Virus record (IMG/VR): IMGVR_UViG_2541047786_000002
Coordinates: 1-48,976 of that record
Origin: a virus
Taxonomy: Duplodnaviria > Heunggongvirae > Uroviricota > Caudoviricetes
DNA length: 48,976 bases
Direction: 5' to 3' (one strand)
The notes under the pieces were generated by a model, which did no database searches, was not told where the DNA came from, and saw nothing but the letters and a program-made list of their open reading frames with translations. How positions within the stretch are numbered: the stretch's first letter is position 1; each line of letters opens with the position of its first letter. This document shows, piece after piece, positions 1 through 48,976 of this stretch. A program made the position numbers and the translations under genes.

Positions 1-1131
1 TCAAATGACCAGTTTTTTCCATTCCTTACCGCGTGCGTCGTTGTAAATATCGGTCATTTTTTGATTCGAATGGCCCAGCAAAATTTTGGTATCAACCCCC
101 TGCTCTCTGAACAATCGCTCTGATAAAGATCTCTGCTCATGGAAAGAGGGTGGGGTGCCATTAGCACGCCAGTTGTAATCCACAGAATCCCGGGCTTTTT
201 TAAATGCAACGGTTAATGTTGCTGGCTTAACCATCCCGCCGCGCTTAGCTGTCCCTTTCGCGTGATGGTGGTGCAATAGCCACGGACTAAGAACGCAATC
301 GCGGCAGGATGACACCACATCATCTAGGGTGAGATTTAATTTATCGCAACGCAGAGCCAGAGGGATGGCAATCCGGGTTCCTGTTTTTTGCTGTTCGACA
401 TGAAGATAACCATCCCGGATATCCGAAAATTGCATTTTGCAAATATCTGAAAGGCGCTGGCCTGTCATCAGTGCCAGCAGCATACCGCGCTGTAAAAAGT
501 AACCATCCTTTTCCGCTGCGTTATAAATCATCATCCACTCATCAAAAGTCAGTCGCTGTCTTGATATCCGCACCTGCGGTTTTTTTGCCGATTCTGCAGG
601 GTTAAAGCCTGGCGGGACATCGCCCGTTTGCTGAGCTTCCCGGAAAATATCGATCAGTACTTTCCTGAAAATTTGTCCCATTCTGTTATGTCCTCTGGCC
701 TTGTACTCTTCCAGTACTGATACCACATCTTTTACGGTTATGGCATCTAACGGTCTGGTGCCAAAACGTTCATCAAATACCCTGAGAGGGGCCGCTTTCT
801 GTTTCAGCGTGTTGAGTTTGATCTCGCCGTTTTCATATCTTTCCTGTTGAATTTTTCTGTAATTATTCAGAAAAATGGTAACGGTTGATGAACCGCCGGT
901 ATCACTAATAATTTTCTCCTGCAGACTGAGCATTTGTTCCATTTGCTGCCGGGCAAGACGGCTGTTCGCTTCTGCTGCAATAGTTTCTGCCAGTTTCTGG
1001 TCAATACTGCCGAGACCGTGATTTTTGCCTGTTATGGGATGCCTGTAACGCCAGTAAACTTTGTTATTTCTTTTGTCAAAATACGGAGATAATCCCGGAA
1101 CATCGGTTTTATATTTTCGCGGGCGCGCCAT
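1..1131 (-). CDS. int: Tyrosine integrase (lambda Int family)
   Basis: 376-aa ORF; C-terminal tyrosine-recombinase motifs (HEQRSLSERL ... LLGHSNQKMTDIY); overlaps the upstream xis-like ORF by 23 nt as in lambda. Confidence 0.9.
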   Translation of the reverse strand: MARPRKYKTDVPGLSPYFDKRNNKVYWRYRHPITGKNHGLGSIDQKLAETIAAEANSRLARQQMEQMLSLQEKIISDTGGSSTVTIFLNNYRKIQQERYENGEIKLNTLKQKAAPLRVFDERFGTRPLDAITVKDVVSVLEEYKARGHNRMGQIFRKVLIDIFREAQQTGDVPPGFNPAESAKKPQVRISRQRLTFDEWMMIYNAAEKDGYFLQRGMLLALMTGQRLSDICKMQFSDIRDGYLHVEQQKTGTRIAIPLALRCDKLNLTLDDVVSSCRDCVLSPWLLHHHHAKGTAKRGGMVKPATLTVAFKKARDSVDYNWRANGTPPSFHEQRSLSERLFREQGVDTKILLGHSNQKMTDIYNDARGKEWKKLVI

Positions 1132-1357
1132 CTTCCAGTATCCTCTTCAAAGCAGGGTGATCTGTGGCGATCACCTCCGGCTTGTTTACCATTCCGACAA
1201 AGCGAGCTTGCGGATCCACTCGCCAGCGTCTTCCAACTTTTTTGGGGAGAGGAAATATCATTCCGGCTTTAGCGTATTTACTTAACGTACTCGGAGTAGG
1301 GACCGGTTCACTGAATTCCTCTTTTGCCCACTCAGTGAGCAGAATAAGTCTTGCCAT
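1109..1357 (-). CDS. xis: Excisionase (Xis-like)
   Basis: 82-aa basic ORF directly upstream of and overlapping int; segment LLTEWAKEEF...IFPLPKKVGRRWRV resembles the lambda Xis winged-helix region (recalled). Confidence 0.6.
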   Translation of the reverse strand: MARLILLTEWAKEEFSEPVPTPSTLSKYAKAGMIFPLPKKVGRRWRVDPQARFVGMVNKPEVIATDHPALKRILEDGAPAKI

Positions 1358-1421
1358 GAGCGTCGTTCGCTAATCATGGTCGCCGCCACTATAGCTGGTG
1401 GGCAACGACCGGGGTTGAACA

Positions 1422-3893
1422 TTAAAAATCAGCCTGATTTGGGATCAGTTTTTGCCAGATAGCTGAAACGTATTTTGCCTGGTAACGGGCGTCATCAAGT
1501 GCATTATGGCGCTCACCTTCGAATGGAATAGCCGTTCTGGCATCGAAGTCTATGGCTTTCCCCAGCTCAACGATTGTGCGTACATCGCGATCGTTGTAGT
1601 AACGCCACGGGCAGGGGATCCCCTGCCGTTCGTATGAACGGCGCAAAATCGTGTTGTCGAAGTTGGCTCCATTTCCCCAAACCTGAACAAAAAATTCACC
1701 GGAGTTTTCGTCGATAAATTCCCGCAATTGTAACAGTGCATCATCTAACGGGATTTCATCGGTCATAATGGCAGATTGCGCTTCGCGTGATTGCTTAAGC
1801 CACCATTTAATGGTGTCCCGATCAATGACTCCGCCAGCAGTTTCCAGATCGATAGTCTTACTAAATTCCGGTCCCATATCTCCGGTTTGCGGATCGAAAA
1901 ATATTGCACCTATTGAGATGATCGGGGCATCAGGATTTTTTCCCATGGTTTCAAGGTCGATCATTAGATGGTCACACGTCCTGCTGGTGGATGTGATTTC
2001 GTGATGACCGTTCACCTTAATTGAGCGATCTGCCGTCTCGCCAGTTTCATTATCGCTATCGTGATGCTGATTGCCGCCAGTGTTCTCCTTGTGTGGATGT
2101 TCAGCGCCTTCCATTTCCTCCGGATCATCTTCCTGAACTTCAACCTGATACTCTTCATCGAATGTTTCCTGGTATGTTGCGTCGCCCATCACCGCGCCAC
2201 AATCAGGGCAGTTGCCGCCGCCGGTCTGACCGCAGGCGGTGCAGACTTTTTCCACTTCCTGTTGCGCCACTGGTTCAGGCTGTTTCGTTTCTGGCTCGTT
2301 TTGTAACGCATTTGGGCTGTTTTGTTCCGCTTTTTGGTAGTTCCGTTCCGATTCATGCTGGTTCTGGTTCACAGAATCGCGGGTCTGGATCCCCTTAACC
2401 CATTTCGGATCATTCGGGTCACTAATCCCTTCAACAAATTCACCACGTGATGCAGCAAGCAACTTATCGGCGTCAGGCTGGCTGATATTGGCTGCCTGCA
2501 TAATTTTGTTTACTTCGTCAGCGGTAACTTTTATCGGCTCTGGTTGTTCTGAATCTTCAGCGGTATCTACATTTTGCGGTAAGCCCGTGTATGTGCCATT
2601 TTTTCGGGCAAAATATTCTTCTTTTGTGATTTCAGTGGCGCCAGCAGCCAGTGCCTTATCCAGACCAGAAAGTTTGTTTGCGCGACCGCATTTTTCTCCG
2701 TCCTTATCTGCGAAGAGGAAATAGAACGGCCCCTCACGCTCTACAGATGGTTCAGCTTCCGGCGCGGTTTCATTTTTTGGGATATCAGATACCTCAGTTT
2801 CCACTGCATCAGTTTGTGTTTCTGATGACTGGAGAACATCAACAGTGCCCAGGTCTGTTTCTTCATTCTCAAACACGCCCTTTGTCGTCAGGTATTCGCA
2901 GATATATTTGTTCAGTGCTATGGGATCTTTGTGAATGTCGATCGGACGCTCACGGACAAGGCCAAAAATAGTTTGGCGGTCGTAGCGAAGGGCATCAGGC
3001 TGTTTGCGCATTGATGCCGAGATACGCTTCCAGTCTTCGCGGTCGTTGTCGATAACTTCATTTTTTGCCCAGCGATGGATGCTGCCGTCAATGTTTCCGG
3101 CATCCACATCACCAGGCCAGAGAGCGTAGGCCAGTTCGTCATCCAGTGTTTTCCATGTCTGCTTGTATTCGCGATGAATGGCAGCAATGACCGGGCTGAT
3201 TTTTCCTGTTGAATTTTCACTGTGCTGTTGATTGGTTCTGGCGCGGGCGAGATCAATAACAGACGTGTATTTTCCGGTTTCCTTGCGTTCACCTTCGCGA
3301 CGTTTTTTCCAGATGCGCATCTCTGCCTGAATTTCGGGCCATTTGGCACCAGGCTTACATTTATGCTTAACCCACCCGATGGCATGCAGCTTAAGCTCCG
3401 GATACATGGCGTTAACTTCTGGCATTTTCATCAACGCTTCAACGATATGTCCGTCGAATGTTGCCATGTCTTCCTGCAACAATTCCTGTGCGCTAATAAC
3501 CATATCAACGGTGATGTTTTCACATGTGTCGAACTTAACCATGACAGCGTTCTGTACTTCAGGGGCCAGCTTGTCAAAAGTGACGTTCATCGGATCTGAT
3601 TCAGTCTCAACCGGGACAAAGGAAGCAGACTCCTCATCCCAGCGGTTTTCCTGCATATATTCAGCATCCCATGAATCGAGGGCAGGGCGGGGTATGCCAG
3701 GTTTATCCTCGCAGACAATAAATTTATAAGCGCAGTCCTGAGCAGCCGGATAATGTTCCAGGAATTGCCAGTGAAATTTTGCTCGAGCACGGCGTTCGTC
3801 GCCAGCTTCAATGGCTGTGGCTACAGCCACAGCGCCTTCTTCCCTTGTTGCCAGTTCGTCAGGAATAGCAGCGCAAATAAAGACCTTACTCAT
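1422..3893 (-). CDS. Large prophage exonuclease with C-terminal DnaQ-like DEDDh 3'-5' exonuclease domain (Exo VIII-like; full-length counterpart of the truncated Qin ydfE)
   Basis: 823-aa ORF; C-terminal motifs DLETMG ... WGNGANFD ... HNALDDA typical of DEDDh exonucleases; position between xis and the dicB operon. Confidence 0.75.
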   Translation of the reverse strand: MSKVFICAAIPDELATREEGAVAVATAIEAGDERRARAKFHWQFLEHYPAAQDCAYKFIVCEDKPGIPRPALDSWDAEYMQENRWDEESASFVPVETESDPMNVTFDKLAPEVQNAVMVKFDTCENITVDMVISAQELLQEDMATFDGHIVEALMKMPEVNAMYPELKLHAIGWVKHKCKPGAKWPEIQAEMRIWKKRREGERKETGKYTSVIDLARARTNQQHSENSTGKISPVIAAIHREYKQTWKTLDDELAYALWPGDVDAGNIDGSIHRWAKNEVIDNDREDWKRISASMRKQPDALRYDRQTIFGLVRERPIDIHKDPIALNKYICEYLTTKGVFENEETDLGTVDVLQSSETQTDAVETEVSDIPKNETAPEAEPSVEREGPFYFLFADKDGEKCGRANKLSGLDKALAAGATEITKEEYFARKNGTYTGLPQNVDTAEDSEQPEPIKVTADEVNKIMQAANISQPDADKLLAASRGEFVEGISDPNDPKWVKGIQTRDSVNQNQHESERNYQKAEQNSPNALQNEPETKQPEPVAQQEVEKVCTACGQTGGGNCPDCGAVMGDATYQETFDEEYQVEVQEDDPEEMEGAEHPHKENTGGNQHHDSDNETGETADRSIKVNGHHEITSTSRTCDHLMIDLETMGKNPDAPIISIGAIFFDPQTGDMGPEFSKTIDLETAGGVIDRDTIKWWLKQSREAQSAIMTDEIPLDDALLQLREFIDENSGEFFVQVWGNGANFDNTILRRSYERQGIPCPWRYYNDRDVRTIVELGKAIDFDARTAIPFEGERHNALDDARYQAKYVSAIWQKLIPNQADF

Positions 3894-3988
3894 TTTGTTT
3901 TAACCTCATTACAGATTTCAGGGTGAACGAATCCCTGCCATTGCTGGCATTTTTAATCCGTTGGTATGGTGTTAATATGGCTGGAGGG

Positions 3989-4177
3989 TTATCCAGCCGG
4001 TGTTTCGTTATTCAGGTACAGCGATACTTTTTTTAGCGGGAGGCATTCACCAGAAATTTTTTGCTCGTCTCTTGCCTGGAGGCAGGATTCTTTACTTGCA
4101 TAAATTCCGGTAATCACATTCTGTGATTCACCCGTTATAAGAAAAACCGTCATCATCAGTGCAAATGCTGAAGTCAT
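3989..4177 (-). CDS. ydfD: YdfD-like small membrane lysis protein
   Basis: 62-aa ORF with N-terminal hydrophobic segment, immediately downstream of dicB with ATGA start/stop overlap; resembles Qin YdfD (recalled). Confidence 0.65.
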   Translation of the reverse strand: MTSAFALMMTVFLITGESQNVITGIYASKESCLQARDEQKISGECLPLKKVSLYLNNETPAG

Positions 4178-4362
4178 TGACGTTCTCCGAAAATACCAAG
4201 TTCAAGAAGAGCAATTCGGGAAAGTATGGAATTATCATTGAGCAGATAAGGCTCATATTTCCTCATATTAATGGCATCTTCAGTAAACTCCCGGTTACTG
4301 AGCAGAACACCAATATCAAAACAACCTTCAGACGTATTAACGTTTGGTAATAACGTTTCCAT
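4174..4362 (-). CDS. dicB: Cell-division inhibitor DicB
   Basis: Internal start of track ORF 4174..4467 gives METLLPNVNTSEGCFDIGVLLSNREFTEDAINMRK..., closely matching the N-terminus of E. coli DicB (MKTLLPNVNTSEGCFEIGV..., recalled); 62 aa. Confidence 0.85.
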   Translation of the reverse strand: METLLPNVNTSEGCFDIGVLLSNREFTEDAINMRKYEPYLLNDNSILSRIALLELGIFGERQ

Positions 4363-4531
4363 TATCGCGTCCTCAACAATGAATTTTGTGATGCGGTGCC
4401 TGGTGCCTCCAGGTGACGTTAACCAGTTAACAATTAACGCCGGATACAGAGAATCCACCCATAACACTGTTTTTGGTTTTAACTGTTCCGCGTGCGCTCA
4501 GCCGCATTCACCACATCACAAAATTCACTTT

Positions 4532-4588
4532 AAAAAGGGCGGCAGAGCAGTCACGGAGTAAAACTGATACCGCCAAACGTCACCAGAA
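4532..4588 (-). ncRNA. dicF: DicF small regulatory RNA (ftsZ-targeting sRNA of dicB operons)
   Basis: Reverse complement reads TTTCTGGTGACGTTTGGCGGTATCAGTTTTACTCCGTGACTGCTCTGCCGCCCTTTTT, matching recalled E. coli DicF; lies just upstream of dicB on the same strand, as in Qin. Confidence 0.8.
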
Positions 4589-4925
4589 AATTGATAACAG
4601 AGGGCGTTGCAGCGGGGTTGTCACTTAAGCGTATGGTCAACCTGACAACCCGGTGTCCTCAGCGGGGAAGGAATAACCCCGCCATACTTACCGCCGCGCC
4701 ATTTCGCGGATTGCCACAACCGGAAGCGCACGGTCGAACTAAATTTAACGACACCGTACAGAGAGACCAATTTCGCCGTGCGCTTTCGCGTTATGCCCTG
4801 ACTTTTCAGGGACATATCCTTTCAGTAAACTGTCAGTGCCGGATTCTTATCCGTGTCCGGCGCACGACCACACGCTGTCACGAGAGGTCTCCATTCTCAA
4901 CCAGTAACCTCAATGGAGGATAAAA

Positions 4926-5119
4926 TGTCAGAGCAGGAGTTAAAACTTGGTGCATGTTATTGTGTTCTCAAGGAGCTGGTACACATGCTTCCATCTACTC
5001 AGTATCAACAGTTAGTTGGCAATTTAAATCAGCGAATCGAAGCTATGTTAAAATCTGATGGTTTTAATAACGTAGAAACGCTGATGCTAAAAAGATATCT
5101 TGATGGATTAATCAGATAA
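4926..5119 (+). CDS. Hypothetical 64-aa protein, antisense to the early-left operon
   Basis: ATG preceded by GGAGG at about -8; no recognisable family; may be spurious. Confidence 0.25.
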
Positions 5120-5458
5120 CATTTTTTTACGGCGTTCATATTCGTTAATATTTATGAAGCCTGTTGCCAGAAGCAGTTCGTTAATTTCATGGTTGTTTGG
5201 CTGTTTCTGGCTCTTTGAGCTGGGATCTTCCACTTCTTTTTCTGCAAATTGTTTTGCTGTATCCTCTGTGCCATGGATATTTAAAGCTGTATCTGAAAAC
5301 AGCCCAGTAAACGCATCGCGCACATTACGAGCCATATTATCAGTGTCTTTTTTTGTTACCGATTCCAATTCAAGTTCGTTCAGACGATGACGAAGTGTGT
5401 GTGCTGCAATCTCCTGGATTGAAGGAGGTAAATCTTTAAATTCCATCGTCAACCTCAT
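5108..5458 (-). CDS. Hypothetical early-left operon protein (116 aa; alternative start at MEFKDL)
   Basis: ORF coupled to the upstream gene by a TGATG overlap; acidic, Lys-rich; no family recognised. Confidence 0.5.
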   Translation of the reverse strand: MRLTMEFKDLPPSIQEIAAHTLRHRLNELELESVTKKDTDNMARNVRDAFTGLFSDTALNIHGTEDTAKQFAEKEVEDPSSKSQKQPNNHEINELLLATGFININEYERRKKMLSD

Positions 5459-5691
5459 CAGTCAGTGTTTCTTGCTAACCAGCGATGCGCGCCAGCTGCG
5501 GTTTTAAACGTTTTACTTTTGGTATACGTCATCGCGGTGAAGGTGCCGTCCTGGTTAGGGAACACACCGCATACCAGAGATTCGTTGTTGCCAAGATCGA
5601 TAGTATCCATGCTGACCTCATTTCCCCTTAACGCCGGGGTAGCGGAACAAAAACCTGCTGCATAGTTATTAAAGTTGAACCCTGCCGTCAT
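5458..5691 (-). CDS. Hypothetical early-left operon protein (77 aa), first gene after the repressor
   Basis: ORF in the position of the first PL-operon gene; no family recognised. Confidence 0.5.
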   Translation of the reverse strand: MTAGFNFNNYAAGFCSATPALRGNEVSMDTIDLGNNESLVCGVFPNQDGTFTAMTYTKSKTFKTAAGAHRWLARNTD

Positions 5692-5902
5692 GTTCTTACG
5701 CCTCGGGCTGGCTACTTAACCCCTGACCACTGCCTGGTAACTCGAAGTATTGCCCTGCATTCTGTGGGGTGGGGAGAGGGAATGAATGAAGTTTAGAAAA
5801 ATGAACTTTTCAGGTCAATGTTTTTTTATCAAAACATTTTAAGCAGGCAGTTGTTAAGCCATCACCACGATGGCATACAGTTAATCAAATAAATGAGGTC
5901 GG

Positions 5903-6541
5903 TTAAATATCTTGTTGAATTTTAAAGCATACGCCCAATATGCAAGATAGATCATCCAGCATAATTGAAGGGTAGCGAGGATTCGTGGGGACTAAAAGAA
6001 TATCCGGCCCTTCTATCTCCAGTTTACGAATGACAGGTGTTGTGGTCCCTTTGGGTAAGGCAAGGACAATATTTCCCGGTTGTACGGTTCGATCGGGATC
6101 AACAAAAACTGTTGAACCATTTGGGATGGAAACTCCCCCACCAGATGTTGACATACTGTCACTCTCTAGAACAACTGCAAAGGTATTGGCCGGGATTTCT
6201 CCGACAAGCTGCACACAAGAGGTTATTGAGGAATTTTTCATATAATCACTCCAGCTTGCTGCCTGCTGAAGTGATAGTAGCGGAACCGTTTTTATCGGCG
6301 GTAAAGATAGATCAAGCGAATCACCTGTATTTAACTCTCCTCCATTAAGAAGCCAATTTTCGTTTACTTTCAATATGTTTGCCAGTGAACTTATGTAACG
6401 CGAGGACGGCGCTCCTCCACCGTTCATCCATTGACTTACGGAGCCTTTTGATGCGCCAGTGGCATTGACAAGGTCTTTGCCTTTCAGGTTTAGCGCATGC
6501 ATACGTTGGGTTATGCGTTCAGATATTGTTTGCTTGCTCAT
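5903..6541 (-). CDS. CI-like prophage repressor (HTH_XRE N-terminus plus S24 LexA-like self-cleaving peptidase domain)
   Basis: 212 aa; N-terminal HTH (KGKDLVNATGASKGSVSQWMNG); C-terminal S24-like segment (VVLESDSM ... IVLALPKG ... RKLEI); divergent from the cro-like gene. Confidence 0.85.
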   Translation of the reverse strand: MSKQTISERITQRMHALNLKGKDLVNATGASKGSVSQWMNGGGAPSSRYISSLANILKVNENWLLNGGELNTGDSLDLSLPPIKTVPLLSLQQAASWSDYMKNSSITSCVQLVGEIPANTFAVVLESDSMSTSGGGVSIPNGSTVFVDPDRTVQPGNIVLALPKGTTTPVIRKLEIEGPDILLVPTNPRYPSIMLDDLSCILGVCFKIQQDI

Positions 6542-6632
6542 GTTTTGATTTTAAAACACAGATGGTTTTGTTTCTTGACTTTCTTTGGTTTTGATTATTA
6601 AACTTTTGGCGTTCAGTTTTATGGAGCGACTC
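6542..6632. promoter_or_regulatory. Divergent immunity-region promoter/operator interval (PRM/PR analogue)
   Basis: 91-bp AT-rich gap between divergent repressor and cro-like genes; contains TTTTAAAA palindrome and repeated GGTTTTG motifs; operator sites not resolved. Confidence 0.4.
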
Positions 6633-6875
6633 ATGAAAAAATCAGAAGTATTAGGCTATTTTGGCGGAGTTGTTAAAACAGCCGCAGCTCTAGGAACGTC
6701 AAAAACCACAGTCAGCATGTGGGGGGAAGAGGTTCCGTGGAAATGGGCGTTGCTAATTCAGGCAGTCACTGCCGGGGCGCTCAAATATGAGTTACACATA
6801 CCGACGGTTGTCATTCCCGGTTCAGATCATAATCCGCCTTCTAACCAAGGGGGGATTCATGAAAATCAAGCATGA
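6633..6875 (+). CDS. Cro-like HTH regulator (YdaS-like)
   Basis: Start at ATG 6633 preceded by GGAG; 80 aa with HTH-like segment (TAAALGTSKTTVSMW); divergent from the repressor. Confidence 0.6.
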   Translation: MKKSEVLGYFGGVVKTAAALGTSKTTVSMWGEEVPWKWALLIQAVTAGALKYELHIPTVVIPGSDHNPPSNQGGIHENQA

Positions 6876-7284
6876 ACACATCCGCATGGCGATGAATGCC
6901 TGGGCGCGTCCTGATGGCGAAAAAGTTCCGGCAGCTGGAATAACCCAGGCTTATTTTGAGTTGGGTATGACGTTTCCTGAACTGTACGACGACAGCCATC
7001 CGGAAGCCCTGGCCCGTAATACCCAGAAAATTTTCCGTTGGCTGGATAAAGACACCCCTGATGCTGTTGAAAAAATGCAGGCTCTGTTACCGGCGATCGA
7101 AAAGGCGATGCCGCCTTTGCTGGTGGCCCGTATGCGCAGCCACAGTTCTGAATATTACCGTGAGATCGTCGAACGGAGGGATCGGCTGGTGAAGGATGTC
7201 GATGATTTTGTTGCGTCAGCGGTTGTTTTGTATGACCAGATGAATCGCGGCGGCCCGGCAGGGAATGCTGTGGTGATGCACTAA
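6859..7284 (+). CDS. YdaT-like regulator (CII-analogue of Rac-type immunity regions)
   Basis: Start at ATG 6859 (SD AAGGGGGG); N-terminus MKIKHEHI matches recalled Rac YdaT N-terminus; 141 aa; overlaps cro-like gene end. Confidence 0.6.
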   Translation: MKIKHEHIRMAMNAWARPDGEKVPAAGITQAYFELGMTFPELYDDSHPEALARNTQKIFRWLDKDTPDAVEKMQALLPAIEKAMPPLLVARMRSHSSEYYREIVERRDRLVKDVDDFVASAVVLYDQMNRGGPAGNAVVMH

Positions 7285-7306
7285 AAGCACGGTGTTCGGG
7301 GGTTTT

Positions 7307-8269
7307 ATGAGCAGCAAGCTTCATGGTCTTGTCTGGGAAGGGTGCGCCTTCACCGGCATGATCTTATCCAGGGTGGCGGTTATGGCCCGTCTTGCAGACT
7401 ACAGCAATGACGAGGGCGTGTCATGGCCTGCCATTGAAACTATCCGGCGTCAGATCGGTGCAAGAAGTGAATCCACAGTGAAATCGGCTATTGCAGAACT
7501 GGCGAAAGAGGGCTGGCTGACGAAGGAAGAGCGTAAGGTCGGTGGGCGTAATGTAAGCAATATCTATCGGCTTAATGTGGAAAAACTCGAAGCAGCTGCG
7601 GCGGCGGCGCGTGAGTCATATAAACCGAAAAGAAAAATTAGCCCGGCAAAAAATGACCCGTTAACAGTTGACCCGTCAAATATTGACCCCTCAACGGTTG
7701 ACCCGTCAAATTTTGATGGATCAACCGTTGATAAAAAACTGCCGATTAGGGGGGCGATGATTGACCCCGATCCGTCAGTATTAAAACCTGATCCGTCAGA
7801 TAAAAGATCTTCTTGTCCGGACGCTTCGCAACCGGACCCGCAGACGGCTGAACAGGATTTTTTAACCCGACACCCTGACGCGGTTGTGTTCAGTGCGAAA
7901 AAACGCCAGTGGGGAAGTCAGGAAGATTTGGTGTGCGCACAGTGGATCTGGGGACGAATCGTGAGTCTTTACGAGCAGGCGGCCAGCGATGATGGCGAGA
8001 TCACTAGACCGAAAGAACCCAACTGGACAGCATGGGCCAATGACGTTCGCACAATGCGGATGCTGGATGGCAGAACTCACAGACAAATTTGTGAAATGTT
8101 TGGGCGTCTCCAGCGGGATTCGTTCTGGGTAAAAAACATCATGAGTCCGGCAAAACTCCGGGAAAAATGGGATGAACTGGTTATCCGCCTGGGGCGTTCG
8201 CCTGCGCAGCGTTGCGTGAATCACATTTCTGAACCGGACACTGAAATTCCGCCGGGCTTCAGGGGGTAA
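7307..8269 (+). CDS. Replication initiation protein (lambda O-like N-terminal winged-helix domain; origin embedded in its linker)
   Basis: HTH replication-protein-like N-terminus (VSWPAIETIRRQIGARSESTVKSAIAELAKEGWL); repeated DPS(T/N)(V/I)D linker encoded by iterons; SD GGGGG upstream of ATG 7307. Confidence 0.7.
   Translation: MSSKLHGLVWEGCAFTGMILSRVAVMARLADYSNDEGVSWPAIETIRRQIGARSESTVKSAIAELAKEGWLTKEERKVGGRNVSNIYRLNVEKLEAAAAAARESYKPKRKISPAKNDPLTVDPSNIDPSTVDPSNFDGSTVDKKLPIRGAMIDPDPSVLKPDPSDKRSSCPDASQPDPQTAEQDFLTRHPDAVVFSAKKRQWGSQEDLVCAQWIWGRIVSLYEQAASDDGEITRPKEPNWTAWANDVRTMRMLDGRTHRQICEMFGRLQRDSFWVKNIMSPAKLREKWDELVIRLGRSPAQRCVNHISEPDTEIPPGFRG
7653..7740 (+). repeat. Iteron array (candidate origin of replication) inside the replication gene
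   Basis: At least four copies of about 14-bp dyad-symmetric motif TTGACCC(G/C)TCAA(A) at roughly 14-15 bp spacing (7653, 7667, 7683, 7697), followed by an AT-rich stretch GATAAAAAACT. Confidence 0.55.
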
Positions 8270-8309
8270 GTGTTAATTTCTGGTCATGAGGTAATTTTCA
8301 GGAGGGCTT

Positions 8310-8732
8310 GTGGCAAAAGTTTTTACACAAGAAGAGCGGGAAAAAATTAAAGGGCTGATCGTGGAATTCGTACGCCTTAACGGACGAGGCACGATTCGGC
8401 AGTTATCGGATGAAATTGGTGTCAGTCATACGTCTGTCGGTCGTTTATGCATGGAGCTGGCCGCCAGTGGTGATGTTTACAATTCCGGTTACGGAGTATT
8501 CCCGTCTGAGCAGGCGCGCAAGGACTGGCAAAACGCCCGCAAAAAACTCTCAAGGGCAAAGCTGAAGAAACCATCTGTGGTTGATCCGGACCTTATCTGG
8601 CTATTACCTGACGGAGAAATACGTCGCTACGACAGGCGTCAGAACATAATCTGTCGCGAGTGCCGGAAGAGCGAAGTTATGCAGCGCGTACTGGCGTTTT
8701 ATCAGGGGAATTTTGAGGAGGTGGTGCGGTGA
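8310..8732 (+). CDS. Hypothetical protein (140 aa), downstream of the replication gene
   Basis: ORF with SD; stop overlaps the next ORF start; no family recognised. Confidence 0.5.
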   Translation: MAKVFTQEEREKIKGLIVEFVRLNGRGTIRQLSDEIGVSHTSVGRLCMELAASGDVYNSGYGVFPSEQARKDWQNARKKLSRAKLKKPSVVDPDLIWLLPDGEIRRYDRRQNIICRECRKSEVMQRVLAFYQGNFEEVVR

Positions 8733-8983
8733 GTGAATCAAAATGCCAGGTTAATGGCAACAAGATAGAACCATGTGCAGCACTGGCAAAGTCCCTTGAG
8801 CATGATGCTGAATACACGATGCGAAAAGGTCTGCTGATATACAAAATCTGGAATGAGAGTTTAACTCGCGGTCCTGATTTTGTGATGTTGCGTTCCGGTG
8901 AATTTTCTAAATTACCAGTTCGGGTTTCATTTTGTCCGTTCTGTGGTGAAAGTCTGAAAACGTGGGAGAACAGAAATGAATGA
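8729..8983 (+). CDS. Hypothetical zinc-ribbon protein (nin-region-like)
   Basis: 84 aa with C-terminal CPFCG motif; translationally coupled to neighbours. Confidence 0.45.
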   Translation: MSESKCQVNGNKIEPCAALAKSLEHDAEYTMRKGLLIYKIWNESLTRGPDFVMLRSGEFSKLPVRVSFCPFCGESLKTWENRNE

Positions 8984-9287
8984 AATCAAAGAAATACCAG
9001 TAGTACGTGATGAATATGGCTGCTGGACGCATCCTGAATATGAAAAATTCTGTGACGGTCGGGAATATATTTCAACGGAAGAGTTTAACGCCTGGATGGA
9101 GGAAAATAATCTTCAATACGTCCTCTGCTTCAGAGATGAAGGATGTGCTGACCTTGATGCGCGTGATGCTGATATTTCTGCATGGGAACCGGAACGACCA
9201 GAGGGCAATGGATGGTTTATTGGTTCAATACATGACACCGAAGATGGCCCGGTTTGTGTATGGCTGAGAAATAAGGCCGAAGCATAA
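8976..9287 (+). CDS. Hypothetical protein (103 aa)
   Basis: ORF overlapping the previous stop; acidic C-terminus. Confidence 0.45.
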   Translation: MNEIKEIPVVRDEYGCWTHPEYEKFCDGREYISTEEFNAWMEENNLQYVLCFRDEGCADLDARDADISAWEPERPEGNGWFIGSIHDTEDGPVCVWLRNKAEA

Positions 9288-9415
9288 AGGCTATAAACCG
9301 ACTAACAACTAAATACTGAAGATTTAAATCAGAAACGATTTTTATTAAATCCTTAACCGGAGGGATTCCTGCACCCTCAGAACATCAGGAGGCCGTCCGA
9401 AAGGGCGGTAGTGAA

Positions 9416-9598
9416 ATGCGAAAATTCAAAATAATTATTGAAACGGGAATAGCCGGTGGAGATTTCGAGGATGAATTCGAAGTGGATGATGATGCAACAC
9501 CAGATGAAATACAGGATGAAGCTAAAGATATTTTCTTTAACTACTGCAATTACTCATACCACGAAATAAAAGACGAAGAGGAAGAACAAAATGGCTGA
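9416..9598 (+). CDS. Hypothetical acidic small protein (60 aa)
   Basis: ORF with upstream SD-like GAAAGGG. Confidence 0.4.
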   Translation: MRKFKIIIETGIAGGDFEDEFEVDDDATPDEIQDEAKDIFFNYCNYSYHEIKDEEEEQNG

Positions 9599-9767
9599 TT
9601 TTGGTTCAACTAAATATAACGCCAGTTTTGAAGAATGGCATGAACTGTTAATGGATTATGCAGAGTTACGCGGTAGAAGTGCCGCTGATGCTGAAGCATG
9701 GCGTGATGATTATGAAGCAGGGAAAACACCGGTCGAAGCATATTGTGATGAGTGGGGCGATGAATGA
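9591..9767 (+). CDS. Hypothetical small protein (58 aa; below the ORF-track length cut-off)
   Basis: ATG 9591 overlaps the previous stop and its TGA overlaps the next ATG (ATGA); translation MADFGSTKYNASFEEWHELL... Confidence 0.4.
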   Translation: MADFGSTKYNASFEEWHELLMDYAELRGRSAADAEAWRDDYEAGKTPVEAYCDEWGDE

Positions 9768-10123
9768 GCGAGATTAATTATCAGGAAGGGCATGAAAAGG
9801 CAGGGCAGGCAAAACCAGTGGCATGGCGATATCGCTACGTGAAAAAAGGCGTTACAGACTTTCAGGGGAAGCAGTGGGTTGGTGACTGGAAATATGTCCC
9901 GACAAAAGAGGATTGTAACGACAGACCAAACTATGAAATTCAGGCGTTATTCACGGCCCCGCCAGCTTCGGTGACATCAGAAGGACTGGTTAAAGCTGTG
10001 CGCTTTTATGAACAGGTACGGCGTGAGGATCCGCCAGTTGAAACCGGAGCATGGAAAGACGCTATTGACTGGGTACTCAAGGAGGCCTGCCTGGTTGTAA
10101 ACACGGGCATCAAAGGAGGCTGA
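9764..10123 (+). CDS. Hypothetical protein (119 aa)
   Basis: Coupled ORF in the nin-like run. Confidence 0.45.
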   Translation: MSEINYQEGHEKAGQAKPVAWRYRYVKKGVTDFQGKQWVGDWKYVPTKEDCNDRPNYEIQALFTAPPASVTSEGLVKAVRFYEQVRREDPPVETGAWKDAIDWVLKEACLVVNTGIKGG

Positions 10124-10339
10124 ATGGGTATTGCCGCAAGTTATACCATGCATCTCTATTGTGATTGCCGCCAGTGTACGGATGGCAAATATCAGTCGCC
10201 AGATTTTGGTGAGTATATCGGTACGTCATGGGCTGGCTGTGCAAAAGAGGCACGTAAAGATGGGTGGCGAATAAGTGCCGACAAAACGCGTGCTTTTGCG
10301 CCAGGGCATAAAATTTTGAGGAGCAACAAAGGAGAGTGA
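10124..10339 (+). CDS. Hypothetical Cys-containing small protein (71 aa)
   Basis: Coupled ORF. Confidence 0.4.
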   Translation: MGIAASYTMHLYCDCRQCTDGKYQSPDFGEYIGTSWAGCAKEARKDGWRISADKTRAFAPGHKILRSNKGE

Positions 10340-10340
10340 T

Positions 10341-10559
10341 GTGCCTACATTATTCAGAAAAGAATATCCGCGAAAAAGTAGAGCGACAGAATTTTTGTTT
10401 CTCATTCTGTTTATCGTGTTGATGATACCGATATCCCCGTTAATTCTGGTATGGGGAATCGGAAAAATAATTGAGCCAGTTATTGAATTGTATAACGACG
10501 TGGTATGGGCTCCGTTCAACACACTGCACAATAAAATTAATCCGTATAAGGAAAACTGA
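10341..10559 (+). CDS. Hypothetical small membrane protein (72 aa)
   Basis: One predicted TM helix (FLFLILFIVLMIPISPLILVWGIG). Confidence 0.4.
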   Translation: MPTLFRKEYPRKSRATEFLFLILFIVLMIPISPLILVWGIGKIIEPVIELYNDVVWAPFNTLHNKINPYKEN

Positions 10560-10560
10560 T

Positions 10561-10824
10561 ATGGCAACTTTGACAAAAAAAGAACAGGCATGGTTGAACG
10601 AATTACAGGACGTTCTTGATCGCTGTCCATCACCGAAAAAAATTGGTTTTTACACCATTGGCGATAAAAGCATTTACCTGTATGACCTGCGCCGCATGGA
10701 TGAAATCATGGAGGCTCTTGATAATCGTTCGTCAATGGATTGGTGTGTTGCTGTCCATGATATGAATGCAGGGTTTGATGAAAAGATTTTGTTCCCCTCA
10801 TCAGTTGAAAGCACTGCGGGTTAA
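10561..10824 (+). CDS. Hypothetical protein (87 aa)
   Basis: ATG 10561 directly after the previous stop; start re-assigned from track ORF 10471. Confidence 0.4.
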   Translation: MATLTKKEQAWLNELQDVLDRCPSPKKIGFYTIGDKSIYLYDLRRMDEIMEALDNRSSMDWCVAVHDMNAGFDEKILFPSSVESTAG

Positions 10825-10834
10825 GGAGTAACAC

Positions 10835-11737
10835 ATGACCACTATTACCAAAGAACGTATTGAATTGTTCATTAAAAACCCGCTTGAAAACGGGCTTACC
10901 CGTGGTGAACAAATGGAACTGGCACGGATTGCGCTGGCATCGCTGGAAGCAGATCCAGTTAAACGAGTTAACTCAGATCAGATGCGCCGAGTCTGCTTAG
11001 AAGCTAATCGCCATTTAGATAAATATGACGCGATGGCGAAAGAGGTAAATAAGTTGCTTGGACGCATCGCCCCGCCAGCGCCGGTAGTGCCGGAAGAAGC
11101 AACTCCGGAAAACGTAGAAATGCTCTCTGGCTATGTTTCCACGTACAAATTAACCGATAGCGAGCGCGATATTGCTGCCGAAATATGGAACGCCTGCCGC
11201 ACCGCCATGCTTCAGTCCGGAAACTTTCGGGAAAGCAAGAATTCGTCAACCAATAATTTTCGGGAAATCCCGGAAGCGTCAACCAGCTCTCCGGTAACTC
11301 CGGCTCTTCTGCCTGGTGGTTTCACCATTGAGGAGGCGAAGGAATTACATGAAGACCTGGTACGCAGCCACATAAGCAAGGCCTTAAGTGGCGAAAAGAT
11401 GAAAAAGAAAGATCGCGATGCTGATTTGCGCTGGATTCATGGCGTTATAGTTCAGGCAGCGTGGTTTGTAAAAGCATCACTGGAGCAGAATGCACTATCG
11501 GGCAACTCTCCGGCAACTCCGGATGGTTGGATAAGCTGTAGTGAGCGAATGCCGAATACCAAAACAGCCGTTCTTGTTGCCGTGGAGTTTGACAGGAAAG
11601 GTGACTGGCGAATGAAATGGGCTACTTACATCCCCGGGCATCCTGACGCTAATGATGGGTGGATAATTCCTGGTGCGTCGTGGAAACCGTCACACTGGAT
11701 GCCGCTACCAGAACCGCCGCAGGAGGTGAATCAATGA
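10835..11737 (+). CDS. DUF551-domain phage protein
   Basis: 300 aa; C-terminal W/G-rich motif ending HWMPLPEPP, typical of DUF551. Confidence 0.6.
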   Translation: MTTITKERIELFIKNPLENGLTRGEQMELARIALASLEADPVKRVNSDQMRRVCLEANRHLDKYDAMAKEVNKLLGRIAPPAPVVPEEATPENVEMLSGYVSTYKLTDSERDIAAEIWNACRTAMLQSGNFRESKNSSTNNFREIPEASTSSPVTPALLPGGFTIEEAKELHEDLVRSHISKALSGEKMKKKDRDADLRWIHGVIVQAAWFVKASLEQNALSGNSPATPDGWISCSERMPNTKTAVLVAVEFDRKGDWRMKWATYIPGHPDANDGWIIPGASWKPSHWMPLPEPPQEVNQ

Positions 11738-11817
11738 GCTGGCCTGAAGCATTAACAACGGTAGGAATTGCGATGGCGGTGGCGCTGGTGGTGTATTCGA
11801 TTTGCCGCTGGGGATAA
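11734..11817 (+). CDS. Hypothetical 27-aa hydrophobic peptide
   Basis: ATGA-coupled to the DUF551 gene; single TM-like segment; could be spurious. Confidence 0.25.
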   Translation: MSWPEALTTVGIAMAVALVVYSICRWG

Positions 11818-12028
11818 AAACGGTTTGCGGGAAAAGGAGAGTTAAGTAGAATTGCAGCGGGTGCTTGAGGCTATCTGTCTCAGGCATGAACACCAAAAGG
11901 CAGATAGAGAAAAGCCCCAGTTAACATTACGCGTCCGGCAAGACGCTTAACATTAATCTGAGGCCATATCTATGCTCTACACACGTAGGTTAGCCTCTTA
12001 CGTGCCGAAAGGCAAGGAGAAGCAGGCT

Positions 12029-12184
12029 ATGAAGCAGCAAAAGGCGATGCTAATCGCCCTGATCGTCATCTGTTTAACCGTCATAGTGACGGCACTGGTA
12101 ACGAGGAAAGACCTCTGCGAGGTACGAATCCGAACCGGCCAGACGGAGGTCGCTGTCTTCACAGCTTACGAACCTGAGGAGTAA
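12029..12184 (+). CDS. hokD: Hok/Gef-family membrane toxin (HokD/RelF-type)
   Basis: 51-aa product MKQQKAMLIALIVICLTVIVTALVTRKDLCEVRIRTGQTEVAVFTAYEPEE matches recalled E. coli HokD; track ORF 11972..12184 is an in-frame N-terminal extension. Confidence 0.85.
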   Translation: MKQQKAMLIALIVICLTVIVTALVTRKDLCEVRIRTGQTEVAVFTAYEPEE

Positions 12185-12253
12185 GAGACCTGGCGGGGGA
12201 GAAATCCCTCGCCACCTCTGATGAGTCAGGCATCCTCAATGCACCCGCGCTTA

Positions 12254-12274
12254 ACCCGCTTCGGCGGGTTTTTC
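12254..12274 (+). terminator. Rho-independent terminator after hok
   Basis: Stem ACCCGC / GCGGGT with TTCG loop followed by TTTTT. Confidence 0.7.
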
Positions 12275-12288
12275 TAGCATCTATCTGG

Positions 12289-12325
12289 TTGACAAAGTCT
12301 ATGTTAAATGGAAATATGGTTGACA
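12289..12325 (+). promoter_or_regulatory. Candidate promoter/operator of the two-gene module
   Basis: Two direct copies of TGGTTGACA (12286-12294 and 12317-12325); first TTGACA has a 17-nt spacer to a weak -10 AAATAT; SD AAGGA ends about 10 nt before ATG 12351. Confidence 0.4.
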
Positions 12326-12350
12326 CCAAAACAACAAGGATATTACGGTC

Positions 12351-12965
12351 ATGCAGAATTTATCTCAACAGTTGTTAGAAGCATATGACAAGGAGTGCCG
12401 CAAAGAGCTTTCGATCGCGTTAGCACAGGCTTATCTTCATTCGCATATGAAGGCAAAAGAGTTTGGTTCTTTTTGGGCTCAAGCACAGTCATATTTGCGC
12501 TGGTTTTATGCCGATGCATTGCTTGAGAATGCGGCTAAGCGTGTGGGGCTGGATTTTGAAGTCGGTAGCAATGCTGCTAAAAATTGTAAACACATTGCGA
12601 TTCACTCGAACAACTGGAAAATGACGGCACATCATTTATCGGGTAATGCGCCACTTCCTAAGCAGGCATTGTATAGAGCTGTTTACGCTAATCAAAATTA
12701 TGAATTGAATTTTGGGGATGAAAATGCCGACTCCCTGGATGGGAGAGCGTCTGGTGGACATGTTTATATGTTACATGATGGCAGTAATCAGCACTTGTCC
12801 AAACTGAATTTAACTGTTCCTTCTTCGGATAATTACGGGATTCTTTATACTGAGTCTTTACCAATTATGACGATGGTAGAAGTTGAAGCAGAAAATGTGG
12901 ATTCTGAGATTGAAGATAAAATCAAGATTCTTACCGAGCAAATAATTAAATCACAGCAATCATGA
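12351..12965 (+). CDS. Hypothetical protein (204 aa), first gene of candidate two-gene module; no recognisable family
   Basis: ORF with upstream SD; stop overlaps the downstream start (ATGA at 12962-12965); AT-rich by eye. Confidence 0.6.
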   Translation: MQNLSQQLLEAYDKECRKELSIALAQAYLHSHMKAKEFGSFWAQAQSYLRWFYADALLENAAKRVGLDFEVGSNAAKNCKHIAIHSNNWKMTAHHLSGNAPLPKQALYRAVYANQNYELNFGDENADSLDGRASGGHVYMLHDGSNQHLSKLNLTVPSSDNYGILYTESLPIMTMVEVEAENVDSEIEDKIKILTEQIIKSQQS

Positions 12966-14107
12966 GCATGAATATCGCACAAACACCATTTACTGATAAA
13001 TCGTTTAATCCTCGTCGCCTTGAGGAGGCAAGAGAGGCAAAAGGGTTGACGATGGCTGAACTTGCCAGAGTGCTCAATATTTCAAGACAAGCTATTTCGT
13101 CATTTGAGAAGGGGTTGAAGTCTCCCTCTGCTGATACACTTTCTGCAATAGCCAAGGTGTTAGGATTTCCAGAACGATTTTTCTTAGCCTCCAGTGCTTC
13201 TCCATCTCTGGAGGGGGCGATTCATTTTAGAAGTCGTTCAACTGCGACCAAAAAGGCTCGAGTTACAGGGAAAACACGTGGGCGTTGGGCGGCATTAATA
13301 TTGGATGAATGTCTAAAATATGCTCAATTACCAGATGTGGTTCTGCCTGAATTCGATATTATTGATTTTGAGGTTCTGTCTCTATCTGATATTGAGGATA
13401 TGTCCACCCAATTAAGGCGTTTTTGGGGGTTAGGTGATGGTCCAATACTCAATTTAACTAGACTTGTTGAAAATAAAGGAATCGTGGTTTCTCATTTACC
13501 TTCTGGTGAGAAAGTTGATGCCTTTTCGTTCTGGCATAATGGGCGGCCTTTAATTATGTTAGATAGCTCGAAGACGGCTGTTCGCATGCGATTTAGTCTT
13601 GCTCATGAACTTGGCCATTTAATTATGCATAGGGCAGTGGAGGATGACTACCTGAATGATAAAGAATTATTCGACCTAGTGGAGTTGCAGGCCGATTATT
13701 TTGCCTCCAGCTTTTTAATGCCAGCCACGACTTTCGGGCGTGAATTTTATAGTCCAAATTTATCAGCGTTAGAACGATTAAAACTACGTTGGATTACATC
13801 TATCGGTAGTATTGCCATGAGGAGTCATAGCCTTAAGTTAATTAGCGATAATCAGAAAAGCTATATATTTAAGCAATTAGCGCCATTCCATCGTAGGGAG
13901 CCGTTAGATGATGCAATCCCAAAAGAAGAGCCTGAGTTACTTAATAAGTTACTTTTACTTCTTGATAAGCATTCAATCATAAAGGTAACTGAGTTAACTG
14001 ATATCTTTGCTCTTCCTTTAAATGAGTTATCTGCAATTACACGATTTAAAGAATCAGATATGATTCATTCTGACAATGTTATTTCATTTACCATAAAACA
14101 AAAATAA
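12962..14107 (+). CDS. HTH_XRE-ImmA/IrrE (COG2856, M78-like) zinc metallopeptidase fusion protein
   Basis: 381 aa; N-terminal XRE-type HTH (LTMAELARVLNISRQAISSFEKG); HEXXH motif AHELGHLIMH (His215-Glu216-His219, DNA 13604..13618) plus downstream LQADYFAS motif typical of ImmA/IrrE. Confidence 0.75.
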   Translation: MSMNIAQTPFTDKSFNPRRLEEAREAKGLTMAELARVLNISRQAISSFEKGLKSPSADTLSAIAKVLGFPERFFLASSASPSLEGAIHFRSRSTATKKARVTGKTRGRWAALILDECLKYAQLPDVVLPEFDIIDFEVLSLSDIEDMSTQLRRFWGLGDGPILNLTRLVENKGIVVSHLPSGEKVDAFSFWHNGRPLIMLDSSKTAVRMRFSLAHELGHLIMHRAVEDDYLNDKELFDLVELQADYFASSFLMPATTFGREFYSPNLSALERLKLRWITSIGSIAMRSHSLKLISDNQKSYIFKQLAPFHRREPLDDAIPKEEPELLNKLLLLLDKHSIIKVTELTDIFALPLNELSAITRFKESDMIHSDNVISFTIKQK

Positions 14108-14118
14108 TTCTCATTCAT

Positions 14119-14142
14119 GCCCGCCTCGGCGGGTTTTTGTTT
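14119..14142 (+). terminator. Rho-independent terminator after the two-gene module
   Basis: Stem CCCGC / GCGGG with CTCG loop followed by TTTTTGTTTT; near-identical to the hok terminator. Confidence 0.7.
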
Positions 14143-14213
14143 TACGTATTCTGGTTTACAATCCACAGGCCAGCCTGAACAACTGGCACCTGCTGCGCCA
14201 GCAGAGACAACCG

Positions 14214-14492
14214 ATGGCGCACGATACCAAATTATACAATTCTGATGATTCTGCCGTCTTTGCCAGCAGGCGCGGACGGTGTTTTCACGCATTCAAATCT
14301 GACTGGTACCAGCATCCCCCATGCACTGAAGAACAGGCCGAATGGCTCATTCAGTGTTACCGCAGGCGCGGATGCGAGGTTAAAAAAGCCCTTAGCCTCG
14401 ACTACCGTCACTGGATAATCTCCGTCAGGCTCCCTTACTCCGAACGGCCAGCGCGTCCGTCCCGCACATTCCAGCAACGGATCTGGAGGTAA
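14214..14492 (+). CDS. Hypothetical small protein (92 aa), possibly Rem-like
   Basis: ORF ending in TAATG overlap with the DUF968 start region; identity not verifiable from memory. Confidence 0.35.
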   Translation: MAHDTKLYNSDDSAVFASRRGRCFHAFKSDWYQHPPCTEEQAEWLIQCYRRRGCEVKKALSLDYRHWIISVRLPYSERPARPSRTFQQRIWR

Positions 14493-14493
14493 T

Positions 14494-15549
14494 GTGCGGG
14501 TATTACTTCGACCTGTTCTGGTACCGGAACTCGGTCTGGTTATCGTTAAGCCAGGCCGTGAATCAATGTCAGCATTCCATAACGGCAGAATACTGGTGGA
14601 GCCGGAACCAAAAAGCATGCGTAATCTGCCGTCCGGGGTCGTTCCTGCCGCTCGCCAGCCGCTGGTGGAAGACAAAACATTGCTGCCGTTTTTCAGTAAC
14701 GCACGGGTGATTCGTGCTGCTGGTGGTGCTGGTGCATTGTCTGACTGGCTGTTGCGCCATATTAAATCCTGCCAGTGGCCACACGGCGATTATCATCACA
14801 GCGAAACCGTCATTCACCGTTATGGTACCGGCGCAATGGTGTTGTGCTGGCACTGCGACAACCAGCTGCGTGACCAGACATCCGAATCACTCGAGCAACT
14901 TGCTCATCAAAACCTGTCAGCATGGATGATTGACGTCATCGGTCACGCAATAAGCGGTACGCAGGAGCGTGAATTATCTTTGGCTGAATTATCCTGGTGG
15001 GCGGTCCGCAATCAGGTGGCGGACGCGCTACCGGAAGCGGTATTACGTCGTTCGCTGGGGTTGCGTGCGGAAAAAATCCGCTCAATGTACCGTGAAAGCG
15101 ACATCGTACCGGGAGAGCAGACCGCCACCAGCATACTGAAGCAGCGCACAAAAAATCTTGCGCCGCTGCCTCACGCCCACCAGCAAAACCCGCCACAGGA
15201 AAAGACGGTGGTCAGCATTGCCGTTGATCCGGAGTCACCGGCTCAGTATCTCCAGCGCCAGAAATCACAACGGGAAGAGATGCCTGTATACACGCGTTGG
15301 GTAAAAACGCAGAAATGCATGACGTGTGGCAATCAGGCAGATGATCCGCATCACATCATTGGTCATGGACTGGGAGGGATGGGAACAAAGGCTGATGATT
15401 TGTTTGTTATTCCGCTGTGCCGTAAATGCCATAGCGAACTACACGCCGGGGTAAAAGATTTTGAAGAAAAACACGGCAGCCAGCTGTTGTTGCTGATTCG
15501 TTTTTTAATGCACGCGAGAAATTCGGGTGTTCTGAAGTGGAAAGCATAA
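14494..15549 (+). CDS. DUF968-family phage protein with C-terminal HNH-like zinc-finger motif (YdfU-like)
   Basis: 351 aa from GTG 14494 (SD GGAGG 5 nt upstream); C-terminal CMTCGN ... DPHHIIGHG ... CRKCHSELH motif. Confidence 0.65.
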   Translation: MRVLLRPVLVPELGLVIVKPGRESMSAFHNGRILVEPEPKSMRNLPSGVVPAARQPLVEDKTLLPFFSNARVIRAAGGAGALSDWLLRHIKSCQWPHGDYHHSETVIHRYGTGAMVLCWHCDNQLRDQTSESLEQLAHQNLSAWMIDVIGHAISGTQERELSLAELSWWAVRNQVADALPEAVLRRSLGLRAEKIRSMYRESDIVPGEQTATSILKQRTKNLAPLPHAHQQNPPQEKTVVSIAVDPESPAQYLQRQKSQREEMPVYTRWVKTQKCMTCGNQADDPHHIIGHGLGGMGTKADDLFVIPLCRKCHSELHAGVKDFEEKHGSQLLLLIRFLMHARNSGVLKWKA

Positions 15550-15930
15550 ATGACTGAACGCATAGAATTTGTTTTGCCTTACCCGCCAACGGTGAACACT
15601 TACTGGCGACGCCGTGGCAGCACATATTTTATCTCGGAGGAGGGAAAGCGTTATCGCCGGGCTGTGGCGCTTATTGTTCGCCAGCAGCGGCTGAAATTAA
15701 GCCTGTCCGGAAGGCTGGCGATAAAGGTGATTGCAGAGCCACCGGATAAGCGTCGTCGCGACCTGGACAATATTCTGAAAGCACCACTGGATGCGCTGAC
15801 GCATGCCGGACTTCTCATAGACGACGAGCAGTTTGATGAAATCAATATTGTGCGCGGTCAGCGCGTTCCTGGGGGGCGGCTGGGCGTGAAGATTTACCCC
15901 ATAATGCTTGAAGGGCAGGTCAAAAAATGA
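15550..15930 (+). CDS. rusA: Holliday-junction resolvase RusA
   Basis: 126 aa; conserved RusA motifs (VLPYPPTVNTYW ... RRRDLDNILKAPLDALTHAGLL); TAAATG coupling to the upstream gene. Confidence 0.85.
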   Translation: MTERIEFVLPYPPTVNTYWRRRGSTYFISEEGKRYRRAVALIVRQQRLKLSLSGRLAIKVIAEPPDKRRRDLDNILKAPLDALTHAGLLIDDEQFDEINIVRGQRVPGGRLGVKIYPIMLEGQVKK

Positions 15931-16748
15931 AACTGGAAGATTTACCGAAATACTACTCCCCAAAATCCCCCGGCCTGACTGATGCATCGGCCTCAACGTC
16001 GAAAGATGCGCTGAGTATCACTGATGTGATGGCCGCGCAGGGCATGACACAGAATCGGGCTGAGATGGGGTTTTCTGCGTTCCTTGGGAAAATGGGCATT
16101 AGTATGAATGACAGAGAGCGGGCAACAGAATTGCTGACAGAATATGCACTCAGTCGGTGCGATCGTGTGGCGGCGTTGAGAAAACTTCCGGCAGAAATAA
16201 AACCGGTAGTGATGCGCATTATGGCTTCGTATGCGTTTGAAGATTATGCCCGTAGCGCGGCGAGCAAAAAACAGTGCCCCTGCTGTCACGGAAAAAAATT
16301 TATTGAAAGCGAGGTTTTTACAAACAAGATCCAGTATCCGGATGGTAAGCCACCAGTGTGGGCAAAGTGCACAAAAGGCGTGTATCCGTCTTACTGGGAA
16401 GAATGGAAAAAAGTCAGGGAGGTGGTAAAAGTTGCCTGTCCGGAGTGTGGCGGAAAGGGTGAGGTTTCCACCGCCTGTAAGGATTGCCGTGGGCGTGGTG
16501 TCGCCATTCACCGTGAAGAGTCGGTAAAACGTGGTATGCCTGTTATCAGAGACTGCCAGCGTTGTGGTGGTCGTGGCTATGAAAGACTACCATCAACGGA
16601 GGCATTTAATGCTATATGCGAGGTGACAAACCAGATAACACGCGCGTCATGGGAAAAAACAGTTAAGAAATTCTATGATGCGCTGGTGACCCGGTTTGAT
16701 ATTGAAGAAGCATGGGCTGAGCGGCAGTTAAAAAAGGTAACTAGGTAA
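15927..16748 (+). CDS. Late-gene antiterminator Q (phage 82 / QuuQ-like family)
   Basis: 273 aa with multiple CxxC zinc-finger motifs (CPCCHGKK, CPECGGKG, CKDCRGRG, CQRCGGRG); immediately upstream of a pR'-tR' unit; ATGA-coupled to rusA. Confidence 0.7.
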   Translation: MKLEDLPKYYSPKSPGLTDASASTSKDALSITDVMAAQGMTQNRAEMGFSAFLGKMGISMNDRERATELLTEYALSRCDRVAALRKLPAEIKPVVMRIMASYAFEDYARSAASKKQCPCCHGKKFIESEVFTNKIQYPDGKPPVWAKCTKGVYPSYWEEWKKVREVVKVACPECGGKGEVSTACKDCRGRGVAIHREESVKRGMPVIRDCQRCGGRGYERLPSTEAFNAICEVTNQITRASWEKTVKKFYDALVTRFDIEEAWAERQLKKVTR

Positions 16749-16753
16749 CAAGG

Positions 16754-16781
16754 TTGATTTTTCCGGAATCTGTGGTAAATT
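16754..16781 (+). promoter_or_regulatory. Late promoter pR'-like (Q utilisation region)
   Basis: -35 TTGATT (16754-16759), 16-nt spacer, TG-extended -10 TAAATT (16776-16781), directly after Q. Confidence 0.5.
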
Positions 16782-16828
16782 CGTCATAACGATGGGCCTT
16801 TTATGCCTGACGTTAGAAGAGTTTCTAC

Positions 16829-16855
16829 AACCCGCCGCCGAGCGGGTTTTTTATT
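16829..16855 (+). terminator. tR'-like rho-independent terminator (ends a short leader transcript)
   Basis: Stem CCCGC / GCGGG with 6-nt loop followed by TTTTTT, about 50-75 nt downstream of the pR'-like promoter. Confidence 0.55.
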
Positions 16856-16891
16856 GCGGAATTAATTACGGACCGTTATTATTCTGCTCCC

Positions 16892-16967
16892 GGCCCTTTA
16901 GCTCAGTGGTGAGAGCGAGCGACTCATAATCGCCAGGTCGCTGGTTCAAATCCAGCAAGGGCCACCA
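16892..16967 (+). tRNA. tRNA with CAT anticodon (ileX/ileZ-like tRNA-Ile2; Met not excluded)
   Basis: 76-nt cloverleaf: acceptor GGCCCTT / AAGGGCC, anticodon loop CTCATAA, T-loop TTCAAAT, encoded CCA; closely resembles recalled E. coli ileX. Confidence 0.8.
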
Positions 16968-17067
16968 TCACAAACCGCCATTAGCTTATCAGGAAGAGCA
17001 GACGACGCGATAACAGGGTTGTTGGTGCGGGGGCGGGTCCCCGATGGCGGTCCATTATCGGTATTCA

Positions 17068-17141
17068 GCGTTGTTAGCTCAGCCGGACAGAGCAATTGCC
17101 TTCTAAGCAATCGGTCACTGGTTCGAATCCAGTACAGCGCG
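17068..17141 (+). tRNA. tRNA-Arg (anticodon TCT), argN/argO-like as in Stx-type phages
   Basis: Acceptor GCGTTGT / ACAGCGC (one G-U), anticodon stem ATTGC / GCAAT with loop CTTCTAA, T-arm ACTGG TTCGAAT CCAGT; CCA not encoded. Confidence 0.75.
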
Positions 17142-17281
17142 CTATATTCATTCTTCCAGATTCCTTCCGGCAGAGCCTTATACTGAAATATACCTGGCTC
17201 AGGATATTGTTGAAAATATTATATGTTTGTCAAAAATAAAAGTTCTGTTAAGTATTGATTGAGTGTTTGTTATACGGTCTA

Positions 17282-17608
17282 ATGGTTTTTTCAGCATTAA
17301 ATATTTATCATTCATATGGTGTGGGTAGAGTGAATATTGATGAGGCGTCGGGGTGTTTCATCCTTAGGCAGCGTATTGATATAGTCAATGCAGCACGAGC
17401 AAAGGCCTTCAGCCGTTTGACAGTTTTGTTCTGTACTCCTGATCGTCTTTCGGGAAGAGACGTTATTATTCTGAATAGTGATGCTATTCAGAGGGTTTGC
17501 GATGAGTTCATGGTTGCTAATTCAGAATTATTTGCTCTTGTTCAGGAGTACAACAGAATAGCCAGGACCTGTGGTATGGATGAACTTCGGATTACTCATC
17601 TGGGGTAG
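17282..17608 (+). CDS. Hypothetical protein (109 aa from ATG 17282; track ORF starts at TTG 17255) in the toxin-cargo slot
   Basis: AT-rich ORF without a clear SD; no family recognised; coding status uncertain. Confidence 0.3.
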   Translation: MVFSALNIYHSYGVGRVNIDEASGCFILRQRIDIVNAARAKAFSRLTVLFCTPDRLSGRDVIILNSDAIQRVCDEFMVANSELFALVQEYNRIARTCGMDELRITHLG

Positions 17609-18010
17609 ATACATATCTGGATTATCACTTGTTACGGTAAAAAGTGATTGCTTACTGTTTTTGTGAGTGGCATTGCAGCAGCCGGATAATGTCAGTGCTG
17701 GCTGACGGTGTGCTGGTGGCGGGTGTGGTGGTTGTTGCTTTCCCGTTGCTGAAAAAGAAAACGCCAGACTGTTAGCCGGGTATCAGTTAGCGGGAGAAAT
17801 TTTTAAATACTTCACAATTCAGGCGGTTGACTGTTGTCTGGTTTGCGGGGAGTTTGTTAAAAGAAACTGGCATGGTGAATCCCCCTGTGCGGAGGGGCAA
17901 TCAGCGAGTAGGTATATGGGATAATCGCGGATTCAGGTGCTGGTACTGAATTCACCGGGAGGCACCCGGCACCATGCAATGGCACATAGCGCCACTCTCC
18001 AGCCCCTCTC

Positions 18011-18046
18011 CGGAGGGGCTGTTTATATTGATTTTGTCAGATGTGA
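18011..18046 (+). terminator. Rho-independent terminator-like hairpin
   Basis: Perfect 8-bp stem AGCCCCTC / GAGGGGCT with TCCG loop followed by a T-rich tract GTTTATATTGATTTT. Confidence 0.5.
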
Positions 18047-18055
18047 GTAAACTCC

Positions 18056-18391
18056 TTATGGACTTTGTTGTTTTAGTCCATAAGGACATATTTGCAGAGT
18101 GCAACGGTTATTAAAGCATTCATTCAATACGTTATCTGTATTTGTAGGACATTCCTGGCTGTTTTTGATTAAATTCCAGAATGTTTTATTGAATGGTGCT
18201 ACGTTGTAAATGGTTACAGGTAGCACTTTGTTATTGAGCATGATACCTGTGTGAGTCAGTGTAAATATACTTTCAGGAGGTAAGAAAGCATCCGATTGAT
18301 ACCAGATTATTAATTTTATTTTACTCCATATGACTGAAAAAGATATTCCGCATGATGGCTGGATAACTGTATCAATCACAATCCACTTCAT
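18056..18391 (-). CDS. Hypothetical Cys-rich protein (111 aa) in the toxin-cargo slot
   Basis: Minus-strand ORF with good SD (AAGGAA about 6 nt upstream of ATG); AT-rich codon usage; no family recognised. Confidence 0.45.
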
Positions 18392-18636
18392 TTAGTTTCC
18401 TTGTTTATGTCTTGCTGGTGATGTTCTGAAAAGTATAAATGATATTTTTGAATGTAAACCATAGAGCAGAATTATTTTTCTGATGTTGTTTATTGTTTAT
18501 TTAAATGCAGGGTGGTTTATATCTCGTCTTGTAGTTTATCCATGCATATCTGCTTGATGATGAGGTTTTTATTTAAGGTATGGTTTTGTGTTTTTTCTGT
18601 ATTACATGTCAGGTATTTTAAAGAATTATTTTTCAG

Positions 18637-20613
18637 ATGGTGGAAAGAACCATGGCATTTAAACACTATGATGTTGTCAGGGCGGCATCGCCGTCAGACC
18701 TTGCGAAACGACTGACACAAAAACTGAAGGAGGGGTGGCAGCCATTTGGCAGTCCGGTGGCCATCACGCCTTATACCCTGATGCAGGCCATTGCGGCGGA
18801 AGGTGATGTCACCACACCTGTGGTGGTGAAGCCGTCGGATGGAGAAGGCGCAGTTATCAGCACCACCAGCAACCCGGAGTATTACTTTGTTGTTGCCCTG
18901 GCCGGGCAGTCAAACGGTATGGCGTATGGTGAAGGGCTTCCGCTGCCGGAGACATATGACCGTCCGGACCCGCGTATTAAACAGCTGGCGCGTCGCAGCA
19001 CTGTCACGCCGGGTGGTGCGTCCTGTAACTACAATGACATTATTCCTGCGGACCACTGCCTGCATGATGTTCAGGATTTGAGTAAGTTTTCACACCCGAA
19101 AGCCAGCGCAGCTCAGTATGGATGCGTGGGGCAGGGATTACATATCGCGAAGAAATTGTTGCCGTTTATTCCGGCGAATGCCGGTATTCTTCTGGTTCCG
19201 TGCTGCCGTGGTGGTTCTGCATTTTTGGCGGGCGATGAAGGTACCTTCAGCGAATCCACCGGCGCAAGCGAGACCTCGGCACGCTGGGGTGTTGATAAGC
19301 CACTGTACAAGGACCTGCTTACCCGTACTCAGGCCGCACTGAAGGCCAACCCTAAAAATATTCTGCTTGCAGTGGTCTGGATGCAGGGCGAGTTTGATTT
19401 GAAACAGGGTGCATACGCCACTCAGCCGGGGCTGTTTGATTCCATGGTGGAAAAATATCGTTCTGACCTGTCGGAATTCGGAGGTCAGTGTCTCGGGGGC
19501 TCTCCGTCATCGGTTCCCTGGATTTGTGGCGACACGACCTACTACTGGAAGCAGACTTATTCTTCGCAATACGATGCGGTGTATGGTGCATACAAGACGA
19601 AATCCGCAAAAAAAATCTTCTTTGTGCCGTTTATGACGGATGAAAACGGGCGAAATGTGGGTACCAACGAGCCGTCAGAAGATCCGGATGTTGCGGATAT
19701 TGGGTATTACGGAGCCGGTGGTCGAACGGACGCCAAAACCTGGACGACGGCCGACCGTAAAACGCATTTTGGATCATGGGCACGTCGTGGGATTATTTCC
19801 GACCGTCTGGCAACGGCGATTCTTGTGCATGCCGGGAGAAACGCTGAATTCATTACCGGAAAACAGCCTGATACGGTGAAGCCCACCGGACCTTCCGGTG
19901 AAGGTACGGAGAGAGAGCCGGAAGCCCCGGTCAGTAACCGAACCCTGATGAGTCTGCTGGCGTCCGGCGAAGACCTGGCATCACAGGGCTGGCGCTATTA
20001 TCACAAACCGGCGAGCGGAGACAATGTTAACAAAAACATTGCTGAAGCGGTGGTCAGTGATGCGGGGGCTACGGGAGGTAAGGCCCTGCAACTGAATAAA
20101 CCGGAAAACCACATCTGGTTTCTGGAGCATGATGCAGCCGGACAGGGAGTGGAGTTACTGAAGAAGGGGGGACGTGTGAGCGTACGGTTTAAGTTGCCGG
20201 GTTCACTGGTGCCGAATCAGTTTGCCCTGGGCATTTACTGGCAGTTGTCGTCCCTGCCGGAGGGAGTGACGCTGGCAGAGGAAGGCAACGACATGCTGAT
20301 GTCCTTCTTTCTGCAGACGGATGCGACGAACCTGAACGCGATGCACCACAAGAAGCCGAATGCGAAGCTGGAAACGTTCGGGGTCTTTGATAACGGATGG
20401 CACACACTGGCTTTTGAGTTTGCCGGAAACAACAGCATTCAGGTGACGCCGGTACTGGATGAGAAACGGGGGACGCCGTTCACACTGGTGAAATCTCCGG
20501 CATCAGGGGCGGCGGACAAACTGCAACTGACAGGCATATCAAAGGCGGCGACATATACGCTGCTGATTGACAGTGTGAAGGTGGAAGTGAACAACGCGGA
20601 CATCGCGGCATGA
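18637..20613 (+). CDS. nanS-p: NanS-p-type sialate O-acetylesterase (DUF1737 N-terminus plus SGNH/SASA esterase domain)
   Basis: 658 aa; N-terminal MAFKHYDVVRAASPSDLAKRL (DUF1737-like); GQSN motif (ALAGQSNGMAYG) of SGNH hydrolases; located after Q-tRNAs as in Stx phages; alternative start ATG 18652. Confidence 0.8.
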   Translation: MVERTMAFKHYDVVRAASPSDLAKRLTQKLKEGWQPFGSPVAITPYTLMQAIAAEGDVTTPVVVKPSDGEGAVISTTSNPEYYFVVALAGQSNGMAYGEGLPLPETYDRPDPRIKQLARRSTVTPGGASCNYNDIIPADHCLHDVQDLSKFSHPKASAAQYGCVGQGLHIAKKLLPFIPANAGILLVPCCRGGSAFLAGDEGTFSESTGASETSARWGVDKPLYKDLLTRTQAALKANPKNILLAVVWMQGEFDLKQGAYATQPGLFDSMVEKYRSDLSEFGGQCLGGSPSSVPWICGDTTYYWKQTYSSQYDAVYGAYKTKSAKKIFFVPFMTDENGRNVGTNEPSEDPDVADIGYYGAGGRTDAKTWTTADRKTHFGSWARRGIISDRLATAILVHAGRNAEFITGKQPDTVKPTGPSGEGTEREPEAPVSNRTLMSLLASGEDLASQGWRYYHKPASGDNVNKNIAEAVVSDAGATGGKALQLNKPENHIWFLEHDAAGQGVELLKKGGRVSVRFKLPGSLVPNQFALGIYWQLSSLPEGVTLAEEGNDMLMSFFLQTDATNLNAMHHKKPNAKLETFGVFDNGWHTLAFEFAGNNSIQVTPVLDEKRGTPFTLVKSPASGAADKLQLTGISKAATYTLLIDSVKVEVNNADIAA

Positions 20614-20749
20614 TAAAAAAAGCCGCCAGCGGCAGGAATGGAAGCTGGCGGAGGTAATCCCAATGGAGAATGTAAAGAAAAGATGCTTTCGACATCAATC
20701 ATTTCTAAATGAAAACAGTTCTCATTGTCAACCATAACGGTAAGAAATT

Positions 20750-20932
20750 ATGACATTTATTCATCAGGTAATGCTGTACTTCTGTATGGCAGTCTGTGTT
20801 ATGTATCTTCTTTCGGGTGGGTACAGGGCAGTGCGCGATTTCTGGCGCAGGCAGATTGATAAAAGGGCCGCTGAGAGAATCAGCGCCAGTCAGTCAGCCG
20901 GAAGCAAACCCGAAGATCCGCTCATTCCGTAG
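20750..20932 (+). CDS. Hypothetical small membrane protein (60 aa)
   Basis: One TM-like segment (VMLYFCMAVCVMYLLSGG); weak SD. Confidence 0.3.
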   Translation: MTFIHQVMLYFCMAVCVMYLLSGGYRAVRDFWRRQIDKRAAERISASQSAGSKPEDPLIP

Positions 20933-20969
20933 TCACTTTCTTGACAACACCTTTCAACGAGAAAATCCC

Positions 20970-21215
20970 ATGTCAGAAATCACATCCCTGGTCACTGCTG
21001 AGGCAGTGAAGGAAGTCCTGCGCTCTGAAGAAGTCCTGAGCGCACTGAAACAGAAACTCCGCCAGAACCTTGAGTCGCGTCTTGATGCAGAAGTGGATGC
21101 CATTCTGGATGAGCTGCTGGGCGTACCAGCGGTTCCGGAGCCGGAAGGTATCGCGGGTGACGGGAGTGCTTCAGATGGCGGTGAACCCACACCTGACAGC
21201 GACATGATGATGTAA
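20970..21215 (+). CDS. Hypothetical acidic protein (81 aa)
   Basis: Internal ATG of track ORF 20796..21215; product [23 protein letters not shown]... Confidence 0.35.
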
Positions 21216-21291
21216 GCCTGCGCAAGGGACCATCGGTGTGTGCCGGTGGTCTTTATATTGTTGTGAGCTTCCGGATAACGGGAGACGGGGT

Positions 21292-21507
21292 ATGTACCAG
21301 ATGGAAAAAATCACAACAGGTGTGTCATACACCACGTCAGCGGTGGGAACGGGCTACTGGTTCCTGCAGTTGCTGGACAGGGTTTCCCCGTCTCAGTGGG
21401 CGGCAATAGGCGTGCTGGGGAGTCTGCTGTTTGGGCTGCTGACGTACCTGACTAACCTGTATTTCAAAATCAAAGAGGACCGGCGTAAGGCGGCGCGGGG
21501 AGAGTAA
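21292..21507 (+). CDS. S: Class II (pin)holin, phage 21 S-like, with dual-start motif
   Basis: 71 aa [71 protein letters not shown]; Met1/Met4 dual start; strong SD GGGAGACGGGG. Confidence 0.85.
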
Positions 21508-21511
21508 AGTG

Positions 21512-22318
21512 ATGAATAAAAAATATGAACTGGTTGTTAAGGGGATAAATAATTACGGGGATAAGGTTACTGTTACTGTGAAGCCGGAAGGTGACGGGCA
21601 AGCGTCGCTGTTGTTGCCAGATGTGGCGATTAGTCTTGACCGTACTGAAGGTGCCACGCTGGAGTTTTACGAAGCTGAGGCGAAAAAGCAGGCGAAGCAG
21701 TTTTTCATGGATGTTGCTGCCGGGTTATGTGAATGGAACGAACCGTTGCCGGAAAAGCGCCCCGTAATTTTAGAGGCGCAGGATGTGTTGATAACCTACA
21801 AAGGAAAGCTACCGGGAAGAATTACTTGTTCTCTGAAGATGCCGCCGTCAACACTGCGGTCAGAAAAAGAGGCGTCTTGTCTGCAGTCTGAGTACTCCAT
21901 TACGGTTAAAAGTGCCGGAGAGGAAGGAAATAAACGTTATTTTATTGCGTCTGCACCTGATAAAGATCAGGAATGGGAGTGTAACCGGCCATCCTTTGTT
22001 GTATACGGAGATGGCGGGAAAATAACCATCTCAGAAAATGGGAAATTAACACCGCCATCGCACCAGCATAGTGAGGCGCTCATTGAATTTGCCATTGATT
22101 ACCTGAAGAACAATAAAAAGCAGGGGCTGATGAAGCGCATTGGTCGTTGCATGGGATATCTGCAGGTAGCAGCTGAGATTGAAATGATGGCCAGTGGTGC
22201 TGACAATGATGCAGTTGTGCTGGAGGCTCTTCTGCGTGATTTTGATAATACGCCCTTTAAGAAAGCACCTGTTGACTGGATGCAGCCGGGGATGACTTAT
22301 CTGAAAGGGCGTATATAA
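21512..22318 (+). CDS. Hypothetical protein (268 aa) inserted between holin and endolysin
   Basis: ATG 21512 with SD GGGGAGAG, 5 nt after the holin stop; no signal peptide, TM segment or recognisable family. Confidence 0.55.
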   Translation: MNKKYELVVKGINNYGDKVTVTVKPEGDGQASLLLPDVAISLDRTEGATLEFYEAEAKKQAKQFFMDVAAGLCEWNEPLPEKRPVILEAQDVLITYKGKLPGRITCSLKMPPSTLRSEKEASCLQSEYSITVKSAGEEGNKRYFIASAPDKDQEWECNRPSFVVYGDGGKITISENGKLTPPSHQHSEALIEFAIDYLKNNKKQGLMKRIGRCMGYLQVAAEIEMMASGADNDAVVLEALLRDFDNTPFKKAPVDWMQPGMTYLKGRI

Positions 22319-22327
22319 GGTGGCTCG

Positions 22328-22642
22328 TTATCTGTTGCTGGATAATCGACTGAAGATGCGTTCTTTTTGTGTTTTTGCGTAATGATTGTCCCACTCACAA
22401 TCAAGGTAGCTTAATTCTTCATTCAACCAGTTATTTATATTGGTCTTAATACGCATAAGCATGGGTTGTGTTAATGCTCTGGCGATAATGCCGAGAGTCA
22501 CAGGTGTGAGATGTCCATACGGCTCAGCCTGAATGGATTTTACTGCATCGTGTTCTTGTGGGAGGAGTAAGAGGCACTCTGATTTTACCCGCTCATTTAT
22601 GGCTTGCAGGCATAAATCATAATTATGTTGATCGTTATGCAT
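22328..22642 (-). CDS. Hypothetical protein (104 aa), convergent with the 268-aa gene
   Basis: Minus-strand ORF with SD AGAGGA about 6 nt upstream of ATG; no family recognised. Confidence 0.45.
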   Translation of the reverse strand: MHNDQHNYDLCLQAINERVKSECLLLLPQEHDAVKSIQAEPYGHLTPVTLGIIARALTQPMLMRIKTNINNWLNEELSYLDCEWDNHYAKTQKERIFSRLSSNR

Positions 22643-22770
22643 GGTTAATCCTCTACTGAAATTGTCAGATATATTTCAGCCATCAGGAAAAACGCCAGTG
22701 TCCTACCGCTGGCGGGCTGAAGATTTAACATATCCAGGGATTCGGAACCGATAAATCCTGATAAATATCC

Positions 22771-23304
22771 ATGAACACCAAAATCAAATATGGCCTGTCG
22801 GCTGCCGTTCTGGCGTTGATTGCCATCGGTGCGCCTGCGCCTGATATTCTCGACCAGTTTCTGGATGAAAAAGAAGGTAACCACACAACGGCATACCGTG
22901 ATGGTGCGGGTATCTGGACCATCTGCCGCGGTGCCACAATGGTGGATGGTAAACCTGTTATTCCGGGCATGAAACTGTCGAAGGAAAAATGCGACCAGGT
23001 TAATGCCATTGAACGGGATAAGGCGCTGGCATGGGTGGAGCGCAATATTAAAGTTCCACTGACCGAACCACAGAAAGCGGGTATAGCGTCATTCTGTCCC
23101 TATAACATTGGCCCCGGTAAGTGTTTCCCGTCGACGTTTTATAAGCGGCTGAATGCTGGTGACCGCAGGGGAGCGTGTGAGGCGATTCGCTGGTGGATTA
23201 AGGACGGTGGCAGGGACTGCCGTATTCGCTCAAATAACTGTTACGGTCAGGTATCCCGTCGTGACCAGGAGAGCGCGCTGGCGTGCTGGGGAATCGACAG
23301 ATAA
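22771..23304 (+). CDS. R: SAR endolysin (lysozyme, phage 21 R / Stx-phage R type)
   Basis: 177 aa; N-terminal signal-anchor-release segment (GLSAAVLALIAIGAPAP) followed by catalytic EGNHTTAYRDGAGIWTICRGAT motif. Confidence 0.85.
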   Translation: MNTKIKYGLSAAVLALIAIGAPAPDILDQFLDEKEGNHTTAYRDGAGIWTICRGATMVDGKPVIPGMKLSKEKCDQVNAIERDKALAWVERNIKVPLTEPQKAGIASFCPYNIGPGKCFPSTFYKRLNAGDRRGACEAIRWWIKDGGRDCRIRSNNCYGQVSRRDQESALACWGIDR

Positions 23305-23398
23305 GCAGAATATTTTGCTAATAAATGACGTTGGCCAAGGCGGACGGATAACACGAAATCCTGCGAACTGGCAAAATGTAAGTGAATAAAAGTAAAAA

Positions 23399-23433
23399 CC
23401 CCGTTTGTTGGCAGCAAGCGGGGTTTTGTTTTT
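23399..23433 (+). terminator. Rho-independent terminator between endolysin and spanin genes
   Basis: 9-bp stem CCCCGTTTG / CAAGCGGGG (one G-U), 7-nt loop, followed by TTTTGTTTTT. Confidence 0.65.
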
Positions 23434-23596
23434 ATGGCAGTAAGCTATGGGAGGCTGCCTTGATTGATTTTAGCAAACTGATTAGGGAGTTGCGACTCAT
23501 GATTAGTCAATTACCAAACTGGAAATTTTTGCTGGTCTGGAGCATCCCTTTTTTATGGGTAGTATCCCAGTTAATTGTGGCAATTAAGGGGTAGCT

Positions 23597-23728
23597 ATGT
23601 CAGACAAACTCATAACGCCGGCAAAGGTCCTGTGTGTGATTGTCGGTATTTCATTTTCACTAATGCTGGTTGCTCTTTTTCTGTCCCTCGCCTGGGTGAT
23701 GTTGTCTTCGTCGGGGCTGCTGGGGTGA
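23597..23728 (+). CDS. Hypothetical 43-aa hydrophobic peptide
   Basis: ATG with SD AAGGGG; product MSDKLITPAKVLCVIVGISFSLMLVALFLSLAWVMLSSSGLLG. Confidence 0.3.
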   Translation: MSDKLITPAKVLCVIVGISFSLMLVALFLSLAWVMLSSSGLLG

Positions 23729-23858
23729 CAGTGACTGATGACATCAGCAGAGCGCTGGCTTTTGCTATTAAGTGGGTGGCTGTTGGTATTGCTGTGTCTC
23801 CGATGCTGTATGGGCTGGCAAAACTGGTCATTGCGCTGAAATCGTGAACTTTAAAAAG

Positions 23859-23945
23859 ATGAGTGCTGAACTTATTCGGGCAATGGCATTTGCCATTCGT
23901 ATTGTGGCCATTGCTGTTCTGGTCTGGGCAATCCGTTGGTGGTGA
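23859..23945 (+). CDS. Hypothetical 28-aa hydrophobic peptide
   Basis: [31 protein letters not shown] ending 1 nt before the Rz start. Confidence 0.25.
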
Positions 23946-23946
23946 T

Positions 23947-24414
23947 ATGAACCGTGTTCTGTGTGTGGTGATTATTGTCCTGCTGGTAGCCTGTGGTGTG
24001 CTTAGTCTGGGGCTGAATCATTACCGCGATAACGCCATCACCTACAAAGCGCAGCGCGATAAAAAAGTCAGTGAGCTGAAACTGGCGAACGCGACAATTA
24101 CTGATATGCAGATACGCCAGCGTGATGTCGCTGAACTTGATGCCAGATACTCGAGGGAATTAGCCGATGCGAGAGCTGAAAATGAAACTCTGCGTGCTGA
24201 TGTTGCCGCTGGTCGTAAGCGCCTGCGGATCAACGCCACCTGCTCCGGTACCGTGCGTGAAGCCACCGGCACCTCCGGCGTGGATAATGCAACCGGCCCC
24301 CGACTGGCAGACACCGCTGAACGGGATTATTTCATCCTCAGAGAACGGTTGATGACAATGCAGAAGCAGCTGGAAGGGGCACAGGACTATATCCGCACTC
24401 AGTGCCTGAACTAA
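23947..24414 (+). CDS. Rz: Inner-membrane spanin Rz (i-spanin)
   Basis: 155 aa; N-terminal TM segment then coiled-coil; contains embedded Rz1 in the +1 frame. Confidence 0.8.
24167..24352 (+). CDS. Rz1: Outer-membrane lipoprotein spanin Rz1 (o-spanin), embedded in Rz
   Basis: 61 aa; lipobox LVVSAC; proline-rich mature part; wholly inside Rz in a different frame. Confidence 0.75.
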
Positions 24415-24639
24415 GTTTTGCTGATGCACCGTATCGTCGCTGTATTCCCTCATTAACAGAGACCGCAGCCCGACAGGGAGACTCCTCTGCGCGAGTGTGC
24501 GGGGATAATCAAAAACGATACACACCGGGGTTTACCGCGTTAACGGAGCGCGGCGTTGTCCCCTCATAGTCGCCAGTCCGGTGCGATGGTGGAAGAAACC
24601 GGACTACATTGAAAATGATAACCATTATCATTTTTGCGG

Positions 24640-24740
24640 GTCCTTTCCGGCGATCCGGGCCGTTACGGGGCGGCGACCTCGCGGATTTTCACTATTTATG
24701 AAAATTTTCCGGGATCCATGTCCGGTTTCTCTGCAAGTTA
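24640..24740. other. cos: cos site (cosN GGGCGGCGACCT at 24668..24679, with flanking cosQ/cosB-like sequence)
   Basis: GGGGCGGCGACCTCGCGGATTTTCACTATTTATGAAAATTTTCCGG closely matches the recalled lambda left end GGGCGGCGACCTCGCGGGTTTTCGCTATTTATGAAAATTTTCCGG; upstream of the small terminase gene. Confidence 0.8.
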
Positions 24741-24863
24741 ACCATATGAAAAATATAAAAACATGCTTTCCATGAACCGGATATGCGCAAAAAATAGACA
24801 CTAAAACCGGACATGACCGGTTTTGTTGTGATTGTGAGGTGAGAGTTTTTTGCGAGGTGAGGA

Positions 24864-25373
24864 GTGGCTACGCAGACTGAAGTTGCCAGGCATTTAAGTC
24901 TGACCGATCGCCAGCTTCGCAGATTGCAGAAATTGCCGGGTGCCCCGATATCGAATAAGCGAGGGCAACTGGATCTGGATGCCTGGCGCGATTTTTACAT
25001 ATCGTATCTGAGAAGAAGTAAAAACGATGTGCCTGATGGCGATAGCGAAGACGACTATGAGGAGAAATTGCTTATTGCCAGATGGGAACTGACAGCAGAA
25101 CAGGCTGTTACACAGCAGTTAAAAAATGAGGTGTCAAAAGGAAAACTTATTGACACCGGGTTCTGTATTTTTGCCCTCAGCAAGCTGGCAATGGCGTTAT
25201 CCAGTACGCTTGATTCCATCCCTTTATCCATGCAGCGACAGTTTCCTGATTTAACACCGCGCCATCTTGACCATCTGAAAACCCTTATTGCGAAGGGGGC
25301 AAATCAGTGTGCGCGGGCGGGGGATAAATTACCGGATTTACTCGATGAATATATCAGAGCAACAACTGAATAA
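24864..25373 (+). CDS. nu1: Terminase small subunit (Nu1-like)
   Basis: 169 aa from GTG 24864 (SD GAGGTGAGGA); N-terminal HTH; directly downstream of cos and overlapping the large terminase start. Confidence 0.75.
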   Translation: MATQTEVARHLSLTDRQLRRLQKLPGAPISNKRGQLDLDAWRDFYISYLRRSKNDVPDGDSEDDYEEKLLIARWELTAEQAVTQQLKNEVSKGKLIDTGFCIFALSKLAMALSSTLDSIPLSMQRQFPDLTPRHLDHLKTLIAKGANQCARAGDKLPDLLDEYIRATTE

Positions 25374-27273
25374 TATGATGAGTGCTGTCACAACAGCATT
25401 ACAGCCCCTGATAAGGGCATTGCCGGTGACGCCAGTTGAATGGGCTGATCAAAATTATTATCTGCCTAAAGAATCTTCATATGGTGAGGGAGAATGGAAA
25501 ACGCTGCCGTTCCAGATCGCCATCATGAACAGCATGGGGAATGATCAGATCCGGACTGTTAATCTGATTAAATCTGCCCGTGTTGGCTATACAAAGATGT
25601 TGCTGGGAGTCGCCGGGTATTTTATTGAGCATAAATCCCGAAACAGTCTGCTTTTTCAGCCCACGGATTCTGCCGCTGAAGATTTTATGAAGTCTCACGT
25701 GGAGGCGACGATTCGCGATGTTCCCTGCCTGAAAAAACTTTCTCCCTGGCTGGGACGTAAACATCGTGATAATACCATCACGCTGAAACGCTTTTCATCG
25801 GGTGTGGGCTTCTGGTGCCTGGGCGGCGCTGCCGCCAAAAACTACCGTGAAAAATCCGTGGACGTGGTCTGCTATGACGAACTTTCCTCGTTCGAGCCGG
25901 ATGTCGAAAAAGAGGGCTCGCCAACCCTGCTGGGGGATAAGCGTATTGAGGGCTCGGTATGGCCAAAATCCATTCGCGGCTCGACGCCTAAAATAAAAGG
26001 CTCCTGCCAGATCGAAAAAGCGGCCAACGAGTCGGCGCATTTCATGCGTTTTTATGTGCCCTGCCCGCACTGTGGGGAGGAGCAGTATCTGAAATTTGGC
26101 GATGAGTCCACGCCTTTTGGCCTTAAATGGGAGAAGGACAGCCCCGAAAGCGTTTTCTACCTCTGTGAACATCATGGCTGCGTGATCCATCAGTCTGAGC
26201 TTGACCAGAGCAACGGGCGGTGGATCTGTGAAAACACGGGGATGTGGACCCGTGACGGTCTGACGTTTTTCAGCGCCGCGGATAATGAAATTCCGCCGCC
26301 GCGCTCCATCACGTTCCATATCTGGACGGCGTACAGTCCGTTCACCACCTGGGTACAGATAGTCTATGACTGGCTGGATGCACTGAAAGATCCCAACGGC
26401 CTGAAAACCTTTGTGAACACCACGCTGGGCGAGACCTGGGAAGAGGCCGTGGGCGAAAAACTCGATCACCAGGTACTGATGGATAAGGTCGTGCATTACA
26501 CGGCGGCGGTGCCAGCCCGGGTGGTTTATCTGACGGCGGGCATTGACTCGCAGCGAAACCGTTTTGAGATGTATGTCTGGGGATGGGCTCCGGGAGAGGA
26601 AGCCTTTCTGGTGGATAAAATCATCATTATGGGGCGTCCCGATGAGGAAGAGACGCTGTTACGTGTGGATGTGGCGATCAACAAAAAATACCGCCATGCA
26701 GACGGAACCGAAATGACCATTTCCCGTGTCTGCTGGGACACCGGGGGGATCGATGGCGAAATTGTCTATCAGAGGTCAAAAAAACACGGTGTTTTCCGGG
26801 TGCTGCCGGTAAAAGGTGCATCTGTTTATGGCAAGCCGGTGATCACCATGCCAAAAACCCGCAATCAGCGGGGCGTGTATCTGTGCGAAGTGGGGACGGA
26901 CACCGCAAAAGAAATTCTCTATGCCCGTATGAAAGCCGATCCCACGCCTGCGGATGAAGCCACGTCGTATGCCATCCGTTTTCCTGATGATCCGGAGATT
27001 TTTTCGCAGACAGAGGCGCAGCAACTGGTGGCGGAAGAGCTTGTGGAGAAGTGGGAAAAAGGAAAGATGCGTCTGCTGTGGGATAACAAAAAGCGGCGTA
27101 ACGAAGCGCTGGACTGCCTGGTGTATGCCTACGCGGCATTACGTGTGTCCGTGCAACGCTGGCAGCTTGATCTGGCTGTACTGGCAAAATCCCGGGAAGA
27201 AGAGACGACCCGGCCAACCCTTAAAGAACTGGCAGCGAAGCTGTCCGGAGGAGTGAATGGTTACAGTCGCTGA
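25345..27273 (+). CDS. A: Terminase large subunit (lambda gpA-like)
   Basis: Start MNISEQQLNN at ATG 25345; long collinear similarity to recalled lambda gpA (WADQNYYLPKES..., KSARVGYTKMLLGV..., CPHCGEEQYLKFGD...). Confidence 0.9.
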   Translation: MNISEQQLNNMMSAVTTALQPLIRALPVTPVEWADQNYYLPKESSYGEGEWKTLPFQIAIMNSMGNDQIRTVNLIKSARVGYTKMLLGVAGYFIEHKSRNSLLFQPTDSAAEDFMKSHVEATIRDVPCLKKLSPWLGRKHRDNTITLKRFSSGVGFWCLGGAAAKNYREKSVDVVCYDELSSFEPDVEKEGSPTLLGDKRIEGSVWPKSIRGSTPKIKGSCQIEKAANESAHFMRFYVPCPHCGEEQYLKFGDESTPFGLKWEKDSPESVFYLCEHHGCVIHQSELDQSNGRWICENTGMWTRDGLTFFSAADNEIPPPRSITFHIWTAYSPFTTWVQIVYDWLDALKDPNGLKTFVNTTLGETWEEAVGEKLDHQVLMDKVVHYTAAVPARVVYLTAGIDSQRNRFEMYVWGWAPGEEAFLVDKIIIMGRPDEEETLLRVDVAINKKYRHADGTEMTISRVCWDTGGIDGEIVYQRSKKHGVFRVLPVKGASVYGKPVITMPKTRNQRGVYLCEVGTDTAKEILYARMKADPTPADEATSYAIRFPDDPEIFSQTEAQQLVAEELVEKWEKGKMRLLWDNKKRRNEALDCLVYAYAALRVSVQRWQLDLAVLAKSREEETTRPTLKELAAKLSGGVNGYSR

Positions 27274-27463
27274 ACTGCAGGCGCTGCGTCAGGCGCGCCT
27301 TGATTTATTAACCGGTAAACGGGTGGTGTCTGTCCAGAAAGATGGTCGCAGAATTGAATATACGGCAGCTTCTCTGGATGAGCTTAACCGGGCGATCAAT
27401 GATGCGGAGTCGGTACTGGGGACAACCCGCCGTCGCCGTCGTCCGCTGGGAGTGAGGTTATGA
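27257..27463 (+). CDS. W: Head-tail joining protein gpW
   Basis: 68 aa; TGKRVVSVQKDGRRIEYTAAS matches lambda gpW [21 protein letters not shown] (recalled). Confidence 0.85.
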   Translation: MVTVAELQALRQARLDLLTGKRVVSVQKDGRRIEYTAASLDELNRAINDAESVLGTTRRRRRPLGVRL

Positions 27464-29052
27464 AACGAACGCCTGTCCTGATTGATGTGAACGGCGTTCC
27501 GCTTCGGGAGAGCCTCAGCTACAACGGTGGCGGTGCAGGATTTGGCGGGCAAATGGCAGAGTGGTTGCCACCCTCGCAGAGTGCCGATGCGGCCCTGCTG
27601 CCCGCGTTGCGTCTGGGGAATGCCCGTGCAGATGATCTGGTGCGCAATAACGGAATAGCGGCCAATGCGGTGGCCCTGCATAAGGATCACATTGTCGGGC
27701 ATATGTTTCTGATTAGCTACCGTCCGAACTGGCGCTGGCTGGGGATGCGGGAGACCGCGGCAAAAAGTTTTGTCGATGAGGTGGAGGCGGCCTGGTCAGA
27801 ATACGCAGAAGGGATGTTTGGTGAGATCGACGTGGAAGGGAAACGCACGTTTACGGAATTTATCCGTGAAGGTGTGGGCGTTCATGCGTTTAACGGCGAA
27901 ATCTTTGTGCAGCCGGTCTGGGATACGGAGAGCACGCAACTGTTTCGTACGCGTTTTAAAGCCGTGAGTCCGAAACGGGTGGACACGCCAGGACACGGTA
28001 TCGGGAACCGTTTTCTGCGGGCCGGTGTGGAGGTTGATCGATATGGCCGTGCCGTTGCGTACCATATCTGTGAGGATGATTTTCCGTTCTCTGGGAGTGG
28101 ACGATGGGAACGGATCCCGCGTGAACTTCCCACCGGGCGTCCGGCCATGCTGCATATTTTCGAGCCGGTGGAGGACGGGCAGACCCGTGGAGCCAATCAG
28201 TTTTACAGCGTTATGGAACGGCTGAAGATGCTGGACTCCCTGCAGGCAACACAGCTTCAGTCGGCCATAGTGAAGGCGATGTATGCAGCGACGATTGAAA
28301 GTGACCTTGATACCGAAAAGGCCTTTGAATATATCGCCGGTGCGCCGCAGGGGCAGAAGGATAATCCGCTTATTAATATTCTGGATAAGTTCTCCACCTG
28401 GTATGACACGAATAGCGTGACGCTGGGCGGTGTCAAAATTCCGCACCTTTTCCCCGGTGATGATCTGAAACTTCAGACCGCGCAGGATTCAGACAATGGA
28501 TTTTCGGCGCTTGAACAGGCGCTGCTGCGGTATATCGCCGCCGGTCTTGGCGTTTCCTACGAACAGTTGTCCCGTGATTACTCGAAGGTCAGTTATTCAA
28601 GTGCCCGCGCCTCCGCCAATGAGTCGTGGCGCTATTTTATGGGGCGGCGAAAATTTATTGCGTCCCGACTGGCCACGCAGATGTTTTCCTGCTGGCTGGA
28701 AGAGGCACTTCTTCGGGGGATTATTCGTCCGCCACGGGCACGTTTTGATTTTTATCAGGCGCGATCAGCCTGGTCACGGGCTGAGTGGATTGGAGCCGGA
28801 AGAATGGCCATTGACGGGCTCAAGGAGGTTCAGGAATCAGTGATGCGCATTGAGGCCGGACTGAGCACGTATGAGAAAGAGCTGGCGCTGATGGGCGAGG
28901 ATTATCAGGACATTTTCCGCCAGCAGGTCAGGGAATCTGCAGAGCGGGAAAAAGCCGGACTCTCACGTCCGGTGTGGATAGCGCAGGCGTATCAGCAGCA
29001 GATAGCGGAGAGTCGCAGGCCGGAAGAGGAGACAACACCACGTGAGACGTAA
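27460..29052 (+). CDS. B: Portal protein (gpB-like)
   Basis: 530-aa ORF in the lambda gpB position, coupled to W and C. Confidence 0.85.
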   Translation: MKRTPVLIDVNGVPLRESLSYNGGGAGFGGQMAEWLPPSQSADAALLPALRLGNARADDLVRNNGIAANAVALHKDHIVGHMFLISYRPNWRWLGMRETAAKSFVDEVEAAWSEYAEGMFGEIDVEGKRTFTEFIREGVGVHAFNGEIFVQPVWDTESTQLFRTRFKAVSPKRVDTPGHGIGNRFLRAGVEVDRYGRAVAYHICEDDFPFSGSGRWERIPRELPTGRPAMLHIFEPVEDGQTRGANQFYSVMERLKMLDSLQATQLQSAIVKAMYAATIESDLDTEKAFEYIAGAPQGQKDNPLINILDKFSTWYDTNSVTLGGVKIPHLFPGDDLKLQTAQDSDNGFSALEQALLRYIAAGLGVSYEQLSRDYSKVSYSSARASANESWRYFMGRRKFIASRLATQMFSCWLEEALLRGIIRPPRARFDFYQARSAWSRAEWIGAGRMAIDGLKEVQESVMRIEAGLSTYEKELALMGEDYQDIFRQQVRESAEREKAGLSRPVWIAQAYQQQIAESRRPEEETTPRET

Positions 29053-30547
29053 TCTTTCACACATTATTGCAGCAGCATTCAATGAACCGCTGCTTCTGGA
29101 GCCCGCCTATGCGCGGGTTTTCTTTTGCGCGCTCGGGCGCGAGATGGGGGCAGCAAGTCTTTCGGTACCACAACAGCAGGTACAGCTTGATGCACCCGGA
29201 ATGCTGGCTGAAACGGACGAGTACATGGCCGGAGGTAAACGACCGGCCCGTGTTTACCGGGTGGTGAACGGTATTGCTGTACTGCCGGTGACCGGCACGC
29301 TGGTGCACCGGCTGGGGGGTATGCGGCCATTTTCCGGAATGACTGGCTATGACGGTATTGTCGCCTGTCTTCAGCAGGCAATGGCAGATAGCCAGGTGCG
29401 GGGCATACTGCTGGACATTGACAGTCCGGGCGGGCAGGCCGCCGGCGCGTTTGACTGCGCTGACATGATTTACCGCCTCCGTCAGCAGAAGCCGGTCTGG
29501 GCACTGTGCAATGACACGGCCTGTTCTGCAGCCATGCTGCTGGCGTCGGCCTGCTCCCGACGGCTGGTTACCCAGACATCCCGTATCGGCTCCATTGGCG
29601 TGATGATGAGCCATGTCAGCTATGCCGGTCATCTGGCGCAGGCCGGTGTGGATATCACGCTGATTTACTCAGGGGCGCACAAGGTGGATGGCAATCAGTT
29701 TGAAGCGTTGCCGGAAGAGATTCGCCAGGACATGCAGCAGCGGATTGATGCGGCGCGCCGGATGTTTGCCGAAAAAGTGGCGATGTATACCGGTCTGTCT
29801 GTTGATGCAGTCACGGGAACAGAGGCCGCCGTTTTTGAAGGTCAGTCCGGCATTGAGGCCGGGCTGGCGGATGAATTAATCAATGCGTCGGATGCCATCA
29901 GCGTGATGGCTGCGGCGCTGAACACACATGATACAGGAGGCACTATGCCGCAATTAACTGCAACGGAAGCCGCCGTGCAGGAGAACCAGCGAGTGATGGG
30001 GATCCTGACGTGTCAGGAAGCGAAAGGACGTGAACACCTTGCCACGATGCTGGCAGGACAACAGGGCATGAGCGTTGAACAGGCCCGGGCGATTCTGACC
30101 GCGGCAGCACCACAGCAGCCGGTGGCATCCACGCAGAGTGAAGCCGATCGCATTATGGCGTGTGAAGAGGCTAAAGGTCGTGAACAACTGGCGGCAACGC
30201 TGGCGGCGATGCCGGAGATGACGGTGGAAAAAGCCCGCCCGATCCTTGCGGCTGCACCACTGGCGGATGCCGGACCCTCACTCCGTGATCAGATTATGGC
30301 TCTGGATGAGGCAAAAGGGGCTGAGGCGCAGGCTGAAAAACTGGCGGCGTTTCCCGGAATGACGGTGGAGGCTGCCCGCGACATTCTGTCCTCATCGCCG
30401 GATAAAGCAGAACCGGTCTCTGCATCCACAACCGCCCTGTTTGAACATTTCATGGCGAATCATTCACCGGCAGCGGTGCGGGGTGGCGTGTCACAGACGT
30501 CAGCAGACGGTGATGCGGACGTGAAAATGCTCATGGCCATGCCATGA
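29042..30547 (+). CDS. C: Head maturation protease gpC (ClpP/S49-like) with C-terminal Nu3-like scaffold region containing three tandem repeats
   Basis: Collinear with recalled lambda gpC (AFNEPLLLEPAYARVFFCAL ... GIAVLPVTGTLV ... KVDGN); C-terminus carries about 40-aa repeats (EAKGRE ... M(S/T)VE(Q/K)AR(A/P)IL(T/A)AAP). Confidence 0.85.
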   Translation: MRRNLSHIIAAAFNEPLLLEPAYARVFFCALGREMGAASLSVPQQQVQLDAPGMLAETDEYMAGGKRPARVYRVVNGIAVLPVTGTLVHRLGGMRPFSGMTGYDGIVACLQQAMADSQVRGILLDIDSPGGQAAGAFDCADMIYRLRQQKPVWALCNDTACSAAMLLASACSRRLVTQTSRIGSIGVMMSHVSYAGHLAQAGVDITLIYSGAHKVDGNQFEALPEEIRQDMQQRIDAARRMFAEKVAMYTGLSVDAVTGTEAAVFEGQSGIEAGLADELINASDAISVMAAALNTHDTGGTMPQLTATEAAVQENQRVMGILTCQEAKGREHLATMLAGQQGMSVEQARAILTAAAPQQPVASTQSEADRIMACEEAKGREQLAATLAAMPEMTVEKARPILAAAPLADAGPSLRDQIMALDEAKGAEAQAEKLAAFPGMTVEAARDILSSSPDKAEPVSASTTALFEHFMANHSPAAVRGGVSQTSADGDADVKMLMAMP

Positions 30548-30583
30548 AGTCAGTGCTGACCATCAATATGAGGTTTTTACAAT

Positions 30584-30931
30584 ATGGTAACGAAAACCAT
30601 CACTGAACAGCGTGCGGAAGTACGTATTTTTGCCGGTAATGATCCGGCTCACACCGCCACAGGCAGCAGCGGGATTTCCTCGGCAACACCGGCACTGACA
30701 CCCCTGATGCTGGATGGGGCCACCGGGAAACTGGTGGTCTGGGACGGACAGAAAGCCGGTAGTGCGGTTGGCATACTGGTACTGCCGCTTGAAGGCACAG
30801 AGGCGGTGCTGACGTATTACAAGTCGGGGACCTTTGCGACGGAGGCAATCCGCTGGCCTGAAAGTGTGGATGAACACAAAAAGGCCAACGCCTTTACCGG
30901 CAGTGCCCTGAGTCACGCGGCGCTGCCGTAA
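30584..30931 (+). CDS. D: Head decoration protein gpD
   Basis: 115 aa; DPAHTATGSS ... TPLMLD ... KLVVWDG ... YYKSGTF matches lambda gpD (recalled). Confidence 0.85.
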   Translation: MVTKTITEQRAEVRIFAGNDPAHTATGSSGISSATPALTPLMLDGATGKLVVWDGQKAGSAVGILVLPLEGTEAVLTYYKSGTFATEAIRWPESVDEHKKANAFTGSALSHAALP

Positions 30932-30988
30932 CACGTTATCAGGCCACCGCGTTGGCCTGACTGATTTCTTAATGAAAGGAACTGATTT

Positions 30989-32017
30989 ATGGGATTGTTT
31001 ACGACCCGCCAGTTACTCAGTTATACCGAACAAAAAGTTAAATTCCGTGCGCTGTTTCTGGAGCTGTTTTTCCGCCGCACGGTGAATTTCCACACCGAAG
31101 AGGTGATGCTGGACAAAATTACCGGAAAAACGCCGGTGGCGGCCTATGTCTCCCCGATCGTTGAAGGAAAAGTGCTTCGCCATCGCGGTGGTGAAACCCG
31201 CGTGTTACGTCCGGGCTACGTCAAGCCCAAACACGAATTTAATTACCAGCAGGCGGTTGAGCGCCTTCCTGGTGAAGATCCGGCTCAGCTGAACGACCCG
31301 GCCTACCGTCGTCTGCGTATCATTACCGATAACCTCAAACAGGAAGAGCACGCCATTGTCCAGGTGGAAGAAATGCAGGCGGTGAATGCCGTGCTGTATG
31401 GCAAATACACCATGGAAGGGGATCAGTTTGATACTGTCGAGGTGGATTTCGGGCGCTCTGAAGGAAATAACATTGAGCAGGCTGACGGTAAAAAATGGTC
31501 TGAGCAGGACCGTGATACGTTTGATCCGACGCATGATATTGACCTCTACTGCGATCAGGCCAGCGGCCTTGTGAATATCGCCATTATGGACGGTACGGTC
31601 TGGCGTCTGCTGAATGGCTTTAAGCTGTTCCGCGAAAAACTGGATACCCGTCGCGGCTCAAATTCACAACTCGAAACGGCAGTGAAAGACCTGGGGGCGG
31701 TGGTGTCCTTCAAGGGGTATTACGGCGATCTGGCCATTGTGGTGGCGAAAACGTCTTATGTGGCAGAGGACGGTACCGAAAAACGTTATCTGCCGGAGGG
31801 CACACTGGTCCTGGGGAATACGGCAGCAGAGGGCATTCGTTGCTATGGTGCCATTCAGGATGCGCAGGCGTTGTCCGAAGGTGTGGTGGCCTCTTCCCGT
31901 TATCCGAAACACTGGCTGACTGTGGGCGATCCGGCCCGTGAATTCACCATGACGCAGTCCGCACCGCTGATGGTGCTGCCGGATCCGGATGAGTTTGTGG
32001 TGGTACAGGTGAAATAA
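30989..32017 (+). CDS. E: Major capsid protein gpE
   Basis: 342 aa; strong collinear similarity to recalled lambda gpE (YVSPIV.G.V.R.RGG ... PGYVKPKHE ... GDPAREFTM.QSAPLM.L.DPDEFV.VQ). Confidence 0.9.
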   Translation: MGLFTTRQLLSYTEQKVKFRALFLELFFRRTVNFHTEEVMLDKITGKTPVAAYVSPIVEGKVLRHRGGETRVLRPGYVKPKHEFNYQQAVERLPGEDPAQLNDPAYRRLRIITDNLKQEEHAIVQVEEMQAVNAVLYGKYTMEGDQFDTVEVDFGRSEGNNIEQADGKKWSEQDRDTFDPTHDIDLYCDQASGLVNIAIMDGTVWRLLNGFKLFREKLDTRRGSNSQLETAVKDLGAVVSFKGYYGDLAIVVAKTSYVAEDGTEKRYLPEGTLVLGNTAAEGIRCYGAIQDAQALSEGVVASSRYPKHWLTVGDPAREFTMTQSAPLMVLPDPDEFVVVQVK

Positions 32018-32025
32018 TCCGTGAG

Positions 32026-32054
32026 CGGGGGCGAAATGCCCCCGTGTCTTTTTT
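32026..32054 (+). terminator. Terminator-like hairpin after the major capsid gene
   Basis: Perfect 7-bp stem CGGGGGC / GCCCCCG with GAAAT loop followed by TGTCTTTTTT. Confidence 0.5.
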
Positions 32055-32068
32055 CACAGGAGGCTGAG

Positions 32069-32452
32069 ATGGCAACAAAAGAAGAAAATCTGAATCGTCT
32101 TCGTCAACTGGCTGGCCTGCTGGGGCGCGAGGCGGATATGTCGGGGAGTGCTGCGGATATTGCTCAACGTGTGTCTGAGTGGGAAGAGGAGCTTGCTGTT
32201 TCCCCGGAGGGCATTATGCACTCTGATGAGAGCGGGGCTGATCAAAATCACACAGACGATGGTGAGCAGTTGCACAACACTGATGCTACGGATGATGTTA
32301 AAGCGGTCCGTGTGCGGAAATGCCTGCATGTGATGGGGTATTGCCCGGAGACAGGCCGTCCCGTTGAACTGACGTACCGGGGCATGCGTGTTATGGTGCC
32401 ATCACCACTGGCGACAGCCATGATACAGCACGGAACGGCTGAGCATGCGTGA
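32069..32452 (+). CDS. FI: DNA-packaging protein FI-like
   Basis: Start ATG 32069 with SD CAGGAGG; 127-aa acidic protein in the lambda FI position. Confidence 0.65.
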   Translation: MATKEENLNRLRQLAGLLGREADMSGSAADIAQRVSEWEEELAVSPEGIMHSDESGADQNHTDDGEQLHNTDATDDVKAVRVRKCLHVMGYCPETGRPVELTYRGMRVMVPSPLATAMIQHGTAEHA

Positions 32453-32798
32453 TTTTCAGAATGCCTTTGATGCTGCCCTTGCCGGGGTGGACAGCACGAT
32501 TGTTGAAGTGATGGGGCTCTGTGCGCAGTTCACCTCGGGAGCACAGCGTGGAAGCGAAGTTCAGGGGGTTTTTGACGATCCGGAGTCGCTGGGTTTTGCC
32601 GGTGGCGGGGTCCGTATTGAAGGAAGCAGCCCGTCATTATTTGTGCGGACGGATACGGTGCGTGCCGTGCGGCGTGGTGACACGCTGACCATTAACGGCG
32701 AGATGTTCTGGGTGGATCGTGTTTCTCCGGATGACGGGGGCAGCTGTTATCTCTGGCTCAACCGTGGGCAACCACCCGCTGTTAACCGGCGACGATAA
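32445..32798 (+). CDS. FII: Head completion protein FII
   Basis: 117 aa; GVFDDPES.GFAGGGVRIEGSSPSLFVRTD ... WVDRVSPDDGGSCYLWL ... PPAVNRRR matches lambda FII (recalled). Confidence 0.85.
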   Translation: MRDFQNAFDAALAGVDSTIVEVMGLCAQFTSGAQRGSEVQGVFDDPESLGFAGGGVRIEGSSPSLFVRTDTVRAVRRGDTLTINGEMFWVDRVSPDDGGSCYLWLNRGQPPAVNRRR

Positions 32799-32813
32799 AC
32801 GCAGGGTGAAATT

Positions 32814-33347
32814 ATGGCGATAAAAGGGCTTGATCAGGCGATTGATAATCTGAGCCGGGTTCGTAAAAACGCCATTCCGGCGGCTTCAGCAATGACGATT
32901 AACCGCGTGGCCACAACGGCGATTAATCAGTCTTCATCACAGGTTGCCCGGGAGACAAAGGTACGCCGGAAACTGGTAAAGGAACGGTCCAGACTGAAAC
33001 GGGCGACGGTCAGAAATCCGAATGCCAGAATTATCGTTAACCGCGGTGATCTTCCAGTGATTAAGCTGGGGATCAGGATGCTGGGCCGTCGTCCGAACAG
33101 CATACTTAAAGCCGGTCAGCATCGGTATCAGCGGGCATTCATTCAGCGATTAAAAAACGGTCTCTGGCATGTCATGCAGCGTGTGGCCGGGAAAAACCGT
33201 TACCCTATTGATGTGGTGAAAATCCCGATGGCGGCCCCACTGAAACAGGCATTTGATGAGAATATTGACCGTATCCGGCGTGAACGCCTGCCTAAAGAAC
33301 TGGCATACGCGCTGAAACAACAACTGAGGATTGCGATAAAACGATGA
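32814..33347 (+). CDS. Z: Tail completion protein gpZ-like
   Basis: 177-aa ORF in the lambda Z position. Confidence 0.7.
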   Translation: MAIKGLDQAIDNLSRVRKNAIPAASAMTINRVATTAINQSSSQVARETKVRRKLVKERSRLKRATVRNPNARIIVNRGDLPVIKLGIRMLGRRPNSILKAGQHRYQRAFIQRLKNGLWHVMQRVAGKNRYPIDVVKIPMAAPLKQAFDENIDRIRRERLPKELAYALKQQLRIAIKR

Positions 33348-33739
33348 AACACACTGACATTCGTGCCGCAGTGCTGGATGCACTCGAGCAGCATGAACAC
33401 GGGGCGACGCTGTTTGATGGTCGCCCCGTTGTTTTTGACGAAGAGGATTTTCCTGCGATCGCGGTTTATCTGACGGATGCAGAGTATACCGGTGAAGAGC
33501 TGGATGCAGATACCTGGCGGGCCACGCTGCATATTGAGGTATTTTTACCGGCACAGGTACCGGATTCAGAGCTTGATCAGTGGATGGAAAGCCGGATTTA
33601 CCCGGCGATGACTGCGATCCCGGCACTGGCAGGACTGATTACCACGATGGTTACGCAGGGCTATGAGTATCGTCGTGATGACGATATGGCGTTATGGAGT
33701 TCTGCAGATCTGACTTATTCCATTACATACGAGATGTGA
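33344..33739 (+). CDS. U: Tail terminator protein gpU-like
   Basis: 131-aa ORF (same length as lambda U) in the corresponding position, ATGA-coupled to Z. Confidence 0.75.
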
Positions 33740-33746
33740 GGACGAT

Positions 33747-34493
33747 ATGGCAACACCAAATCCCCTGGAGCCGGTAAAAGGTGCCGGTACCACTCTGTGG
33801 GTTTACAACGGCAAGGCTGATGCTTATGCAAACCCGTTGTCAGACGATGACTGGCAGCGACTGGCTAAGGTGAAGGATCTGACGCCGGGCGAGATGACGG
33901 CTGAATCCTACGATGATAACTACCTGGATGATGAAGACGCGGACTGGAGCGCGACCGGGCAGGGGCAGAAATCTGCAGGTGATACCAGTTTTACGCTAGC
34001 CTGGAAACCGGGAGAGGAAGGCCAGAAAGGGCTTATAGGCTGGTTTGAAAGCGGCGATGTCCGGGCCTATAAAATCCGTTTTCCGAATGGCACGGTGGAT
34101 GTGTTTCGTGGCTGGGTCAGCAGTATCGGTAAGGCCGTGACGGCGAAAGAAGTGATCACCCGCACGGTGAAAGTCACTAACGTGGGTAAACCTTCTGTAG
34201 CGGAAGAACGCAGCAAAATTACGCCGGTCACTGCGATTAAGGTAACGCCGACAGGTACGGTTGAAAAAGGGAAAACAACCACCCTGACCGTTACTGTGGA
34301 ACCGGAAAATGCAACGGATAAGACATTCAGGGCGATTTCCGCCGATCCATCAAAAGCCACCATTAGCGTGAAAGATATGACGATTACTGTGACGGGGGTT
34401 AAGGATGGAAAAGTCAGCATCCCTGTGATTTCCGGTAATGGTCAGTTTGCTGCGGTGGCTGAAATTACCGTTAATAATGTGCCGGGTGGCTAA
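33747..34493 (+). CDS. V: Major tail protein gpV with C-terminal Ig-like domain
   Basis: 248 aa; position and size match lambda V; C-terminal Ig-like region ([35 protein letters not shown]). Confidence 0.8.
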
Positions 34494-34511
34494 AGAGCTG
34501 AGAGATAAGCG

Positions 34512-34943
34512 ATGTTCCTGAAAACAGAACAATTTGAATATAACGGTGTATCCGTCACGCTTTCTGAGCTGTCTGCGCTGCAGCGTATTGAGCATCTTGC
34601 CCTCCTGAAACGGCGGGCAGAAGAGGCTGAAGCCAGCGGCAACCTGCAGGTGAGTGTGGAAGATCTTGTCAGAACCGGCGCGTTTCTGGTGGCGATGTCC
34701 CTGTGGCATAACCATCCACAGAAAACGCAGTCACCGTCAATGAATGAGGCCGTGATGAAGATAGAGCAGGAAGTGCTCACCACCTGGCCTGCCGATGCCA
34801 TTGCCCGGGCGGAAGACGTGGTGTTGTGCCTGTCCGGGATGATCGAAGCTGTTCGTCCGGATACTGATATTACTGAAGTGGCGAAAAATAACACGCTGAC
34901 TGATGATGATTTTTCTGCGGGAAAGTCTTCGACGGCGAGCTGA
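34512..34943 (+). CDS. G: Tail assembly chaperone gpG
   Basis: 143 aa; N-terminus MFLKTEQFEYNGVSVTLSELSALQRIEHLALLKRRAEEAEA closely matches recalled lambda gpG. Confidence 0.9.
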   Translation: MFLKTEQFEYNGVSVTLSELSALQRIEHLALLKRRAEEAEASGNLQVSVEDLVRTGAFLVAMSLWHNHPQKTQSPSMNEAVMKIEQEVLTTWPADAIARAEDVVLCLSGMIEAVRPDTDITEVAKNNTLTDDDFSAGKSSTAS

Positions 34944-35383
34944 ACTTTGCCCTCAGACTGGCGCGTGAGATGGGGAGACCCGACTGGCGCGCCATGCTTG
35001 CCGGGATGACATCCACCGAATATGCCGACTGGCACCGTTTTTACCGCACGCATTATTTTCAGGATACCCAGCTGGATATGCATTTTTCCGGGCTGACGTA
35101 CGCTGTACTCAGCCTGTTTTTTTGCGATCCGGATATGCATCCCTCTGATTTCAGTCTGCTTGTCCCCCGGCATGAGGAAGAGCAGGTGGAGAGGCCGGAT
35201 GAGGACAAAATGCTGATGCAGAAAGCGGCAGGACTTGCCGGAGGCGTCCGGTTCGGTGGGGACGGAGGGCGCGATATTTTATCGTCTGCGGATGTGGCGG
35301 ATGTCATGGTGGATGATGCCGCATTAATGATGGCTTCAGCGGGGATTCCGGGAGGTGTGAGATATGTCCCAGCCGGTTGGTGA
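34512..35383 (+). CDS. G-T: gpG-T fusion made by programmed -1 ribosomal frameshift
   Basis: Slippery heptamer G GGA AAG at 34919..34925 in the G frame; the -1 frame continues as the gpT-like ORF to 35383. Confidence 0.75.
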
Positions 35384-37925
35384 TCTTGTTATTGACCTTA
35401 GTCTGGATGCTGTCCGTTTCGATGAGCAGATGAGCCGGGTAAGGCGTCATTTTTCAGGTCTGGATACCGACGCCAGAAAAACCGCCAGTGCTGTTGAACA
35501 GGGCCTGAGCCGCCAGGCGCTGGCTGCACAAAAAGCCGGGATTTCCGTCGGGCAGTATAAAGCGGCCATGCGAACCCTGCCCGCACAGTTTACGGATATC
35601 GCCACGCAGCTTGCCGGTGGTCAGAATCCCTGGCTGATCCTGCTGCAACAGGGCGGTCAGGTGAAGGACTCCTTCGGCGGGATGATCCCCATGTTCAGGG
35701 GGCTTGCCGGTGCGATCACCCTGCCGATGGTCGGGGTCACCTCGCTGGCGGTGGCGACAGGTGCGCTGGTGTACGCCTGGTACCAGGGAGATTCCACGCT
35801 TTCAGCGTTTAATAAAACCCTGGTTCTTTCCGGTAATCAGTCCGGACTGACTGCCGATCGCATGCTGACGCTCTCCAGAGCCGGACAGGCCGCAGGGCTG
35901 ACGTTTAACCAGGCGAGTGAGTCACTGGCAGCCCTGGTGAATGCCGGTGTGCGTGGTGGTGAACAGTTTGATGCCATCAACCAGAGTGTCGCGCGTTTTG
36001 CTTCTGCATCCGGTGTGGAGGTGGACAAGGTTGCAGAGGCTTTCGGAAAACTGACCACTGACCCGACGTCGGGGCTGATGGCGATGGCGAAGCAGTTCCA
36101 TAACGTGACGGCGGAGCAGATTGCGTATGTTGCTCAGTTGCAGCGTTCCGGCGATGAAACCGGGGCATTGCAGGCGGCGAACGAGGCCGCAACGAAAGGG
36201 TTTGATGACCAGACCCGCCGCCTGAAAGAGAACATGGGCACGCTGGAGACCTGGGCAGACAGGACAGCGCGGGCATTCAAATCCATGTGGGATGCGGTGC
36301 TGGATATTGGTCGTCCTGATACCGCGCAGGAGATGCTGATTAAGGCAGAGGCTGCGTTTAAGAAAGCAGACGACATCTGGAATCTGCGCAAGGATGATTA
36401 TTTTGTTAACGATGAAGCGCGGGCGCGTTACTGGGATGATCGTGAAAAGGCCCGTCTTGCGCTTGAAGCCGCCCGAAAGAAGGCTGAGCAGCAGACTCAA
36501 CAGGACAAAAATGCGCAGCAGCAGAGCGATACCGAAGCGTCACGGCTGAAATATACCGAAGAGGCGCAGAAGGCTTACGAACGGCTGCAGACGCCGCTGG
36601 AGAAATATACCGCCCGTCAGGAAGAACTGAACAAGGCACTGAAAGACGGGAAAATCCTGCAGGCGGATTACAACACGCTGATGGCGGCGGCGAAAAAGGA
36701 TTATGAAGCGACGCTGAAAAAGCCGAAACAGTCCGGCGTGAAGGTGTCTGCGGGCGATCGTCAGGAAGACAGTGCTCATGCTGCCCTGCTGACGCTTCAG
36801 GCAGAACTCCGGACGCTGGAGAAGCATGCCGGAGCGAATGAGAAAATCAGCCAGCAGCGCCGGGATTTGTGGAAGGCGGAGAGTCAGTTCGCGGTACTGG
36901 AGGAGGCGGCGCAACGTCGCCAGCTGTCTGCACAGGAGAAATCCCTGCTGGCGCATAAAGATGAGACGCTGGAGTACAAACGCCAGCTGGCTGCACTTGG
37001 CGACAAGGTTACGTATCAGGAGCGCCTGAACGCGCTGGCGCAGCAGGCGGATAAATTCGCACAGCAGCAACGGGCAAAACGGGCCGCCATTGATGCGAAA
37101 AGCCGGGGGCTGACTGACCGGCAGGCAGAACGGGAAGCCACGGAACAGCGCCTGAAGGAACAGTATGGCGATAATCCGCTGGCGCTGAATAACGTCATGT
37201 CAGAGCAGAAAAAGACCTGGGCGGCTGAAGACCTGCTTCGCGGGAACTGGATGGCAGGCCTCAGGTCCGGCTGGAGTGAGTGGGAAGAGAGTGCCACGGA
37301 CAGTATGTCGCAGGTAAAAAGTGCTGCCACGCAGACCTTTGATGGTATTGCACAGAATATGGCGGCGATGCTGACCGGCAGTGAGCAGAACTGGCGCAGC
37401 TTCACCCGCTCCGTGCTGTCCATGATGACAGAAATTCTGCTTAAGCAGGCAATGGTGGGGATTGTCGGGAGTATCGGCAGCGCTATTGGCGGGGCTGTTG
37501 GTGGCGGCGCATCCGCGTCAGGCGGTACAGCCATTCAGGCAGCTGCGGCGAAATTCCATTTTGCGACCGGAGGATTTACGGGAACCGGCGGCAAATATGA
37601 ACCTGCGGGGATTGTTCATCGCGGGGAGTTTGTCTTCACGAAGGAGGCGACCAGCCGGATTGGTGTCGGCAATCTGTACCGCCTGATGCGGGGCTATGCG
37701 GAAGGTGGTTATGTCGGCGGTGCCGGAAGTCCGGCGCAGATGCGGCGGGCGGAAGGCATTAATTTTAATCAGAACAATCACGTGGTGATTCAGAACGACG
37801 GCCCCAACGGGCGGGCAGGGCCGCAGCTGATGAAAGCGGTGTATGAGATGGCCCGCAAGGGGGCACAGGATGAACTCCGGCTGCAGTTGCGTGATGGCGG
37901 TATGTTATCAGGGAGCGGTGGATGA
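35364..37925 (+). CDS. H: Tail tape measure protein gpH
   Basis: 853-aa ORF (same length as lambda gpH) with long coiled-coil region and Gly-rich C-terminus; follows G/T. Confidence 0.9.
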   Translation: MSQPVGDLVIDLSLDAVRFDEQMSRVRRHFSGLDTDARKTASAVEQGLSRQALAAQKAGISVGQYKAAMRTLPAQFTDIATQLAGGQNPWLILLQQGGQVKDSFGGMIPMFRGLAGAITLPMVGVTSLAVATGALVYAWYQGDSTLSAFNKTLVLSGNQSGLTADRMLTLSRAGQAAGLTFNQASESLAALVNAGVRGGEQFDAINQSVARFASASGVEVDKVAEAFGKLTTDPTSGLMAMAKQFHNVTAEQIAYVAQLQRSGDETGALQAANEAATKGFDDQTRRLKENMGTLETWADRTARAFKSMWDAVLDIGRPDTAQEMLIKAEAAFKKADDIWNLRKDDYFVNDEARARYWDDREKARLALEAARKKAEQQTQQDKNAQQQSDTEASRLKYTEEAQKAYERLQTPLEKYTARQEELNKALKDGKILQADYNTLMAAAKKDYEATLKKPKQSGVKVSAGDRQEDSAHAALLTLQAELRTLEKHAGANEKISQQRRDLWKAESQFAVLEEAAQRRQLSAQEKSLLAHKDETLEYKRQLAALGDKVTYQERLNALAQQADKFAQQQRAKRAAIDAKSRGLTDRQAEREATEQRLKEQYGDNPLALNNVMSEQKKTWAAEDLLRGNWMAGLRSGWSEWEESATDSMSQVKSAATQTFDGIAQNMAAMLTGSEQNWRSFTRSVLSMMTEILLKQAMVGIVGSIGSAIGGAVGGGASASGGTAIQAAAAKFHFATGGFTGTGGKYEPAGIVHRGEFVFTKEATSRIGVGNLYRLMRGYAEGGYVGGAGSPAQMRRAEGINFNQNNHVVIQNDGPNGRAGPQLMKAVYEMARKGAQDELRLQLRDGGMLSGSGG

Positions 37926-38251
37926 AAACCTTTCGCTGGAAAGTGAAGCCGGATATGGAGGTGAACTCGCAGCCATCGGTGCGTGAAGTGCGTTTTGGTT
38001 ACGGGTACTCACAGCGTATGGCGGCAGGGCTGAATGCTGACCTGAAAACATACAGGGTGACGCTTTCCGTGACCCGGGAGGAGGCCCGGCATCTGGAAGC
38101 GTTCCTGGCAGAGCACGGTGGCTGGAAGGCATTTTTGTGGAAGCCACCCTATGCATACCGGCAGATAAAGGTGACCTGTGCCGGGTGGTCTGCGCGGGTC
38201 GGGATGTTGCGCGTTGAGTTCAGCGCGGAGTTTAAGCAGGTGGTGAACTGA
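37922..38251 (+). CDS. M: Tail tip protein gpM
   Basis: 109-aa ORF (same length as lambda gpM) in the corresponding position. Confidence 0.8.
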   Translation: MKTFRWKVKPDMEVNSQPSVREVRFGYGYSQRMAAGLNADLKTYRVTLSVTREEARHLEAFLAEHGGWKAFLWKPPYAYRQIKVTCAGWSARVGMLRVEFSAEFKQVVN

Positions 38252-38949
38252 TGCAGGATATTCGCGAAGAAAGTCTGAACGAGTCGGTTAAGTCAGAGCA
38301 GTCACCGCGGGTGGTACTCTGGGAAATCGACCTGACGGTGCAGGGCGGTGAGCGGTATTTTTTCTGCAATGAGCTGAATGAAAAAGGGGAGCCGGTGACC
38401 TGGCAGGGGCGTGAATATCAGGCGTACCCGATTGAGGGGAGTGGCTTTGAGATGAACGGGAAGGGCAGCAGTGCCAGACCATCGCTGACGGTGTCCAATC
38501 TGTTTGGTCTGGTCACCGGGATGGCGGAAGACCTGCAGAGTCTGGTGGGGGCCACGGTGGTCCGCCGCCGGGTGTATGCCCGTTTTCTGGATGCGGTGAA
38601 TTTCGTTGCGGGCAATCCGGAGGCGGACCCGGAGCAGGAGCTGAGTGACCGCTGGGTGGTGGAGCAGATGTCGCAGCTGACAGCCATGACGGCCTCGTTT
38701 GTGCTGGCCACACCGACCGAGACGGACGGGGCGCTGTTTCCCGGTCGTATCATGCTGGCGAACACCTGTATGTGGACCTACCGCTCTGATGAGTGTGGTT
38801 ACACGGGCGGGGCTGTGGCGGATGAGTTCGATAAACCCACCACGGATATCCGTAAGGACAGATGCAGCAAGTGCATGCGCGGGTGTGAACTGCGCAGGAA
38901 TGTCGGCAATTTTGGCGGTTTCCTTTCCATTAATAAACTTTCGCAGTAA
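38251..38949 (+). CDS. L: Tail tip protein gpL
   Basis: 232-aa ORF (same length as lambda gpL) in the corresponding position. Confidence 0.8.
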   Translation: MQDIREESLNESVKSEQSPRVVLWEIDLTVQGGERYFFCNELNEKGEPVTWQGREYQAYPIEGSGFEMNGKGSSARPSLTVSNLFGLVTGMAEDLQSLVGATVVRRRVYARFLDAVNFVAGNPEADPEQELSDRWVVEQMSQLTAMTASFVLATPTETDGALFPGRIMLANTCMWTYRSDECGYTGGAVADEFDKPTTDIRKDRCSKCMRGCELRRNVGNFGGFLSINKLSQ

Positions 38950-38959
38950 ATCCCGGTTT

Positions 38960-39703
38960 ATGACACAGACTGAATCAGCGATTCTGGCGCATGCCCGGCG
39001 GTGTGCGCCTGCGGAGTCGTGCGGCTTCGTGATAAGCACGCCGGAGGGGGAGCGGTATATCCCTTGTGTGAATATTTCCGCGGAGCCGGAGGCGTATTTT
39101 CGTATCGCACCGGAAGACTGGCTGCGGGCAGAGATGCAGGGGGAGATTGTGGCACTGGTCCACAGTCATCCCGGTGGGCTGCCCTGGCTGAGCGAGGCTG
39201 ACCGGCGGCTGCAGATAAAAAGCGCACTGCCCTGGTGGCTGGTCTGCCGGGGTGACATTCACAAATTCCGCTGTGTGCCACATCTGACGGGACGGCGCTT
39301 TGAGCACGGGGTGACGGACTGTTACACGCTGTTCCGGGATGCTTATCATCTGGCGGGGACTGAAATGCCGGATTTTCATCGCGAGGATGACTGGTGGCGC
39401 AACGGCCAGAACCTGTACCTGGACAACCTGGCGGAAAACGGCTTTTGCCGGGTGTCTCCGTCCTCTGCACAGGCAGGCGATGTGCTGCTGTGCTGCTTTG
39501 GTTCATCGGTGCCGAATCATGCCGCCGTTTACTGTGGTGACGGCGAGCTGCTGCACCATATTCCTGAACAACTGAGTAAACGGGAGAGGTATTCCGAAAA
39601 ATGGCAACGACGAACGCATTCAGTCTGGCGTCACCGCCACTGGCACGCATCCGCCTTTACGGGGATTTACAACGATTTGGCCGCCGCCTCAGCCTGTATG
39701 TGA
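38960..39703 (+). CDS. K: Tail tip assembly protein gpK (JAB/MPN plus NlpC/P60-like)
   Basis: Start re-assigned to ATG 38960 just after the L stop; contains HSHP JAB-like motif (VALVHSHPGG) and a Cys-containing NlpC/P60-like segment. Confidence 0.75.
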   Translation: MTQTESAILAHARRCAPAESCGFVISTPEGERYIPCVNISAEPEAYFRIAPEDWLRAEMQGEIVALVHSHPGGLPWLSEADRRLQIKSALPWWLVCRGDIHKFRCVPHLTGRRFEHGVTDCYTLFRDAYHLAGTEMPDFHREDDWWRNGQNLYLDNLAENGFCRVSPSSAQAGDVLLCCFGSSVPNHAAVYCGDGELLHHIPEQLSKRERYSEKWQRRTHSVWRHRHWHASAFTGIYNDLAAASACM

Positions 39704-40281
39704 ACACGGCAGCGGAAGCCATTCGCGCCCTGTCGATGCAGATGCCGGGCTTTCGCCGTCAGATGAACGAAGGCTGGTACCAGATACGTATTGCCGGTGA
39801 TGACACGGCACCGGAGGCGGTGTACGCCCGTCTTCACGAACAGCTGGGTGAGGGAACGGTCATCCACATTGTGCCGCGACTGGCCGGGGCCGGAAAGGGT
39901 GGACTGCAGATTGTGCTGGGGGCGGCAGCCATCGTGGGCTCTTTCTTCACGGCCGGTGCCTCGATGGCGTTATGGGGTACAGCCCTGAGTGCCGGCGGTT
40001 TTTCTGCCACCACGATGCTGTTTTCACTGGGGGCCAGCATGATACTGGGCGGTGTGGCCCAGATGCTGGCCCCGAAGGCAAAAACACCGGATTACCGCGC
40101 AACGGATAACGGCAGACAGAACACGTACTTTTCCTCACTGGATAACATGATTGCCCAGGGGAACCCGATGCCGGTGCCTTACGGGGAAATGCTGGTTGGC
40201 TCCCGCCGTATATCCCAGGACATCAGCACCCGTGATGAAGGCGGGGGCGGAAAGGTCGTGGTTATCGGGCGGCAGGGGTAA
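39601..40281 (+). CDS. I: Tail assembly protein gpI
   Basis: 226 aa; LASPPLARIRLYGDLQRFGRR ... NTYFSSLDNMIAQGNPMPVPYGEM.VGSR matches recalled lambda gpI. Confidence 0.85.
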   Translation: MATTNAFSLASPPLARIRLYGDLQRFGRRLSLYVNTAAEAIRALSMQMPGFRRQMNEGWYQIRIAGDDTAPEAVYARLHEQLGEGTVIHIVPRLAGAGKGGLQIVLGAAAIVGSFFTAGASMALWGTALSAGGFSATTMLFSLGASMILGGVAQMLAPKAKTPDYRATDNGRQNTYFSSLDNMIAQGNPMPVPYGEMLVGSRRISQDISTRDEGGGGKVVVIGRQG

Positions 40282-40485
40282 AAAGAATAAAAAAATCCCG
40301 CAGTGATCGCGGACAGGAACTGCGGGAGAGTTACGAAGATTAAGTGTAAGGAATTATTCTTATATCACGACAAAAAAATTAACGCAGAGAAATTATACGC
40401 GCCACAGTCAGTTTGTGAAAATGTGAAGATATTCAGAATTTTTATGCCATTACCGGTTTTAACCAACAGGATTATCGGTGGGCAT

Positions 40486-40527
40486 GAAAGAAAACCCCGG
40501 TATCTGCTGATACCGGGGTTTCTCTTT
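40486..40527. terminator. Bidirectional rho-independent terminator-like hairpin in the I-J gap
   Basis: Perfect 10-bp stem CCCCGGTATC / GATACCGGGG with TGCT loop, flanked by GAAAGAAAA upstream and TTTCTCTTT downstream. Confidence 0.6.
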
Positions 40528-40624
40528 AGCATGGCAGAAATGTGTTTCATGCTTTTCGGGCGAAGGATATCCGACTTCTGTACGGAATGGCAAGTGGCGG
40601 TTAATTTATTCAGGGGAAGGCTGT

Positions 40625-43600
40625 ATGGGAAAAGGTGGCGGTAAGGCACACACGCCTCGTGAGGCGAAGGATAATCTCAAATCCACGCAGATGATGAGTG
40701 TGATTGATGCGATTGGTGAGGGACCGATAGAAGGTCCGGTGAAGGGACTGCAGAGTATTCTGGTGAACAAAACCCCGCTGACGGACACGGACGGTAATCC
40801 CGTGATACACGGTGTGACTGCGGTCTGGCGTGCCGGGGAGCAGGAGCAGACACCACCGGAAGGCTTTGAGTCCTCCGGAGCTGAAACCGGACTGGGCGTG
40901 GAAGTGACGAAGGCAAAACCGGTGACGCGCACCATTACGTCCGCGAACATTGACCGCCTGCGGGTTACCTTCGGGGTGCAGTCACTGGTGCAGACCACGT
41001 CAAAGGGCGACCGTAATCCTTCCTCTGTCCGGATTCTGATTCAGTTACAGCGTAATGGCCGCTGGGTGACGGAAAAGGATGTCACCATTAACGGCAAGAC
41101 CACCTCGCAGTTCCTGGCCTCGGTGATTCTGGATAATCTGCCTCCCCGGCCCTTTAACATCCGGATGGTCAGGGAGACGGCGGACAGCACCACGGACCAG
41201 CTGCAGAATAAGACGCTGTGGTCGTCATACACCGAAATCATCGATGTGAAACAGTGCTACCCGAACACGGCCATTGTGGGGCTGCAGGTGGATGCGGAGC
41301 AGTTCGGCGGCCAGCAGATGACGGTGAACTACCATATCCGCGGTCGCATCATCCAGGTGCCGTCAAACTATGACCCGGAAAAACGCACGTACAGTGGTAT
41401 CTGGGACGGCAGCCTGAAACCGGCATACAGCAACAACCCGGCCTGGTGTCTGTGGGACATGCTGACTCACCCGCGCTACGGCATGGGAAAACGTCTGGGG
41501 GCGGCGGATGTGGACAAGTGGGCGCTGTATGCCATCGGGCAGTACTGCGACCAGACGGTCCCGGATGGTTTCGGGGGGACCGAGCCGCGGATGACCTTTA
41601 ATGCGTACCTGGCACAACAGCGTAAGGCGTGGGACGTTCTCAGTGATTTCTGCTCTGCGATGCGCTGTATGCCGGTATGGAACGGCCAGACGCTGACGTT
41701 CGTTCAGGACCGTCCGTCGGATGTGGTGTGGCCGTACACCAACAGCGATGTGGTGGTGGATGATAACGGCGTGGGTTTCCGCTACAGCTTCAGTGCCCTG
41801 AAGGACCGGCACACGGCAGTGGAGGTGAATTACACCGACCCGCAGAACGGCTGGCAGACCTCCACGGAACTGGTGGAAGACCCGGAAGCCATACTGCGCT
41901 ACGGACGCAACCTGCTGAAGATGGACGCGTTCGGCTGTACCAGCCGCGGTCAGGCCCACCGTGCCGGGCTGTGGGTGATAAAGACCGAACTGCTGGAAAC
42001 GCAGACGGTGGATTTCACGCTCGGGTCACAGGGGCTGCGTCACACACCCGGTGACATCATTGAAATCTGTGATAACGACTATGCCGGGACCATGACCGGC
42101 GGACGTGTCCTGTCCATCGATGCCGCCAGCCGTACCCTGACGCTGGACCGGGAGGTGACACTGCCGGAGACCGGCACGGCCACTGTTAATCTGATTAACG
42201 GCAGCGGTAAGCCGGCGAGCGTGGCCATCACCGCACACCCCGCGCCTGACCGGATACAGGTCAGCACCCTGCCGGATGGTGTGGAGACATACGGTGTGTG
42301 GGGACTCTCCCTGCCGTCACTGCGTCGTCGCCTGTTCCGCTGTGTCTCCATCCGGGAAAACACGGACGGCACCTTTGCCATCACGGCGGTGCAGCACGTA
42401 CCTGAAAAAGAAGCCATCGTGGATAACGGGGCCCGCTTTGAGCCGCAGTCAGGCACCCTGAACAGCGTTATCCCACCGGCAGTGCAGCACCTGACGGTGG
42501 AGGTGAGCGCAGCTGACGGTCAGTATCTGGCACAGGCGAAATGGGACACGCCGCGGGTGGTGAAGGGTGTGCGCTTCAGTCTGCGTCTGACCAGCGGAAG
42601 CGGAGAAGACAGCCGTCTGGTGAGCACCGCCATCACCGCAGACACGGAGCACCGTTTCAGTGGTCTGCCGCTGGGGGAATACACCCTGACGGTGCGGGCC
42701 ATTAACAGCTACGGCCAGCAGGGCGAACCTGCGACCACCACCTTCCGGATTAACGCGCCTGCAAAACCCGCCACCATTGAGCTGACGCCGGGGTATTTTC
42801 AGATAACGGCGGTACCGGTGCTGGCGGTGTATGACCCGACGGTGCAGTTTGAGTTCTGGTTTTCGGAAAAACGCATCACGAACACGGCACAGGTGGAAAA
42901 ATCTGCCCGTTATCTGGGGACCGGCAGTCAGTGGACTGTCCAGGGCGATCGGATTAAGCCGGGGATGGATTTCTGGTTTTATGTGCGCAGTGTCAACCTG
43001 GTGGGCAAGTCTGCATTTGTGGAAGCCAGCGGGCAGGCCAGCAATGATGCAAAAGGGTATCTGGAATTTTTCCGTGGTCTGATAGATGAGACGCTGCTGG
43101 GGCAGGCACTGAAAAAGCGCATTGATGCGTCAGCCCTGCGATCGGATGTCACTCAACTGGAAGAGAATATCGGACAACTGGAAGAAGACATCCGTCAGCG
43201 GATGGACACGGATATTGCGGAAGTGACCCGGAAAATCGGGGAGGCGGAAAACAGCCTCACGCAGCTGGTTGCGAAAAAGAATGAGGATCAGACGCTGGCC
43301 ATCGCGCAGGTGAGTCAGAAAGTGGACCGTGTCAGCAGTGAAATCTCACAGACGGTCAGTCAGAGCAGTGAGGAAAATACCCGACAGATAGCACAGGTCC
43401 GTCAGTACGTGGACAAAAAGCAAAGTGAAATCAAGCAGACAGTCAGCCAGGGCCAGTCAGAAAACGCCCGACAGATAGCACAGGTCCGCCAGTACGTGGA
43501 TAAAAAAGGGAGTGAAATTACCTCGACCACGGATAAAAAGCTGGGTGACCAGGCCGTGACCATACAGCAAATCCAGCGGGTTCAGTCAGACACGCGCAAT

Positions 43601-44425
43601 GAGCTGAATGCCATGTATATGCTGAAGGTGCAGAAAACAAAAAACGGTATTCCCTATGTGGCCGGGATTGGTGCGGGGATTGAGGATGTTGATGGTCAGA
43701 CCCTGAGTAACATTCTGCTGCAGGCCGATCGCATTGCGATGATTACCCCGGAGAACGGCAACACCACGCCGCTGTTTGTGGCGCAGGGGAATCAGCTGTT
43801 CATGAACGACGTGTTCCTGAAGCGACTGTTTGCGGTGAGCATCACGTCATCCGGCAATCCTCCGACGTTTTCCCTGACGCCGGATGGCAGGCTGACAGCC
43901 CGCAATGCGGATATCAGTGGAGCCATCACGGCGAATACCGGCACGCTCAATAATGTCACCATTAACGAGAACTGTGTCATCAGAGGGAAACTGTCTGCAA
44001 ACCAGATTGAAGGCGATCTCGTTAAAACAGTGGGTAAGGCTTTCCCTCGTGACTCCCGTGCACCGGAGCGTTGGCCATCAGGAACCATTACCGTCAGGGT
44101 TTATGACGATCAGCCGTTTAACCGGCAGATTGTTATTCCGGCGGTGGCTTTCAGCGGTGCCAGACATGAGCGGGAGAACAGCGATACTTATTCGTCATGC
44201 CGCCTGATAGTGAAGAAAAACGGTGCTGAAATTTATAACCGTACCGCGATGGATAATACGCTGGTTTACAGTGGTGTTATTGATATGCCTGCTGGTCGCG
44301 GCCACATGACGCTGGAGTTTTCTGTATCAGCATGGTGGGTAAATGGCTGGTATCCCACAGCAAGTATCAGCGATTTGCTGGTTGTTGTGATGAAGAAAGC
44401 CACTGCAGGCATCACGATTAGCTGA
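40625..44425 (+). CDS. J: Central tail fibre / host-specificity protein gpJ
   Basis: 1266-aa ORF in the lambda J position, with SD AGGGGAAGG; contains an internal 29-aa tandem repeat. Confidence 0.9.
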
Positions 44426-44444
44426 ATTTTATAACCCCAATACG

Positions 44445-44469
44445 GGCGCCAGAAATGGCGCCTTTTTTA
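44445..44469 (+). terminator. Rho-independent terminator between J and lom
   Basis: Stem GGCGCC / GGCGCC with AGAAAT loop followed by TTTTTT. Confidence 0.65.
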
Positions 44470-44492
44470 TTGCAGAAAAGCGAGAGGTAATT

Positions 44493-45092
44493 ATGCGTAA
44501 ATTATGTGCTGTTATTCTGTCCGCAGTAGTCTGGCTGGTTGCCGCTGGTACGCCAGCGAGCGCAGCAGAGCATCAGTCCACACTAAGCGCCGGGTATCTT
44601 CAGACCCACACTGATATGCCAGGAAGCGATAATCTGAACGGGATTAACGTGAAATACCGTTATGAATTTACGGACACGCTGGGGCTGATTACGTCTTTCA
44701 GTTATGCCGACGCAGAAGATGAACAAAAAACGCATTACAGCGATACCCGCTGGCATGAAGATTCCGTGCGTAACCGCTGGTTCAGCGTAATGGCGGGGCC
44801 GTCTGTGCGCGTGAATGAATGGTTCAGCGCGTATGCGATGGCGGGTGTGGCTTACAGCCGTGTGTCGACTTTCTCCGGGGATTATCTCCGCGTAACTGAC
44901 AACAAGGGGAAAACGCACGACGTGCTGACCGGAAGTGATGACGGTCGCCACAGCAATACCTCTCTGGCGTGGGGGGCTGGCGTGCAGTTTAACCCGACCG
45001 AATCCGTGACCATTGACCTTGCTTATGAAGGTTCCGGTAGTGGCGACTGGCGAACGGATGCATTTATTGTTGGTATCGGATACCGTTTCTGA
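44493..45092 (+). CDS. lom: Lom outer-membrane protein (Ail/Lom family)
   Basis: 199 aa; signal peptide (LSAVVWLVAAGTPASA), beta-barrel pattern ending IVGIGYRF. Confidence 0.85.
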   Translation: MRKLCAVILSAVVWLVAAGTPASAAEHQSTLSAGYLQTHTDMPGSDNLNGINVKYRYEFTDTLGLITSFSYADAEDEQKTHYSDTRWHEDSVRNRWFSVMAGPSVRVNEWFSAYAMAGVAYSRVSTFSGDYLRVTDNKGKTHDVLTGSDDGRHSNTSLAWGAGVQFNPTESVTIDLAYEGSGSGDWRTDAFIVGIGYRF

Positions 45093-45196
45093 CAACAGAC
45101 GCCGATTTATCTTCTGTAAATATTGTTATGATACGCAGGTTCATCCGCCTTATGGGGTGAACTGCGTTTGAGGAAACGTAAAGTTACACTGTCCTG

Positions 45197-45230
45197 AAGC
45201 CCGTGGCGTCACTGCTGCGGGCTTTTTTTA
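45197..45230 (+). terminator. Rho-independent terminator after lom
   Basis: Stem AAGCCCG / CGGGCTT enclosing a 14-nt loop, followed by TTTTTTT. Confidence 0.55.
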
Positions 45231-45243
45231 TTGGTGGAAAAGT

Positions 45244-47307
45244 ATGACAGTAAAAATTTCTGGCGTGCTTAAAGATGGCACAGGAAAACCAGTACAGAAC
45301 TGCACCATTGTGCTGAAGGCCAGACGGACCAGCAGCACGGTGGTGGTGAACACGGTGGCCTCTGAAAATCCGGATGAAGCCGGGCGTTACAGCATGGATG
45401 TTGAGTATGGCCAGTACAGCGTCACCCTGCTGGTTGAAGGTTTTCCACCTTCACATGCCGGGACCATTACCGTCTATGAAGGTTCCAGACCAGGTACGCT
45501 GAATGATTTTCTCGGTGCCATGACGGAGGATGATGCCCGTCCGGAGGCACTGCGCCGTTTTGAGCTGATGGTGAATGAAGCGGCACGTCATGCCGGAGCG
45601 TCATCACAGAGTGCAGCGGCGGCAAAGAAATCCGAAACGGCAGCAGCCTCATCGAAGAATGCAGCGAAAACCTCAGAAACGAATGCAGCTAACAGCGCAC
45701 AAGCGGCAGCGGCCTCGCAGACTGCATCGGCAAACTCCGCGACAGCAGCCAAAAAATCAGAAACCAACGCGAAAAATAGCGAGACAGCCACAAAGGCCAG
45801 CGAAAAAAACGCAAAATCCAGCCAGACGGCAGCGAAAACCAGTGAGACGAATGCCAAAGACAGTGAAGCCAACGCAAAGGTGAGCGAAACAGCGGCGGCG
45901 AACTCGGCGAAAGCATCGGCAGCAAGCCAGACGGCAGCAAAAGCAAGTGAAGATGCTGCCAGAGAATACGCAAACCAGACAGCAGAGCCGTACAGATATG
46001 TTTTACAGCCGCTGCCGGATGTGTGGATACCCTTTAATGATTCGCTGGATATGATTACGGGCTATTCTCCGGGTTATAAAAAAGTGAAGATTGGTGATAA
46101 TGTGGTTCAGGTTGCCAGTGATAAACAGGTTAATTTCAGTCGCGCATCAACGGCAACATATATCAACAAATCTGGCGAACTGAAAACGGCGGAAATTAAT
46201 GAGCCACGATTTGAGTGTGATGGCCTGCTTATTGAGGGGCAAAGAACGAACTTCTTCCCGAACAGTACAGACCCTTCGAAGTGGAATAAGTCAACTTCAC
46301 TGGACGTTACAGAAACAGGCACAGATAGTTTCGGGTTTAATTATGGCCGGTTTGTCGTACAGGATTCGATTGTTGGTACAAGTAAAGCGCATACCATTAT
46401 CGGACTGTATTCGAGTACCGGAGGGGTTGATACTTCAGGGGACGAAAAGCATGTAACTATATCCTGTCGGGTAAAAAGTGAAGTTGATAATATCGCCGTT
46501 CGTATTTTATTTGAACATTATGATGGGGAGGTAAGGACATCAATAGGAGCAGCAAACCTGAACCTTACCACCCGCATAATTAGCAAGACAGGTCAGACAA
46601 GCCGTGTTACAGCAAGGTCTGTTAAGGATGATGCAACTGGCTGGATATTTTTTGAGGCTACATTAAAAGCAGATACAACAGAAAATACGGTTGGTGGTTT
46701 TGTCCAGTATTCTCCGGATACAGGGCAGATGGTTGCATCAGGGGATTATCTCGATGTAACCACTCCACAGATTGAGGCTGGTACAGGCGCATCATCTTTT
46801 ATTGTTACGGGGACGGCACCGGTAACGCGGGCAAGCGATATGGTTACAGTTCCGATTAAGAATAATCTTTATAATCTTCCTTTTACGGTTCTTTGTGAGG
46901 TACATAAGAACTGGTATAAAACGCCAAATGCAGCACCGCGTGTTTTTGACACATACCGGCATCAGGCAGATGCGGGGATCGTAATGGGGTTTGGTTCATC
47001 AGGTGGGTACGACGGTTTTCCGTATTGTGATATAGGTGGTTCAAACCGACGAATAAATGAAAATGCCGGGCTGGAAAAAATGCTTATTGGTATGCGGGTA
47101 AAGTCCGAACGGTCCACATGTGTAGTCAGTAACGGTAAGTTAAGCAGCGAAACTAAAACCAAATGGGAATATATCCGGAGTACAGCAACCATTCGCATTG
47201 GTGGACAAACTACAGCAGGATTACGCCATTTATTTGGGCATGTGAGGAATTTTCGTCTCTGGCATAAAGAGCTAACAGATGCGCAGCTTGGGGAGGTTGT
47301 GGAGTGA
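45244..47307 (+). CDS. stf: Side tail fibre protein Stf with divergent C-terminal (LamG/ConA-like?) domain
   Basis: N-terminal about 115 aa (MTVKISGVLKDGTGKPVQNCTI ... YSMDVEYGQYSV ... FPPSHAGTITVYE) matches recalled lambda Stf; Ala/Ser/Thr-rich repeat shaft; AT-rich C-terminal 430 aa ending FRLWHKELTDAQL. Confidence 0.8.
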   Translation: MTVKISGVLKDGTGKPVQNCTIVLKARRTSSTVVVNTVASENPDEAGRYSMDVEYGQYSVTLLVEGFPPSHAGTITVYEGSRPGTLNDFLGAMTEDDARPEALRRFELMVNEAARHAGASSQSAAAAKKSETAAASSKNAAKTSETNAANSAQAAAASQTASANSATAAKKSETNAKNSETATKASEKNAKSSQTAAKTSETNAKDSEANAKVSETAAANSAKASAASQTAAKASEDAAREYANQTAEPYRYVLQPLPDVWIPFNDSLDMITGYSPGYKKVKIGDNVVQVASDKQVNFSRASTATYINKSGELKTAEINEPRFECDGLLIEGQRTNFFPNSTDPSKWNKSTSLDVTETGTDSFGFNYGRFVVQDSIVGTSKAHTIIGLYSSTGGVDTSGDEKHVTISCRVKSEVDNIAVRILFEHYDGEVRTSIGAANLNLTTRIISKTGQTSRVTARSVKDDATGWIFFEATLKADTTENTVGGFVQYSPDTGQMVASGDYLDVTTPQIEAGTGASSFIVTGTAPVTRASDMVTVPIKNNLYNLPFTVLCEVHKNWYKTPNAAPRVFDTYRHQADAGIVMGFGSSGGYDGFPYCDIGGSNRRINENAGLEKMLIGMRVKSERSTCVVSNGKLSSETKTKWEYIRSTATIRIGGQTTAGLRHLFGHVRNFRLWHKELTDAQLGEVVE

Positions 47308-47582
47308 GAGATTTCACGTTGCGTTTCAGTGATAAAGCAGATTTCAGGGCATTTCTCAGGAAACTTAACTGGGAAGAGGACGAAGAGCTGCAGAATGCCG
47401 TTCTGGTTGATGAGATTGGTTTTACGTTCAGTGAGTCAGGTGTTTCTGCTGACGGGGAGCCTGAATACACGCGAGACGAAGGGTACTTTGTTAATATTCG
47501 TCTTCTTGACGATGGCTTTGATGAATCCGTGTTCCGTGAGTGGGTGGTTACACCAGAGCGCCCGCTCAGGGAGTGGTTTTAA
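47304..47582 (+). CDS. Hypothetical acidic protein (92 aa), coupled to stf
   Basis: GTG start overlapping the stf stop (GTGA); no family recognised. Confidence 0.4.
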   Translation: MRDFTLRFSDKADFRAFLRKLNWEEDEELQNAVLVDEIGFTFSESGVSADGEPEYTRDEGYFVNIRLLDDGFDESVFREWVVTPERPLREWF

Positions 47583-47591
47583 GGGGAGCAG

Positions 47592-47888
47592 ATGGATATC
47601 ACGCCGATACTTCATGCAATTTGTGCTGTGGCGGTACAGGGGCTGGTTGGGTGCATTACCGGTGACTGGGCTTATGGTGCAGCCATTGCCTGTACGTTTT
47701 TTGTTGCCCGCGAATATACCCAGGCAGAATATCGCTGGATTAAGCGTTTTGGTGATGGTCACCGACATAAGATGCCGTGGTGGGGCGGTTTTGATCCGCA
47801 CGCGTGGGATGTGGCAAGCCTGATGGATTTTGTGGTGCCGGTGGTGGCCTGTGCGGGATTGTATGGCTGTATGCTGATTTTTAGCTGA
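47592..47888 (+). CDS. Hypothetical membrane protein (98 aa), last phage-side ORF
   Basis: SD GGGGAGCAG; two hydrophobic segments. Confidence 0.45.
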   Translation: MDITPILHAICAVAVQGLVGCITGDWAYGAAIACTFFVAREYTQAEYRWIKRFGDGHRHKMPWWGGFDPHAWDVASLMDFVVPVVACAGLYGCMLIFS

Positions 47889-48005
47889 AAAAAAGGGAGC
47901 GCTCAGGCTCCCCAATCGGAAGAAATCGCTTGAAACGACAAGCTTGTTGTTACGCCCTCTAAGAATGTTATATAAAACATGCCATTGCCGTGATTATGAT
48001 CGCGT

Positions 48006-48338
48006 TTAATAAAGAGGGGGTAGCCCATATTTTGCACGAGCGCGGTTGCATGCTTCATTCACGATGCCGTGTTCTCCGGACATCGGAAATTCTCTGCAGG
48101 TGGATGAGCGATGTTCATAAATGCTGCAGTAGGCATTGACTCCCGGTTGGCCGATCAGGGCCACACAGCGAGGATTTTTCTGGTTAGTGCCCTGCATGCA
48201 TTGATGGTAGGGAGAGATTTGTTCTGTCATCGTTACGGGGATGGTGCCGCCAGCATCATCTGTTTCAACCCAGTAAAAAGAGACGCGGAAAAATGCACAA
48301 CAGGCACCACACGTCATACATGGATTAGGATTGTTCAT
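48006..48338 (-). CDS. ykgJ: YkgJ-family Cys-cluster protein (host gene)
   Basis: 110 aa with [17 protein letters not shown] ... RCVALIG ... [15 protein letters not shown] motif, resembling recalled E. coli YkgJ. Confidence 0.7.
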
Positions 48339-48523
48339 ACTTTTATTGCTTTAGCATCAATGAGTTATTATTACAGATGTAACTGCAGAATTATGAATGG
48401 CATTCTGATATTTCTTTTATCATTTTGTTTACTTTTTATTTACTTTTGTAACTTGAAAAAGTGCTGTCTATGGTCAATTAATTATAATGCAATCTATGAA
48501 TTGCAATCCCATAATTACTTTTA

Positions 48524-48976
48524 ATGGTGACTACTATGACTAAATGTTCAAACCTTAGACAGCAGATTATGGATGATGTACAAAGAAGATATGGAGAATA
48601 TCTTGATAAGGATAAAGTATCTTGTATTACAAGCAAGATAGCTGCGGCAGAAAATAAATACCCAGCAAAAACTACATTAGCTAGTGCAATATTTTATATA
48701 AAAGTAGACACTCAGATCACCAGTGAAGGTGGAAAACATTTTTCGGGAAATGCAGGAGGATTATCATCTCCAGGTGGTGGTGTGCTGTTTGGTGACTTAT
48801 ATACAGATGATTTGGATGATCTGTATACAAATACGGTTAGCTTCCAGATAACAATGACCCCTGTATTTTGTAGTGTATTGTTTTTTGATTCTGCATCAAA
48901 TCTTTTGGGGCATTTCGAGGGAGGTGGTGTGTCAACAGTATCGGGTGTTGCAGGTGGCACAGGCTCGTGGTCCTGA
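48524..48976 (+). CDS. Hypothetical Gly-rich protein (150 aa), AT-rich host-side gene at window edge
   Basis: ORF ending exactly at the window end; Gly-rich C-terminus; no family recognised. Confidence 0.3.
   Translation: MVTTMTKCSNLRQQIMDDVQRRYGEYLDKDKVSCITSKIAAAENKYPAKTTLASAIFYIKVDTQITSEGGKHFSGNAGGLSSPGGGVLFGDLYTDDLDDLYTNTVSFQITMTPVFCSVLFFDSASNLLGHFEGGGVSTVSGVAGGTGSWS

What the first reader, a model, noticed from the sequence alone, without database searches (positions are those of the whole stretch)
3989..4588. Intact dicB-DicF-ydfD division-inhibition cassette on a complete prophage
A DicF sRNA match (4532..4588, minus strand) lies immediately upstream of a DicB homologue and a YdfD-like lysis protein, all downstream of the repressor-controlled early-left promoter. 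On induction or superinfection these would block FtsZ/Min function, and DicB is reported to interfere with ManYZ-dependent phage DNA entry, so the cassette is a plausible superinfection-exclusion module.
Basis: partly seen in the sequence, partly recalled or inferred. Interest (0 to 1): 0.45.

Follow-up and report, generated by a model that had tools for sequence, protein, structure and literature searches.

The report
Common prophage DicF–DicB–YdfD division-inhibition cassette
This is a genuine, intact copy of the well-known prophage dicF–dicB–ydfD cell-division-inhibition module in the early-left operon of a lambda-like E. coli prophage; about 87% of complete E. coli genomes carry its RNA block, so it is correctly identified but ordinary.

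Summary
Rfam DicF (RF00039) matches window 4588..4537 (-) at 76.7 bits against a gathering score of 48. The 53-nt K-12 dicF is 100% identical at 4589..4537. DicB (4362..4174, PF05358, E 6e-37) follows 175 nt downstream. A YdfD-like DUF1482 protein (4177..3989) overlaps it through ATGA. All lie about 1.2 kb downstream of a sigma-70-type pL (5818..5790). Operator-like 16-mers flank pL and recur at pR, next to a lambda-cI-like repressor. The 190-nt pre-DicF is 188/190 identical to K-12. The window carries a full, unbroken set of lambdoid genes of the "PPompW" type; the att sites lie outside it.

The module is already known. The 364-nt RNA block occurs in 4,719 of 5,426 complete E. coli genomes (median 2 copies). 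This exact dicB–ydfD allele pair occurs in about 1,020. Functional phages with dicBF are described.

Caveats: DicB is 63% and YdfD 43% identical to the tested K-12 proteins, so their activities are inferred. Superinfection exclusion needs derepression of pL.

Side observation: the DicF–dicB spacer is an invariant, stable structure closed by a 21-bp helix, and it weakly resembles STnc100.

The parts
5790..5818 (-). Early-left promoter (pL-like): -35 TTGACC 5818..5813, 17-nt spacer, -10 TAAACT 5795..5790
   Evidence: Consensus scan, 9/12 match. The number of promoter-like sites in the region is not above chance; the position and the flanking operators are what support this one.
5791..5835 (.). 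Two operator-like 16-mers (5791..5806 GTTTAGAAAAATGAAC; 5835..5820 GTTTTGATAAAAAAAC). One overlaps the -10 and spacer; the other abuts the -35 of pL.
   Evidence: Repeat families D2, D3, I1 and I2 link them to the pR region. In the motif scan, 4 of the 5 best sites in the window lie at pL or pR.
5903..6541 (-). Lambda-cI-type repressor (HTH + S24 peptidase), 212 aa
   Evidence: Pfam Peptidase_S24 and HTH_3; PHROG transcriptional repressor; full-length alignment to lambda cI 3BDN with Ser and Lys aligned but Ala-Ala at the Ala-Gly scissile site.
6542..6604 (+). pR-like promoter (TTGACT 6575..6580, 18-nt spacer, TAAACT 6599..6604) with operator-like sites at 6542..6557, 6565..6580 (weak) and 6588..6603, spaced 23 bp apart
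5458..5610 (-). ydfA-like gene (DUF1391), first gene of the operon
   Evidence: Pfam PF07151 E 8e-29; 43 of 51 residues identical to K-12 YdfA.
5108..5446 (-). Phage ORF of unknown function (phrog_2151) occupying the position of ydfB/ydfC in Qin
   Evidence: PHROG E 2e-55, alignment starting at residue 5 of the 116-aa ORF; no Pfam hit; no similarity to K-12 here.
4713..4797 (-). Long hairpin holding the RNase III site that gives the 5' end of the 190-nt pre-DicF (expected at 4726). The arms are conserved and the apex is variable.
   Evidence: Folds of the window and of K-12; the cleavage position is taken from PMC10448788; apex 75-93% identical against 93-99% for the neighbouring pre-DicF 5' segment (4590..4726) and 98-100% for DicF itself.
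4590..4726 (-). 5' part of the 190-nt pre-DicF: a multi-branch domain, then a hairpin (4599..4592 with 4585..4578) that pairs the DicF 5' end and places the RNase E site in its A/U loop
   Evidence: 188/190 identical to K-12; fold z = -2.26; helix list.
4532..4589 (-). DicF sRNA (53 nt, 4589..4537) with terminator hairpin and U5 tail (to 4532)
   Evidence: RF00039 at 76.7 bits; 100% identical to K-12 dicF; fold.
4378..4529 (-). Structured DicF-dicB spacer: a 21-bp helix (4529..4509 with 4398..4378) enclosing a multi-hairpin domain of about 110 nt (4508..4399). The published 72-nt DicF 3' end (+72 = 4518) falls mid-helix.
   Evidence: Fold z = -4.63, 0 of 200 shuffles as stable; helix coordinates; 6-sequence consensus with one clean compensatory pair and wobble-compatible changes; sub-threshold STnc100 hit at 38.7 bits; the 72-nt species from PMC5069750.
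4174..4362 (-). dicB (62 aa), SD GAGGA at 4374..4370
   Evidence: PF05358 E 6e-37; 39/62 identical to K-12 DicB, with residues 1-15 identical except K2E; 95% identical to DicB of PPompW prophages.
3989..4177 (-). ydfD-like gene (DUF1482, 62 aa), start overlapping the dicB stop (ATGA)
   Evidence: PF07358 E 1.5e-14; phrog_1092 E 2e-33; 27/63 identical to K-12 YdfD, both Cys residues kept.

Best explanation
This is a standard dicBF module embedded in the early-left (pL) operon of an apparently complete lambda-like prophage of the ompW-integrating 'PPompW' type.

Proposed working, in order:

1. While the cI-like repressor occupies the operators at pL, the operon is off.
2. On derepression, one leftward transcript runs through ydfA, an ORF of unknown function, the pre-DicF region, DicF, dicB and ydfD, and then on towards exo, xis and int.
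3. RNase III cuts a long hairpin about 137 nt upstream of DicF and yields a 190-nt precursor.
4. RNase E cuts in the A/U-rich loop of a small hairpin that masks the DicF 5' end and yields the 53-nt sRNA. Its 3' end is its own intrinsic terminator.
5. Polymerases that read through the terminator transcribe a structured spacer. Its 21-bp helix is the probable second RNase III site (the 72-nt DicF species). They then transcribe the translationally coupled dicB and ydfD.
6. DicF represses ftsZ translation, along with its other known K-12 targets. DicB redirects MinC to the septum and blocks Z-ring formation, and through MinC it inhibits ManYZ. YdfD is a small lysis protein whose action DicB holds in check.

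The net effect is a kil-like arrest of host division during early lytic development. Resistance to ManYZ-dependent phages is a by-product whenever the operon is on.

Shown here: the sequence identities, gene order, promoter and operator layout, and RNA folds. Inferred from K-12 work: the processing steps and all protein and sRNA activities.
For: - DicF covariance-model hit and 100% identity to K-12 dicF.
- 190-nt pre-DicF 188/190 identical to K-12, with the RNase III hairpin arms conserved.
- Published processing scheme and transcript sizes (PMC10448788; PMC5069750).
- +72 maps to the middle of a 21-bp helix.
- Spacer fold z = -4.63, with structure-compatible substitutions.
- DicB and DUF1482 full-length Pfam hits, and the ATGA overlap.
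- DicB N-terminal 15 residues, the segment shown to be essential (PMC4967827), are identical except at position 2, where substitutions are tolerated.
- pL-like promoter, operators shared between pL and pR, and no terminator-like site between pL and DicF.
- Repressor aligns over its full length to lambda cI with the Ser/Lys dyad.
- Same gene order in K-12 Qin, an O104:H4 prophage and TUM13773.
- Full lambdoid gene set, with late-gene lengths matching a 99.6% relative.
- Module present in 4,719 of 5,426 genomes and in sequenced phages.
Against: - DicB residues 34-62 and most of YdfD differ from the proteins that were tested (39/62 and 27/63 identical). MinC binding, ManYZ inhibition and IspG-dependent lysis are therefore assumed.
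- No N-like antiterminator or nut/put site was identified, so how much transcription passes the DicF terminator into dicB, exo, xis and int is unknown.
- The repressor has Ala-Ala where lambda cI has its Ala-Gly scissile bond, so SOS-driven derepression is not assured.
- The whole-length DicF/ftsZ duplex energy is only weakly better than shuffled controls (27 of 500 as good). The targeting argument rests on identity with K-12 DicF, and the host ftsZ is not in the window.
- No expression data exist for this element.
Confidence: 0.82

Rival explanations
1. The cassette is mainly a lysogen-benefit ('moron') module. Low-level, stationary-phase or subpopulation expression from the resident prophage supplies DicB to block ManYZ-dependent DNA entry by other phages, and DicF to retune host metabolism. 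On this reading it is kept for superinfection exclusion rather than for the phage's own lytic programme.
For: DicB expressed from Qin gives about 100-fold resistance to lambda and other ManYZ-dependent phages (PMC6832061). DicF accumulates in stationary phase, and about 1% of K-12 cells switch dicBp on spontaneously (PMC10448788). The RNA block is retained in 87% of genomes, often in several copies.
Against: Here the operon sits directly behind operator-flanked pL of an apparently complete phage, at the position where lambda and Rac carry kil/kilR (my own knowledge). That fits an early lytic function. The published exclusion needed ectopic induction, which also filaments and kills cells. An incoming heteroimmune phage would not derepress this pL. 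The two roles are not mutually exclusive.
Confidence: 0.3
2. The cassette is an inert passenger. The diverged DicB and YdfD alleles have lost activity, and only the DicF RNA block is under selection.
For: The non-coding block (pre-DicF, DicF, spacer) is 96-100% identical in most loci compared, whereas the dicB 3' half and ydfD are replaced or unalignable in most of them.
Against: Both ORFs are intact, full-length Pfam and PHROG family members, with an SD and the coupled ATGA start. This exact allele pair is found at 80% or more coverage in 1,020 genomes, with a 100% identical copy, and at 95% protein identity in PPompW prophages. The DicB N-terminus, the known essential part, is conserved. The pattern looks like allelic mosaicism, not decay.
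Confidence: 0.06

Closest known systems
dicBF operon of the cryptic prophage Qin, E. coli K-12 (ydfABC-dicF-dicB-ydfDE under DicA/DicC)
   Same: Same order ydfA ... dicF - dicB - ydfD. DicF is 53/53 identical and the 190-nt precursor 188/190. The spacer is 99% identical. dicB and ydfD overlap in both. Both lie behind a pL-like promoter next to an immunity region.
   Different: ydfB/ydfC are replaced by an unrelated phage ORF plus a convergent antisense ORF. DicB is 63% and YdfD 43% identical. The repressor is a lambda-cI-type HTH+S24 protein rather than DicA with its Rem antirepressor (PMC10448788). The surrounding prophage has a full gene set, whereas Qin is a remnant with ydfE and intQ as pseudogenes.
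PPompW-type lambdoid prophages (GenBank records named 'Enterobacteria phage PPompW_*' and 'Stx2a-converting phage Stx2_*', which also carry a PPompW feature; the O104:H4 2009EL-2071 prophage next to potC; TUM13773 and CE10 prophages next to ompW)
   Same: O104:H4 matches 92% of window 3900..5950 at 98.0% identity with the same genes. PPompW DicB is 95% identical. The window's int end corresponds to the ompW side in TUM13773 and its last gene to the ompW fragment side in CE10.
   Different: The immunity region differs. O104:H4 and TUM13773 have a shorter HTH repressor plus relBE between the repressor and pL. No complete E. coli genome in the collection covers 80% or more of window 1..24000, so this is a new mosaic of known modules.
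Functional temperate phages carrying dicB/dicF (mEp460_ev081, Tritos, HannyBb, vB_EcoS-640R1 and others)
   Same: dicF and dicB sit in the early-left region of sequenced phage genomes. Tritos is annotated with 'DicF antisense sRNA'. mEp460_ev081 is discussed as a functional phage with dicBF in PMC10448788.
   Different: Their DicB is the Qin-type allele (65-72% identical to the window's). mEp460_ev081 is reported to carry dicAC- and rem-like genes (PMC10448788).
Kil of phage lambda and KilR of prophage Rac (analogy only; from my own knowledge, not tested here)
   Same: Small host-division inhibitors encoded in the pL operon between the immunity region and the recombination, xis and int genes, and expressed on derepression.
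   Different: No sequence relationship. Kil and KilR act on FtsZ (Kil with ZipA) rather than through MinC, and neither is accompanied by an sRNA.

Membership tests
DicF sRNA (Rfam RF00039) | Covariance-model score at or above the curated gathering score, over the full model | tested here: met
   76.7 bits against 48, model positions 1-52 of 52.
DicF sRNA (Rfam RF00039) | Sequence of the experimentally characterised 53-nt K-12 DicF, including both target-pairing regions | tested here: met
   53/53 identical at 4589..4537.
DicF sRNA (Rfam RF00039) | 3' intrinsic terminator (G+C stem followed by a U run) | tested here: met
   Stem GGCGGUA/UGCCGCC with an inner 5-bp stem, then UUUUU.
DicF sRNA (Rfam RF00039) | [quoted passage not shown] | tested here: met
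   190-nt precursor 188/190 identical to K-12, hairpin arms conserved. No minus-strand promoter-like site between pL and DicF. The cleavage itself was not testable.
DicF sRNA (Rfam RF00039) | Antisense pairing with the ftsZ translation-initiation region | tested here: inconclusive
   Predicted duplex with K-12 ftsZ -29..+25 at -38.5 kcal/mol, against -31.6 +/- 4.1 for shuffles; 27 of 500 shuffles are as good. The host ftsZ is not in the window. The inference rests on identity with K-12 DicF.
DicF sRNA (Rfam RF00039) | Accumulation of a stable RNA of about 53 nt and filamentation on expression | not testable with these tools
   Needs northern blot or RNA-seq and microscopy.
DicB (Pfam PF05358) | Full-length HMM match above the gathering score; about 62 aa | tested here: met
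   125.5 bits against 27, residues 1-62 on profile positions 1-62.
DicB (Pfam PF05358) | Intact N-terminal segment (about the first 14 residues, including L5) required for activity | tested here: met
   METLLPNVNTSEGCF against MKTLLPNVNTSEGCF. Position 2 tolerates substitution but not deletion (PMC4967827).
DicB (Pfam PF05358) | Binds MinC, blocks the Z ring and inhibits ManYZ | not testable with these tools
   No solved structure to model against. The C-terminal 29 residues are only about 40% identical to K-12.
YdfD / DUF1482 (Pfam PF07358) | HMM match above the gathering score; about 62 aa; located directly after dicB and overlapping it | tested here: met
   54 bits against 25; ATGA overlap at 4177..4174.
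YdfD / DUF1482 (Pfam PF07358) | Lysis on expression, IspG binding, and suppression of lysis by DicB | not testable with these tools
   Only 27/63 identical to the tested K-12 protein. The paper states that intact N- and C-terminal domains are needed (PMC8835842).
Lambda-type immunity region with an SOS-cleavable repressor | HTH plus S24 peptidase domain with a Ser/Lys dyad | tested here: met
   Pfam. The alignment to lambda cI 3BDN places SDSM opposite GNSM and RK opposite KK.
Lambda-type immunity region with an SOS-cleavable repressor | Ala-Gly (or Cys-Gly) scissile bond | tested here: not met
   QQAAS aligns with lambda VQAGM, giving Ala-Ala at the cleavage position. The consequence for cleavage is unknown.
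Lambda-type immunity region with an SOS-cleavable repressor | Related operators at both pL and pR | tested here: met
   16-mers at 5791..5806, 5820..5835, 6542..6557 and 6588..6603.
Complete (non-cryptic) lambdoid prophage | All functional modules present as uninterrupted ORFs | tested here: met
   int, xis, exo, cI, cro, O-like, Q, holin, endolysin, Rz/Rz1, terminase, portal, protease, capsid, tail, J and fibre are all present. Late-gene lengths equal those in CE10 (99.6% identity), and the window lacks the IS3 element annotated within the CE10 match.
Complete (non-cryptic) lambdoid prophage | attL/attR present; inducible and able to form plaques | not testable with these tools
   The window begins at the int stop codon and ends at the stop of the last gene. 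The flanks are not given.
STnc100 sRNA (Rfam RF02076), considered for the DicF-dicB spacer | Score at or above the gathering score | tested here: not met
   38.7 bits against 47, E about 1e-6 to 3e-6. This is resemblance only. A true STnc100 lies at 17841..18030 with 132 bits.

The most novel reading that the evidence does not exclude
The 175-nt DicF-dicB spacer is a functional RNA element in its own right, not a passive linker. It is nearly invariant across prophages whose flanking genes differ. It folds far better than shuffled sequence. It shares an architecture with the prophage sRNA family STnc100/PasD. Its 21-bp closing helix coincides with the published RNase III cut that yields the 72-nt DicF. 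A double-strand cut there would separate DicF from the dicB-ydfD mRNA, trim the dicB leader to about 25 nt, and release an inner RNA domain of about 125 nt. That fragment could be a second, undescribed prophage sRNA or a switch gating dicB translation.
Probability: 0.2. Interest if true: 0.4.

Novelty: already known. Interest (0 to 1): 0.1.

Why it matters
It matters little as a discovery. The dicBF module, its processing, its targets and its wide distribution in E. coli prophages are all published, and phages carrying it are already noted in the literature.

The modest value of this copy is as material. It places the 100%-conserved DicF RNA block behind a lambda-cI-type repressor in a prophage that appears to have every gene needed for growth. 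That would allow the still-open question of what dicBF does for the phage (a kil-like host arrest versus protection of the lysogen) to be tested in a natural context rather than in the Qin remnant.

It also offers a second, diverged DicB/YdfD allele pair for mapping which residues contact MinC, ManYZ and IspG.

Tried and rejected
1. RNAduplex of DicF against K-12 ftsZ -60..+30. The predicted pairing spans the RBS and AUG, but 27 of 500 shuffled DicF sequences do as well. I do not use it as independent evidence.

2. Scan of one genome per species for a degenerate DicF pattern. It returned only 7 loci: Escherichia, Shigella and three oddly binned MAGs. That is too little divergence for a real covariation test of the pre-DicF domain or the spacer. 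The 6-sequence consensus fold gives one clean compensatory pair plus three weaker ones (four by the tool's count) and several wobble-compatible changes. This is suggestive only.

3. PDB sequence search with DicB found no solved relative, so I did not attempt structural reasoning on the diverged C-terminus.

4. Rfam at a permissive E-value over 3900..6700 and 4250..4950 found nothing for the conserved 5' pre-DicF domain. The tsr32 and ftsZ-DE hits (E 2.4 and 7.4) are noise.

5. First operator pattern was one base too long and gave a chance-level count. I replaced it with the 16-mer scan. Even then the total number of sites in the window (5) is not above shuffles (mean 3.1). Only their clustering at pL and pR is informative.

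6. The 64-aa minus-strand ORF 4815..4621 and the plus-strand ORFs overlapping dicB and the spacer (4159..4350, 4271..4561, 4473..4628). I rejected them as genes: 4815..4621 has no family hit and its frame is broken by indels and stops in K-12, and the others lie antisense to conserved RNA or CDS.

7. I looked for an N-like antiterminator gene downstream of pL and found none among the ORFs. I did not search for nut or put sites.

8. My recollection of the RNase III site was corrected by the literature. The upstream site gives the 190-nt 5' end and the downstream site gives the 72-nt 3' end.

Full report
**Observation**

A whole-window Rfam scan at gathering thresholds returns DicF (RF00039) at 4588..4537 on the minus strand. 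The score is 76.7 bits against a gathering score of 48, E 2.8e-15, covering model positions 1-52 of 52 with posterior probability 1.00. The hit recurs in two narrower scans. The 53-nt dicF annotated in E. coli K-12 occurs as an exact string at window 4589..4537 (-), followed by TTTTT. On its own this RNA folds as a single-stranded 5' region of 15 nt followed by the terminator hairpin.

Downstream on the same strand, after a 175-nt spacer, lies a 62-codon ORF at 4362..4174. It matches Pfam DicB end to end (125.5 bits, cut-off 27). A second 62-codon ORF at 4177..3989 matches DUF1482, the YdfD family (54 bits, cut-off 25). The ydfD ATG overlaps the dicB TGA as ATGA.

**Context and regulation**

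On the minus strand, upstream of DicF, lie a DUF1391 (ydfA-like) gene at 5610..5458 and an ORF of unknown function at 5446..5108 (phrog_2151). Upstream of those is a sigma-70-type site, TTGACC-17-TAAACT, at 5818..5790. No terminator-like site was found on the minus strand between that promoter and DicF.

Immediately upstream is a 212-aa HTH + S24 peptidase repressor at 6541..5903. It aligns along its length with lambda cI (3BDN). The alignment places its SDSM and RK opposite the lambda stretches GNSM and KK, which hold the catalytic Ser and Lys of lambda cI (residue assignment from my own knowledge). It has Ala-Ala where lambda has the Ala-Gly scissile bond.

A 16-mer of the form GTTTTGAnnnnTAAAC occurs at 5835..5820 (abutting the -35) and at 5791..5806 (over the -10). 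It occurs again at 6542..6557 and 6588..6603, with a weaker copy at 6565..6580. Those sites sit at 23-bp spacing over a pR-like promoter in front of a P22-Cro-family gene. The number of such sites in the window is not above chance (5 against 3.1 in shuffles). Four of the five, however, fall in these two short promoter regions. This is the classic lambdoid OL/pL and OR/pR arrangement, so 'downstream of the repressor-controlled early-left promoter' is supported by sequence.

**The RNA block**

A three-way alignment with K-12 Qin and an O104:H4 prophage, and a segment-by-segment comparison with ten other loci, give a clear pattern.

| Segment | Window coordinates | Identity in the other loci |
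|---|---|---|
| 5' part of pre-DicF | 4726..4590 | 93-99% |
| DicF | 4589..4537 | 98-100% |
| Spacer | 4536..4363 | 96-100% in eight loci, 84% in one, truncated in one |
| ydfB/C region, 3' half of dicB, ydfD | flanks | replaced or unalignable in most |

The published scheme for K-12 is as follows. RNase III creates the 5' end of a 190-nt species. RNase E creates the 5' end of the 53-nt species. The 3' end is the intrinsic terminator (PMC10448788). RNase III processing of the full-length mRNA gives a 72-nt form (PMC5069750).

In the window, the 190-nt precursor (4726..4537) is 188/190 identical to K-12. Position 4726 lies in the 3' arm of a long hairpin whose arms are conserved while its apex varies. 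In the precursor fold, the DicF 5' end (4585..4578) pairs with 4599..4592, and the RNase E site lies in the A/U-rich loop. Position +72 (4518) lies in the middle of a 21-bp helix (4529..4509 with 4398..4378) that closes the spacer.

That spacer folds with z = -4.63, and 0 of 200 shuffles are as stable. Across six sequences it keeps its pairs, with one clean compensatory change and several wobble-compatible ones. All the known processing determinants are thus present, and the cassette is 'intact' in a functional sense as far as sequence can show.

**The proteins**

- DicB is 39/62 identical to K-12 DicB. Residues 1-15 differ only at position 2 (K to E). Truncation and mutation work shows that the first roughly 14 residues are essential, that residue 2 can be substituted but not deleted, and that the last 8 residues are dispensable (PMC4967827).
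- The allele is 95% identical to DicB of PPompW prophages and 65-72% identical to the Qin-type allele in sequenced phages.
- YdfD is 27/63 identical to the K-12 lysis protein, with both cysteines kept. The K-12 protein binds IspG, needs both of its domains, and is neutralised by DicB (PMC8835842).
- No relative of DicB has a solved structure.
- Activities are therefore inferred by family membership and synteny, not shown.

**'Complete prophage'**

The window starts at the stop codon of a 376-aa integrase and ends at the stop of its last gene. It contains xis, an 823-aa exonuclease, the immunity region, a YdaT-like gene, an O-like initiator, and a Ren-like protein. It also contains hok/sok, DUF968, RusA and Q. 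Two tRNAs and STnc100 follow, then an esterase, holin, endolysin and Rz/Rz1.

The late region is a lambda-like set running from terminase to tail fibre. Its ORF lengths equal those annotated in strain CE10, which is 99.6% identical across 24001..48976. CE10 differs in having an IS3 transposase annotated within the match, which is 2,075 bp longer than the query.

In relatives the int end abuts ompW and the far end abuts an ompW fragment. This matches GenBank records named 'phage PPompW'. Gene content is therefore complete. The att sites and inducibility cannot be judged, and the non-canonical repressor cleavage site is a caution.

**How common is it?**

- The 364-nt RNA block (4726..4363) matches in 4,719 of 5,426 complete E. 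coli genomes. In 4,080 of them it matches at 80% or more coverage. The median is 2 copies per genome and the maximum 10.
- The dicB-ydfD allele pair is found at 80% or more coverage in 1,020 genomes, including a 100% identical copy.
- The 2-kb region is 98.0% identical over 92% of its length in O104:H4 strains.
- 61 phage records match part of it.
- Multiple dicBF copies in pathogenic E. coli (PMC5069750) and a functional dicBF phage (PMC10448788) are already in the literature.
- A strict DicF pattern was found only in Escherichia and Shigella, apart from three MAGs that are probably mis-binned.

**Interpretation**

The best reading is the conventional one, set out under Best explanation: a kil-like early-left host-division block built from an sRNA and two small proteins. 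DicB-dependent resistance to ManYZ-using phages would follow whenever the operon is on.

It depends on derepression, because a superinfecting phage would not itself turn on this pL. I rank it as a secondary, non-exclusive role.

The only feature that is not simply a repeat of K-12 is the wiring. Here the repressor is of the cI type with an S24 domain, rather than DicA with Rem, and the setting is an apparently whole phage. This is ordinary lambdoid mosaicism.

**Verdict**

The feature is real, correctly identified and already known. Interest is low (0.1). The one loose end worth a note is the invariant, STnc100-like structured spacer between DicF and dicB (38.7 bits, below the gathering score of 47). 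Its 21-bp helix fits the published 72-nt RNase III product, and it might be more than a processing site.

Noticed in passing
window 4378..4529 (-): The DicF-dicB spacer is a very stable multi-hairpin structure (z = -4.63) closed by a 21-bp helix. It is nearly invariant across prophages whose flanking genes differ. It gives a sub-threshold STnc100 (RF02076) hit of 38.7 bits, E about 1e-6. The published 72-nt DicF 3' end maps mid-helix. RefSeq annotates nothing here.
   Followed up: partly
L009:987-1599 (MAG 'Proteobacteria bacterium' scaffold_26): A DicF copy whose spacer keeps the outer helix and the CACCUGGAGGCACCAGG hairpin (84% identity) but is followed by an ORF unrelated to dicB (MIAHHYGTD...). 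The spacer therefore travels with DicF rather than with dicB.
   Followed up: partly
window 4925..5119 (+): A 64-aa ORF with a strong SD (GGAGG), a full-length member of phrog_4987 (E 3e-49, function unknown). It runs antisense inside the early-left operon, converges on the upstream ORF and overlaps its end by 12 nt. It is annotated as hypothetical in O104:H4. Convergent transcription here could affect the yield of pre-DicF.
   Followed up: partly
window 5903..6541 (-): The cI-like repressor keeps the S24 Ser/Lys dyad but has Ala-Ala where lambda cI has its Ala-Gly autocleavage bond (alignment to 3BDN). Whether it is RecA-cleavable is open.
   Followed up: partly
window 4727..4800 (-): The apex of the upstream RNase III hairpin comes in two allele types among the loci compared (about 75% or about 91% identity to the window), while the helix arms and everything downstream are 93-100% identical.
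   Followed up: partly
window 4606..4720 (-): The 5' part of the 190-nt pre-DicF is predicted to fold into a three-armed, cloverleaf-like domain closed by an 8-bp stem (whole precursor z = -2.26). It matches no Rfam family, and there is too little sequence variation to test covariation.
   Followed up: partly
window 17841..18030 (+): A bona fide STnc100 sRNA (132 bits) just after the two tRNA genes and upstream of a 658-aa ORF (18637..20613) that sits where relatives annotate an SASA-family carbohydrate esterase or a DUF6645 protein. This is the position that stx occupies in Stx phages (my own knowledge).
   Followed up: no
window 11859..12034 (+): A sok antitoxin RNA (117 bits). A relative annotates hokD at the corresponding place, so this is a hok/sok type I toxin-antitoxin locus in the nin-like region.
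   Followed up: no
window 16892..16967 and 17068..17142 (+): Two phage-borne tRNA genes, tRNA-Met(CAT) and tRNA-Arg(TCT), downstream of the Q-like antiterminator gene (15927..16748).
   Followed up: no
window 8310..8732 (+): A 140-aa DUF977-type protein matching the PHROG 'Ren-like exclusion protein' (phrog_142, E 1e-44). It is another candidate exclusion function on the same prophage.
   Followed up: no
L008 and L010 (MAGs labelled Veillonella parvula and Collinsella sp.): Contigs carrying DicF with ydfA-like flanks are assigned to Firmicutes and Actinobacteria bins. These are almost certainly mis-binned enterobacterial prophage DNA.
   Followed up: no
window 3978..3999: A G+C-rich hairpin (CGGCUGGAUAACCCUCCAGCCA on the minus strand) straddles the ydfD stop codon with no U-run after it. 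It could mark or stabilise a transcript 3' end, by analogy with the K-12 transcript reported to end after ydfD.
   Followed up: no

What the first reader, a model, noticed from the sequence alone, without database searches (positions are those of the whole stretch)
12277..14145. Candidate undescribed two-gene module: unknown 204-aa protein plus HTH_XRE-ImmA/IrrE metallopeptidase, inserted beside hok
This is a self-contained, AT-rich moron with its own promoter-like region (direct repeat TGGTTGACA x2), two ATGA-coupled genes and a terminator that nearly duplicates the hok terminator just upstream, suggesting insertion at a terminator. Gene 2 fuses an XRE HTH to an ImmA/IrrE-type zinc protease (HEXXH at His215-Glu216-His219), a sensor-protease class known from ImmA/ImmR of ICEBs1 and IrrE/DdrO of Deinococcus. 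Gene 1 (204 aa) has no recognisable family and could be a toxin or effector held in check or activated by the protease-regulator. The location between hokD and DUF968/rusA/Q is where Qin carries relBE, i.e. a recurrent toxin-antitoxin or defence cargo site.
Basis: partly seen in the sequence, partly recalled or inferred. Interest (0 to 1): 0.8.

Follow-up and report, generated by a model that had tools for sequence, protein, structure and literature searches.

The report
Prophage RosmerTA toxin–antitoxin defence module
The two genes are real and form a mobile cargo cassette in a lambda-like prophage, but they belong to the already described RosmerTA family of toxin–antitoxin phage-defence systems, so this is an untested branch of a known kind rather than an undescribed system.

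Summary
There are two ATGA-coupled genes (12351-12965, 204 aa; 12962-14107, 381 aa), 39.7% GC against 50.9% for the window, two TGGTTGACA boxes, HEXXH at 215-219, and a terminator that duplicates the hok terminator.

The module is not undescribed. Gene 2 matches the PADLOC RmrA model over its full length (E 5.5e-102). It is 31% identical over 354 aa to the experimentally verified RmrA of E. coli OLC-716. Gene 1 has no Pfam or NCBIfam family but hits RmrT models (7.5e-10), and 56 of 58 of its remote relatives hit the same model (best 1.8e-53). Its RmrT family differs in sequence from the verified RmrT.

The toxin-then-antitoxin pair is conserved from Enterobacterales to Firmicutes prophages and sits at three different positions in lambdoid phages. 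It is uncoupled from the immunity region.

New details from this work:
- The two boxes are 100% conserved although synonymous sites are near saturation, which suggests RmrA operators.

Verdict: a new, untested member of a known kind, of modest interest.

The parts
12255..12273 (+). Left copy of the duplicated terminator stem-loop (the resident hok terminator, CCCGCTTCGGCGGGTTTTT). It marks the left edge of the insertion.
   Evidence: Direct repeat D2 with 14120-14138, 18/19 nt identical. Homology to the empty site of phage Evi ends at 12272.
12286..12294 (+). Box 1, TGGTTGACA. It contains a perfect -35 hexamer (TTGACA, 12289-12294). It is a candidate RmrA operator overlapping the -35.
   Evidence: Identical in the window and in L001, L003, L004, L005 and L006, although 4-fold degenerate sites of the genes are only 26-41% identical. 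The operator role is inferred.
12289..12317 (+). Putative module promoter: -35 TTGACA, a 17-bp spacer, then a weak -10 AAATAT (12312-12317). The A at position 2 and T at position 6 are kept in all four homologous loci.
   Evidence: Read. The consensus scan did not call it because the -10 matches only 3 of 6. Inferred.
12317..12325 (+). Box 2, TGGTTGACA, 31 bp downstream of box 1. It overlaps the end of the putative -10 and the predicted transcription start. It is a candidate second operator.
   Evidence: No usable -10 lies downstream of it before the Shine-Dalgarno AAGGA (12336-12340) and the ATG at 12351.
12351..12965 (+). rmrT-like gene, 204 aa: a predicted soluble toxin/effector. The model shows a long N-terminal helix, a six-stranded alpha/beta core with a restriction-endonuclease-like fold, and an acidic C-terminal helix.
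12962..14107 (+). rmrA gene, 381 aa: XRE HTH (residues 20-73), a linker with invariant F89-R90, an M78 Zn-metallopeptidase domain (residues 170-287; H215, E216, H219, E241, D245), and a conserved C-terminal region. It is the predicted antitoxin/regulator.
   Evidence: PADLOC RmrA PDLC03947 at 5.5e-102 over residues 11-380. Pfam domains. 31% identity and E 4e-41 to the verified RmrA. Invariant catalytic residues.
14119..14144 (+). Terminator of the module (stem 14119-14134 plus T-run). This is the right copy of the duplicated hok-terminator sequence, and homology to the empty site resumes at 14120.

Best explanation
The region is a RosmerTA-type two-gene toxin-antitoxin / abortive-infection module. 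It is carried as a moron by a lambdoid prophage of the ompW-integrating, Tritos-like kind.

Shown:
- A 1.87-kb AT-rich cassette sits between two copies of the hok terminator.
- It encodes an RmrT-family protein followed, with translational coupling, by an RmrA protein. RmrA is an XRE HTH fused to an intact M78 Zn-peptidase.
- The pair is conserved as a unit across phyla and moves between cargo sites of lambdoid prophages.

Inferred from the family (Millman 2022; Ernits 2023; RipAB 2025; Rousset 2021):
- RmrT is toxic when free.
- RmrA neutralises it and, through its HTH, probably represses the operon by binding the two TGGTTGACA boxes that overlap the -35 and the transcription start.
- Infection by another phage perturbs RmrA. 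By analogy with ImmA/ImmR, IrrE/DdrO and CapP/CapH, this may be proteolytic cleavage of the HTH-bearing part, here possibly in cis or in trans at the conserved linker.
- Freed RmrT then arrests the cell before the invader completes its cycle, which protects the lysogen population.
- Housekeeping ClpXP may be needed to keep the toxin in check, as in two other Rosmer systems.

The biochemical target of this RmrT is unknown. Its predicted restriction-endonuclease-like fold suggests a nucleic-acid target. Its conserved residues (N74, N78, H81, T92, R/K104, R109, N116, H142) are not a canonical PD-(D/E)XK site.
For: - RmrA: full-length HMM match at E 5.5e-102; 31% identity over 354 aa to the verified E. 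coli OLC-716 RmrA, E 4e-41; catalytic H215/E216/H219/E241/D245 invariant across six RmrAs including the verified one.
- RmrT: hits four RmrT models. An exhaustive profile search finds 78 relatives, and 56 of the 58 scanned match RmrT PDLC03933, best 1.8e-53.
- Gene order and adjacency are conserved in Yersinia-type, ENA, Agathobaculum and other loci.
- The 4-nt overlap is conserved in the close family.
- Purifying selection acts on both genes.
- It is accessory: 41 of 5426 complete E. coli genomes carry it.
- The empty site is found in Evi.
- It occupies other cargo positions: downstream of cI and upstream of N, in the L003 contig that carries a protein found in Yersinia rochesterensis, and in the nin region in L005.
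- The boxes are conserved although 4-fold sites are only 26-41% identical.
- Family phenotypes: delta-rmrA could not be transformed and the system defends; Kita RmrTA is toxic, neutralised and defends; RipAB; the clpP link.
Against: - Nothing here tests toxicity, neutralisation or defence.
- This RmrT sequence family is not the verified one. BLASTP and hhalign find no similarity, and the two hit disjoint PADLOC models.
- The window protein's own RmrT HMM hit is moderate and partial (7.5e-10, residues 47-161).
- In the related PD-lambda-2 system the Xre-peptidase protein, not the upstream gene, was the toxic one, so the roles could be reversed.
- The operator and self-cleavage steps are analogy only.
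Confidence: 0.8

Rival explanations
1. It is a purely selfish addiction module. The pair stabilises the prophage, or itself, by post-segregational killing, like the neighbouring hok/sok, and gives no protection against other phages.
For: It sits directly beside another addiction locus, hok/sok. TA architecture with translational coupling. Rosmer-type systems have non-defence phenotypes: RipAB induces competence, and the E101 module makes clpP essential.
Against: Two Rosmer systems tested on phages did defend. The cassette recurs at classic prophage defence-cargo positions, including the site between cI and N. Addiction and defence are not mutually exclusive.
Confidence: 0.1
2. The roles are reversed, as reported for PD-lambda-2. 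The HTH-peptidase protein is the toxic effector, and the 204-aa protein is its inhibitor or sensor.
For: In PD-lambda-2, overexpression of the Xre-peptidase component alone was toxic and was rescued by the upstream gene. The conserved residues of the 204-aa protein do not form a recognisable catalytic site. Gene order in this antitoxin hub is variable, 58% toxin-first.
Against: Gene 2 matches PD-Lambda-2_B only at E 0.002 but RmrA at 5.5e-102. In all three studied Rosmer pairs the non-peptidase partner is the toxin. There is no third gene as in PD-lambda-2.
Confidence: 0.06
3. It is an ImmA/ImmR-like induction switch of the prophage. The protease cleaves a repressor to control lysogeny, and gene 1 is an accessory factor.
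For: Sequence similarity of gene 2 to ImmR, IrrE and CapP entries in the PDB. ImmA-type proteases control induction of ICEBs1 (cited).
Against: The prophage has its own HTH + Peptidase_S24 CI repressor (5903-6541, minus strand). Phages 640R1 and 813R8 share this immunity region at 97.7% identity yet have the empty site. Tritos carries the cassette with a different CI. The cassette occurs in three unrelated positions and immunity types.
Confidence: 0.03

Closest known systems
RosmerTA (RmrT/RmrA) of E. coli OLC-716, verified in Millman et al. 2022
   Same: A two-gene operon with the toxin gene first. RmrA has the same HTH + Zn-peptidase + C-terminal architecture, is 31% identical over 354 aa, and keeps all catalytic residues.
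   Different: The RmrT partner is unrelated in sequence. BLASTP and hhalign find nothing, and the two hit disjoint PADLOC models: 03935/03932 versus 03933/34/37/40. The best RmrA model also differs (03947 versus 03949).
RmrTA of Gordonia phage Kita (Ernits et al. 2023, PMC10440598)
   Same: A phage-borne Rosmer pair with an ImmA-type antitoxin. It is toxic, is neutralised, and gives narrow defence.
   Different: The Kita toxin has transmembrane segments and depolarises the membrane. The 204-aa protein here has no hydrophobic segment (maximum KD19 of 0.7) and a predicted nuclease-like fold.
RipAB (Spr1630/Spr1629) of Streptococcus pneumoniae (PMC12795458)
   Same: An antitoxin built from an XRE HTH plus an ImmA-like domain. 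Gene 2 hits the NCBIfam 'spr1629 family repressor/antitoxin' model at E 4.8e-55.
   Different: The score of 187 bits is below the family cut-off of 335. RipA targets the sliding clamp and depends on ClpX.
ImmA/ImmR (ICEBs1), IrrE/DdrO (Deinococcus), CapP/CapH (CBASS)
   Same: The same M78 protease chemistry and the same logic of a protease acting on an XRE HTH regulator. Sequence hits to CapP 7t5t, ImmR 7t8i and IrrE 3dte.
   Different: In those systems the protease and the HTH are separate proteins that regulate an element or an SOS-like regulon. Here they are fused in one protein, paired with a toxin, and uncoupled from the prophage immunity region.
PD-lambda-2 (Vassallo et al. 2022, PMC9519451)
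   Same: An Xre-peptidase fusion encoded downstream of a toxin-like gene, with E. coli defence by abortive infection.
   Different: PD-lambda-2 has three genes, with a HigB-like first gene and a P4-antitoxin-like third gene. Gene 2 matches PD-Lambda-2_B only at E 0.002.

Membership tests
RosmerTA (RmrT/RmrA) | RmrA: an N-terminal XRE-type HTH fused to a Zn-metallopeptidase (M78/COG2856) domain | tested here: met
   HTH_3 at 2.4e-16 and Peptidase_M78 at 9.7e-19. HELGH at 215-219, with E241 and D245 invariant.
RosmerTA (RmrT/RmrA) | RmrA is homologous to curated RmrA models and to the experimentally verified RmrA | tested here: met
   PDLC03947 at 5.5e-102 over residues 11-380 of a 383-position model; 14 RmrA models hit. 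31% identity and E 4e-41 to OLC-716 RmrA.
RosmerTA (RmrT/RmrA) | The adjacent, co-oriented partner gene matches an RmrT model | tested here: met
   PDLC03933 at 7.5e-10 and PDLC03934 at 6e-8, both partial. Reinforced transitively: 56 of 58 profile-search relatives hit PDLC03933, best 1.8e-53. Adjacency with a 4-nt overlap. Whether the PADLOC or DefenseFinder system rules would call it was not run.
RosmerTA (RmrT/RmrA) | The pair is conserved as a unit across genomes | tested here: met
   The RmrT-like gene is followed by an HTH+M78 gene in L003, L004, L005, L008, L009 and L012.
RosmerTA (RmrT/RmrA) | RmrT is toxic and RmrA neutralises it | not testable with these tools
   Needs expression assays. 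Known only for other RmrT families.
RosmerTA (RmrT/RmrA) | The system protects against phage infection | not testable with these tools
   Needs plaque assays. Shown for OLC-716 and Kita only.
PD-(D/E)XK restriction-endonuclease-like nucleases (for RmrT) | The alpha-beta-beta-beta-alpha-beta core fold | tested here: inconclusive
PD-(D/E)XK restriction-endonuclease-like nucleases (for RmrT) | Conserved acidic/lysine catalytic motif (D ... D/E-x-K) on strands 2 and 3 | tested here: not met
   The family-conserved residues are N74, N78, H81, T92, R/K104, R109, N116 and H142. No conserved D or E lies in residues 68-95.
ImmA/ImmR-type element induction switch | A separate protease and repressor that control induction of the host element and are linked to its immunity region | tested here: not met
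   The domains are fused. The prophage has its own S24-type CI. The same immunity region occurs without the cassette, and the cassette occurs with another CI.
PD-lambda-2 | A three-gene system: HigB-like, Xre-peptidase and P4-antitoxin-like | tested here: not met
   Only two genes lie between the terminators. Gene 1 has no HigB hit. PD-Lambda-2_B matches at E 0.002 only.

The most novel reading that the evidence does not exclude
The RmrT superfamily represented here (about 200-220 aa, no Pfam family, found from Enterobacterales to Firmicutes) may be a new kind of effector. It would be built on a restriction-endonuclease-like scaffold in which the metal-binding acidic site is replaced by an Asn/His/Thr/Arg constellation, for example a metal-independent nuclease or a nucleic-acid- or protein-binding poison. 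RmrA would be a single-chain sensor that both represses the operon at the two TGGTTGACA operators and releases the toxin by self-cleavage at the invariant F89-R90 linker. That would give the first mechanistic model for Rosmer activation.
Probability: 0.25. Interest if true: 0.55.

Novelty: new member of a known kind. Interest (0 to 1): 0.3.

Why it matters
The finding mainly corrects the label. Standard annotation calls these genes 'hypothetical protein' and 'ImmA/IrrE metallo-endopeptidase', yet they form a RosmerTA-type defence/TA cassette on an E. coli prophage.

The mechanism of Rosmer systems is still unsolved. This compact, E. coli-native variant offers several handles for experiments:
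- a soluble toxin with a confidently predicted fold;
- a short list of conserved residues;
- a pair of strictly conserved candidate operators;
- natural empty-site controls.

It also shows that the hok terminator acts as a recombination or cargo hotspot in lambdoid phages.

Tried and rejected
1. AF2 on the shallow 9-sequence alignment gave pLDDT 38.6 and was discarded. The 58-sequence alignment was needed.
2. The afdb50 fold library was unavailable. Foldseek against PDB and BFVD gave no hit below E 0.01.
3. Direct and profile comparison of gene 1 with the verified OLC-716 RmrT found no similarity.
4. Pfam and NCBIfam scans of all 58 family members found no family. A PDB sequence search with the profile found nothing.
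5. A word-indexed profile search with alignment A3 added almost nothing. As a result, no RipA/Spr1630 sequence was obtained, and its relation to this RmrT stays untested.
6. I looked for TGGTTGACA-like paired boxes upstream of the distant loci L008, L009 and L012. None were found, so the boxes are specific to the enterobacterial clade.
7. The Rousset 2021 clpP-linked prophage TA was considered as possibly identical to this pair. It was rejected because its suppressor T46S fits T46 of the OLC-716-type RmrT (read from the sequence), whereas position 46 here is Q.
8. A literature search for phage Tritos found nothing.
9. A relBE pair seen in strain TUM13773 was checked and is not present in the window, whose immunity region differs.
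Full report
**Observation.**
- Two + strand ORFs, 12351..12965 (204 aa) and 12962..14107 (381 aa), overlap by ATGA.
- GC falls to 0.37-0.44 across 12200-14200 against 0.50-0.56 in the flanks. The insert is 39.7% GC and the window 50.9%.
- TGGTTGACA occurs at 12286 and 12317. The expected count is 0.49 per window.
- The hairpin and T-run at 14119-14144 repeat 18 of 19 nt of the hok terminator at 12255-12273.
- Gene 2 carries HTH_3 (2.4e-16) and Peptidase_M78 (9.7e-19), with HELGH at 215-219.
- Gene 1 has no Pfam or NCBIfam match.

**Family assignment.**
Against PADLOC-DB, gene 2 matches RmrA models over its whole length. The best is PDLC03947 at 5.5e-102 over residues 11-380, and 14 RmrA models are hit. 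Gene 1 matches four RmrT models, the best being PDLC03933 at 7.5e-10 over residues 47-161.

RmrT/RmrA is the RosmerTA defence system of Millman et al. 2022. [quoted passage not shown] The verified system comes from E. coli OLC-716, and its sequences are in the paper's supplement.

Gene 2 is 31% identical to the verified RmrA over 354 aa (E 4e-41). The catalytic H215, E216, H219, E241 and D245 are invariant in six RmrAs, including the verified one.

Gene 1 shows no similarity to the verified RmrT by BLASTP or by profile comparison. The verified RmrT hits PADLOC models 03935 and 03932, whereas gene 1 and its relatives hit 03933, 03934, 03937, 03938 and 03940. This fits the literature, in which different toxins are paired with the same protease antitoxin.

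**The gene 1 family.**
The word-indexed search found only about ten close clusters, all from Enterobacterales where a source names them, namely E. coli, Salmonella and Yersinia. An exhaustive profile search found 78 relatives of about 200-220 aa. Of the 58 full-length ones, 56 match RmrT PDLC03933 at E of 1e-5 or better, the best at 1.8e-53. Gene 1 is therefore a divergent enterobacterial branch of an RmrT superfamily that has no Pfam or NCBIfam model and no solved structure.

With the 58-sequence alignment, AlphaFold2 gives a confident model (pLDDT 86.7, pTM 0.78). It has a long N-terminal helix, a six-stranded alpha/beta core and a C-terminal acidic helix.

The family-conserved residues are Y28, N74, N78, H81, T92, R/K104, A106, R109, N116, F121, H142, P157 and E181. 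No conserved D...(D/E)xK motif is present, so this is not a canonical PD-(D/E)XK active site. The protein has no hydrophobic segment, unlike the membrane-depolarising Kita RmrT.

**Conservation of the pair and mobility.**
The RmrT-like gene is followed by an HTH+M78 gene of about 380 aa in every locus where the contig extends far enough:
- the L003 contig and a Yersinia rochesterensis assembly (L003, L004);
- an ENA metagenome contig (L005);
- an Agathobaculum prophage, between the lysin and an integrase (L008);
- another Logan contig (L012).

The 4-nt overlap is kept in the close family.

The cassette occupies three different positions in lambdoid genomes:
- after the hok terminator (the window and phage Tritos);
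- between cI and N (L003; from my own knowledge, this corresponds to the rexAB position of lambda);
- in the nin region between Ead/Ea22 and DUF1367/RusA/Q (L005).

It is rare: 41 of 5426 complete E. coli genomes carry it, all at 99% identity or more. The exact proteins nevertheless occur on at least 1000 public contigs each, annotated as hypothetical and as ImmA/IrrE.

**Insertion anatomy.**
In phage Evi, window 11840-12272 aligns to Evi 2942-3373 and window 14120-14700 aligns to Evi 3356-3939. The two alignments share 18 nt of Evi, which are the terminator stem-loop. That stem-loop is present once in Evi and twice in the window.

In relatives the same site is empty (Evi, 640R1, 813R8), or holds rem (K-12 Qin, PPompW/Stx phages), a 130-aa ORF (689R5) or IS629. 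However, in Qin relBE lies upstream of hokD, not at this site.

**Regulatory region.**
The two TGGTTGACA boxes and their 31-bp spacing are identical in the window, Tritos, TUM13773, L003, L004 and L005. In the same comparisons 4-fold degenerate sites are only 26-41% identical and dS is saturated. The boxes are therefore under strong constraint and belong to the cassette.

Box 1 contains a perfect -35. Seventeen bp downstream lies a weak -10 (AAATAT) whose A2 and T6 are conserved. The predicted transcription start falls inside box 2. No workable -10 follows box 2 before the Shine-Dalgarno sequence and the ATG.

I infer one promoter flanked by two operators for the RmrA HTH, which would give autorepression. 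This is inference only.

**Rivals.**
- *ImmA-like prophage induction switch: unlikely.* The window has its own HTH + S24 CI (5903-6541). Phages with the same immunity region lack the cassette (640R1 and 813R8). Tritos has the cassette with a different CI.
- *Reversed roles: possible but disfavoured.* This is prompted by PD-lambda-2, where the Xre-peptidase component is the toxic one. The strong RmrA match against a weak PD-Lambda-2_B match argues against it, as do three studied Rosmer pairs.
- *Addiction-only role: cannot be excluded.* It is compatible with defence.

**Mechanism.**
The best-supported reading is a RosmerTA toxin-antitoxin/abortive-infection module, in which RmrA neutralises RmrT and represses the operon and phage infection relieves this.

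The trigger and the release step are unknown for the whole family. By analogy with ImmA/ImmR, IrrE/DdrO and CapP/CapH, I propose cleavage of the HTH part. RmrA has an invariant F89-R90 motif in the linker. From memory, the separate substrates ImmR and DdrO are cut in a comparable region, but this was not tested.

Two other Rosmer systems depend on ClpP or ClpX to restrain the toxin. Whether this one does is unknown.

**Verdict.**
This is a new, experimentally untested member of a known kind. The points of interest are modest: the toxin's nuclease-like fold without the canonical site, the conserved operator-like boxes, and the terminator-duplication insertion.

Noticed in passing
window 11859-12184: A hok/sok type I toxin-antitoxin locus lies immediately upstream of the cassette. 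Rfam sok scores 117 bits at 11859-12034, and the mok/hok ORF is at 11972-12184. Two unrelated toxin systems therefore sit back to back, and the cassette re-uses the hok terminator sequence.
   Followed up: partly
window 12274-12297 versus 14139-14163: Beyond the terminator itself, the sequence after each copy is also similar: TATCTGGTTGACAA on the left and TATTCTGGTTTACAA on the right and in the Evi empty site. The resident site thus resembles box 1 of the cassette, which could have guided recombination or could be coincidence.
   Followed up: no
window 14214-14492: A 92-aa ORF lies directly after the cassette. It is conserved next to ydfU/DUF968 in related phages, where it is annotated 'toxin to Rem' or hypothetical. 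It has no Pfam family.
   Followed up: partly
window 14494-15549: The DUF968 (YdfU) protein also matches a putative HNH nuclease domain, HNHc_6, at 3.8e-7 in its C-terminal part.
   Followed up: no
window 16892-17141 and 17841-18030: Two tRNA genes and an STnc100 sRNA match (132 bits) lie downstream of the Q antiterminator. Strain TUM13773 carries a DNA methyltransferase and three tRNAs at the corresponding place, so this is another variable cargo region.
   Followed up: no
window 4537-4588 (minus strand): A DicF antisense sRNA (77 bits) lies in the early-left region of the prophage, next to a stretch collinear with dicB of TUM13773.
   Followed up: no
L006 (E. coli TUM13773) 13236-13717; absent from the window: A prophage that carries the identical cassette has a RelE/ParE-RelB pair directly downstream of a different repressor. 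The window instead has an HTH+S24 CI. The cassette therefore travels between prophages with different immunity regions and different neighbouring TA cargo.
   Followed up: partly
RmrA residues 89-100 (window 13226-13261): An invariant F89-R90 and R100 lie in the linker between the HTH and the protease domain in all six RmrA sequences aligned, including the verified one. This is a candidate cleavage or regulatory motif.
   Followed up: no

What the first reader, a model, noticed from the sequence alone, without database searches (positions are those of the whole stretch)
17150..18636. AT-rich cargo in the slot occupied by stx in Stx phages
Between the phage tRNAs and nanS-p (where Stx phages carry stxAB) lies about 1.5 kb of markedly AT-rich DNA with two convergent ORFs of unknown function (17282..17608 plus; 18056..18391 minus, Cys-rich, good SD) and two related hairpins (17882..17897 and 18011..18030). 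Anything on the plus strand here would be expressed from pR' under Q antitermination and released by lysis, like Stx.
Basis: partly seen in the sequence, partly recalled or inferred. Interest (0 to 1): 0.55.

Follow-up and report, generated by a model that had tools for sequence, protein, structure and literature searches.

The report
Prophage iraL, STnc100 sRNA, small ORFs
The AT-rich stretch is accessory prophage cargo that is mostly already known: iraL (protects the stress sigma factor RpoS from degradation), the phage small RNA STnc100, a truncated tciB gene, and one conserved small gene of unknown function.

Summary
About 1.5 kb (39% GC against 51% for the window) lies between the phage tRNAs and nanS-p, with two convergent ORFs and two related hairpins.

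Slot A (tRNAs to sRNA, about 17143-17811) is the true stx position. It holds ORF1, a real but unannotated roughly 92-aa gene (dN/dS 0.34, phrog_2873), and a 5'-truncated tciB (DUF3927). These look like the remnant of an ORF1-tciA-tciB module.

Both hairpins belong to the Rfam sRNA STnc100 (17841-18030, 132 bits against a cut-off of 47). The same sRNA follows stxB in Stx phages.

Slot B (18031-18651, 32% GC) holds the minus-strand ORF. This is iraL, 110/111 identical to the characterised CFT073 RssB anti-adaptor, and the published transcription start sequence is present. It points against late transcription, so pR'/Q cannot express it.

In the other phages examined, slot B carries the antisense sRNAs AsxR or AgvB, or a third IraM-family paralogue right next to stx2.

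The main parts are already known and annotated. ORF1 is the only real unknown. Interest is low to moderate.

The parts
16754..16781 (+). pR'-like late promoter just after Q (TTGATT, 16-nt spacer, TAAATT). Context, not cargo.
   Evidence: Read from the sequence. Q is Pfam PF03589 Antiterm at 15927..16748. Promoter function is inferred from position and, from my own knowledge, from resemblance to lambda pR' (-10 TAAATT).
16829..16855 (+). tR'-like intrinsic terminator (AACCCGCCGCCGAGCGGGTT followed by TTTTTAT)
   Evidence: Terminator scan; coordinates checked.
16892..16967 (+). Phage tRNA with anticodon CAT (ARAGORN calls it Met; RefSeq annotates the identical gene as tRNA-Ile, ileZ-like)
   Evidence: Homologous to the 933W tRNA block.
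17068..17142 (+). Phage tRNA-Arg (TCT). Left boundary of the cargo.
   Evidence: Homology to 933W ends at 17152.
17330..17608 (+). ORF1: conserved 92-aa protein of unknown function (phrog_2873). The open frame extends upstream to ATG 17282 and TTG 17255. It sits in the true stx slot.
   Evidence: PHROG hit at 2.8e-70. Full-length homologues down to 32% identity. dN/dS 0.34 against 1.19 and 0.81 in the shifted frames. AlphaFold pLDDT 89.3, helix / beta-hairpin / helix. No Pfam or NCBIfam match. No feature is annotated over it in the records inspected or in 9 of the 10 RefSeq rows listed.
17644..17775 (+). DUF3927 / TciB-like 43-aa ORF. It is a 5'-truncated tciB that lacks the first hydrophobic helix. 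tciA is absent.
   Evidence: Pfam PF13064 at 95.6 bits; phrog_1470 'TciB-like'. Comparison with JLK-2012, O111:H11 and L013 TciB shows that identity starts at 'SSRIMSVLADGVLVAG'.
17841..18030 (+). STnc100-family sRNA (PasD relative).
   Evidence: Rfam RF02076 at 132.4 bits against a gathering score of 47, model positions 1-206 of 206. Terminator. The same family lies just 3' of stxB in 933W, 75/02, 1717 and EH2201.
18031..18651 (-). iraL cassette (slot B), 32.4% GC. It takes the place of the spacer of roughly 170-260 bp that other phages have between the sRNA and the nanS-p ribosome-binding site.
   Evidence: Junction alignments, BLAST maps, GC.
18056..18391 (-). iraL: RssB anti-adaptor, 111 aa
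   Evidence: NCBIfam NF007393 IraM at 162.4 bits against a cut-off of 121. 110/111 identical to CFT073 IraL. 63% identical to K-12 IraM. Matches PDB 8twd IraM(1-78)-RssB at 2.2e-32.
18395..18458 (-). iraL promoter and leader: -35-like TTTACA 18458..18453, 15-nt spacer, -10 TATACT 18437..18432, published start-site sequence beginning at 18424, Shine-Dalgarno AAGGAAAC 18402..18395
   Evidence: The 5'-RACE sequence 'ACATCACCAGCAAGGCATAAACAAGGAAACCA' from PMC4045071 matches the window with 2 differences. The 285-column upstream alignment (CFT073 plus phage 640R1) has 97% mean column identity. Coordinates by script. The hexamer assignment is my own reading.
18652..20613 (+). nanS-p (SASA family sialate O-acetylesterase). 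Right boundary; real start is ATG 18652.
   Evidence: Pfam, the RefSeq CDS start, and homology to Stx phages resuming at the ribosome-binding site and ATG.

Best explanation
The stretch is a two-slot accessory ('moron') region in the leader of the late operon of a lambdoid prophage. The order is Q, pR', tR', tRNAs, slot A, STnc100 sRNA, slot B, nanS-p, lysis genes.

Slot A is the position that holds stxAB in Stx phages. Here it carries, on the late strand, a small conserved gene of unknown function (ORF1) and a truncated tciB. Together they look like the remnant of an ORF1-tciA-tciB module. Transcription of these by read-through from pR' and/or a tRNA-associated promoter is inferred, not shown.

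STnc100 is shared backbone and ends in an intrinsic terminator.

Slot B carries iraL on the opposite strand, with the published CFT073 start-site sequence and sigma-70-like elements upstream of it. [quoted passage not shown] That was shown experimentally for a protein 110/111 identical to this one.

Two steps are my inference. In a lysogen, iraL is expressed while pR' transcripts stop at tR'. After induction, Q-modified polymerase reads through the terminators and runs antisense across iraL, which should dampen it.
For: Identity of iraL: NCBIfam IraM score above cut-off; 110/111 identity to CFT073 IraL; 98.5% nt identity over CDS plus upstream region (H91); published start-site sequence present.

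Function of IraL: sigma-S stabilisation and binding to the RssB N-terminal domain are reported in PMC4045071. An IraM-RssB complex structure exists.

STnc100: 132 bits, full length.

Two-slot architecture:
- 933W is tRNAs, stxA2B2, STnc100, AsxR(-), nanS-p.
- Phage 75/02 is stx1AB, STnc100, AgvB(-), esterase.
- Phages 1717 and EH2201 are stx2AB, STnc100, IraM-family gene(-), nanS-p.
- O111:H11 8D and JLK-2012 are tRNAs, tciA-tciB, STnc100, no gene annotated before nanS-p.
- L011 has an empty slot A and a second STnc100 copy in slot B.

Tree et al. place AsxR '282 bp 3' and antisense to stx2AB'.

Prevalence: 1446 of 5426 complete E. coli genomes match the iraL stretch. 1376 cover at least 80% of a query spanning sRNA, iraL and the esterase start. 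863 carry the whole 1.5-kb arrangement.

ORF1 is a gene. tciB is truncated and L013 has ORF1-tciA-tciB intact.
Against: No expression data exist for this particular prophage. Lysogen expression of iraL and late-promoter expression of ORF1 and tciB are inferred from CFT073 and from Stx-phage biology.

The -35-like hexamer has a short 15-nt spacer by my reading, and I could not see the elements the paper itself predicted.

The hairpin downstream of iraL has no U-tract on the minus strand, so where iraL transcripts end is unknown.

ORF1 has only a GTG start with a weak Shine-Dalgarno, and no CDS is annotated over it in the records I inspected. Its function is unresolved, because the fold searches gave no significant match.

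The truncated tciB may be non-functional.
Confidence: 0.85

Rival explanations
1. One reading: the ORFs are unknown cargo analogous to Stx, expressed from pR' under Q antitermination and released on lysis.
For: The slot A ORFs (ORF1 and the tciB remnant) are on the late strand, downstream of pR'/tR' and the tRNAs. That is the position of stxAB in 933W and 75/02.
Against: The largest and best-supported gene, iraL, is on the opposite strand, with the published start-site sequence in place, and its target is cytoplasmic. By my reading ORF1 has no signal peptide, and its model is a soluble helical hairpin. The tciB copy is truncated. Nothing here resembles a toxin.
Confidence: 0.07
2. Slot A is decaying junk: ORF1 is not a functional gene and the whole 17143-17811 stretch is a non-coding remnant of a tciA-tciB module.
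For: No CDS is annotated over ORF1 in the two RefSeq records inspected or in 9 of the 10 rows listed. It has a GTG start with a weak Shine-Dalgarno. The neighbouring tciA is deleted and tciB is truncated. It matches no Pfam or NCBIfam family.
Against: dN/dS is 0.34 in frame, with an excess of third-position changes (35/33/54), against 1.19 and 0.81 in the shifted frames. This rests on one 56%-identical homologue. Full-length homologues of 91-95 aa go down to 32% identity and share the motif AFSRLTVLFCTPDR. The gene has its own PHROG family. The fold prediction is confident at pLDDT 89.3. 1185 genomes cover at least 80% of the ORF1 query.
Confidence: 0.2
3. iraL in this prophage is silent (for example H-NS-silenced AT-rich DNA) and contributes nothing to the host. 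The cassette is just hitch-hiking.
For: The cassette is 32% GC and its upstream region 30% GC. From general knowledge, DNA of that composition is typical of H-NS-bound, horizontally acquired DNA.
Against: The near-identical CFT073 locus is transcribed in log phase from the mapped start site and measurably stabilises RpoS. iraL mRNA responds to a temperature upshift, and IraL levels rise in a fur mutant. The ORF, Shine-Dalgarno and -10 element are conserved here.
Confidence: 0.1

Closest known systems
IraL of uropathogenic E. coli CFT073 (c1429; Hryckowian et al. 2014, PMC4045071)
   Same: 110/111 amino acids identical. The same upstream region with the published start-site sequence. The same immediate context of DUF3927, sRNA, iraL and a DUF1737/esterase gene inside a lambdoid prophage late region.
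   Different: One substitution (A65 here, V65 in CFT073). CFT073 has an IS200 after Q, three tRNAs instead of two, and a truncated nanS-p. The paper calls the location the 'potB genomic island' and does not describe it as a defined prophage slot.
IraM of E. coli K-12 (b1160), the PhoPQ/low-Mg2+-induced RssB anti-adaptor; PDB 8twd
   Same: Same protein family: 63% identity over 107 aa, the NF007393 model, and a match to residues 1-78 of the solved IraM-RssB complex. Most RssB-contacting residues are kept: C14, F18, W30, I61 and Y62.
   Different: Nucleotide homology is confined to the CDS, so the promoters are unrelated. K-12 iraM lies beside the e14 attachment scar, with no STnc100 nearby. According to PMC4045071, IraL binds only the RssB N-terminal domain and acts in log phase. 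IraL also has a 4-aa C-terminal extension, QQSP.
IraM-family paralogue of Stx2c/Stx2a phages (phage 1717, 2851, Stx2_EH2201 and others)
   Same: Same slot and same orientation: stx2AB, STnc100, ira gene on the minus strand, nanS-p. 76% amino-acid identity to the window's IraL.
   Different: A distinct lineage: 107 aa and 65% identical to K-12 IraM. It is mostly unannotated or 'hypothetical' in the phage records. I found no experimental work on it.
AsxR and AgvB anti-sRNAs of EHEC prophages (Tree et al. 2014, PMC4104026)
   Same: Positional analogues. They lie between STnc100 and nanS-p, antisense to the late/stx transcript ('282 bp 3' and antisense to stx2AB'). They are prophage elements that act on host (core-genome) regulation.
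   Different: They are sRNAs of 51-60 nt that act on the host sRNAs FnrS and GcvB, not a protein acting on RssB. Neither is present in this window.
STnc100 (Rfam RF02076) / PasD sRNA family
   Same: Full-length covariance-model match at 132 bits. The published location is about 75 nt downstream of the stx2 operon and next to esterase genes.
   Different: The 3' third, which includes the terminator stem, differs between phages, and homology to most relatives stops at about 17978-17986. The function and targets of STnc100 are not established.
TciA/TciB (TerB-family protein plus DUF3927) modules, e.g. phage JLK-2012
   Same: The DUF3927 ORF matches Pfam and PHROG 'TciB-like' models. The module occupies the same slot A in JLK-2012 and O111:H11 8D.
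   Different: Here tciA is missing and tciB has lost its first hydrophobic helix, which is replaced by 11 unrelated residues.
stxAB of Stx-converting phages (933W, 75/02)
   Same: stxAB occupies the tRNA-to-STnc100 interval, as ORF1 and the tciB remnant do here.
   Different: There is no sequence or structural relationship to Stx. iraL is not in this interval.

Membership tests
IraM/IraL RssB anti-adaptor family | Sequence match to the curated family model above its cut-off | tested here: met
   NCBIfam NF007393 at 162.4 bits against a cut-off of 121, residues 1-110. PDB 8twd IraM at E 2.2e-32.
IraM/IraL RssB anti-adaptor family | Belongs to the iraL allele group (the paper's criterion: at least 95% identity to CFT073 iraL) | tested here: met
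   110/111 aa identical. 98.5% nt identity over 599 bp to CFT073 (H91).
IraM/IraL RssB anti-adaptor family | The iraL-type promoter and start site rather than the PhoP-dependent iraM promoter | tested here: met
   The published 5'-RACE sequence is present with 2 differences. The 285-column upstream alignment (CFT073 plus phage 640R1) has 97% mean column identity. There is no nucleotide homology to the K-12 iraM upstream region.
IraM/IraL RssB anti-adaptor family | Binds RssB and stabilises sigma-S in vivo | not testable with these tools
   Shown for CFT073 IraL in PMC4045071. Inferred here from near identity.
STnc100 sRNA (Rfam RF02076) | Covariance-model score at or above the gathering threshold, over the full length | tested here: met
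   132.4 bits against 47, model positions 1-206 of 206, E 4.9e-31.
STnc100 sRNA (Rfam RF02076) | Rho-independent terminator at the 3' end | tested here: met
   A 9-bp G+C-rich stem at 18000-18021 followed by TTTATATT. -20.3 kcal/mol, z = -4.2.
STnc100 sRNA (Rfam RF02076) | Synteny: downstream of the stx/cargo slot and upstream of the esterase in lambdoid prophages | tested here: met
   The same family hit lies 3' of stxB in 933W, 75/02, 1717 and EH2201, and 3' of tciB in JLK-2012 and O111 8D. Literature.
STnc100 sRNA (Rfam RF02076) | Expressed as a discrete, Hfq-associated transcript | not testable with these tools
   No clear sigma-70 promoter was found upstream. It may have its own promoter or be processed from the late transcript.
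DUF3927 / TciB | Pfam PF13064 match above the gathering score | tested here: met
   95.6 bits against 25; phrog_1470.
DUF3927 / TciB | Full-length protein with both hydrophobic segments, paired with an upstream TerB-family tciA | tested here: not met
   The N-terminal helix (RLAVVALLLFLVVMV in JLK-2012) is absent, and there is no tciA between 17608 and 17644. The intact arrangement is seen in L008, L010 and L013.
Cargo of the stx slot of Stx-type lambdoid phages | Located between the phage tRNA block and STnc100, on the late strand | tested here: met
   True for ORF1 and the tciB remnant at 17153-17811. The test for iraL is the next row.
Cargo of the stx slot of Stx-type lambdoid phages | iraL lies in that same interval | tested here: not met
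   iraL lies downstream of STnc100 on the opposite strand. Phages 1717 and EH2201 have stx2AB and an ira gene in separate slots.
Prefoldin beta-like coiled-coil proteins (considered for ORF1) | Significant structural match | tested here: not met
   Best Foldseek PDB hit is 2zdi_B at E 0.029 with rmsd 8.1 A. No hit reaches E 0.001 in PDB or BFVD. The helical-hairpin topology is generic.

The most novel reading that the evidence does not exclude
ORF1 (phrog_2873) is an unrecognised accessory factor. It is a conserved 92-aa helical-hairpin protein present in about 22% of complete E. coli genomes. No CDS is annotated over it in the RefSeq records inspected, and it sits in the exact position of stxAB. 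In one relative it is linked to TerB-type TciA/TciB and in another to an AraC-like regulator. Separately, slot B may be a general antisense slot (AsxR, AgvB, IraL, the Stx2c-phage Ira). Its convergent placement against the late operon could couple prophage induction to a shut-off of host-directed regulators, here RpoS stabilisation. That would include an uncharacterised Ira paralogue sitting next to stx2c.
Probability: 0.15. Interest if true: 0.45.

Novelty: already known. Interest (0 to 1): 0.25.

Why it matters
The finding has little novelty in itself. iraL was characterised in 2014, STnc100 is a curated Rfam family, and RefSeq already labels the gene 'anti-adapter protein IraM'.

What the comparison adds is organisation. 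The leader of the late operon of Stx-type lambdoid prophages has two distinct cargo positions, split by the STnc100 sRNA. One is a late-strand slot (stx, tciAB, ORF1). In the other, every gene or annotated RNA seen apart from extra STnc100 copies lies on the antisense strand (AsxR, AgvB, iraL, and an Ira paralogue next to stx2 in Stx2c and some Stx2a phages).

That frames iraL, described in the paper as lying on a 'genomic island', as a standard prophage lysogenic-conversion gene. About 95% of the genomes that match it (1376 of 1446) have it in this same context.

It also points to two cheap experiments. Does the Stx2c-phage Ira paralogue raise RpoS in EHEC? Does ORF1 do anything?

Tried and rejected
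1. Fold assignment for ORF1. The AlphaFold model is confident, but Foldseek against PDB and BFVD gave only generic helical-hairpin and prefoldin-like hits, all above E 0.001. The afdb50 library was unavailable.

2. Genomic context of distant ORF1 relatives. The 4-sequence alignment found only two loci, though one of them (L013) was informative. P0013 was not on record.

3. Expression data for the CFT073 neighbours of iraL (c1427, c1428). Nothing was found.

4. A PhoP-box or K-12 iraM-like promoter upstream of iraL. Rejected, because homology to K-12 stops at the start codon.

5. Flanking direct or inverted repeats that might explain how the iraL cassette was inserted. Only short, chance-level repeats turned up.

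6. A sigma-70 promoter for STnc100. No convincing match.

7. My first reading of the iraL -35/-10 spacing as 17 nt was wrong. A script gives 15 nt.

8. Literature linking IraM-family genes to Stx phages. No relevant paper was found.
Full report
**1. Observation**

The window has a lambdoid late-regulatory layout.
- Antiterminator Q (PF03589) lies at 15927..16748.
- A pR'-like promoter (TTGATT, 16 nt, TAAATT; 16754-16781) and an intrinsic terminator (16829-16848 plus a T-run) follow.
- Then come tRNA(CAT) at 16892..16967 and tRNA-Arg(TCT) at 17068..17142.
- After a 1509-bp gap comes the SASA esterase nanS-p. Its real start is ATG 18652.

The finding's span is 39.3% GC, against 50.9% for the window. 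The AT-richness is patchy:

| Segment | GC |
|---|---|
| Slot A (17143-17811) | 40.8% |
| DUF3927 ORF | 51.5% |
| STnc100 sRNA | 55.3% |
| iraL cassette (18031-18651) | 32.4% |

The iraL cassette is the most AT-rich 600 bp in the window. Both ORFs exist. The two hairpins share 15 of 17 nt.

**2. The minus-strand ORF is iraL**

- ORF 18056..18391 scores 162.4 bits on NCBIfam NF007393 'anti-adapter protein IraM', against a cut-off of 121.
- It is 63% identical to K-12 IraM.
- It matches the IraM chain of the IraM-RssB crystal structure 8twd.
- It is 110/111 identical to the CFT073 protein. The DNA, including the upstream region, is 98.5% identical to CFT073.

The CFT073 gene is iraL (c1429). Hryckowian et al. 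2014 (PMC4045071) showed that it is an RssB anti-adaptor. [quoted passage not shown] They mapped its start site as 5'-ACATCACCAGCAAGGCATAAACAAGGAAACCA.

That sequence is present in the window with two differences, starting at 18424 on the minus strand. It is preceded by TATACT (18437..18432) and TTTACA (18458..18453), with a 15-nt spacer. The hexamer assignment is my own reading.

Homology to K-12 iraM stops at the start codon, so the PhoP-dependent iraM promoter is not present here. Later papers report higher IraL levels in a CFT073 fur mutant and a rise in iraL mRNA after a shift to 37 C.

**3. The hairpins belong to a known sRNA**

Rfam finds a full-length STnc100 (RF02076) at 17841..18030 on the plus strand. 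It scores 132.4 bits against a gathering score of 47. The first hairpin (17882-17898) is an internal helix of the model. The second (18000-18021 plus a T-run) is its terminator.

STnc100 has been reported about 75 nt downstream of the stx2 operon (PMC12370729). It has also been reported as a relative of the EPEC sRNA PasD, associated with esterase genes (Zhu, Shabalina and Storz, 2026 preprint).

RefSeq annotates a 'hypothetical protein' pseudogene on the minus strand across this sRNA. That is most likely an artefact.

**4. Boundaries and the two-slot architecture**

BLAST maps and junction alignments show the backbone shared with Stx phages:
- the tRNA block (16852-17152);
- the 5' two-thirds of STnc100 (about 17803-17986);
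- nanS-p, from its ribosome-binding site onward (about 18640 on).

The contents of the two slots in the relatives examined:

| Phage or strain | Slot A (tRNAs to sRNA) | Slot B (sRNA to nanS-p) | Calls |
|---|---|---|---|
| 933W | stxA2B2 | AsxR (minus strand) | 31, 86, 89 |
| Shigella phage 75/02 | stx1AB | AgvB (minus strand) | 20, 86 |
| Stx2c phage 1717 and Stx2a phage EH2201 | stx2AB | 107-aa IraM-family gene (minus strand) | 81, 83-86, 90 |
| O111:H11 8D and JLK-2012 | tciA-tciB | no gene annotated there | 34, 52, 56 |
| L011 (poultry strain) | empty | second STnc100 copy | 53, 77 |
| Phage 640R1 | no ORF1 | extra STnc100 copy, then iraL | 33, 36, 77 |
| This window | ORF1 plus truncated tciB | iraL (minus strand) | above |

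Tree et al. 2014 describe AsxR as '282 bp 3' and antisense to stx2AB', which agrees with the 933W row. The Stx2-phage Ira paralogue is 76% identical to IraL and 65% identical to K-12 IraM.

So the stx-equivalent slot is 17153-17811. iraL occupies a separate, downstream slot. In the relatives examined, every gene or annotated RNA in that slot, apart from extra STnc100 copies, lies on the minus strand.

Counts among 5426 complete E. coli genomes:
- 1446 match the iraL stretch;
- 1376 cover at least 80% of a query spanning the sRNA, iraL and the esterase start;
- 863 carry the complete 1.5-kb arrangement.

**5. Slot A contents**

*ORF1.* It has no Pfam or NCBIfam hit. No CDS is annotated over it in the two RefSeq records I inspected or in 9 of the 10 rows listed. 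It nevertheless behaves like a gene:
- It matches phrog_2873 over its full length.
- Homologues of 91-95 aa go down to 32% identity and share the motif AFSRLTVLFCTPDR.
- Against a 56%-identical homologue, dN/dS is 0.34, compared with 1.19 and 0.81 in the shifted frames.
- AlphaFold gives a confident helix / beta-hairpin / helix model, pLDDT 89.3.

The distant homologues, and L013 in particular, begin at 'MNIDE'. The likely start is therefore GTG 17330. Fold searches give no significant match; the best is prefoldin beta at E 0.03. Function remains unknown.

In L013 the ORF1 homologue is followed by intact tciA (TerB family) and tciB. In L009 it follows an AraC-like regulator and precedes STnc100.

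*DUF3927 ORF (17644..17775).* It scores 95.6 bits on Pfam. It is a tciB that has lost its first hydrophobic helix, and tciA is absent. Slot A therefore looks like a partly decayed ORF1-tciA-tciB module.

**6. Mechanism**

Shown elsewhere, for a 110/111-identical protein: IraL binds RssB and blocks RssB-dependent degradation of sigma-S by ClpXP.

Inferred here:
- In the lysogen, pR' transcripts stop at tR' while iraL is transcribed from its own promoter, which raises RpoS.
- ORF1, the tciB remnant and STnc100 lie on the late strand. After induction they would be read by Q-modified polymerase, as is established for stx in Stx phages.
- That same read-through runs antisense over iraL.

The hairpin 3' of iraL has no U-tract on the minus strand. 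iraL transcripts may therefore extend antisense into STnc100. This has not been tested.

**7. Verdict**

However, the headline ORF is a known, characterised and annotated gene, and the hairpins are a known sRNA.

What remains:
- a small, unannotated, conserved gene of unknown function (ORF1);
- the two-slot organisation;
- the observation that Stx2c and some Stx2a phages carry an uncharacterised IraM-family paralogue right next to stx2.

Rating: already known. Interest 0.25.

Noticed in passing
L014 4003-4326 (-) in Stx2c phage 1717; L015 3503-3826 (-) in Stx2a phage Stx2_EH2201; 41 phage records in all: Many Stx2c and some Stx2a converting phages carry a third IraM-family paralogue (107 aa; 76% identical to IraL, 65% to K-12 IraM). 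It sits immediately after stx2B and STnc100, antisense to stx. It is mostly unannotated or 'hypothetical', and I found no literature on it.
   Followed up: partly
window 17860..17985 (-), equivalent to L001 6718-6843: RefSeq/PGAP annotates a partial 'hypothetical protein' pseudogene on the minus strand that lies entirely inside the STnc100 sRNA. It is probably an annotation artefact.
   Followed up: partly
window 18053-18064 / 18075-18086: A perfect 12-bp inverted repeat with a 10-nt loop spans the iraL stop codon. It encodes the 4-residue C-terminal extension (QQSP) that IraL has and IraM lacks. It might act as a 3' stabiliser or weak terminator for iraL.
   Followed up: no
L007 4165-4358 and 4634-4822; L011 2501-2691 and 2969-3178: Some prophages carry two tandem, diverged STnc100 copies (about 70-78% identical) in the same leader. 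In L011 the second copy sits where iraL sits here.
   Followed up: partly
window 17978-17986: Homology to five unrelated phages (933W, 75/02, mEp460_ev081, JLK-2012, O111 8D) ends at the same point inside STnc100, just after the CACCATGCA closing helix. This suggests a recombination hotspot. It also means the sRNA's 3' third, with its terminator, is exchangeable.
   Followed up: partly
window 12962..14107 (+): A 381-aa ORF with an N-terminal HTH_3 domain and a Peptidase_M78 (ImmA/IrrE-like, HEXXH) domain lies in a lower-GC stretch (34-47%) between the hok/sok locus and the DUF968-RusA-Q genes. The CFT073-type relative L001 has rem at about that position.
   Followed up: partly
window 11859-12034 (+) and 4537-4588 (-): Rfam gathering-level matches to the sok antitoxin RNA (117 bits) and to the DicF sRNA (76.7 bits) elsewhere in the prophage.
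   Followed up: no
window about 48201-48950: A second markedly AT-rich stretch (33-35% GC in 600-bp windows) lies at the right end of the window. It is the only other place as AT-rich as the iraL cassette.
   Followed up: no
L009 164-889 (+): In one metagenomic contig the ORF1 homologue lies directly downstream of a 241-aa AraC-family regulator (HTH_18/HTH_AraC) and upstream of STnc100. This is another variant of slot A cargo.
   Followed up: partly
L002 6414-8108 (K-12, 1211413-1213107): K-12 iraM lies just outside the e14 attachment scar (icdC), next to ymgK, ymgL and the DUF1398 gene ycgX. DUF1398 genes also occur in lambdoid late regions (ydfO in L003). No STnc100 is present there.
   Followed up: partly

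What the first reader, a model, noticed from the sequence alone, without database searches (positions are those of the whole stretch)
21512..22770. Two-gene insertion splitting the lysis cassette between pinholin and SAR endolysin
In phage 21 and Stx phages as I recall them the holin and endolysin genes are adjacent. Here a 268-aa protein (SD-equipped, starting 5 nt after the holin stop, so co-expressed at lysis) and a convergent 104-aa ORF with its own SD, plus a hairpin (about 22697..22718), are inserted. Candidate lysis-timing regulator, lysis-released effector, or lysogenic-conversion/defence pair.
Basis: partly seen in the sequence, partly recalled or inferred. Interest (0 to 1): 0.6.

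Follow-up and report, generated by a model that had tools for sequence, protein, structure and literature searches.

The report
YdfR-family gene pair in lysis cassette
Between the hole-forming and wall-degrading lysis genes of this E. coli prophage lie a two-domain YdfR-family late gene and a small partner gene on the opposite strand; the pairing is already in public records and is conserved in Salmonella prophages, but its function is unknown.

Summary
A 268-aa ORF (21512-22318, +) and a convergent 104-aa ORF (22328-22642, -) separate the phage-21-type holin from the SAR-type lysozyme, and a hairpin lies at 22693-22714.

Canonical Stx phages such as 933W and VT2-Sakai do have S and R adjacent. 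But this is one allele of a highly polymorphic slot: 59 of 71 related viral contigs carry something there, and so does E. coli K-12 Qin (essQ-ydfR-rrrQ).

Gene 1 is a full-length YdfR/DUF1327 protein with a DUF1327 head, a disordered linker and a conserved, unnamed C-terminal domain. Gene 2 is a genuine protein-coding gene (dN/dS about 0.3, confident helical bundle). It always lies tail-to-tail with a C-domain gene, also in Salmonella prophages at 42-48% identity. It sits behind a conserved leader: a TAnnnT box, the hairpin and a Shine-Dalgarno site.

The same arrangement is annotated in Stx2 phage 86, where gp06 is identical in protein sequence to gene 2. Gene 2 DNA occurs in 90 of 5,426 complete E. 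coli genomes.

The function is not established. The only experimental lead is that K-12 YdfR binds RNase E. No evidence supports a role in lysis timing or in a known defence system.

The parts
21292..21507 (+). Phage-21-type class II holin (context, left border of the slot). Its 3' end carries the Shine-Dalgarno site GGGAGAG (21498-21504) used by ORF268.
   Evidence: Pfam Phage_holin_2_1, E 7e-33; sequence. In S-R-adjacent alleles the same SD precedes R.
21512..21739 (+). ORF268 residues 1-76: DUF1327 (YdfR) head domain.
   Evidence: Pfam PF07041, 139 bits, residues 1-100. 47% identity to K-12 YdfR residues 1-74, E 3e-21. AF2 gives three strands plus a long helix, pLDDT 62-81. dN/dS 0.5-0.9.
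21740..21976 (+). ORF268 residues 77-155: linker, predicted disordered. Length and content vary between alleles; many alleles have a coiled-coil-like stretch here.
   Evidence: pLDDT 22-34; alignments A1 and A5; mosaic breakpoints at gap nt 363 and 463.
21977..22318 (+). ORF268 residues 156-268 plus stop codon: conserved C-terminal domain with no Pfam family. Signature: H-x(~24)-GR(C/S)MGxLQxAAEIE ... PPxK ... W-x2-PG-x2-YLK.
   Evidence: Invariant L198 G211 R212 L217 Q218 A220 P248 K250 W256 P259 Y263 across E. coli and Salmonella members. dN/dS 0.25-0.44. Also exists as a separate 185-217-aa protein without DUF1327. No Pfam hit.
22328..22642 (-). ORF104: small soluble helical protein, convergent with ORF268. 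Its Shine-Dalgarno site GAGGA lies at 22653->22649.
   Evidence: phrog_1853, E 8e-50. AF2 5-helix bundle, pLDDT 88. dN/dS 0.25-0.35. Salmonella homologues at 42-48% identity, aligned end to end. Always tail-to-tail with a C-domain gene.
22643..22692 (-). Leader between the hairpin and the ORF104 start codon; partly conserved between E. coli and Salmonella.
   Evidence: Alignment A9. The same leader precedes an unrelated 86-aa cargo ORF in Salmonella locus L106.
22693..22714 (.). Conserved inverted repeat / hairpin CG(C/T)CAGTG-loop-CACTGGCG. It forms the right-hand boundary of all cargo-bearing alleles.
   Evidence: Present in 8 distinct E. coli allele types carrying 5 different cargo genes and in Salmonella loci. 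Fold -14.4 kcal/mol on the + strand, -11.8 on the - strand. Covariation inconclusive. The BP-4795 short allele is joined inside its right arm.
22727..22732 (-). TATGTT: a -10-like TAnnnT box about 9 nt upstream of the extended hairpin, on the ORF104 strand. Putative promoter element (inferred).
   Evidence: T, A and final T are invariant across E. coli and Salmonella in alignment A9. The -35 is weak, and the consensus scan finds no 9/12 promoter.
22771..23304 (+). Lysozyme with a SAR-like N-terminus (context, right border of the slot). No canonical Shine-Dalgarno site in the 20 nt before its ATG.
   Evidence: Pfam Phage_lysozyme, E 3e-25; hydrophobic residues 9-27; sequence.

Best explanation
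The region is one allele of a polymorphic accessory slot attached to the lysis module of enterobacterial lambdoid prophages. It holds a conserved two-gene unit.

Gene 1 (ORF268) is a full-length YdfR-family protein: DUF1327 head, flexible linker and conserved C-terminal domain. It is translated from the Q-dependent late transcript, using the Shine-Dalgarno site that precedes R in S-R-adjacent phages. It is soluble and dispensable for lysis. By homology with K-12 YdfR, whose first 72 residues bind the catalytic half of RNase E and which co-purifies with RNA, its head most likely docks onto RNase E or RNA late in infection. It would then act on RNA turnover rather than on the lysis clock.

Gene 2 (ORF104) is a cargo gene. 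It is read in the opposite direction from a conserved platform: a weak TAnnnT promoter-like box, a 5' hairpin, a leader and an SD. It is therefore probably expressed in the lysogen and overrun when late transcription starts. Because its stop lies 9 nt from that of ORF268, its transcript must run antisense into ORF268. ORF104 is never found without a C-domain gene, while the reverse is common. I therefore infer that ORF104 is an optional partner of the C-domain, such as an inhibitor or safety catch, rather than an independent moron.

Shown: gene identities, domain architecture, polymorphism, purifying selection, conserved synteny and conserved leader. Inferred: RNase E binding by this particular protein, promoter activity, timing of expression, and any ORF104-C-domain contact.
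For: Family and architecture:
- Pfam DUF1327 and PHROG matches.
- Two folded domains separated by a disordered linker.
- The same head-linker-C-domain architecture in Salmonella proteins at about 30% identity.

Slot polymorphism:
- 71 IMG/VR loci fall into S-R gap classes of 1-4 nt (12 loci), 358-418 (18), 596-603 (8), 691-692 (11), 768-868 (4), 931 (9), 1000-1029 (3), 1097 (1), 1263 (3), 1307 (1) and 1316 (1) nt.
- K-12 Qin has essQ-ydfR-rrrQ.

Real genes:
- dN/dS is 0.25-0.35 for ORF104 and 0.25-0.44 for the C-domain, against 0.05-0.1 for R.

Pairing:
- 65 of 67 ORF104-family genes have a C-domain gene tail-to-tail within 60 nt; the other 2 have one within about 105 nt.
- There are 44 distinct protein pairs. 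Identities of the two partners to the window fall together, from 100/100 down to 44/39%.
- In Salmonella the gene order is Q-HicAB-[two-domain gene]->, <-[ORF104-like]-holin-lysozyme-Rz.

Platform:
- TAnnnT, TTCAGCCCGYCAGTG-loop-CACTGGCGTT, the leader and the SD are conserved across genera.
- The platform is shared by unrelated cargo ORFs.

RNase E lead:
- PMC13232886 reports bacterial two-hybrid and Strep co-purification of K-12 YdfR with Rne 1-597/598. Residues 1-72 suffice, RNA co-purifies, and overexpression is not toxic.
- The window head is 47% identical over that part.

Not membrane proteins.
Against: - No expression data exist for either gene. The consensus scan finds no sigma-70 promoter upstream of ORF104, and the -35 is poor.
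- The RNase E evidence comes from a 47%-identical homologue, tested by overexpression, two-hybrid and pull-down. In that study YdfR overproduction changed few transcripts.
- The C-domain occurs without ORF104 in 19 distinct proteins at 30 loci. The same leader drives unrelated cargo next to a C-domain gene (L106). ORF104 could therefore be an interchangeable moron whose adjacency reflects linkage only.
- Fold searches gave no informative match for either protein.
- Wobble pairs in the hairpin favour the + strand in E. coli variants and the - strand in Salmonella variants, so its strand of action is unresolved.
Confidence: 0.45

Rival explanations
1. Independent moron plus accessory late gene. 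ORF104 is one of several interchangeable lysogen-expressed cargo genes, for lysogenic conversion or an as-yet-unlisted defence. They are dropped behind a common promoter-hairpin platform and have no functional tie to ORF268. Adjacency to the C-domain would reflect common descent and recombination through flanking homology.
For: - At least six cargo types share the same sub-site and the same 77-nt R-proximal segment in E. coli; hhalign probabilities among the five small types compared are below 6%, and the sixth, about 210-233 aa, has no Pfam or PADLOC family and was not compared.
- In Salmonella the identical leader drives either an ORF104-like gene or an unrelated 86-aa ORF.
- ORF104 has the lowest G+C of the region, 40.6%.
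- C-domain genes do without ORF104 at 30 loci.
Against: ORF104 is the only cargo type found clearly conserved in both genera, and it is never separated from a C-domain gene. This holds although everything else has been shuffled: the head domain, the linker, and the position relative to the holin. No PADLOC, Pfam or NCBIfam family matches.
Confidence: 0.25
2. Effector-immunity unit organised like a colicin operon: SOS/late-induced effector ->, <- constitutively expressed immunity, -> lysis genes. ORF268 would be released at lysis or would be toxic in the cytoplasm, and ORF104 would protect sibling lysogens or the uninduced cell.
For: - The layout matches: effector gene, small opposite-strand gene, then lysis genes (holin-lysozyme in Salmonella, lysozyme in E. 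coli).
- There is a conserved head with alternative C-terminal domains. The alternative C-domain B travels with a different convergent gene of about 210-233 aa (L006, L049, L078).
- ORF104 is never found alone.
- The colicin comparison rests on my own knowledge of pore-forming colicin operons.
Against: - The putative effector is often found without the putative immunity gene (30 loci). This is the reverse of what toxin-immunity pairs show.
- There is no toxin, receptor-binding or translocation domain match.
- ORF104 is soluble with no signal peptide or TM segment.
- Overproduction of K-12 YdfR (head only) is not toxic.
Confidence: 0.12
3. Lysis-timing or endolysin-release regulator. ORF268 and/or ORF104 would modulate pinholin triggering or SAR-endolysin release.
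For: YdfR-family genes are persistently linked to lysis cassettes in E. coli, Salmonella and another lambdoid contig. ORF268 is translationally placed right after S. A published envelope-integrity screen hit for ydfR is cited in PMC13232886.
Against: - Neither protein has a membrane segment.
- The slot is empty in 12 of 71 relatives and in 933W and VT2-Sakai.
- Alleles are truncated, split and shuffled freely.
- The head evolves fast (dN/dS 0.5-0.9), while S and R are tightly constrained.
- In Salmonella the pair lies outside the S-R pair.
Confidence: 0.1
4. Decaying remnant. The long ORF is a YdfR pseudogene fused to junk, as NCBI's PGAP pipeline annotates it, and ORF104 is a spurious ORF.
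For: PGAP labels the first 336 nt 'YdfR family protein, incomplete, missing C-terminus' in SCU-484, ATCC 25922 and O104:H4.
Against: - The frame is intact for 268 codons.
- The C-domain is under purifying selection and conserved with invariant residues in Salmonella.
- ORF104 has dN/dS about 0.3, a conserved length and a confident fold.
- The PGAP call follows from a family model built on short YdfR proteins.
Confidence: 0.03

Closest known systems
E. coli K-12 Qin prophage YdfR (P76160), Pfam DUF1327 / NCBI 'YdfR family protein'
   Same: Homologous head domain (47% identity over residues 1-74; PF07041). Same place between an S21-type holin (essQ) and a lysozyme (rrrQ).
   Different: K-12 YdfR is 103 aa, has no C-terminal domain and no convergent partner, and overlaps rrrQ. 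The window protein is 268 aa with a linker and a conserved C-domain. RNase E binding has been shown only for the K-12 protein (PMC13232886).
Stx2-converting phage 86 gp05 / gp06 (NC_008464)
   Same: Same two genes in the same layout. DNA identity is 96% over S through R, and gp06 is 100% identical to ORF104 in protein sequence.
   Different: That phage carries stx2 upstream. Its head domain is a different allele (87% identity). Both genes are annotated only as 'YdfR family' and 'hypothetical', and no study of them was found.
Lambdoid morons (lambda bor and lom; concept of Hendrix and colleagues; my own knowledge)
   Same: ORF104 is an optional, low-G+C gene set against the late operon. It shows presence/absence and replacement polymorphism between near-identical phages.
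   Different: No clear own promoter or terminator was detected. It shares a conserved promoter-like box, hairpin and leader with other cargo genes. It is strictly linked to one neighbouring gene family.
Operons of pore-forming colicins (colicin gene ->, <- immunity gene, -> lysis gene; my own knowledge)
   Same: Order and orientation match: an induced effector gene, a small opposite-strand gene, then lysis function. The same regulatory logic is expected, with induced expression against constitutive expression.
   Different: No sequence or fold relation. ORF104 is soluble, not an inner-membrane immunity protein. The putative effector often lacks the putative immunity gene.
Phage proteins acting on RNase E: phiKZ Dip (PMC4980113, listed); T7 gp0.7 and T4 Srd (my own knowledge)
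   Same: If the homology-based inference holds, this is a phage-encoded protein that contacts RNase E during infection.
   Different: Dip binds RNA-binding segments of the C-terminal scaffold, whereas K-12 YdfR binds the N-terminal catalytic half. There is no sequence relation, and the effect of YdfR on RNase E activity is unknown.
Accessory lysis regulators (antiholins; Mu releasin gp25, PMC9239132, listed)
   Same: Encoded in or next to the lysis cassette and made late.
   Different: Those are membrane proteins required for normal lysis. ORF268 and ORF104 have no membrane segment, and the slot can be empty.

Membership tests
YdfR / DUF1327 family (for ORF268) | Significant match to Pfam PF07041 above the gathering score | tested here: met
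   139.1 bits against a cut-off of 25, residues 1-100. BLASTP to K-12 YdfR, E 3e-21.
YdfR / DUF1327 family (for ORF268) | Encoded next to the lysis genes of a lambdoid prophage, typically between an S21-type holin and a lysozyme | tested here: met
YdfR / DUF1327 family (for ORF268) | Single-domain protein of about 100-115 aa, as in K-12 YdfR and BP-4795 ORF47 | tested here: not met
   268 aa with an additional conserved C-domain. The long architecture recurs in Salmonella, so the family definition appears too narrow; the protein is not an outsider.
YdfR / DUF1327 family (for ORF268) | Binds the N-terminal catalytic half of RNase E; co-purifies with RNA | not testable with these tools
   Shown only for K-12 YdfR (PMC13232886).
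Moron (for ORF104) | Optional gene that is present, absent or replaced between otherwise similar phages, with deviant base composition | tested here: met
   Present in 4 of 71 related loci and replaced by other ORFs in others. G+C 40.6% against 53-55% in S and R.
Moron (for ORF104) | Own promoter and terminator, allowing expression from the repressed prophage | tested here: inconclusive
   A conserved TAnnnT box lies upstream, but there is no 9/12 consensus promoter. There is no room for a terminator: the stop codons are 9 nt apart.
Holin/endolysin regulators (antiholin, releasin) | Membrane-associated protein (TM or SAR segment) | tested here: not met
   Maximum 19-residue Kyte-Doolittle hydropathy is 0.87 (ORF268) and 1.16 (ORF104), against 1.70 (holin) and 1.88 (R).
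Holin/endolysin regulators (antiholin, releasin) | Constant component of the cassette type | tested here: not met
   12 of 71 relatives, and 933W and VT2-Sakai, have S and R adjacent.
Known anti-phage defence or toxin-antitoxin systems | Match to a described defence or TA protein family | tested here: not met
   PADLOC, Pfam and NCBIfam give no hit for ORF268's C-domain or for ORF104.
Known anti-phage defence or toxin-antitoxin systems | Obligate co-occurrence of the two partners (toxin never without antidote) | tested here: inconclusive
   ORF104 is never found without a C-domain gene (67 of 67). The C-domain is found without ORF104 at 30 loci.
Known anti-phage defence or toxin-antitoxin systems | Toxicity or phage resistance on expression | not testable with these tools
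   Needs an experiment.
Intrinsic terminator (for the hairpin) | G+C-rich stem followed by a U-run on the transcribed strand | tested here: inconclusive
   There is no U-run on the + strand. On the - strand TTTTT follows in the window, and the scan tool flags the Salmonella copies. However, the hairpin lies upstream of ORF104, not after a gene.

The most novel reading that the evidence does not exclude
The unit is a prophage-borne effector/guard switch built like a colicin operon. A late, lysis-coupled two-domain protein targets RNase E or RNA through its DUF1327 head and carries an exchangeable C-terminal effector domain. A lysogen-expressed small protein (ORF104, or other cargo read from the same promoter-hairpin platform) neutralises it in uninduced cells or in sibling lysogens. 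The S-R junction would then be a cassette-exchange site for such guard genes in Stx-phage relatives.
Probability: 0.12. Interest if true: 0.8.

Novelty: new variant of a known kind. Interest (0 to 1): 0.45.

Why it matters
The lysis region of Stx phages and related prophages controls toxin and phage release. This region is usually drawn as S-R-Rz, yet most relatives sampled here carry extra genes of unknown function inside it. One is a family that sits in E. coli K-12 itself and was recently reported to bind RNase E.

Three results give concrete handles on that gap:
- The long two-domain form, not the short K-12 form, is the architecture conserved across genera.
- It comes with an oppositely transcribed partner.
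- That partner sits behind a conserved expression platform.

The work also corrects a systematic annotation artefact, in which long YdfR genes are called pseudogenes. If the pair proves to be an RNase E-directed effector with a guard, it would be a new type of prophage accessory system. If not, it is a well-delimited moron hotspot.

Tried and rejected
Family and sequence searches that found nothing:
- NCBIfam and PADLOC gave no hit for either protein. Pfam and PADLOC gave nothing meaningful for the other cargo ORFs.
- A PDB sequence search gave nothing significant.

Fold searches:
- The afdb50 library was unavailable.

RNA and promoter analysis:
- Rfam on 20600-23600 gave only sub-threshold chance hits.
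- Hairpin covariation gave 1 compensatory and 2 wobble changes among 8 variants. This is not distinguishable from shuffles, 145 of 500.
- A consensus promoter scan found nothing upstream of ORF104.

Homology among cargo ORFs:
- hhalign among five convergent cargo ORF types gave all probabilities below 6%. The idea that they are one diverged family is rejected.

Collection scans:
- The genome-contig scan with the C-domain alignment confirmed only three Escherichia/Shigella loci.
- IMG/VR scans with the Salmonella proteins found nothing.

Literature:
- 'YdfR' + 'holin', 'DUF1327' and 'Stx2-converting phage 86' gave no functional study apart from PMC13232886.

Caveat on counts:
- The counts of S-R-adjacent records are upper bounds. 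BLAST pieces up to 665 nt apart are merged into one place, so I rely on the exact gap lengths instead.
Full report
**1. What is in the sequence**

The window is a complete lambdoid prophage. Its late region reads as follows:
- Q-type antiterminator (15927-16748)
- two tRNA genes
- an IraM-like gene on the opposite strand
- a NanS-p-type SASA esterase (18637-20613)
- DUF1378 and DUF826 small genes
- a phage-21-type holin (21292-21507)
- the two ORFs of the finding
- a lysozyme with a SAR-like N-terminus (22771-23304)
- small ORFs, Rz and terminase

ORF268 starts at ATG 21512, four bases after the holin stop, behind GGGAGAG. ORF104 runs 22642->22328 on the other strand, behind GAGGA. The two stop codons are 9 nt apart. 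The hairpin is at 22693-22714.

**2. Is it an 'insertion'?**

Both states exist.
- Deposited Stx phages such as 933W, VT2-Sakai, Min27 and Stx2 II have the same holin and lysozyme genes abutting in a single BLAST piece.
- I sampled 80 IMG/VR contigs chosen only by a holin at least 97% identical. Of these, 71 contain both S and R.
- Their S-R spacers are 1-4 nt (12 loci), 358-418 (18), 596-603 (8), 691-692 (11), 768-868 (4), 931 (9), 1000-1029 (3), 1097 (1), 1263 (3, the window type), 1307 (1) and 1316 (1).
- E. coli K-12 itself has essQ-ydfR-rrrQ in Qin.
- Part of the query, mostly the first ~330 nt, is found in 2,709 of 5,426 complete E. coli genomes. The whole 1,259 nt is found in 55.
- ORF104 DNA is found in 90 genomes, including an O104:H4 outbreak-lineage strain.
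- The same layout is annotated in Stx2-converting phage 86: gp05 as 'YdfR family' and gp06 as 'hypothetical'. Its DNA is 96% identical, and gp06 is 100% identical to ORF104 in protein sequence.

But the region is a common, highly mosaic slot, not a singular insertion.

**3. Gene 1 (ORF268)**

Residues 1-100 match Pfam DUF1327 at 139 bits. The whole protein matches phrog_1085.

AlphaFold2 gives two folded parts joined by a disordered stretch:
- residues 5-76: three strands and a long helix
- residues ~160-230 and beyond: three strands and helices
- residues 77-155: pLDDT 22-34

Alignments show that the parts are modules:
- short YdfR proteins of 103-116 aa (K-12, BP-4795) stop after the head
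- 176-211-aa forms add a coiled-coil-like stretch
- 268-333-aa forms add the C-domain
- 185-217-aa proteins have the coil and C-domain without the head
- one allele encodes the C-domain protein first and a separate 75-aa DUF1327 protein second

The window allele is itself a mosaic. Its first 363 nt are 100% identical to the ATCC 25922 allele, while the C-domain part is 89% identical. The BP-4795 short form looks like a deletion derivative. It matches the window spacer at nt 1-340 and then resumes at nt 1198, inside the right arm of the hairpin.

An exhaustive HMMER search of 1.84 billion cluster representatives found only 111 relatives, so the family is narrow. The most distant ones are Salmonella enterica prophage proteins of 260-340 aa. 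They keep the head, a coil and the C-domain. Eleven residues are invariant: L198, G211, R212, L217, Q218, A220, P248, K250, W256, P259 and Y263.

The long two-domain form is thus the architecture conserved across genera. PGAP's label 'YdfR family protein, incomplete' for the long genes is an artefact of a short-form model.

Selection differs between the parts. The C-domain has dN/dS 0.25-0.44 and the head 0.5-0.9. For comparison, R has 0.05-0.1 and the holin about 0-0.09. There is no membrane segment.

**4. Gene 2 (ORF104)**

ORF104 has no Pfam, NCBIfam or PADLOC family. It matches phrog_1853. The evidence that it is a real gene:
- E. coli homologues at 71-99% identity keep 103-104 codons.
- dN/dS is 0.25-0.35.
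- AlphaFold2 gives a confident five-helix bundle, pLDDT 88 and pTM 0.81, from only 14 sequences.
- It is soluble.

In every context examined it lies tail-to-tail with a gene ending in the C-domain, whatever that gene's N-terminal part.

The Salmonella two-domain genes are also followed by a convergent small ORF. In three lineages this ORF is a clear ORF104 homologue, 42-48% identical and aligned end to end, with the invariant motif W..(D/E)E..YLDC.WD. There the pair lies upstream of the holin: Q-HicAB-[pair]-holin-lysozyme-Rz.

I then searched all loci fetched with HMMs.
- 65 of 67 ORF104-family genes with enough flank have a C-domain gene within 60 nt of their stop. The other two have one within about 105 nt.
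- There are 44 distinct protein pairs.
- Identities of the two partners to the window fall roughly together: 100/100, ~80/80, 84/59, 71/58, 48/42, 46/43 and 44/39.
- The reverse does not hold. 19 distinct C-domain proteins at 30 loci have no ORF104.

**5. The cargo sub-site and its leader**

In E. coli the place next to R can hold ORF104 or other convergent ORFs: four small types of 79-95 aa and one of about 210-233 aa. The five small types, ORF104 included, show no detectable relation to one another, with hhalign probabilities below 6%. The largest ORF, which was not compared, travels with an alternative forward C-terminal domain (L006, L049, L078).

All cargo-bearing alleles share the last ~77 nt before R, including the hairpin.

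Aligning the region upstream of ORF104-family genes from E. coli and Salmonella shows a conserved unit on the ORF104 strand:
- a TAnnnT box (window TATGTT, 22732->22727)
- 9 nt further, TTCAGCCCG(C/T)CAGTG-loop-CACTGGCGTT
- a partly conserved ~50-nt leader
- GAGG and ATG

In Salmonella locus L106 the very same leader precedes an unrelated 86-aa ORF.

I read this as a shared expression platform with exchangeable ORFs. The TAnnnT box would place a transcription start at the foot of the hairpin, giving a 5'-terminal stem-loop. This is inference: the -35 is poor and the consensus scan reports no promoter.

The hairpin's role is unresolved. It might be a 5' stabiliser, an attenuator, a protein-binding palindrome or a recombination boundary. 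Covariation is too sparse to decide, and the wobble pairs point to different strands in the two genera.

**6. Function**

Nothing in the sequence or fold searches names a biochemical activity.

The only experimental lead is Göpel et al. 2026 (PMC13232886):
- K-12 YdfR was recovered in a two-hybrid screen.
- Its residues 1-72 suffice for the signal with RNase E and RNase G.
- Strep-YdfR co-purifies Rne 1-598 and DNase-resistant nucleic acid.
- Overproduction is not toxic and changes few transcripts.

The window's head is 47% identical over exactly that part. My best-supported reading is as follows. ORF268 is a dispensable late cytoplasmic protein whose head contacts RNase E or RNA. ORF104 is an optional partner of its C-domain, made from the opposite strand when late transcription is off.

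The rivals are:
- an unrelated moron
- a colicin-operon-like effector/immunity unit
- a lysis regulator
- junk

They are weighed in the structured fields. The lysis-regulator and junk readings are the ones the data argue against most clearly.

**7. Novelty and verdict**

The genes themselves are in public records and in Pfam and PHROG families, so this is not a new entity. I found no description of the following:
- the conserved long architecture with its C-domain
- the cross-genus pairing with the ORF104 family
- the shared promoter-like/hairpin platform with exchangeable cargo

I rate the finding a new variant of a known kind: a YdfR-family accessory gene of lambdoid lysis modules. It is of moderate interest. 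It would become considerably more interesting if the effector/guard reading or the RNase E connection were confirmed.

Noticed in passing
window 22735-22770 (upstream of R ATG 22771): In all alleles with an occupied slot, R has no canonical Shine-Dalgarno site (…GATAAATCCTGATAAATATCC-ATG). The strong GGGAGAG at the end of S is used by the YdfR-family gene instead. In S-R-adjacent phages that same SD serves R. Occupation of the slot may therefore change endolysin translation.
   Followed up: partly
L004 (SCU-484) 6001-6336; L005 (ATCC 25922) 2501-2836; L105 (O104:H4) 5185-5520: PGAP annotates the long YdfR-family genes as pseudogenes ('incomplete, missing C-terminus') and leaves the conserved C-domain unannotated. 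This is a systematic annotation artefact.
   Followed up: yes
window 21512-21739 and homologues: The DUF1327 head evolves much faster than its neighbours. dN/dS is 0.5-0.9, and above 1 in two comparisons, although the counts are small. Such rates are often seen in proteins that interact with the host.
   Followed up: partly
L105 4966-5175 (E. coli O104:H4 FDAARGOS_349): The outbreak-lineage strain carries the same ORF268/ORF104 unit in a non-Stx lambdoid prophage whose holin gene is annotated as truncated.
   Followed up: no
L106, L108, L110, L141 (Salmonella prophages), just upstream of the pair: A HicA/HicB toxin-antitoxin module sits between Q and the YdfR-like/ORF104-like pair, in either orientation. 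This is another accessory insertion in the same late-operon neighbourhood.
   Followed up: no
L006, L049, L078 (S-R spacers of 1000-1307 nt): An alternative forward C-terminal domain (…HSFGGFHEAIKHDVERSPG…) is paired with a convergent ORF of about 210-233 aa. Neither has a Pfam or PADLOC match. This looks like a second 'C-domain plus partner' combination in the same slot.
   Followed up: partly
window ~18056-18391 (- strand) and 16892-17142: Between Q and the esterase gene lie an IraM-like anti-adapter gene on the opposite strand (by the SCU-484 annotation) and two tRNA genes. ARAGORN calls them tRNA-Met(CAT) and tRNA-Arg(TCT); PGAP annotates the first as tRNA-Ile.
   Followed up: no
L104 3501-4091 and 4409-4684: In another lambdoid contig, two DUF1327-like genes (196 and 91 aa) lie directly upstream of a different holin/endolysin pair. 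The family's linkage to lysis genes therefore extends beyond S21-type cassettes.
   Followed up: partly
window 20615-20689 (- strand): A sub-threshold Rfam match to the EHEC sRNA Esr41 (20.7 bits against a gathering score of 102, E 0.85) lies next to a terminator-like hairpin just after the esterase gene. It is probably chance.
   Followed up: no
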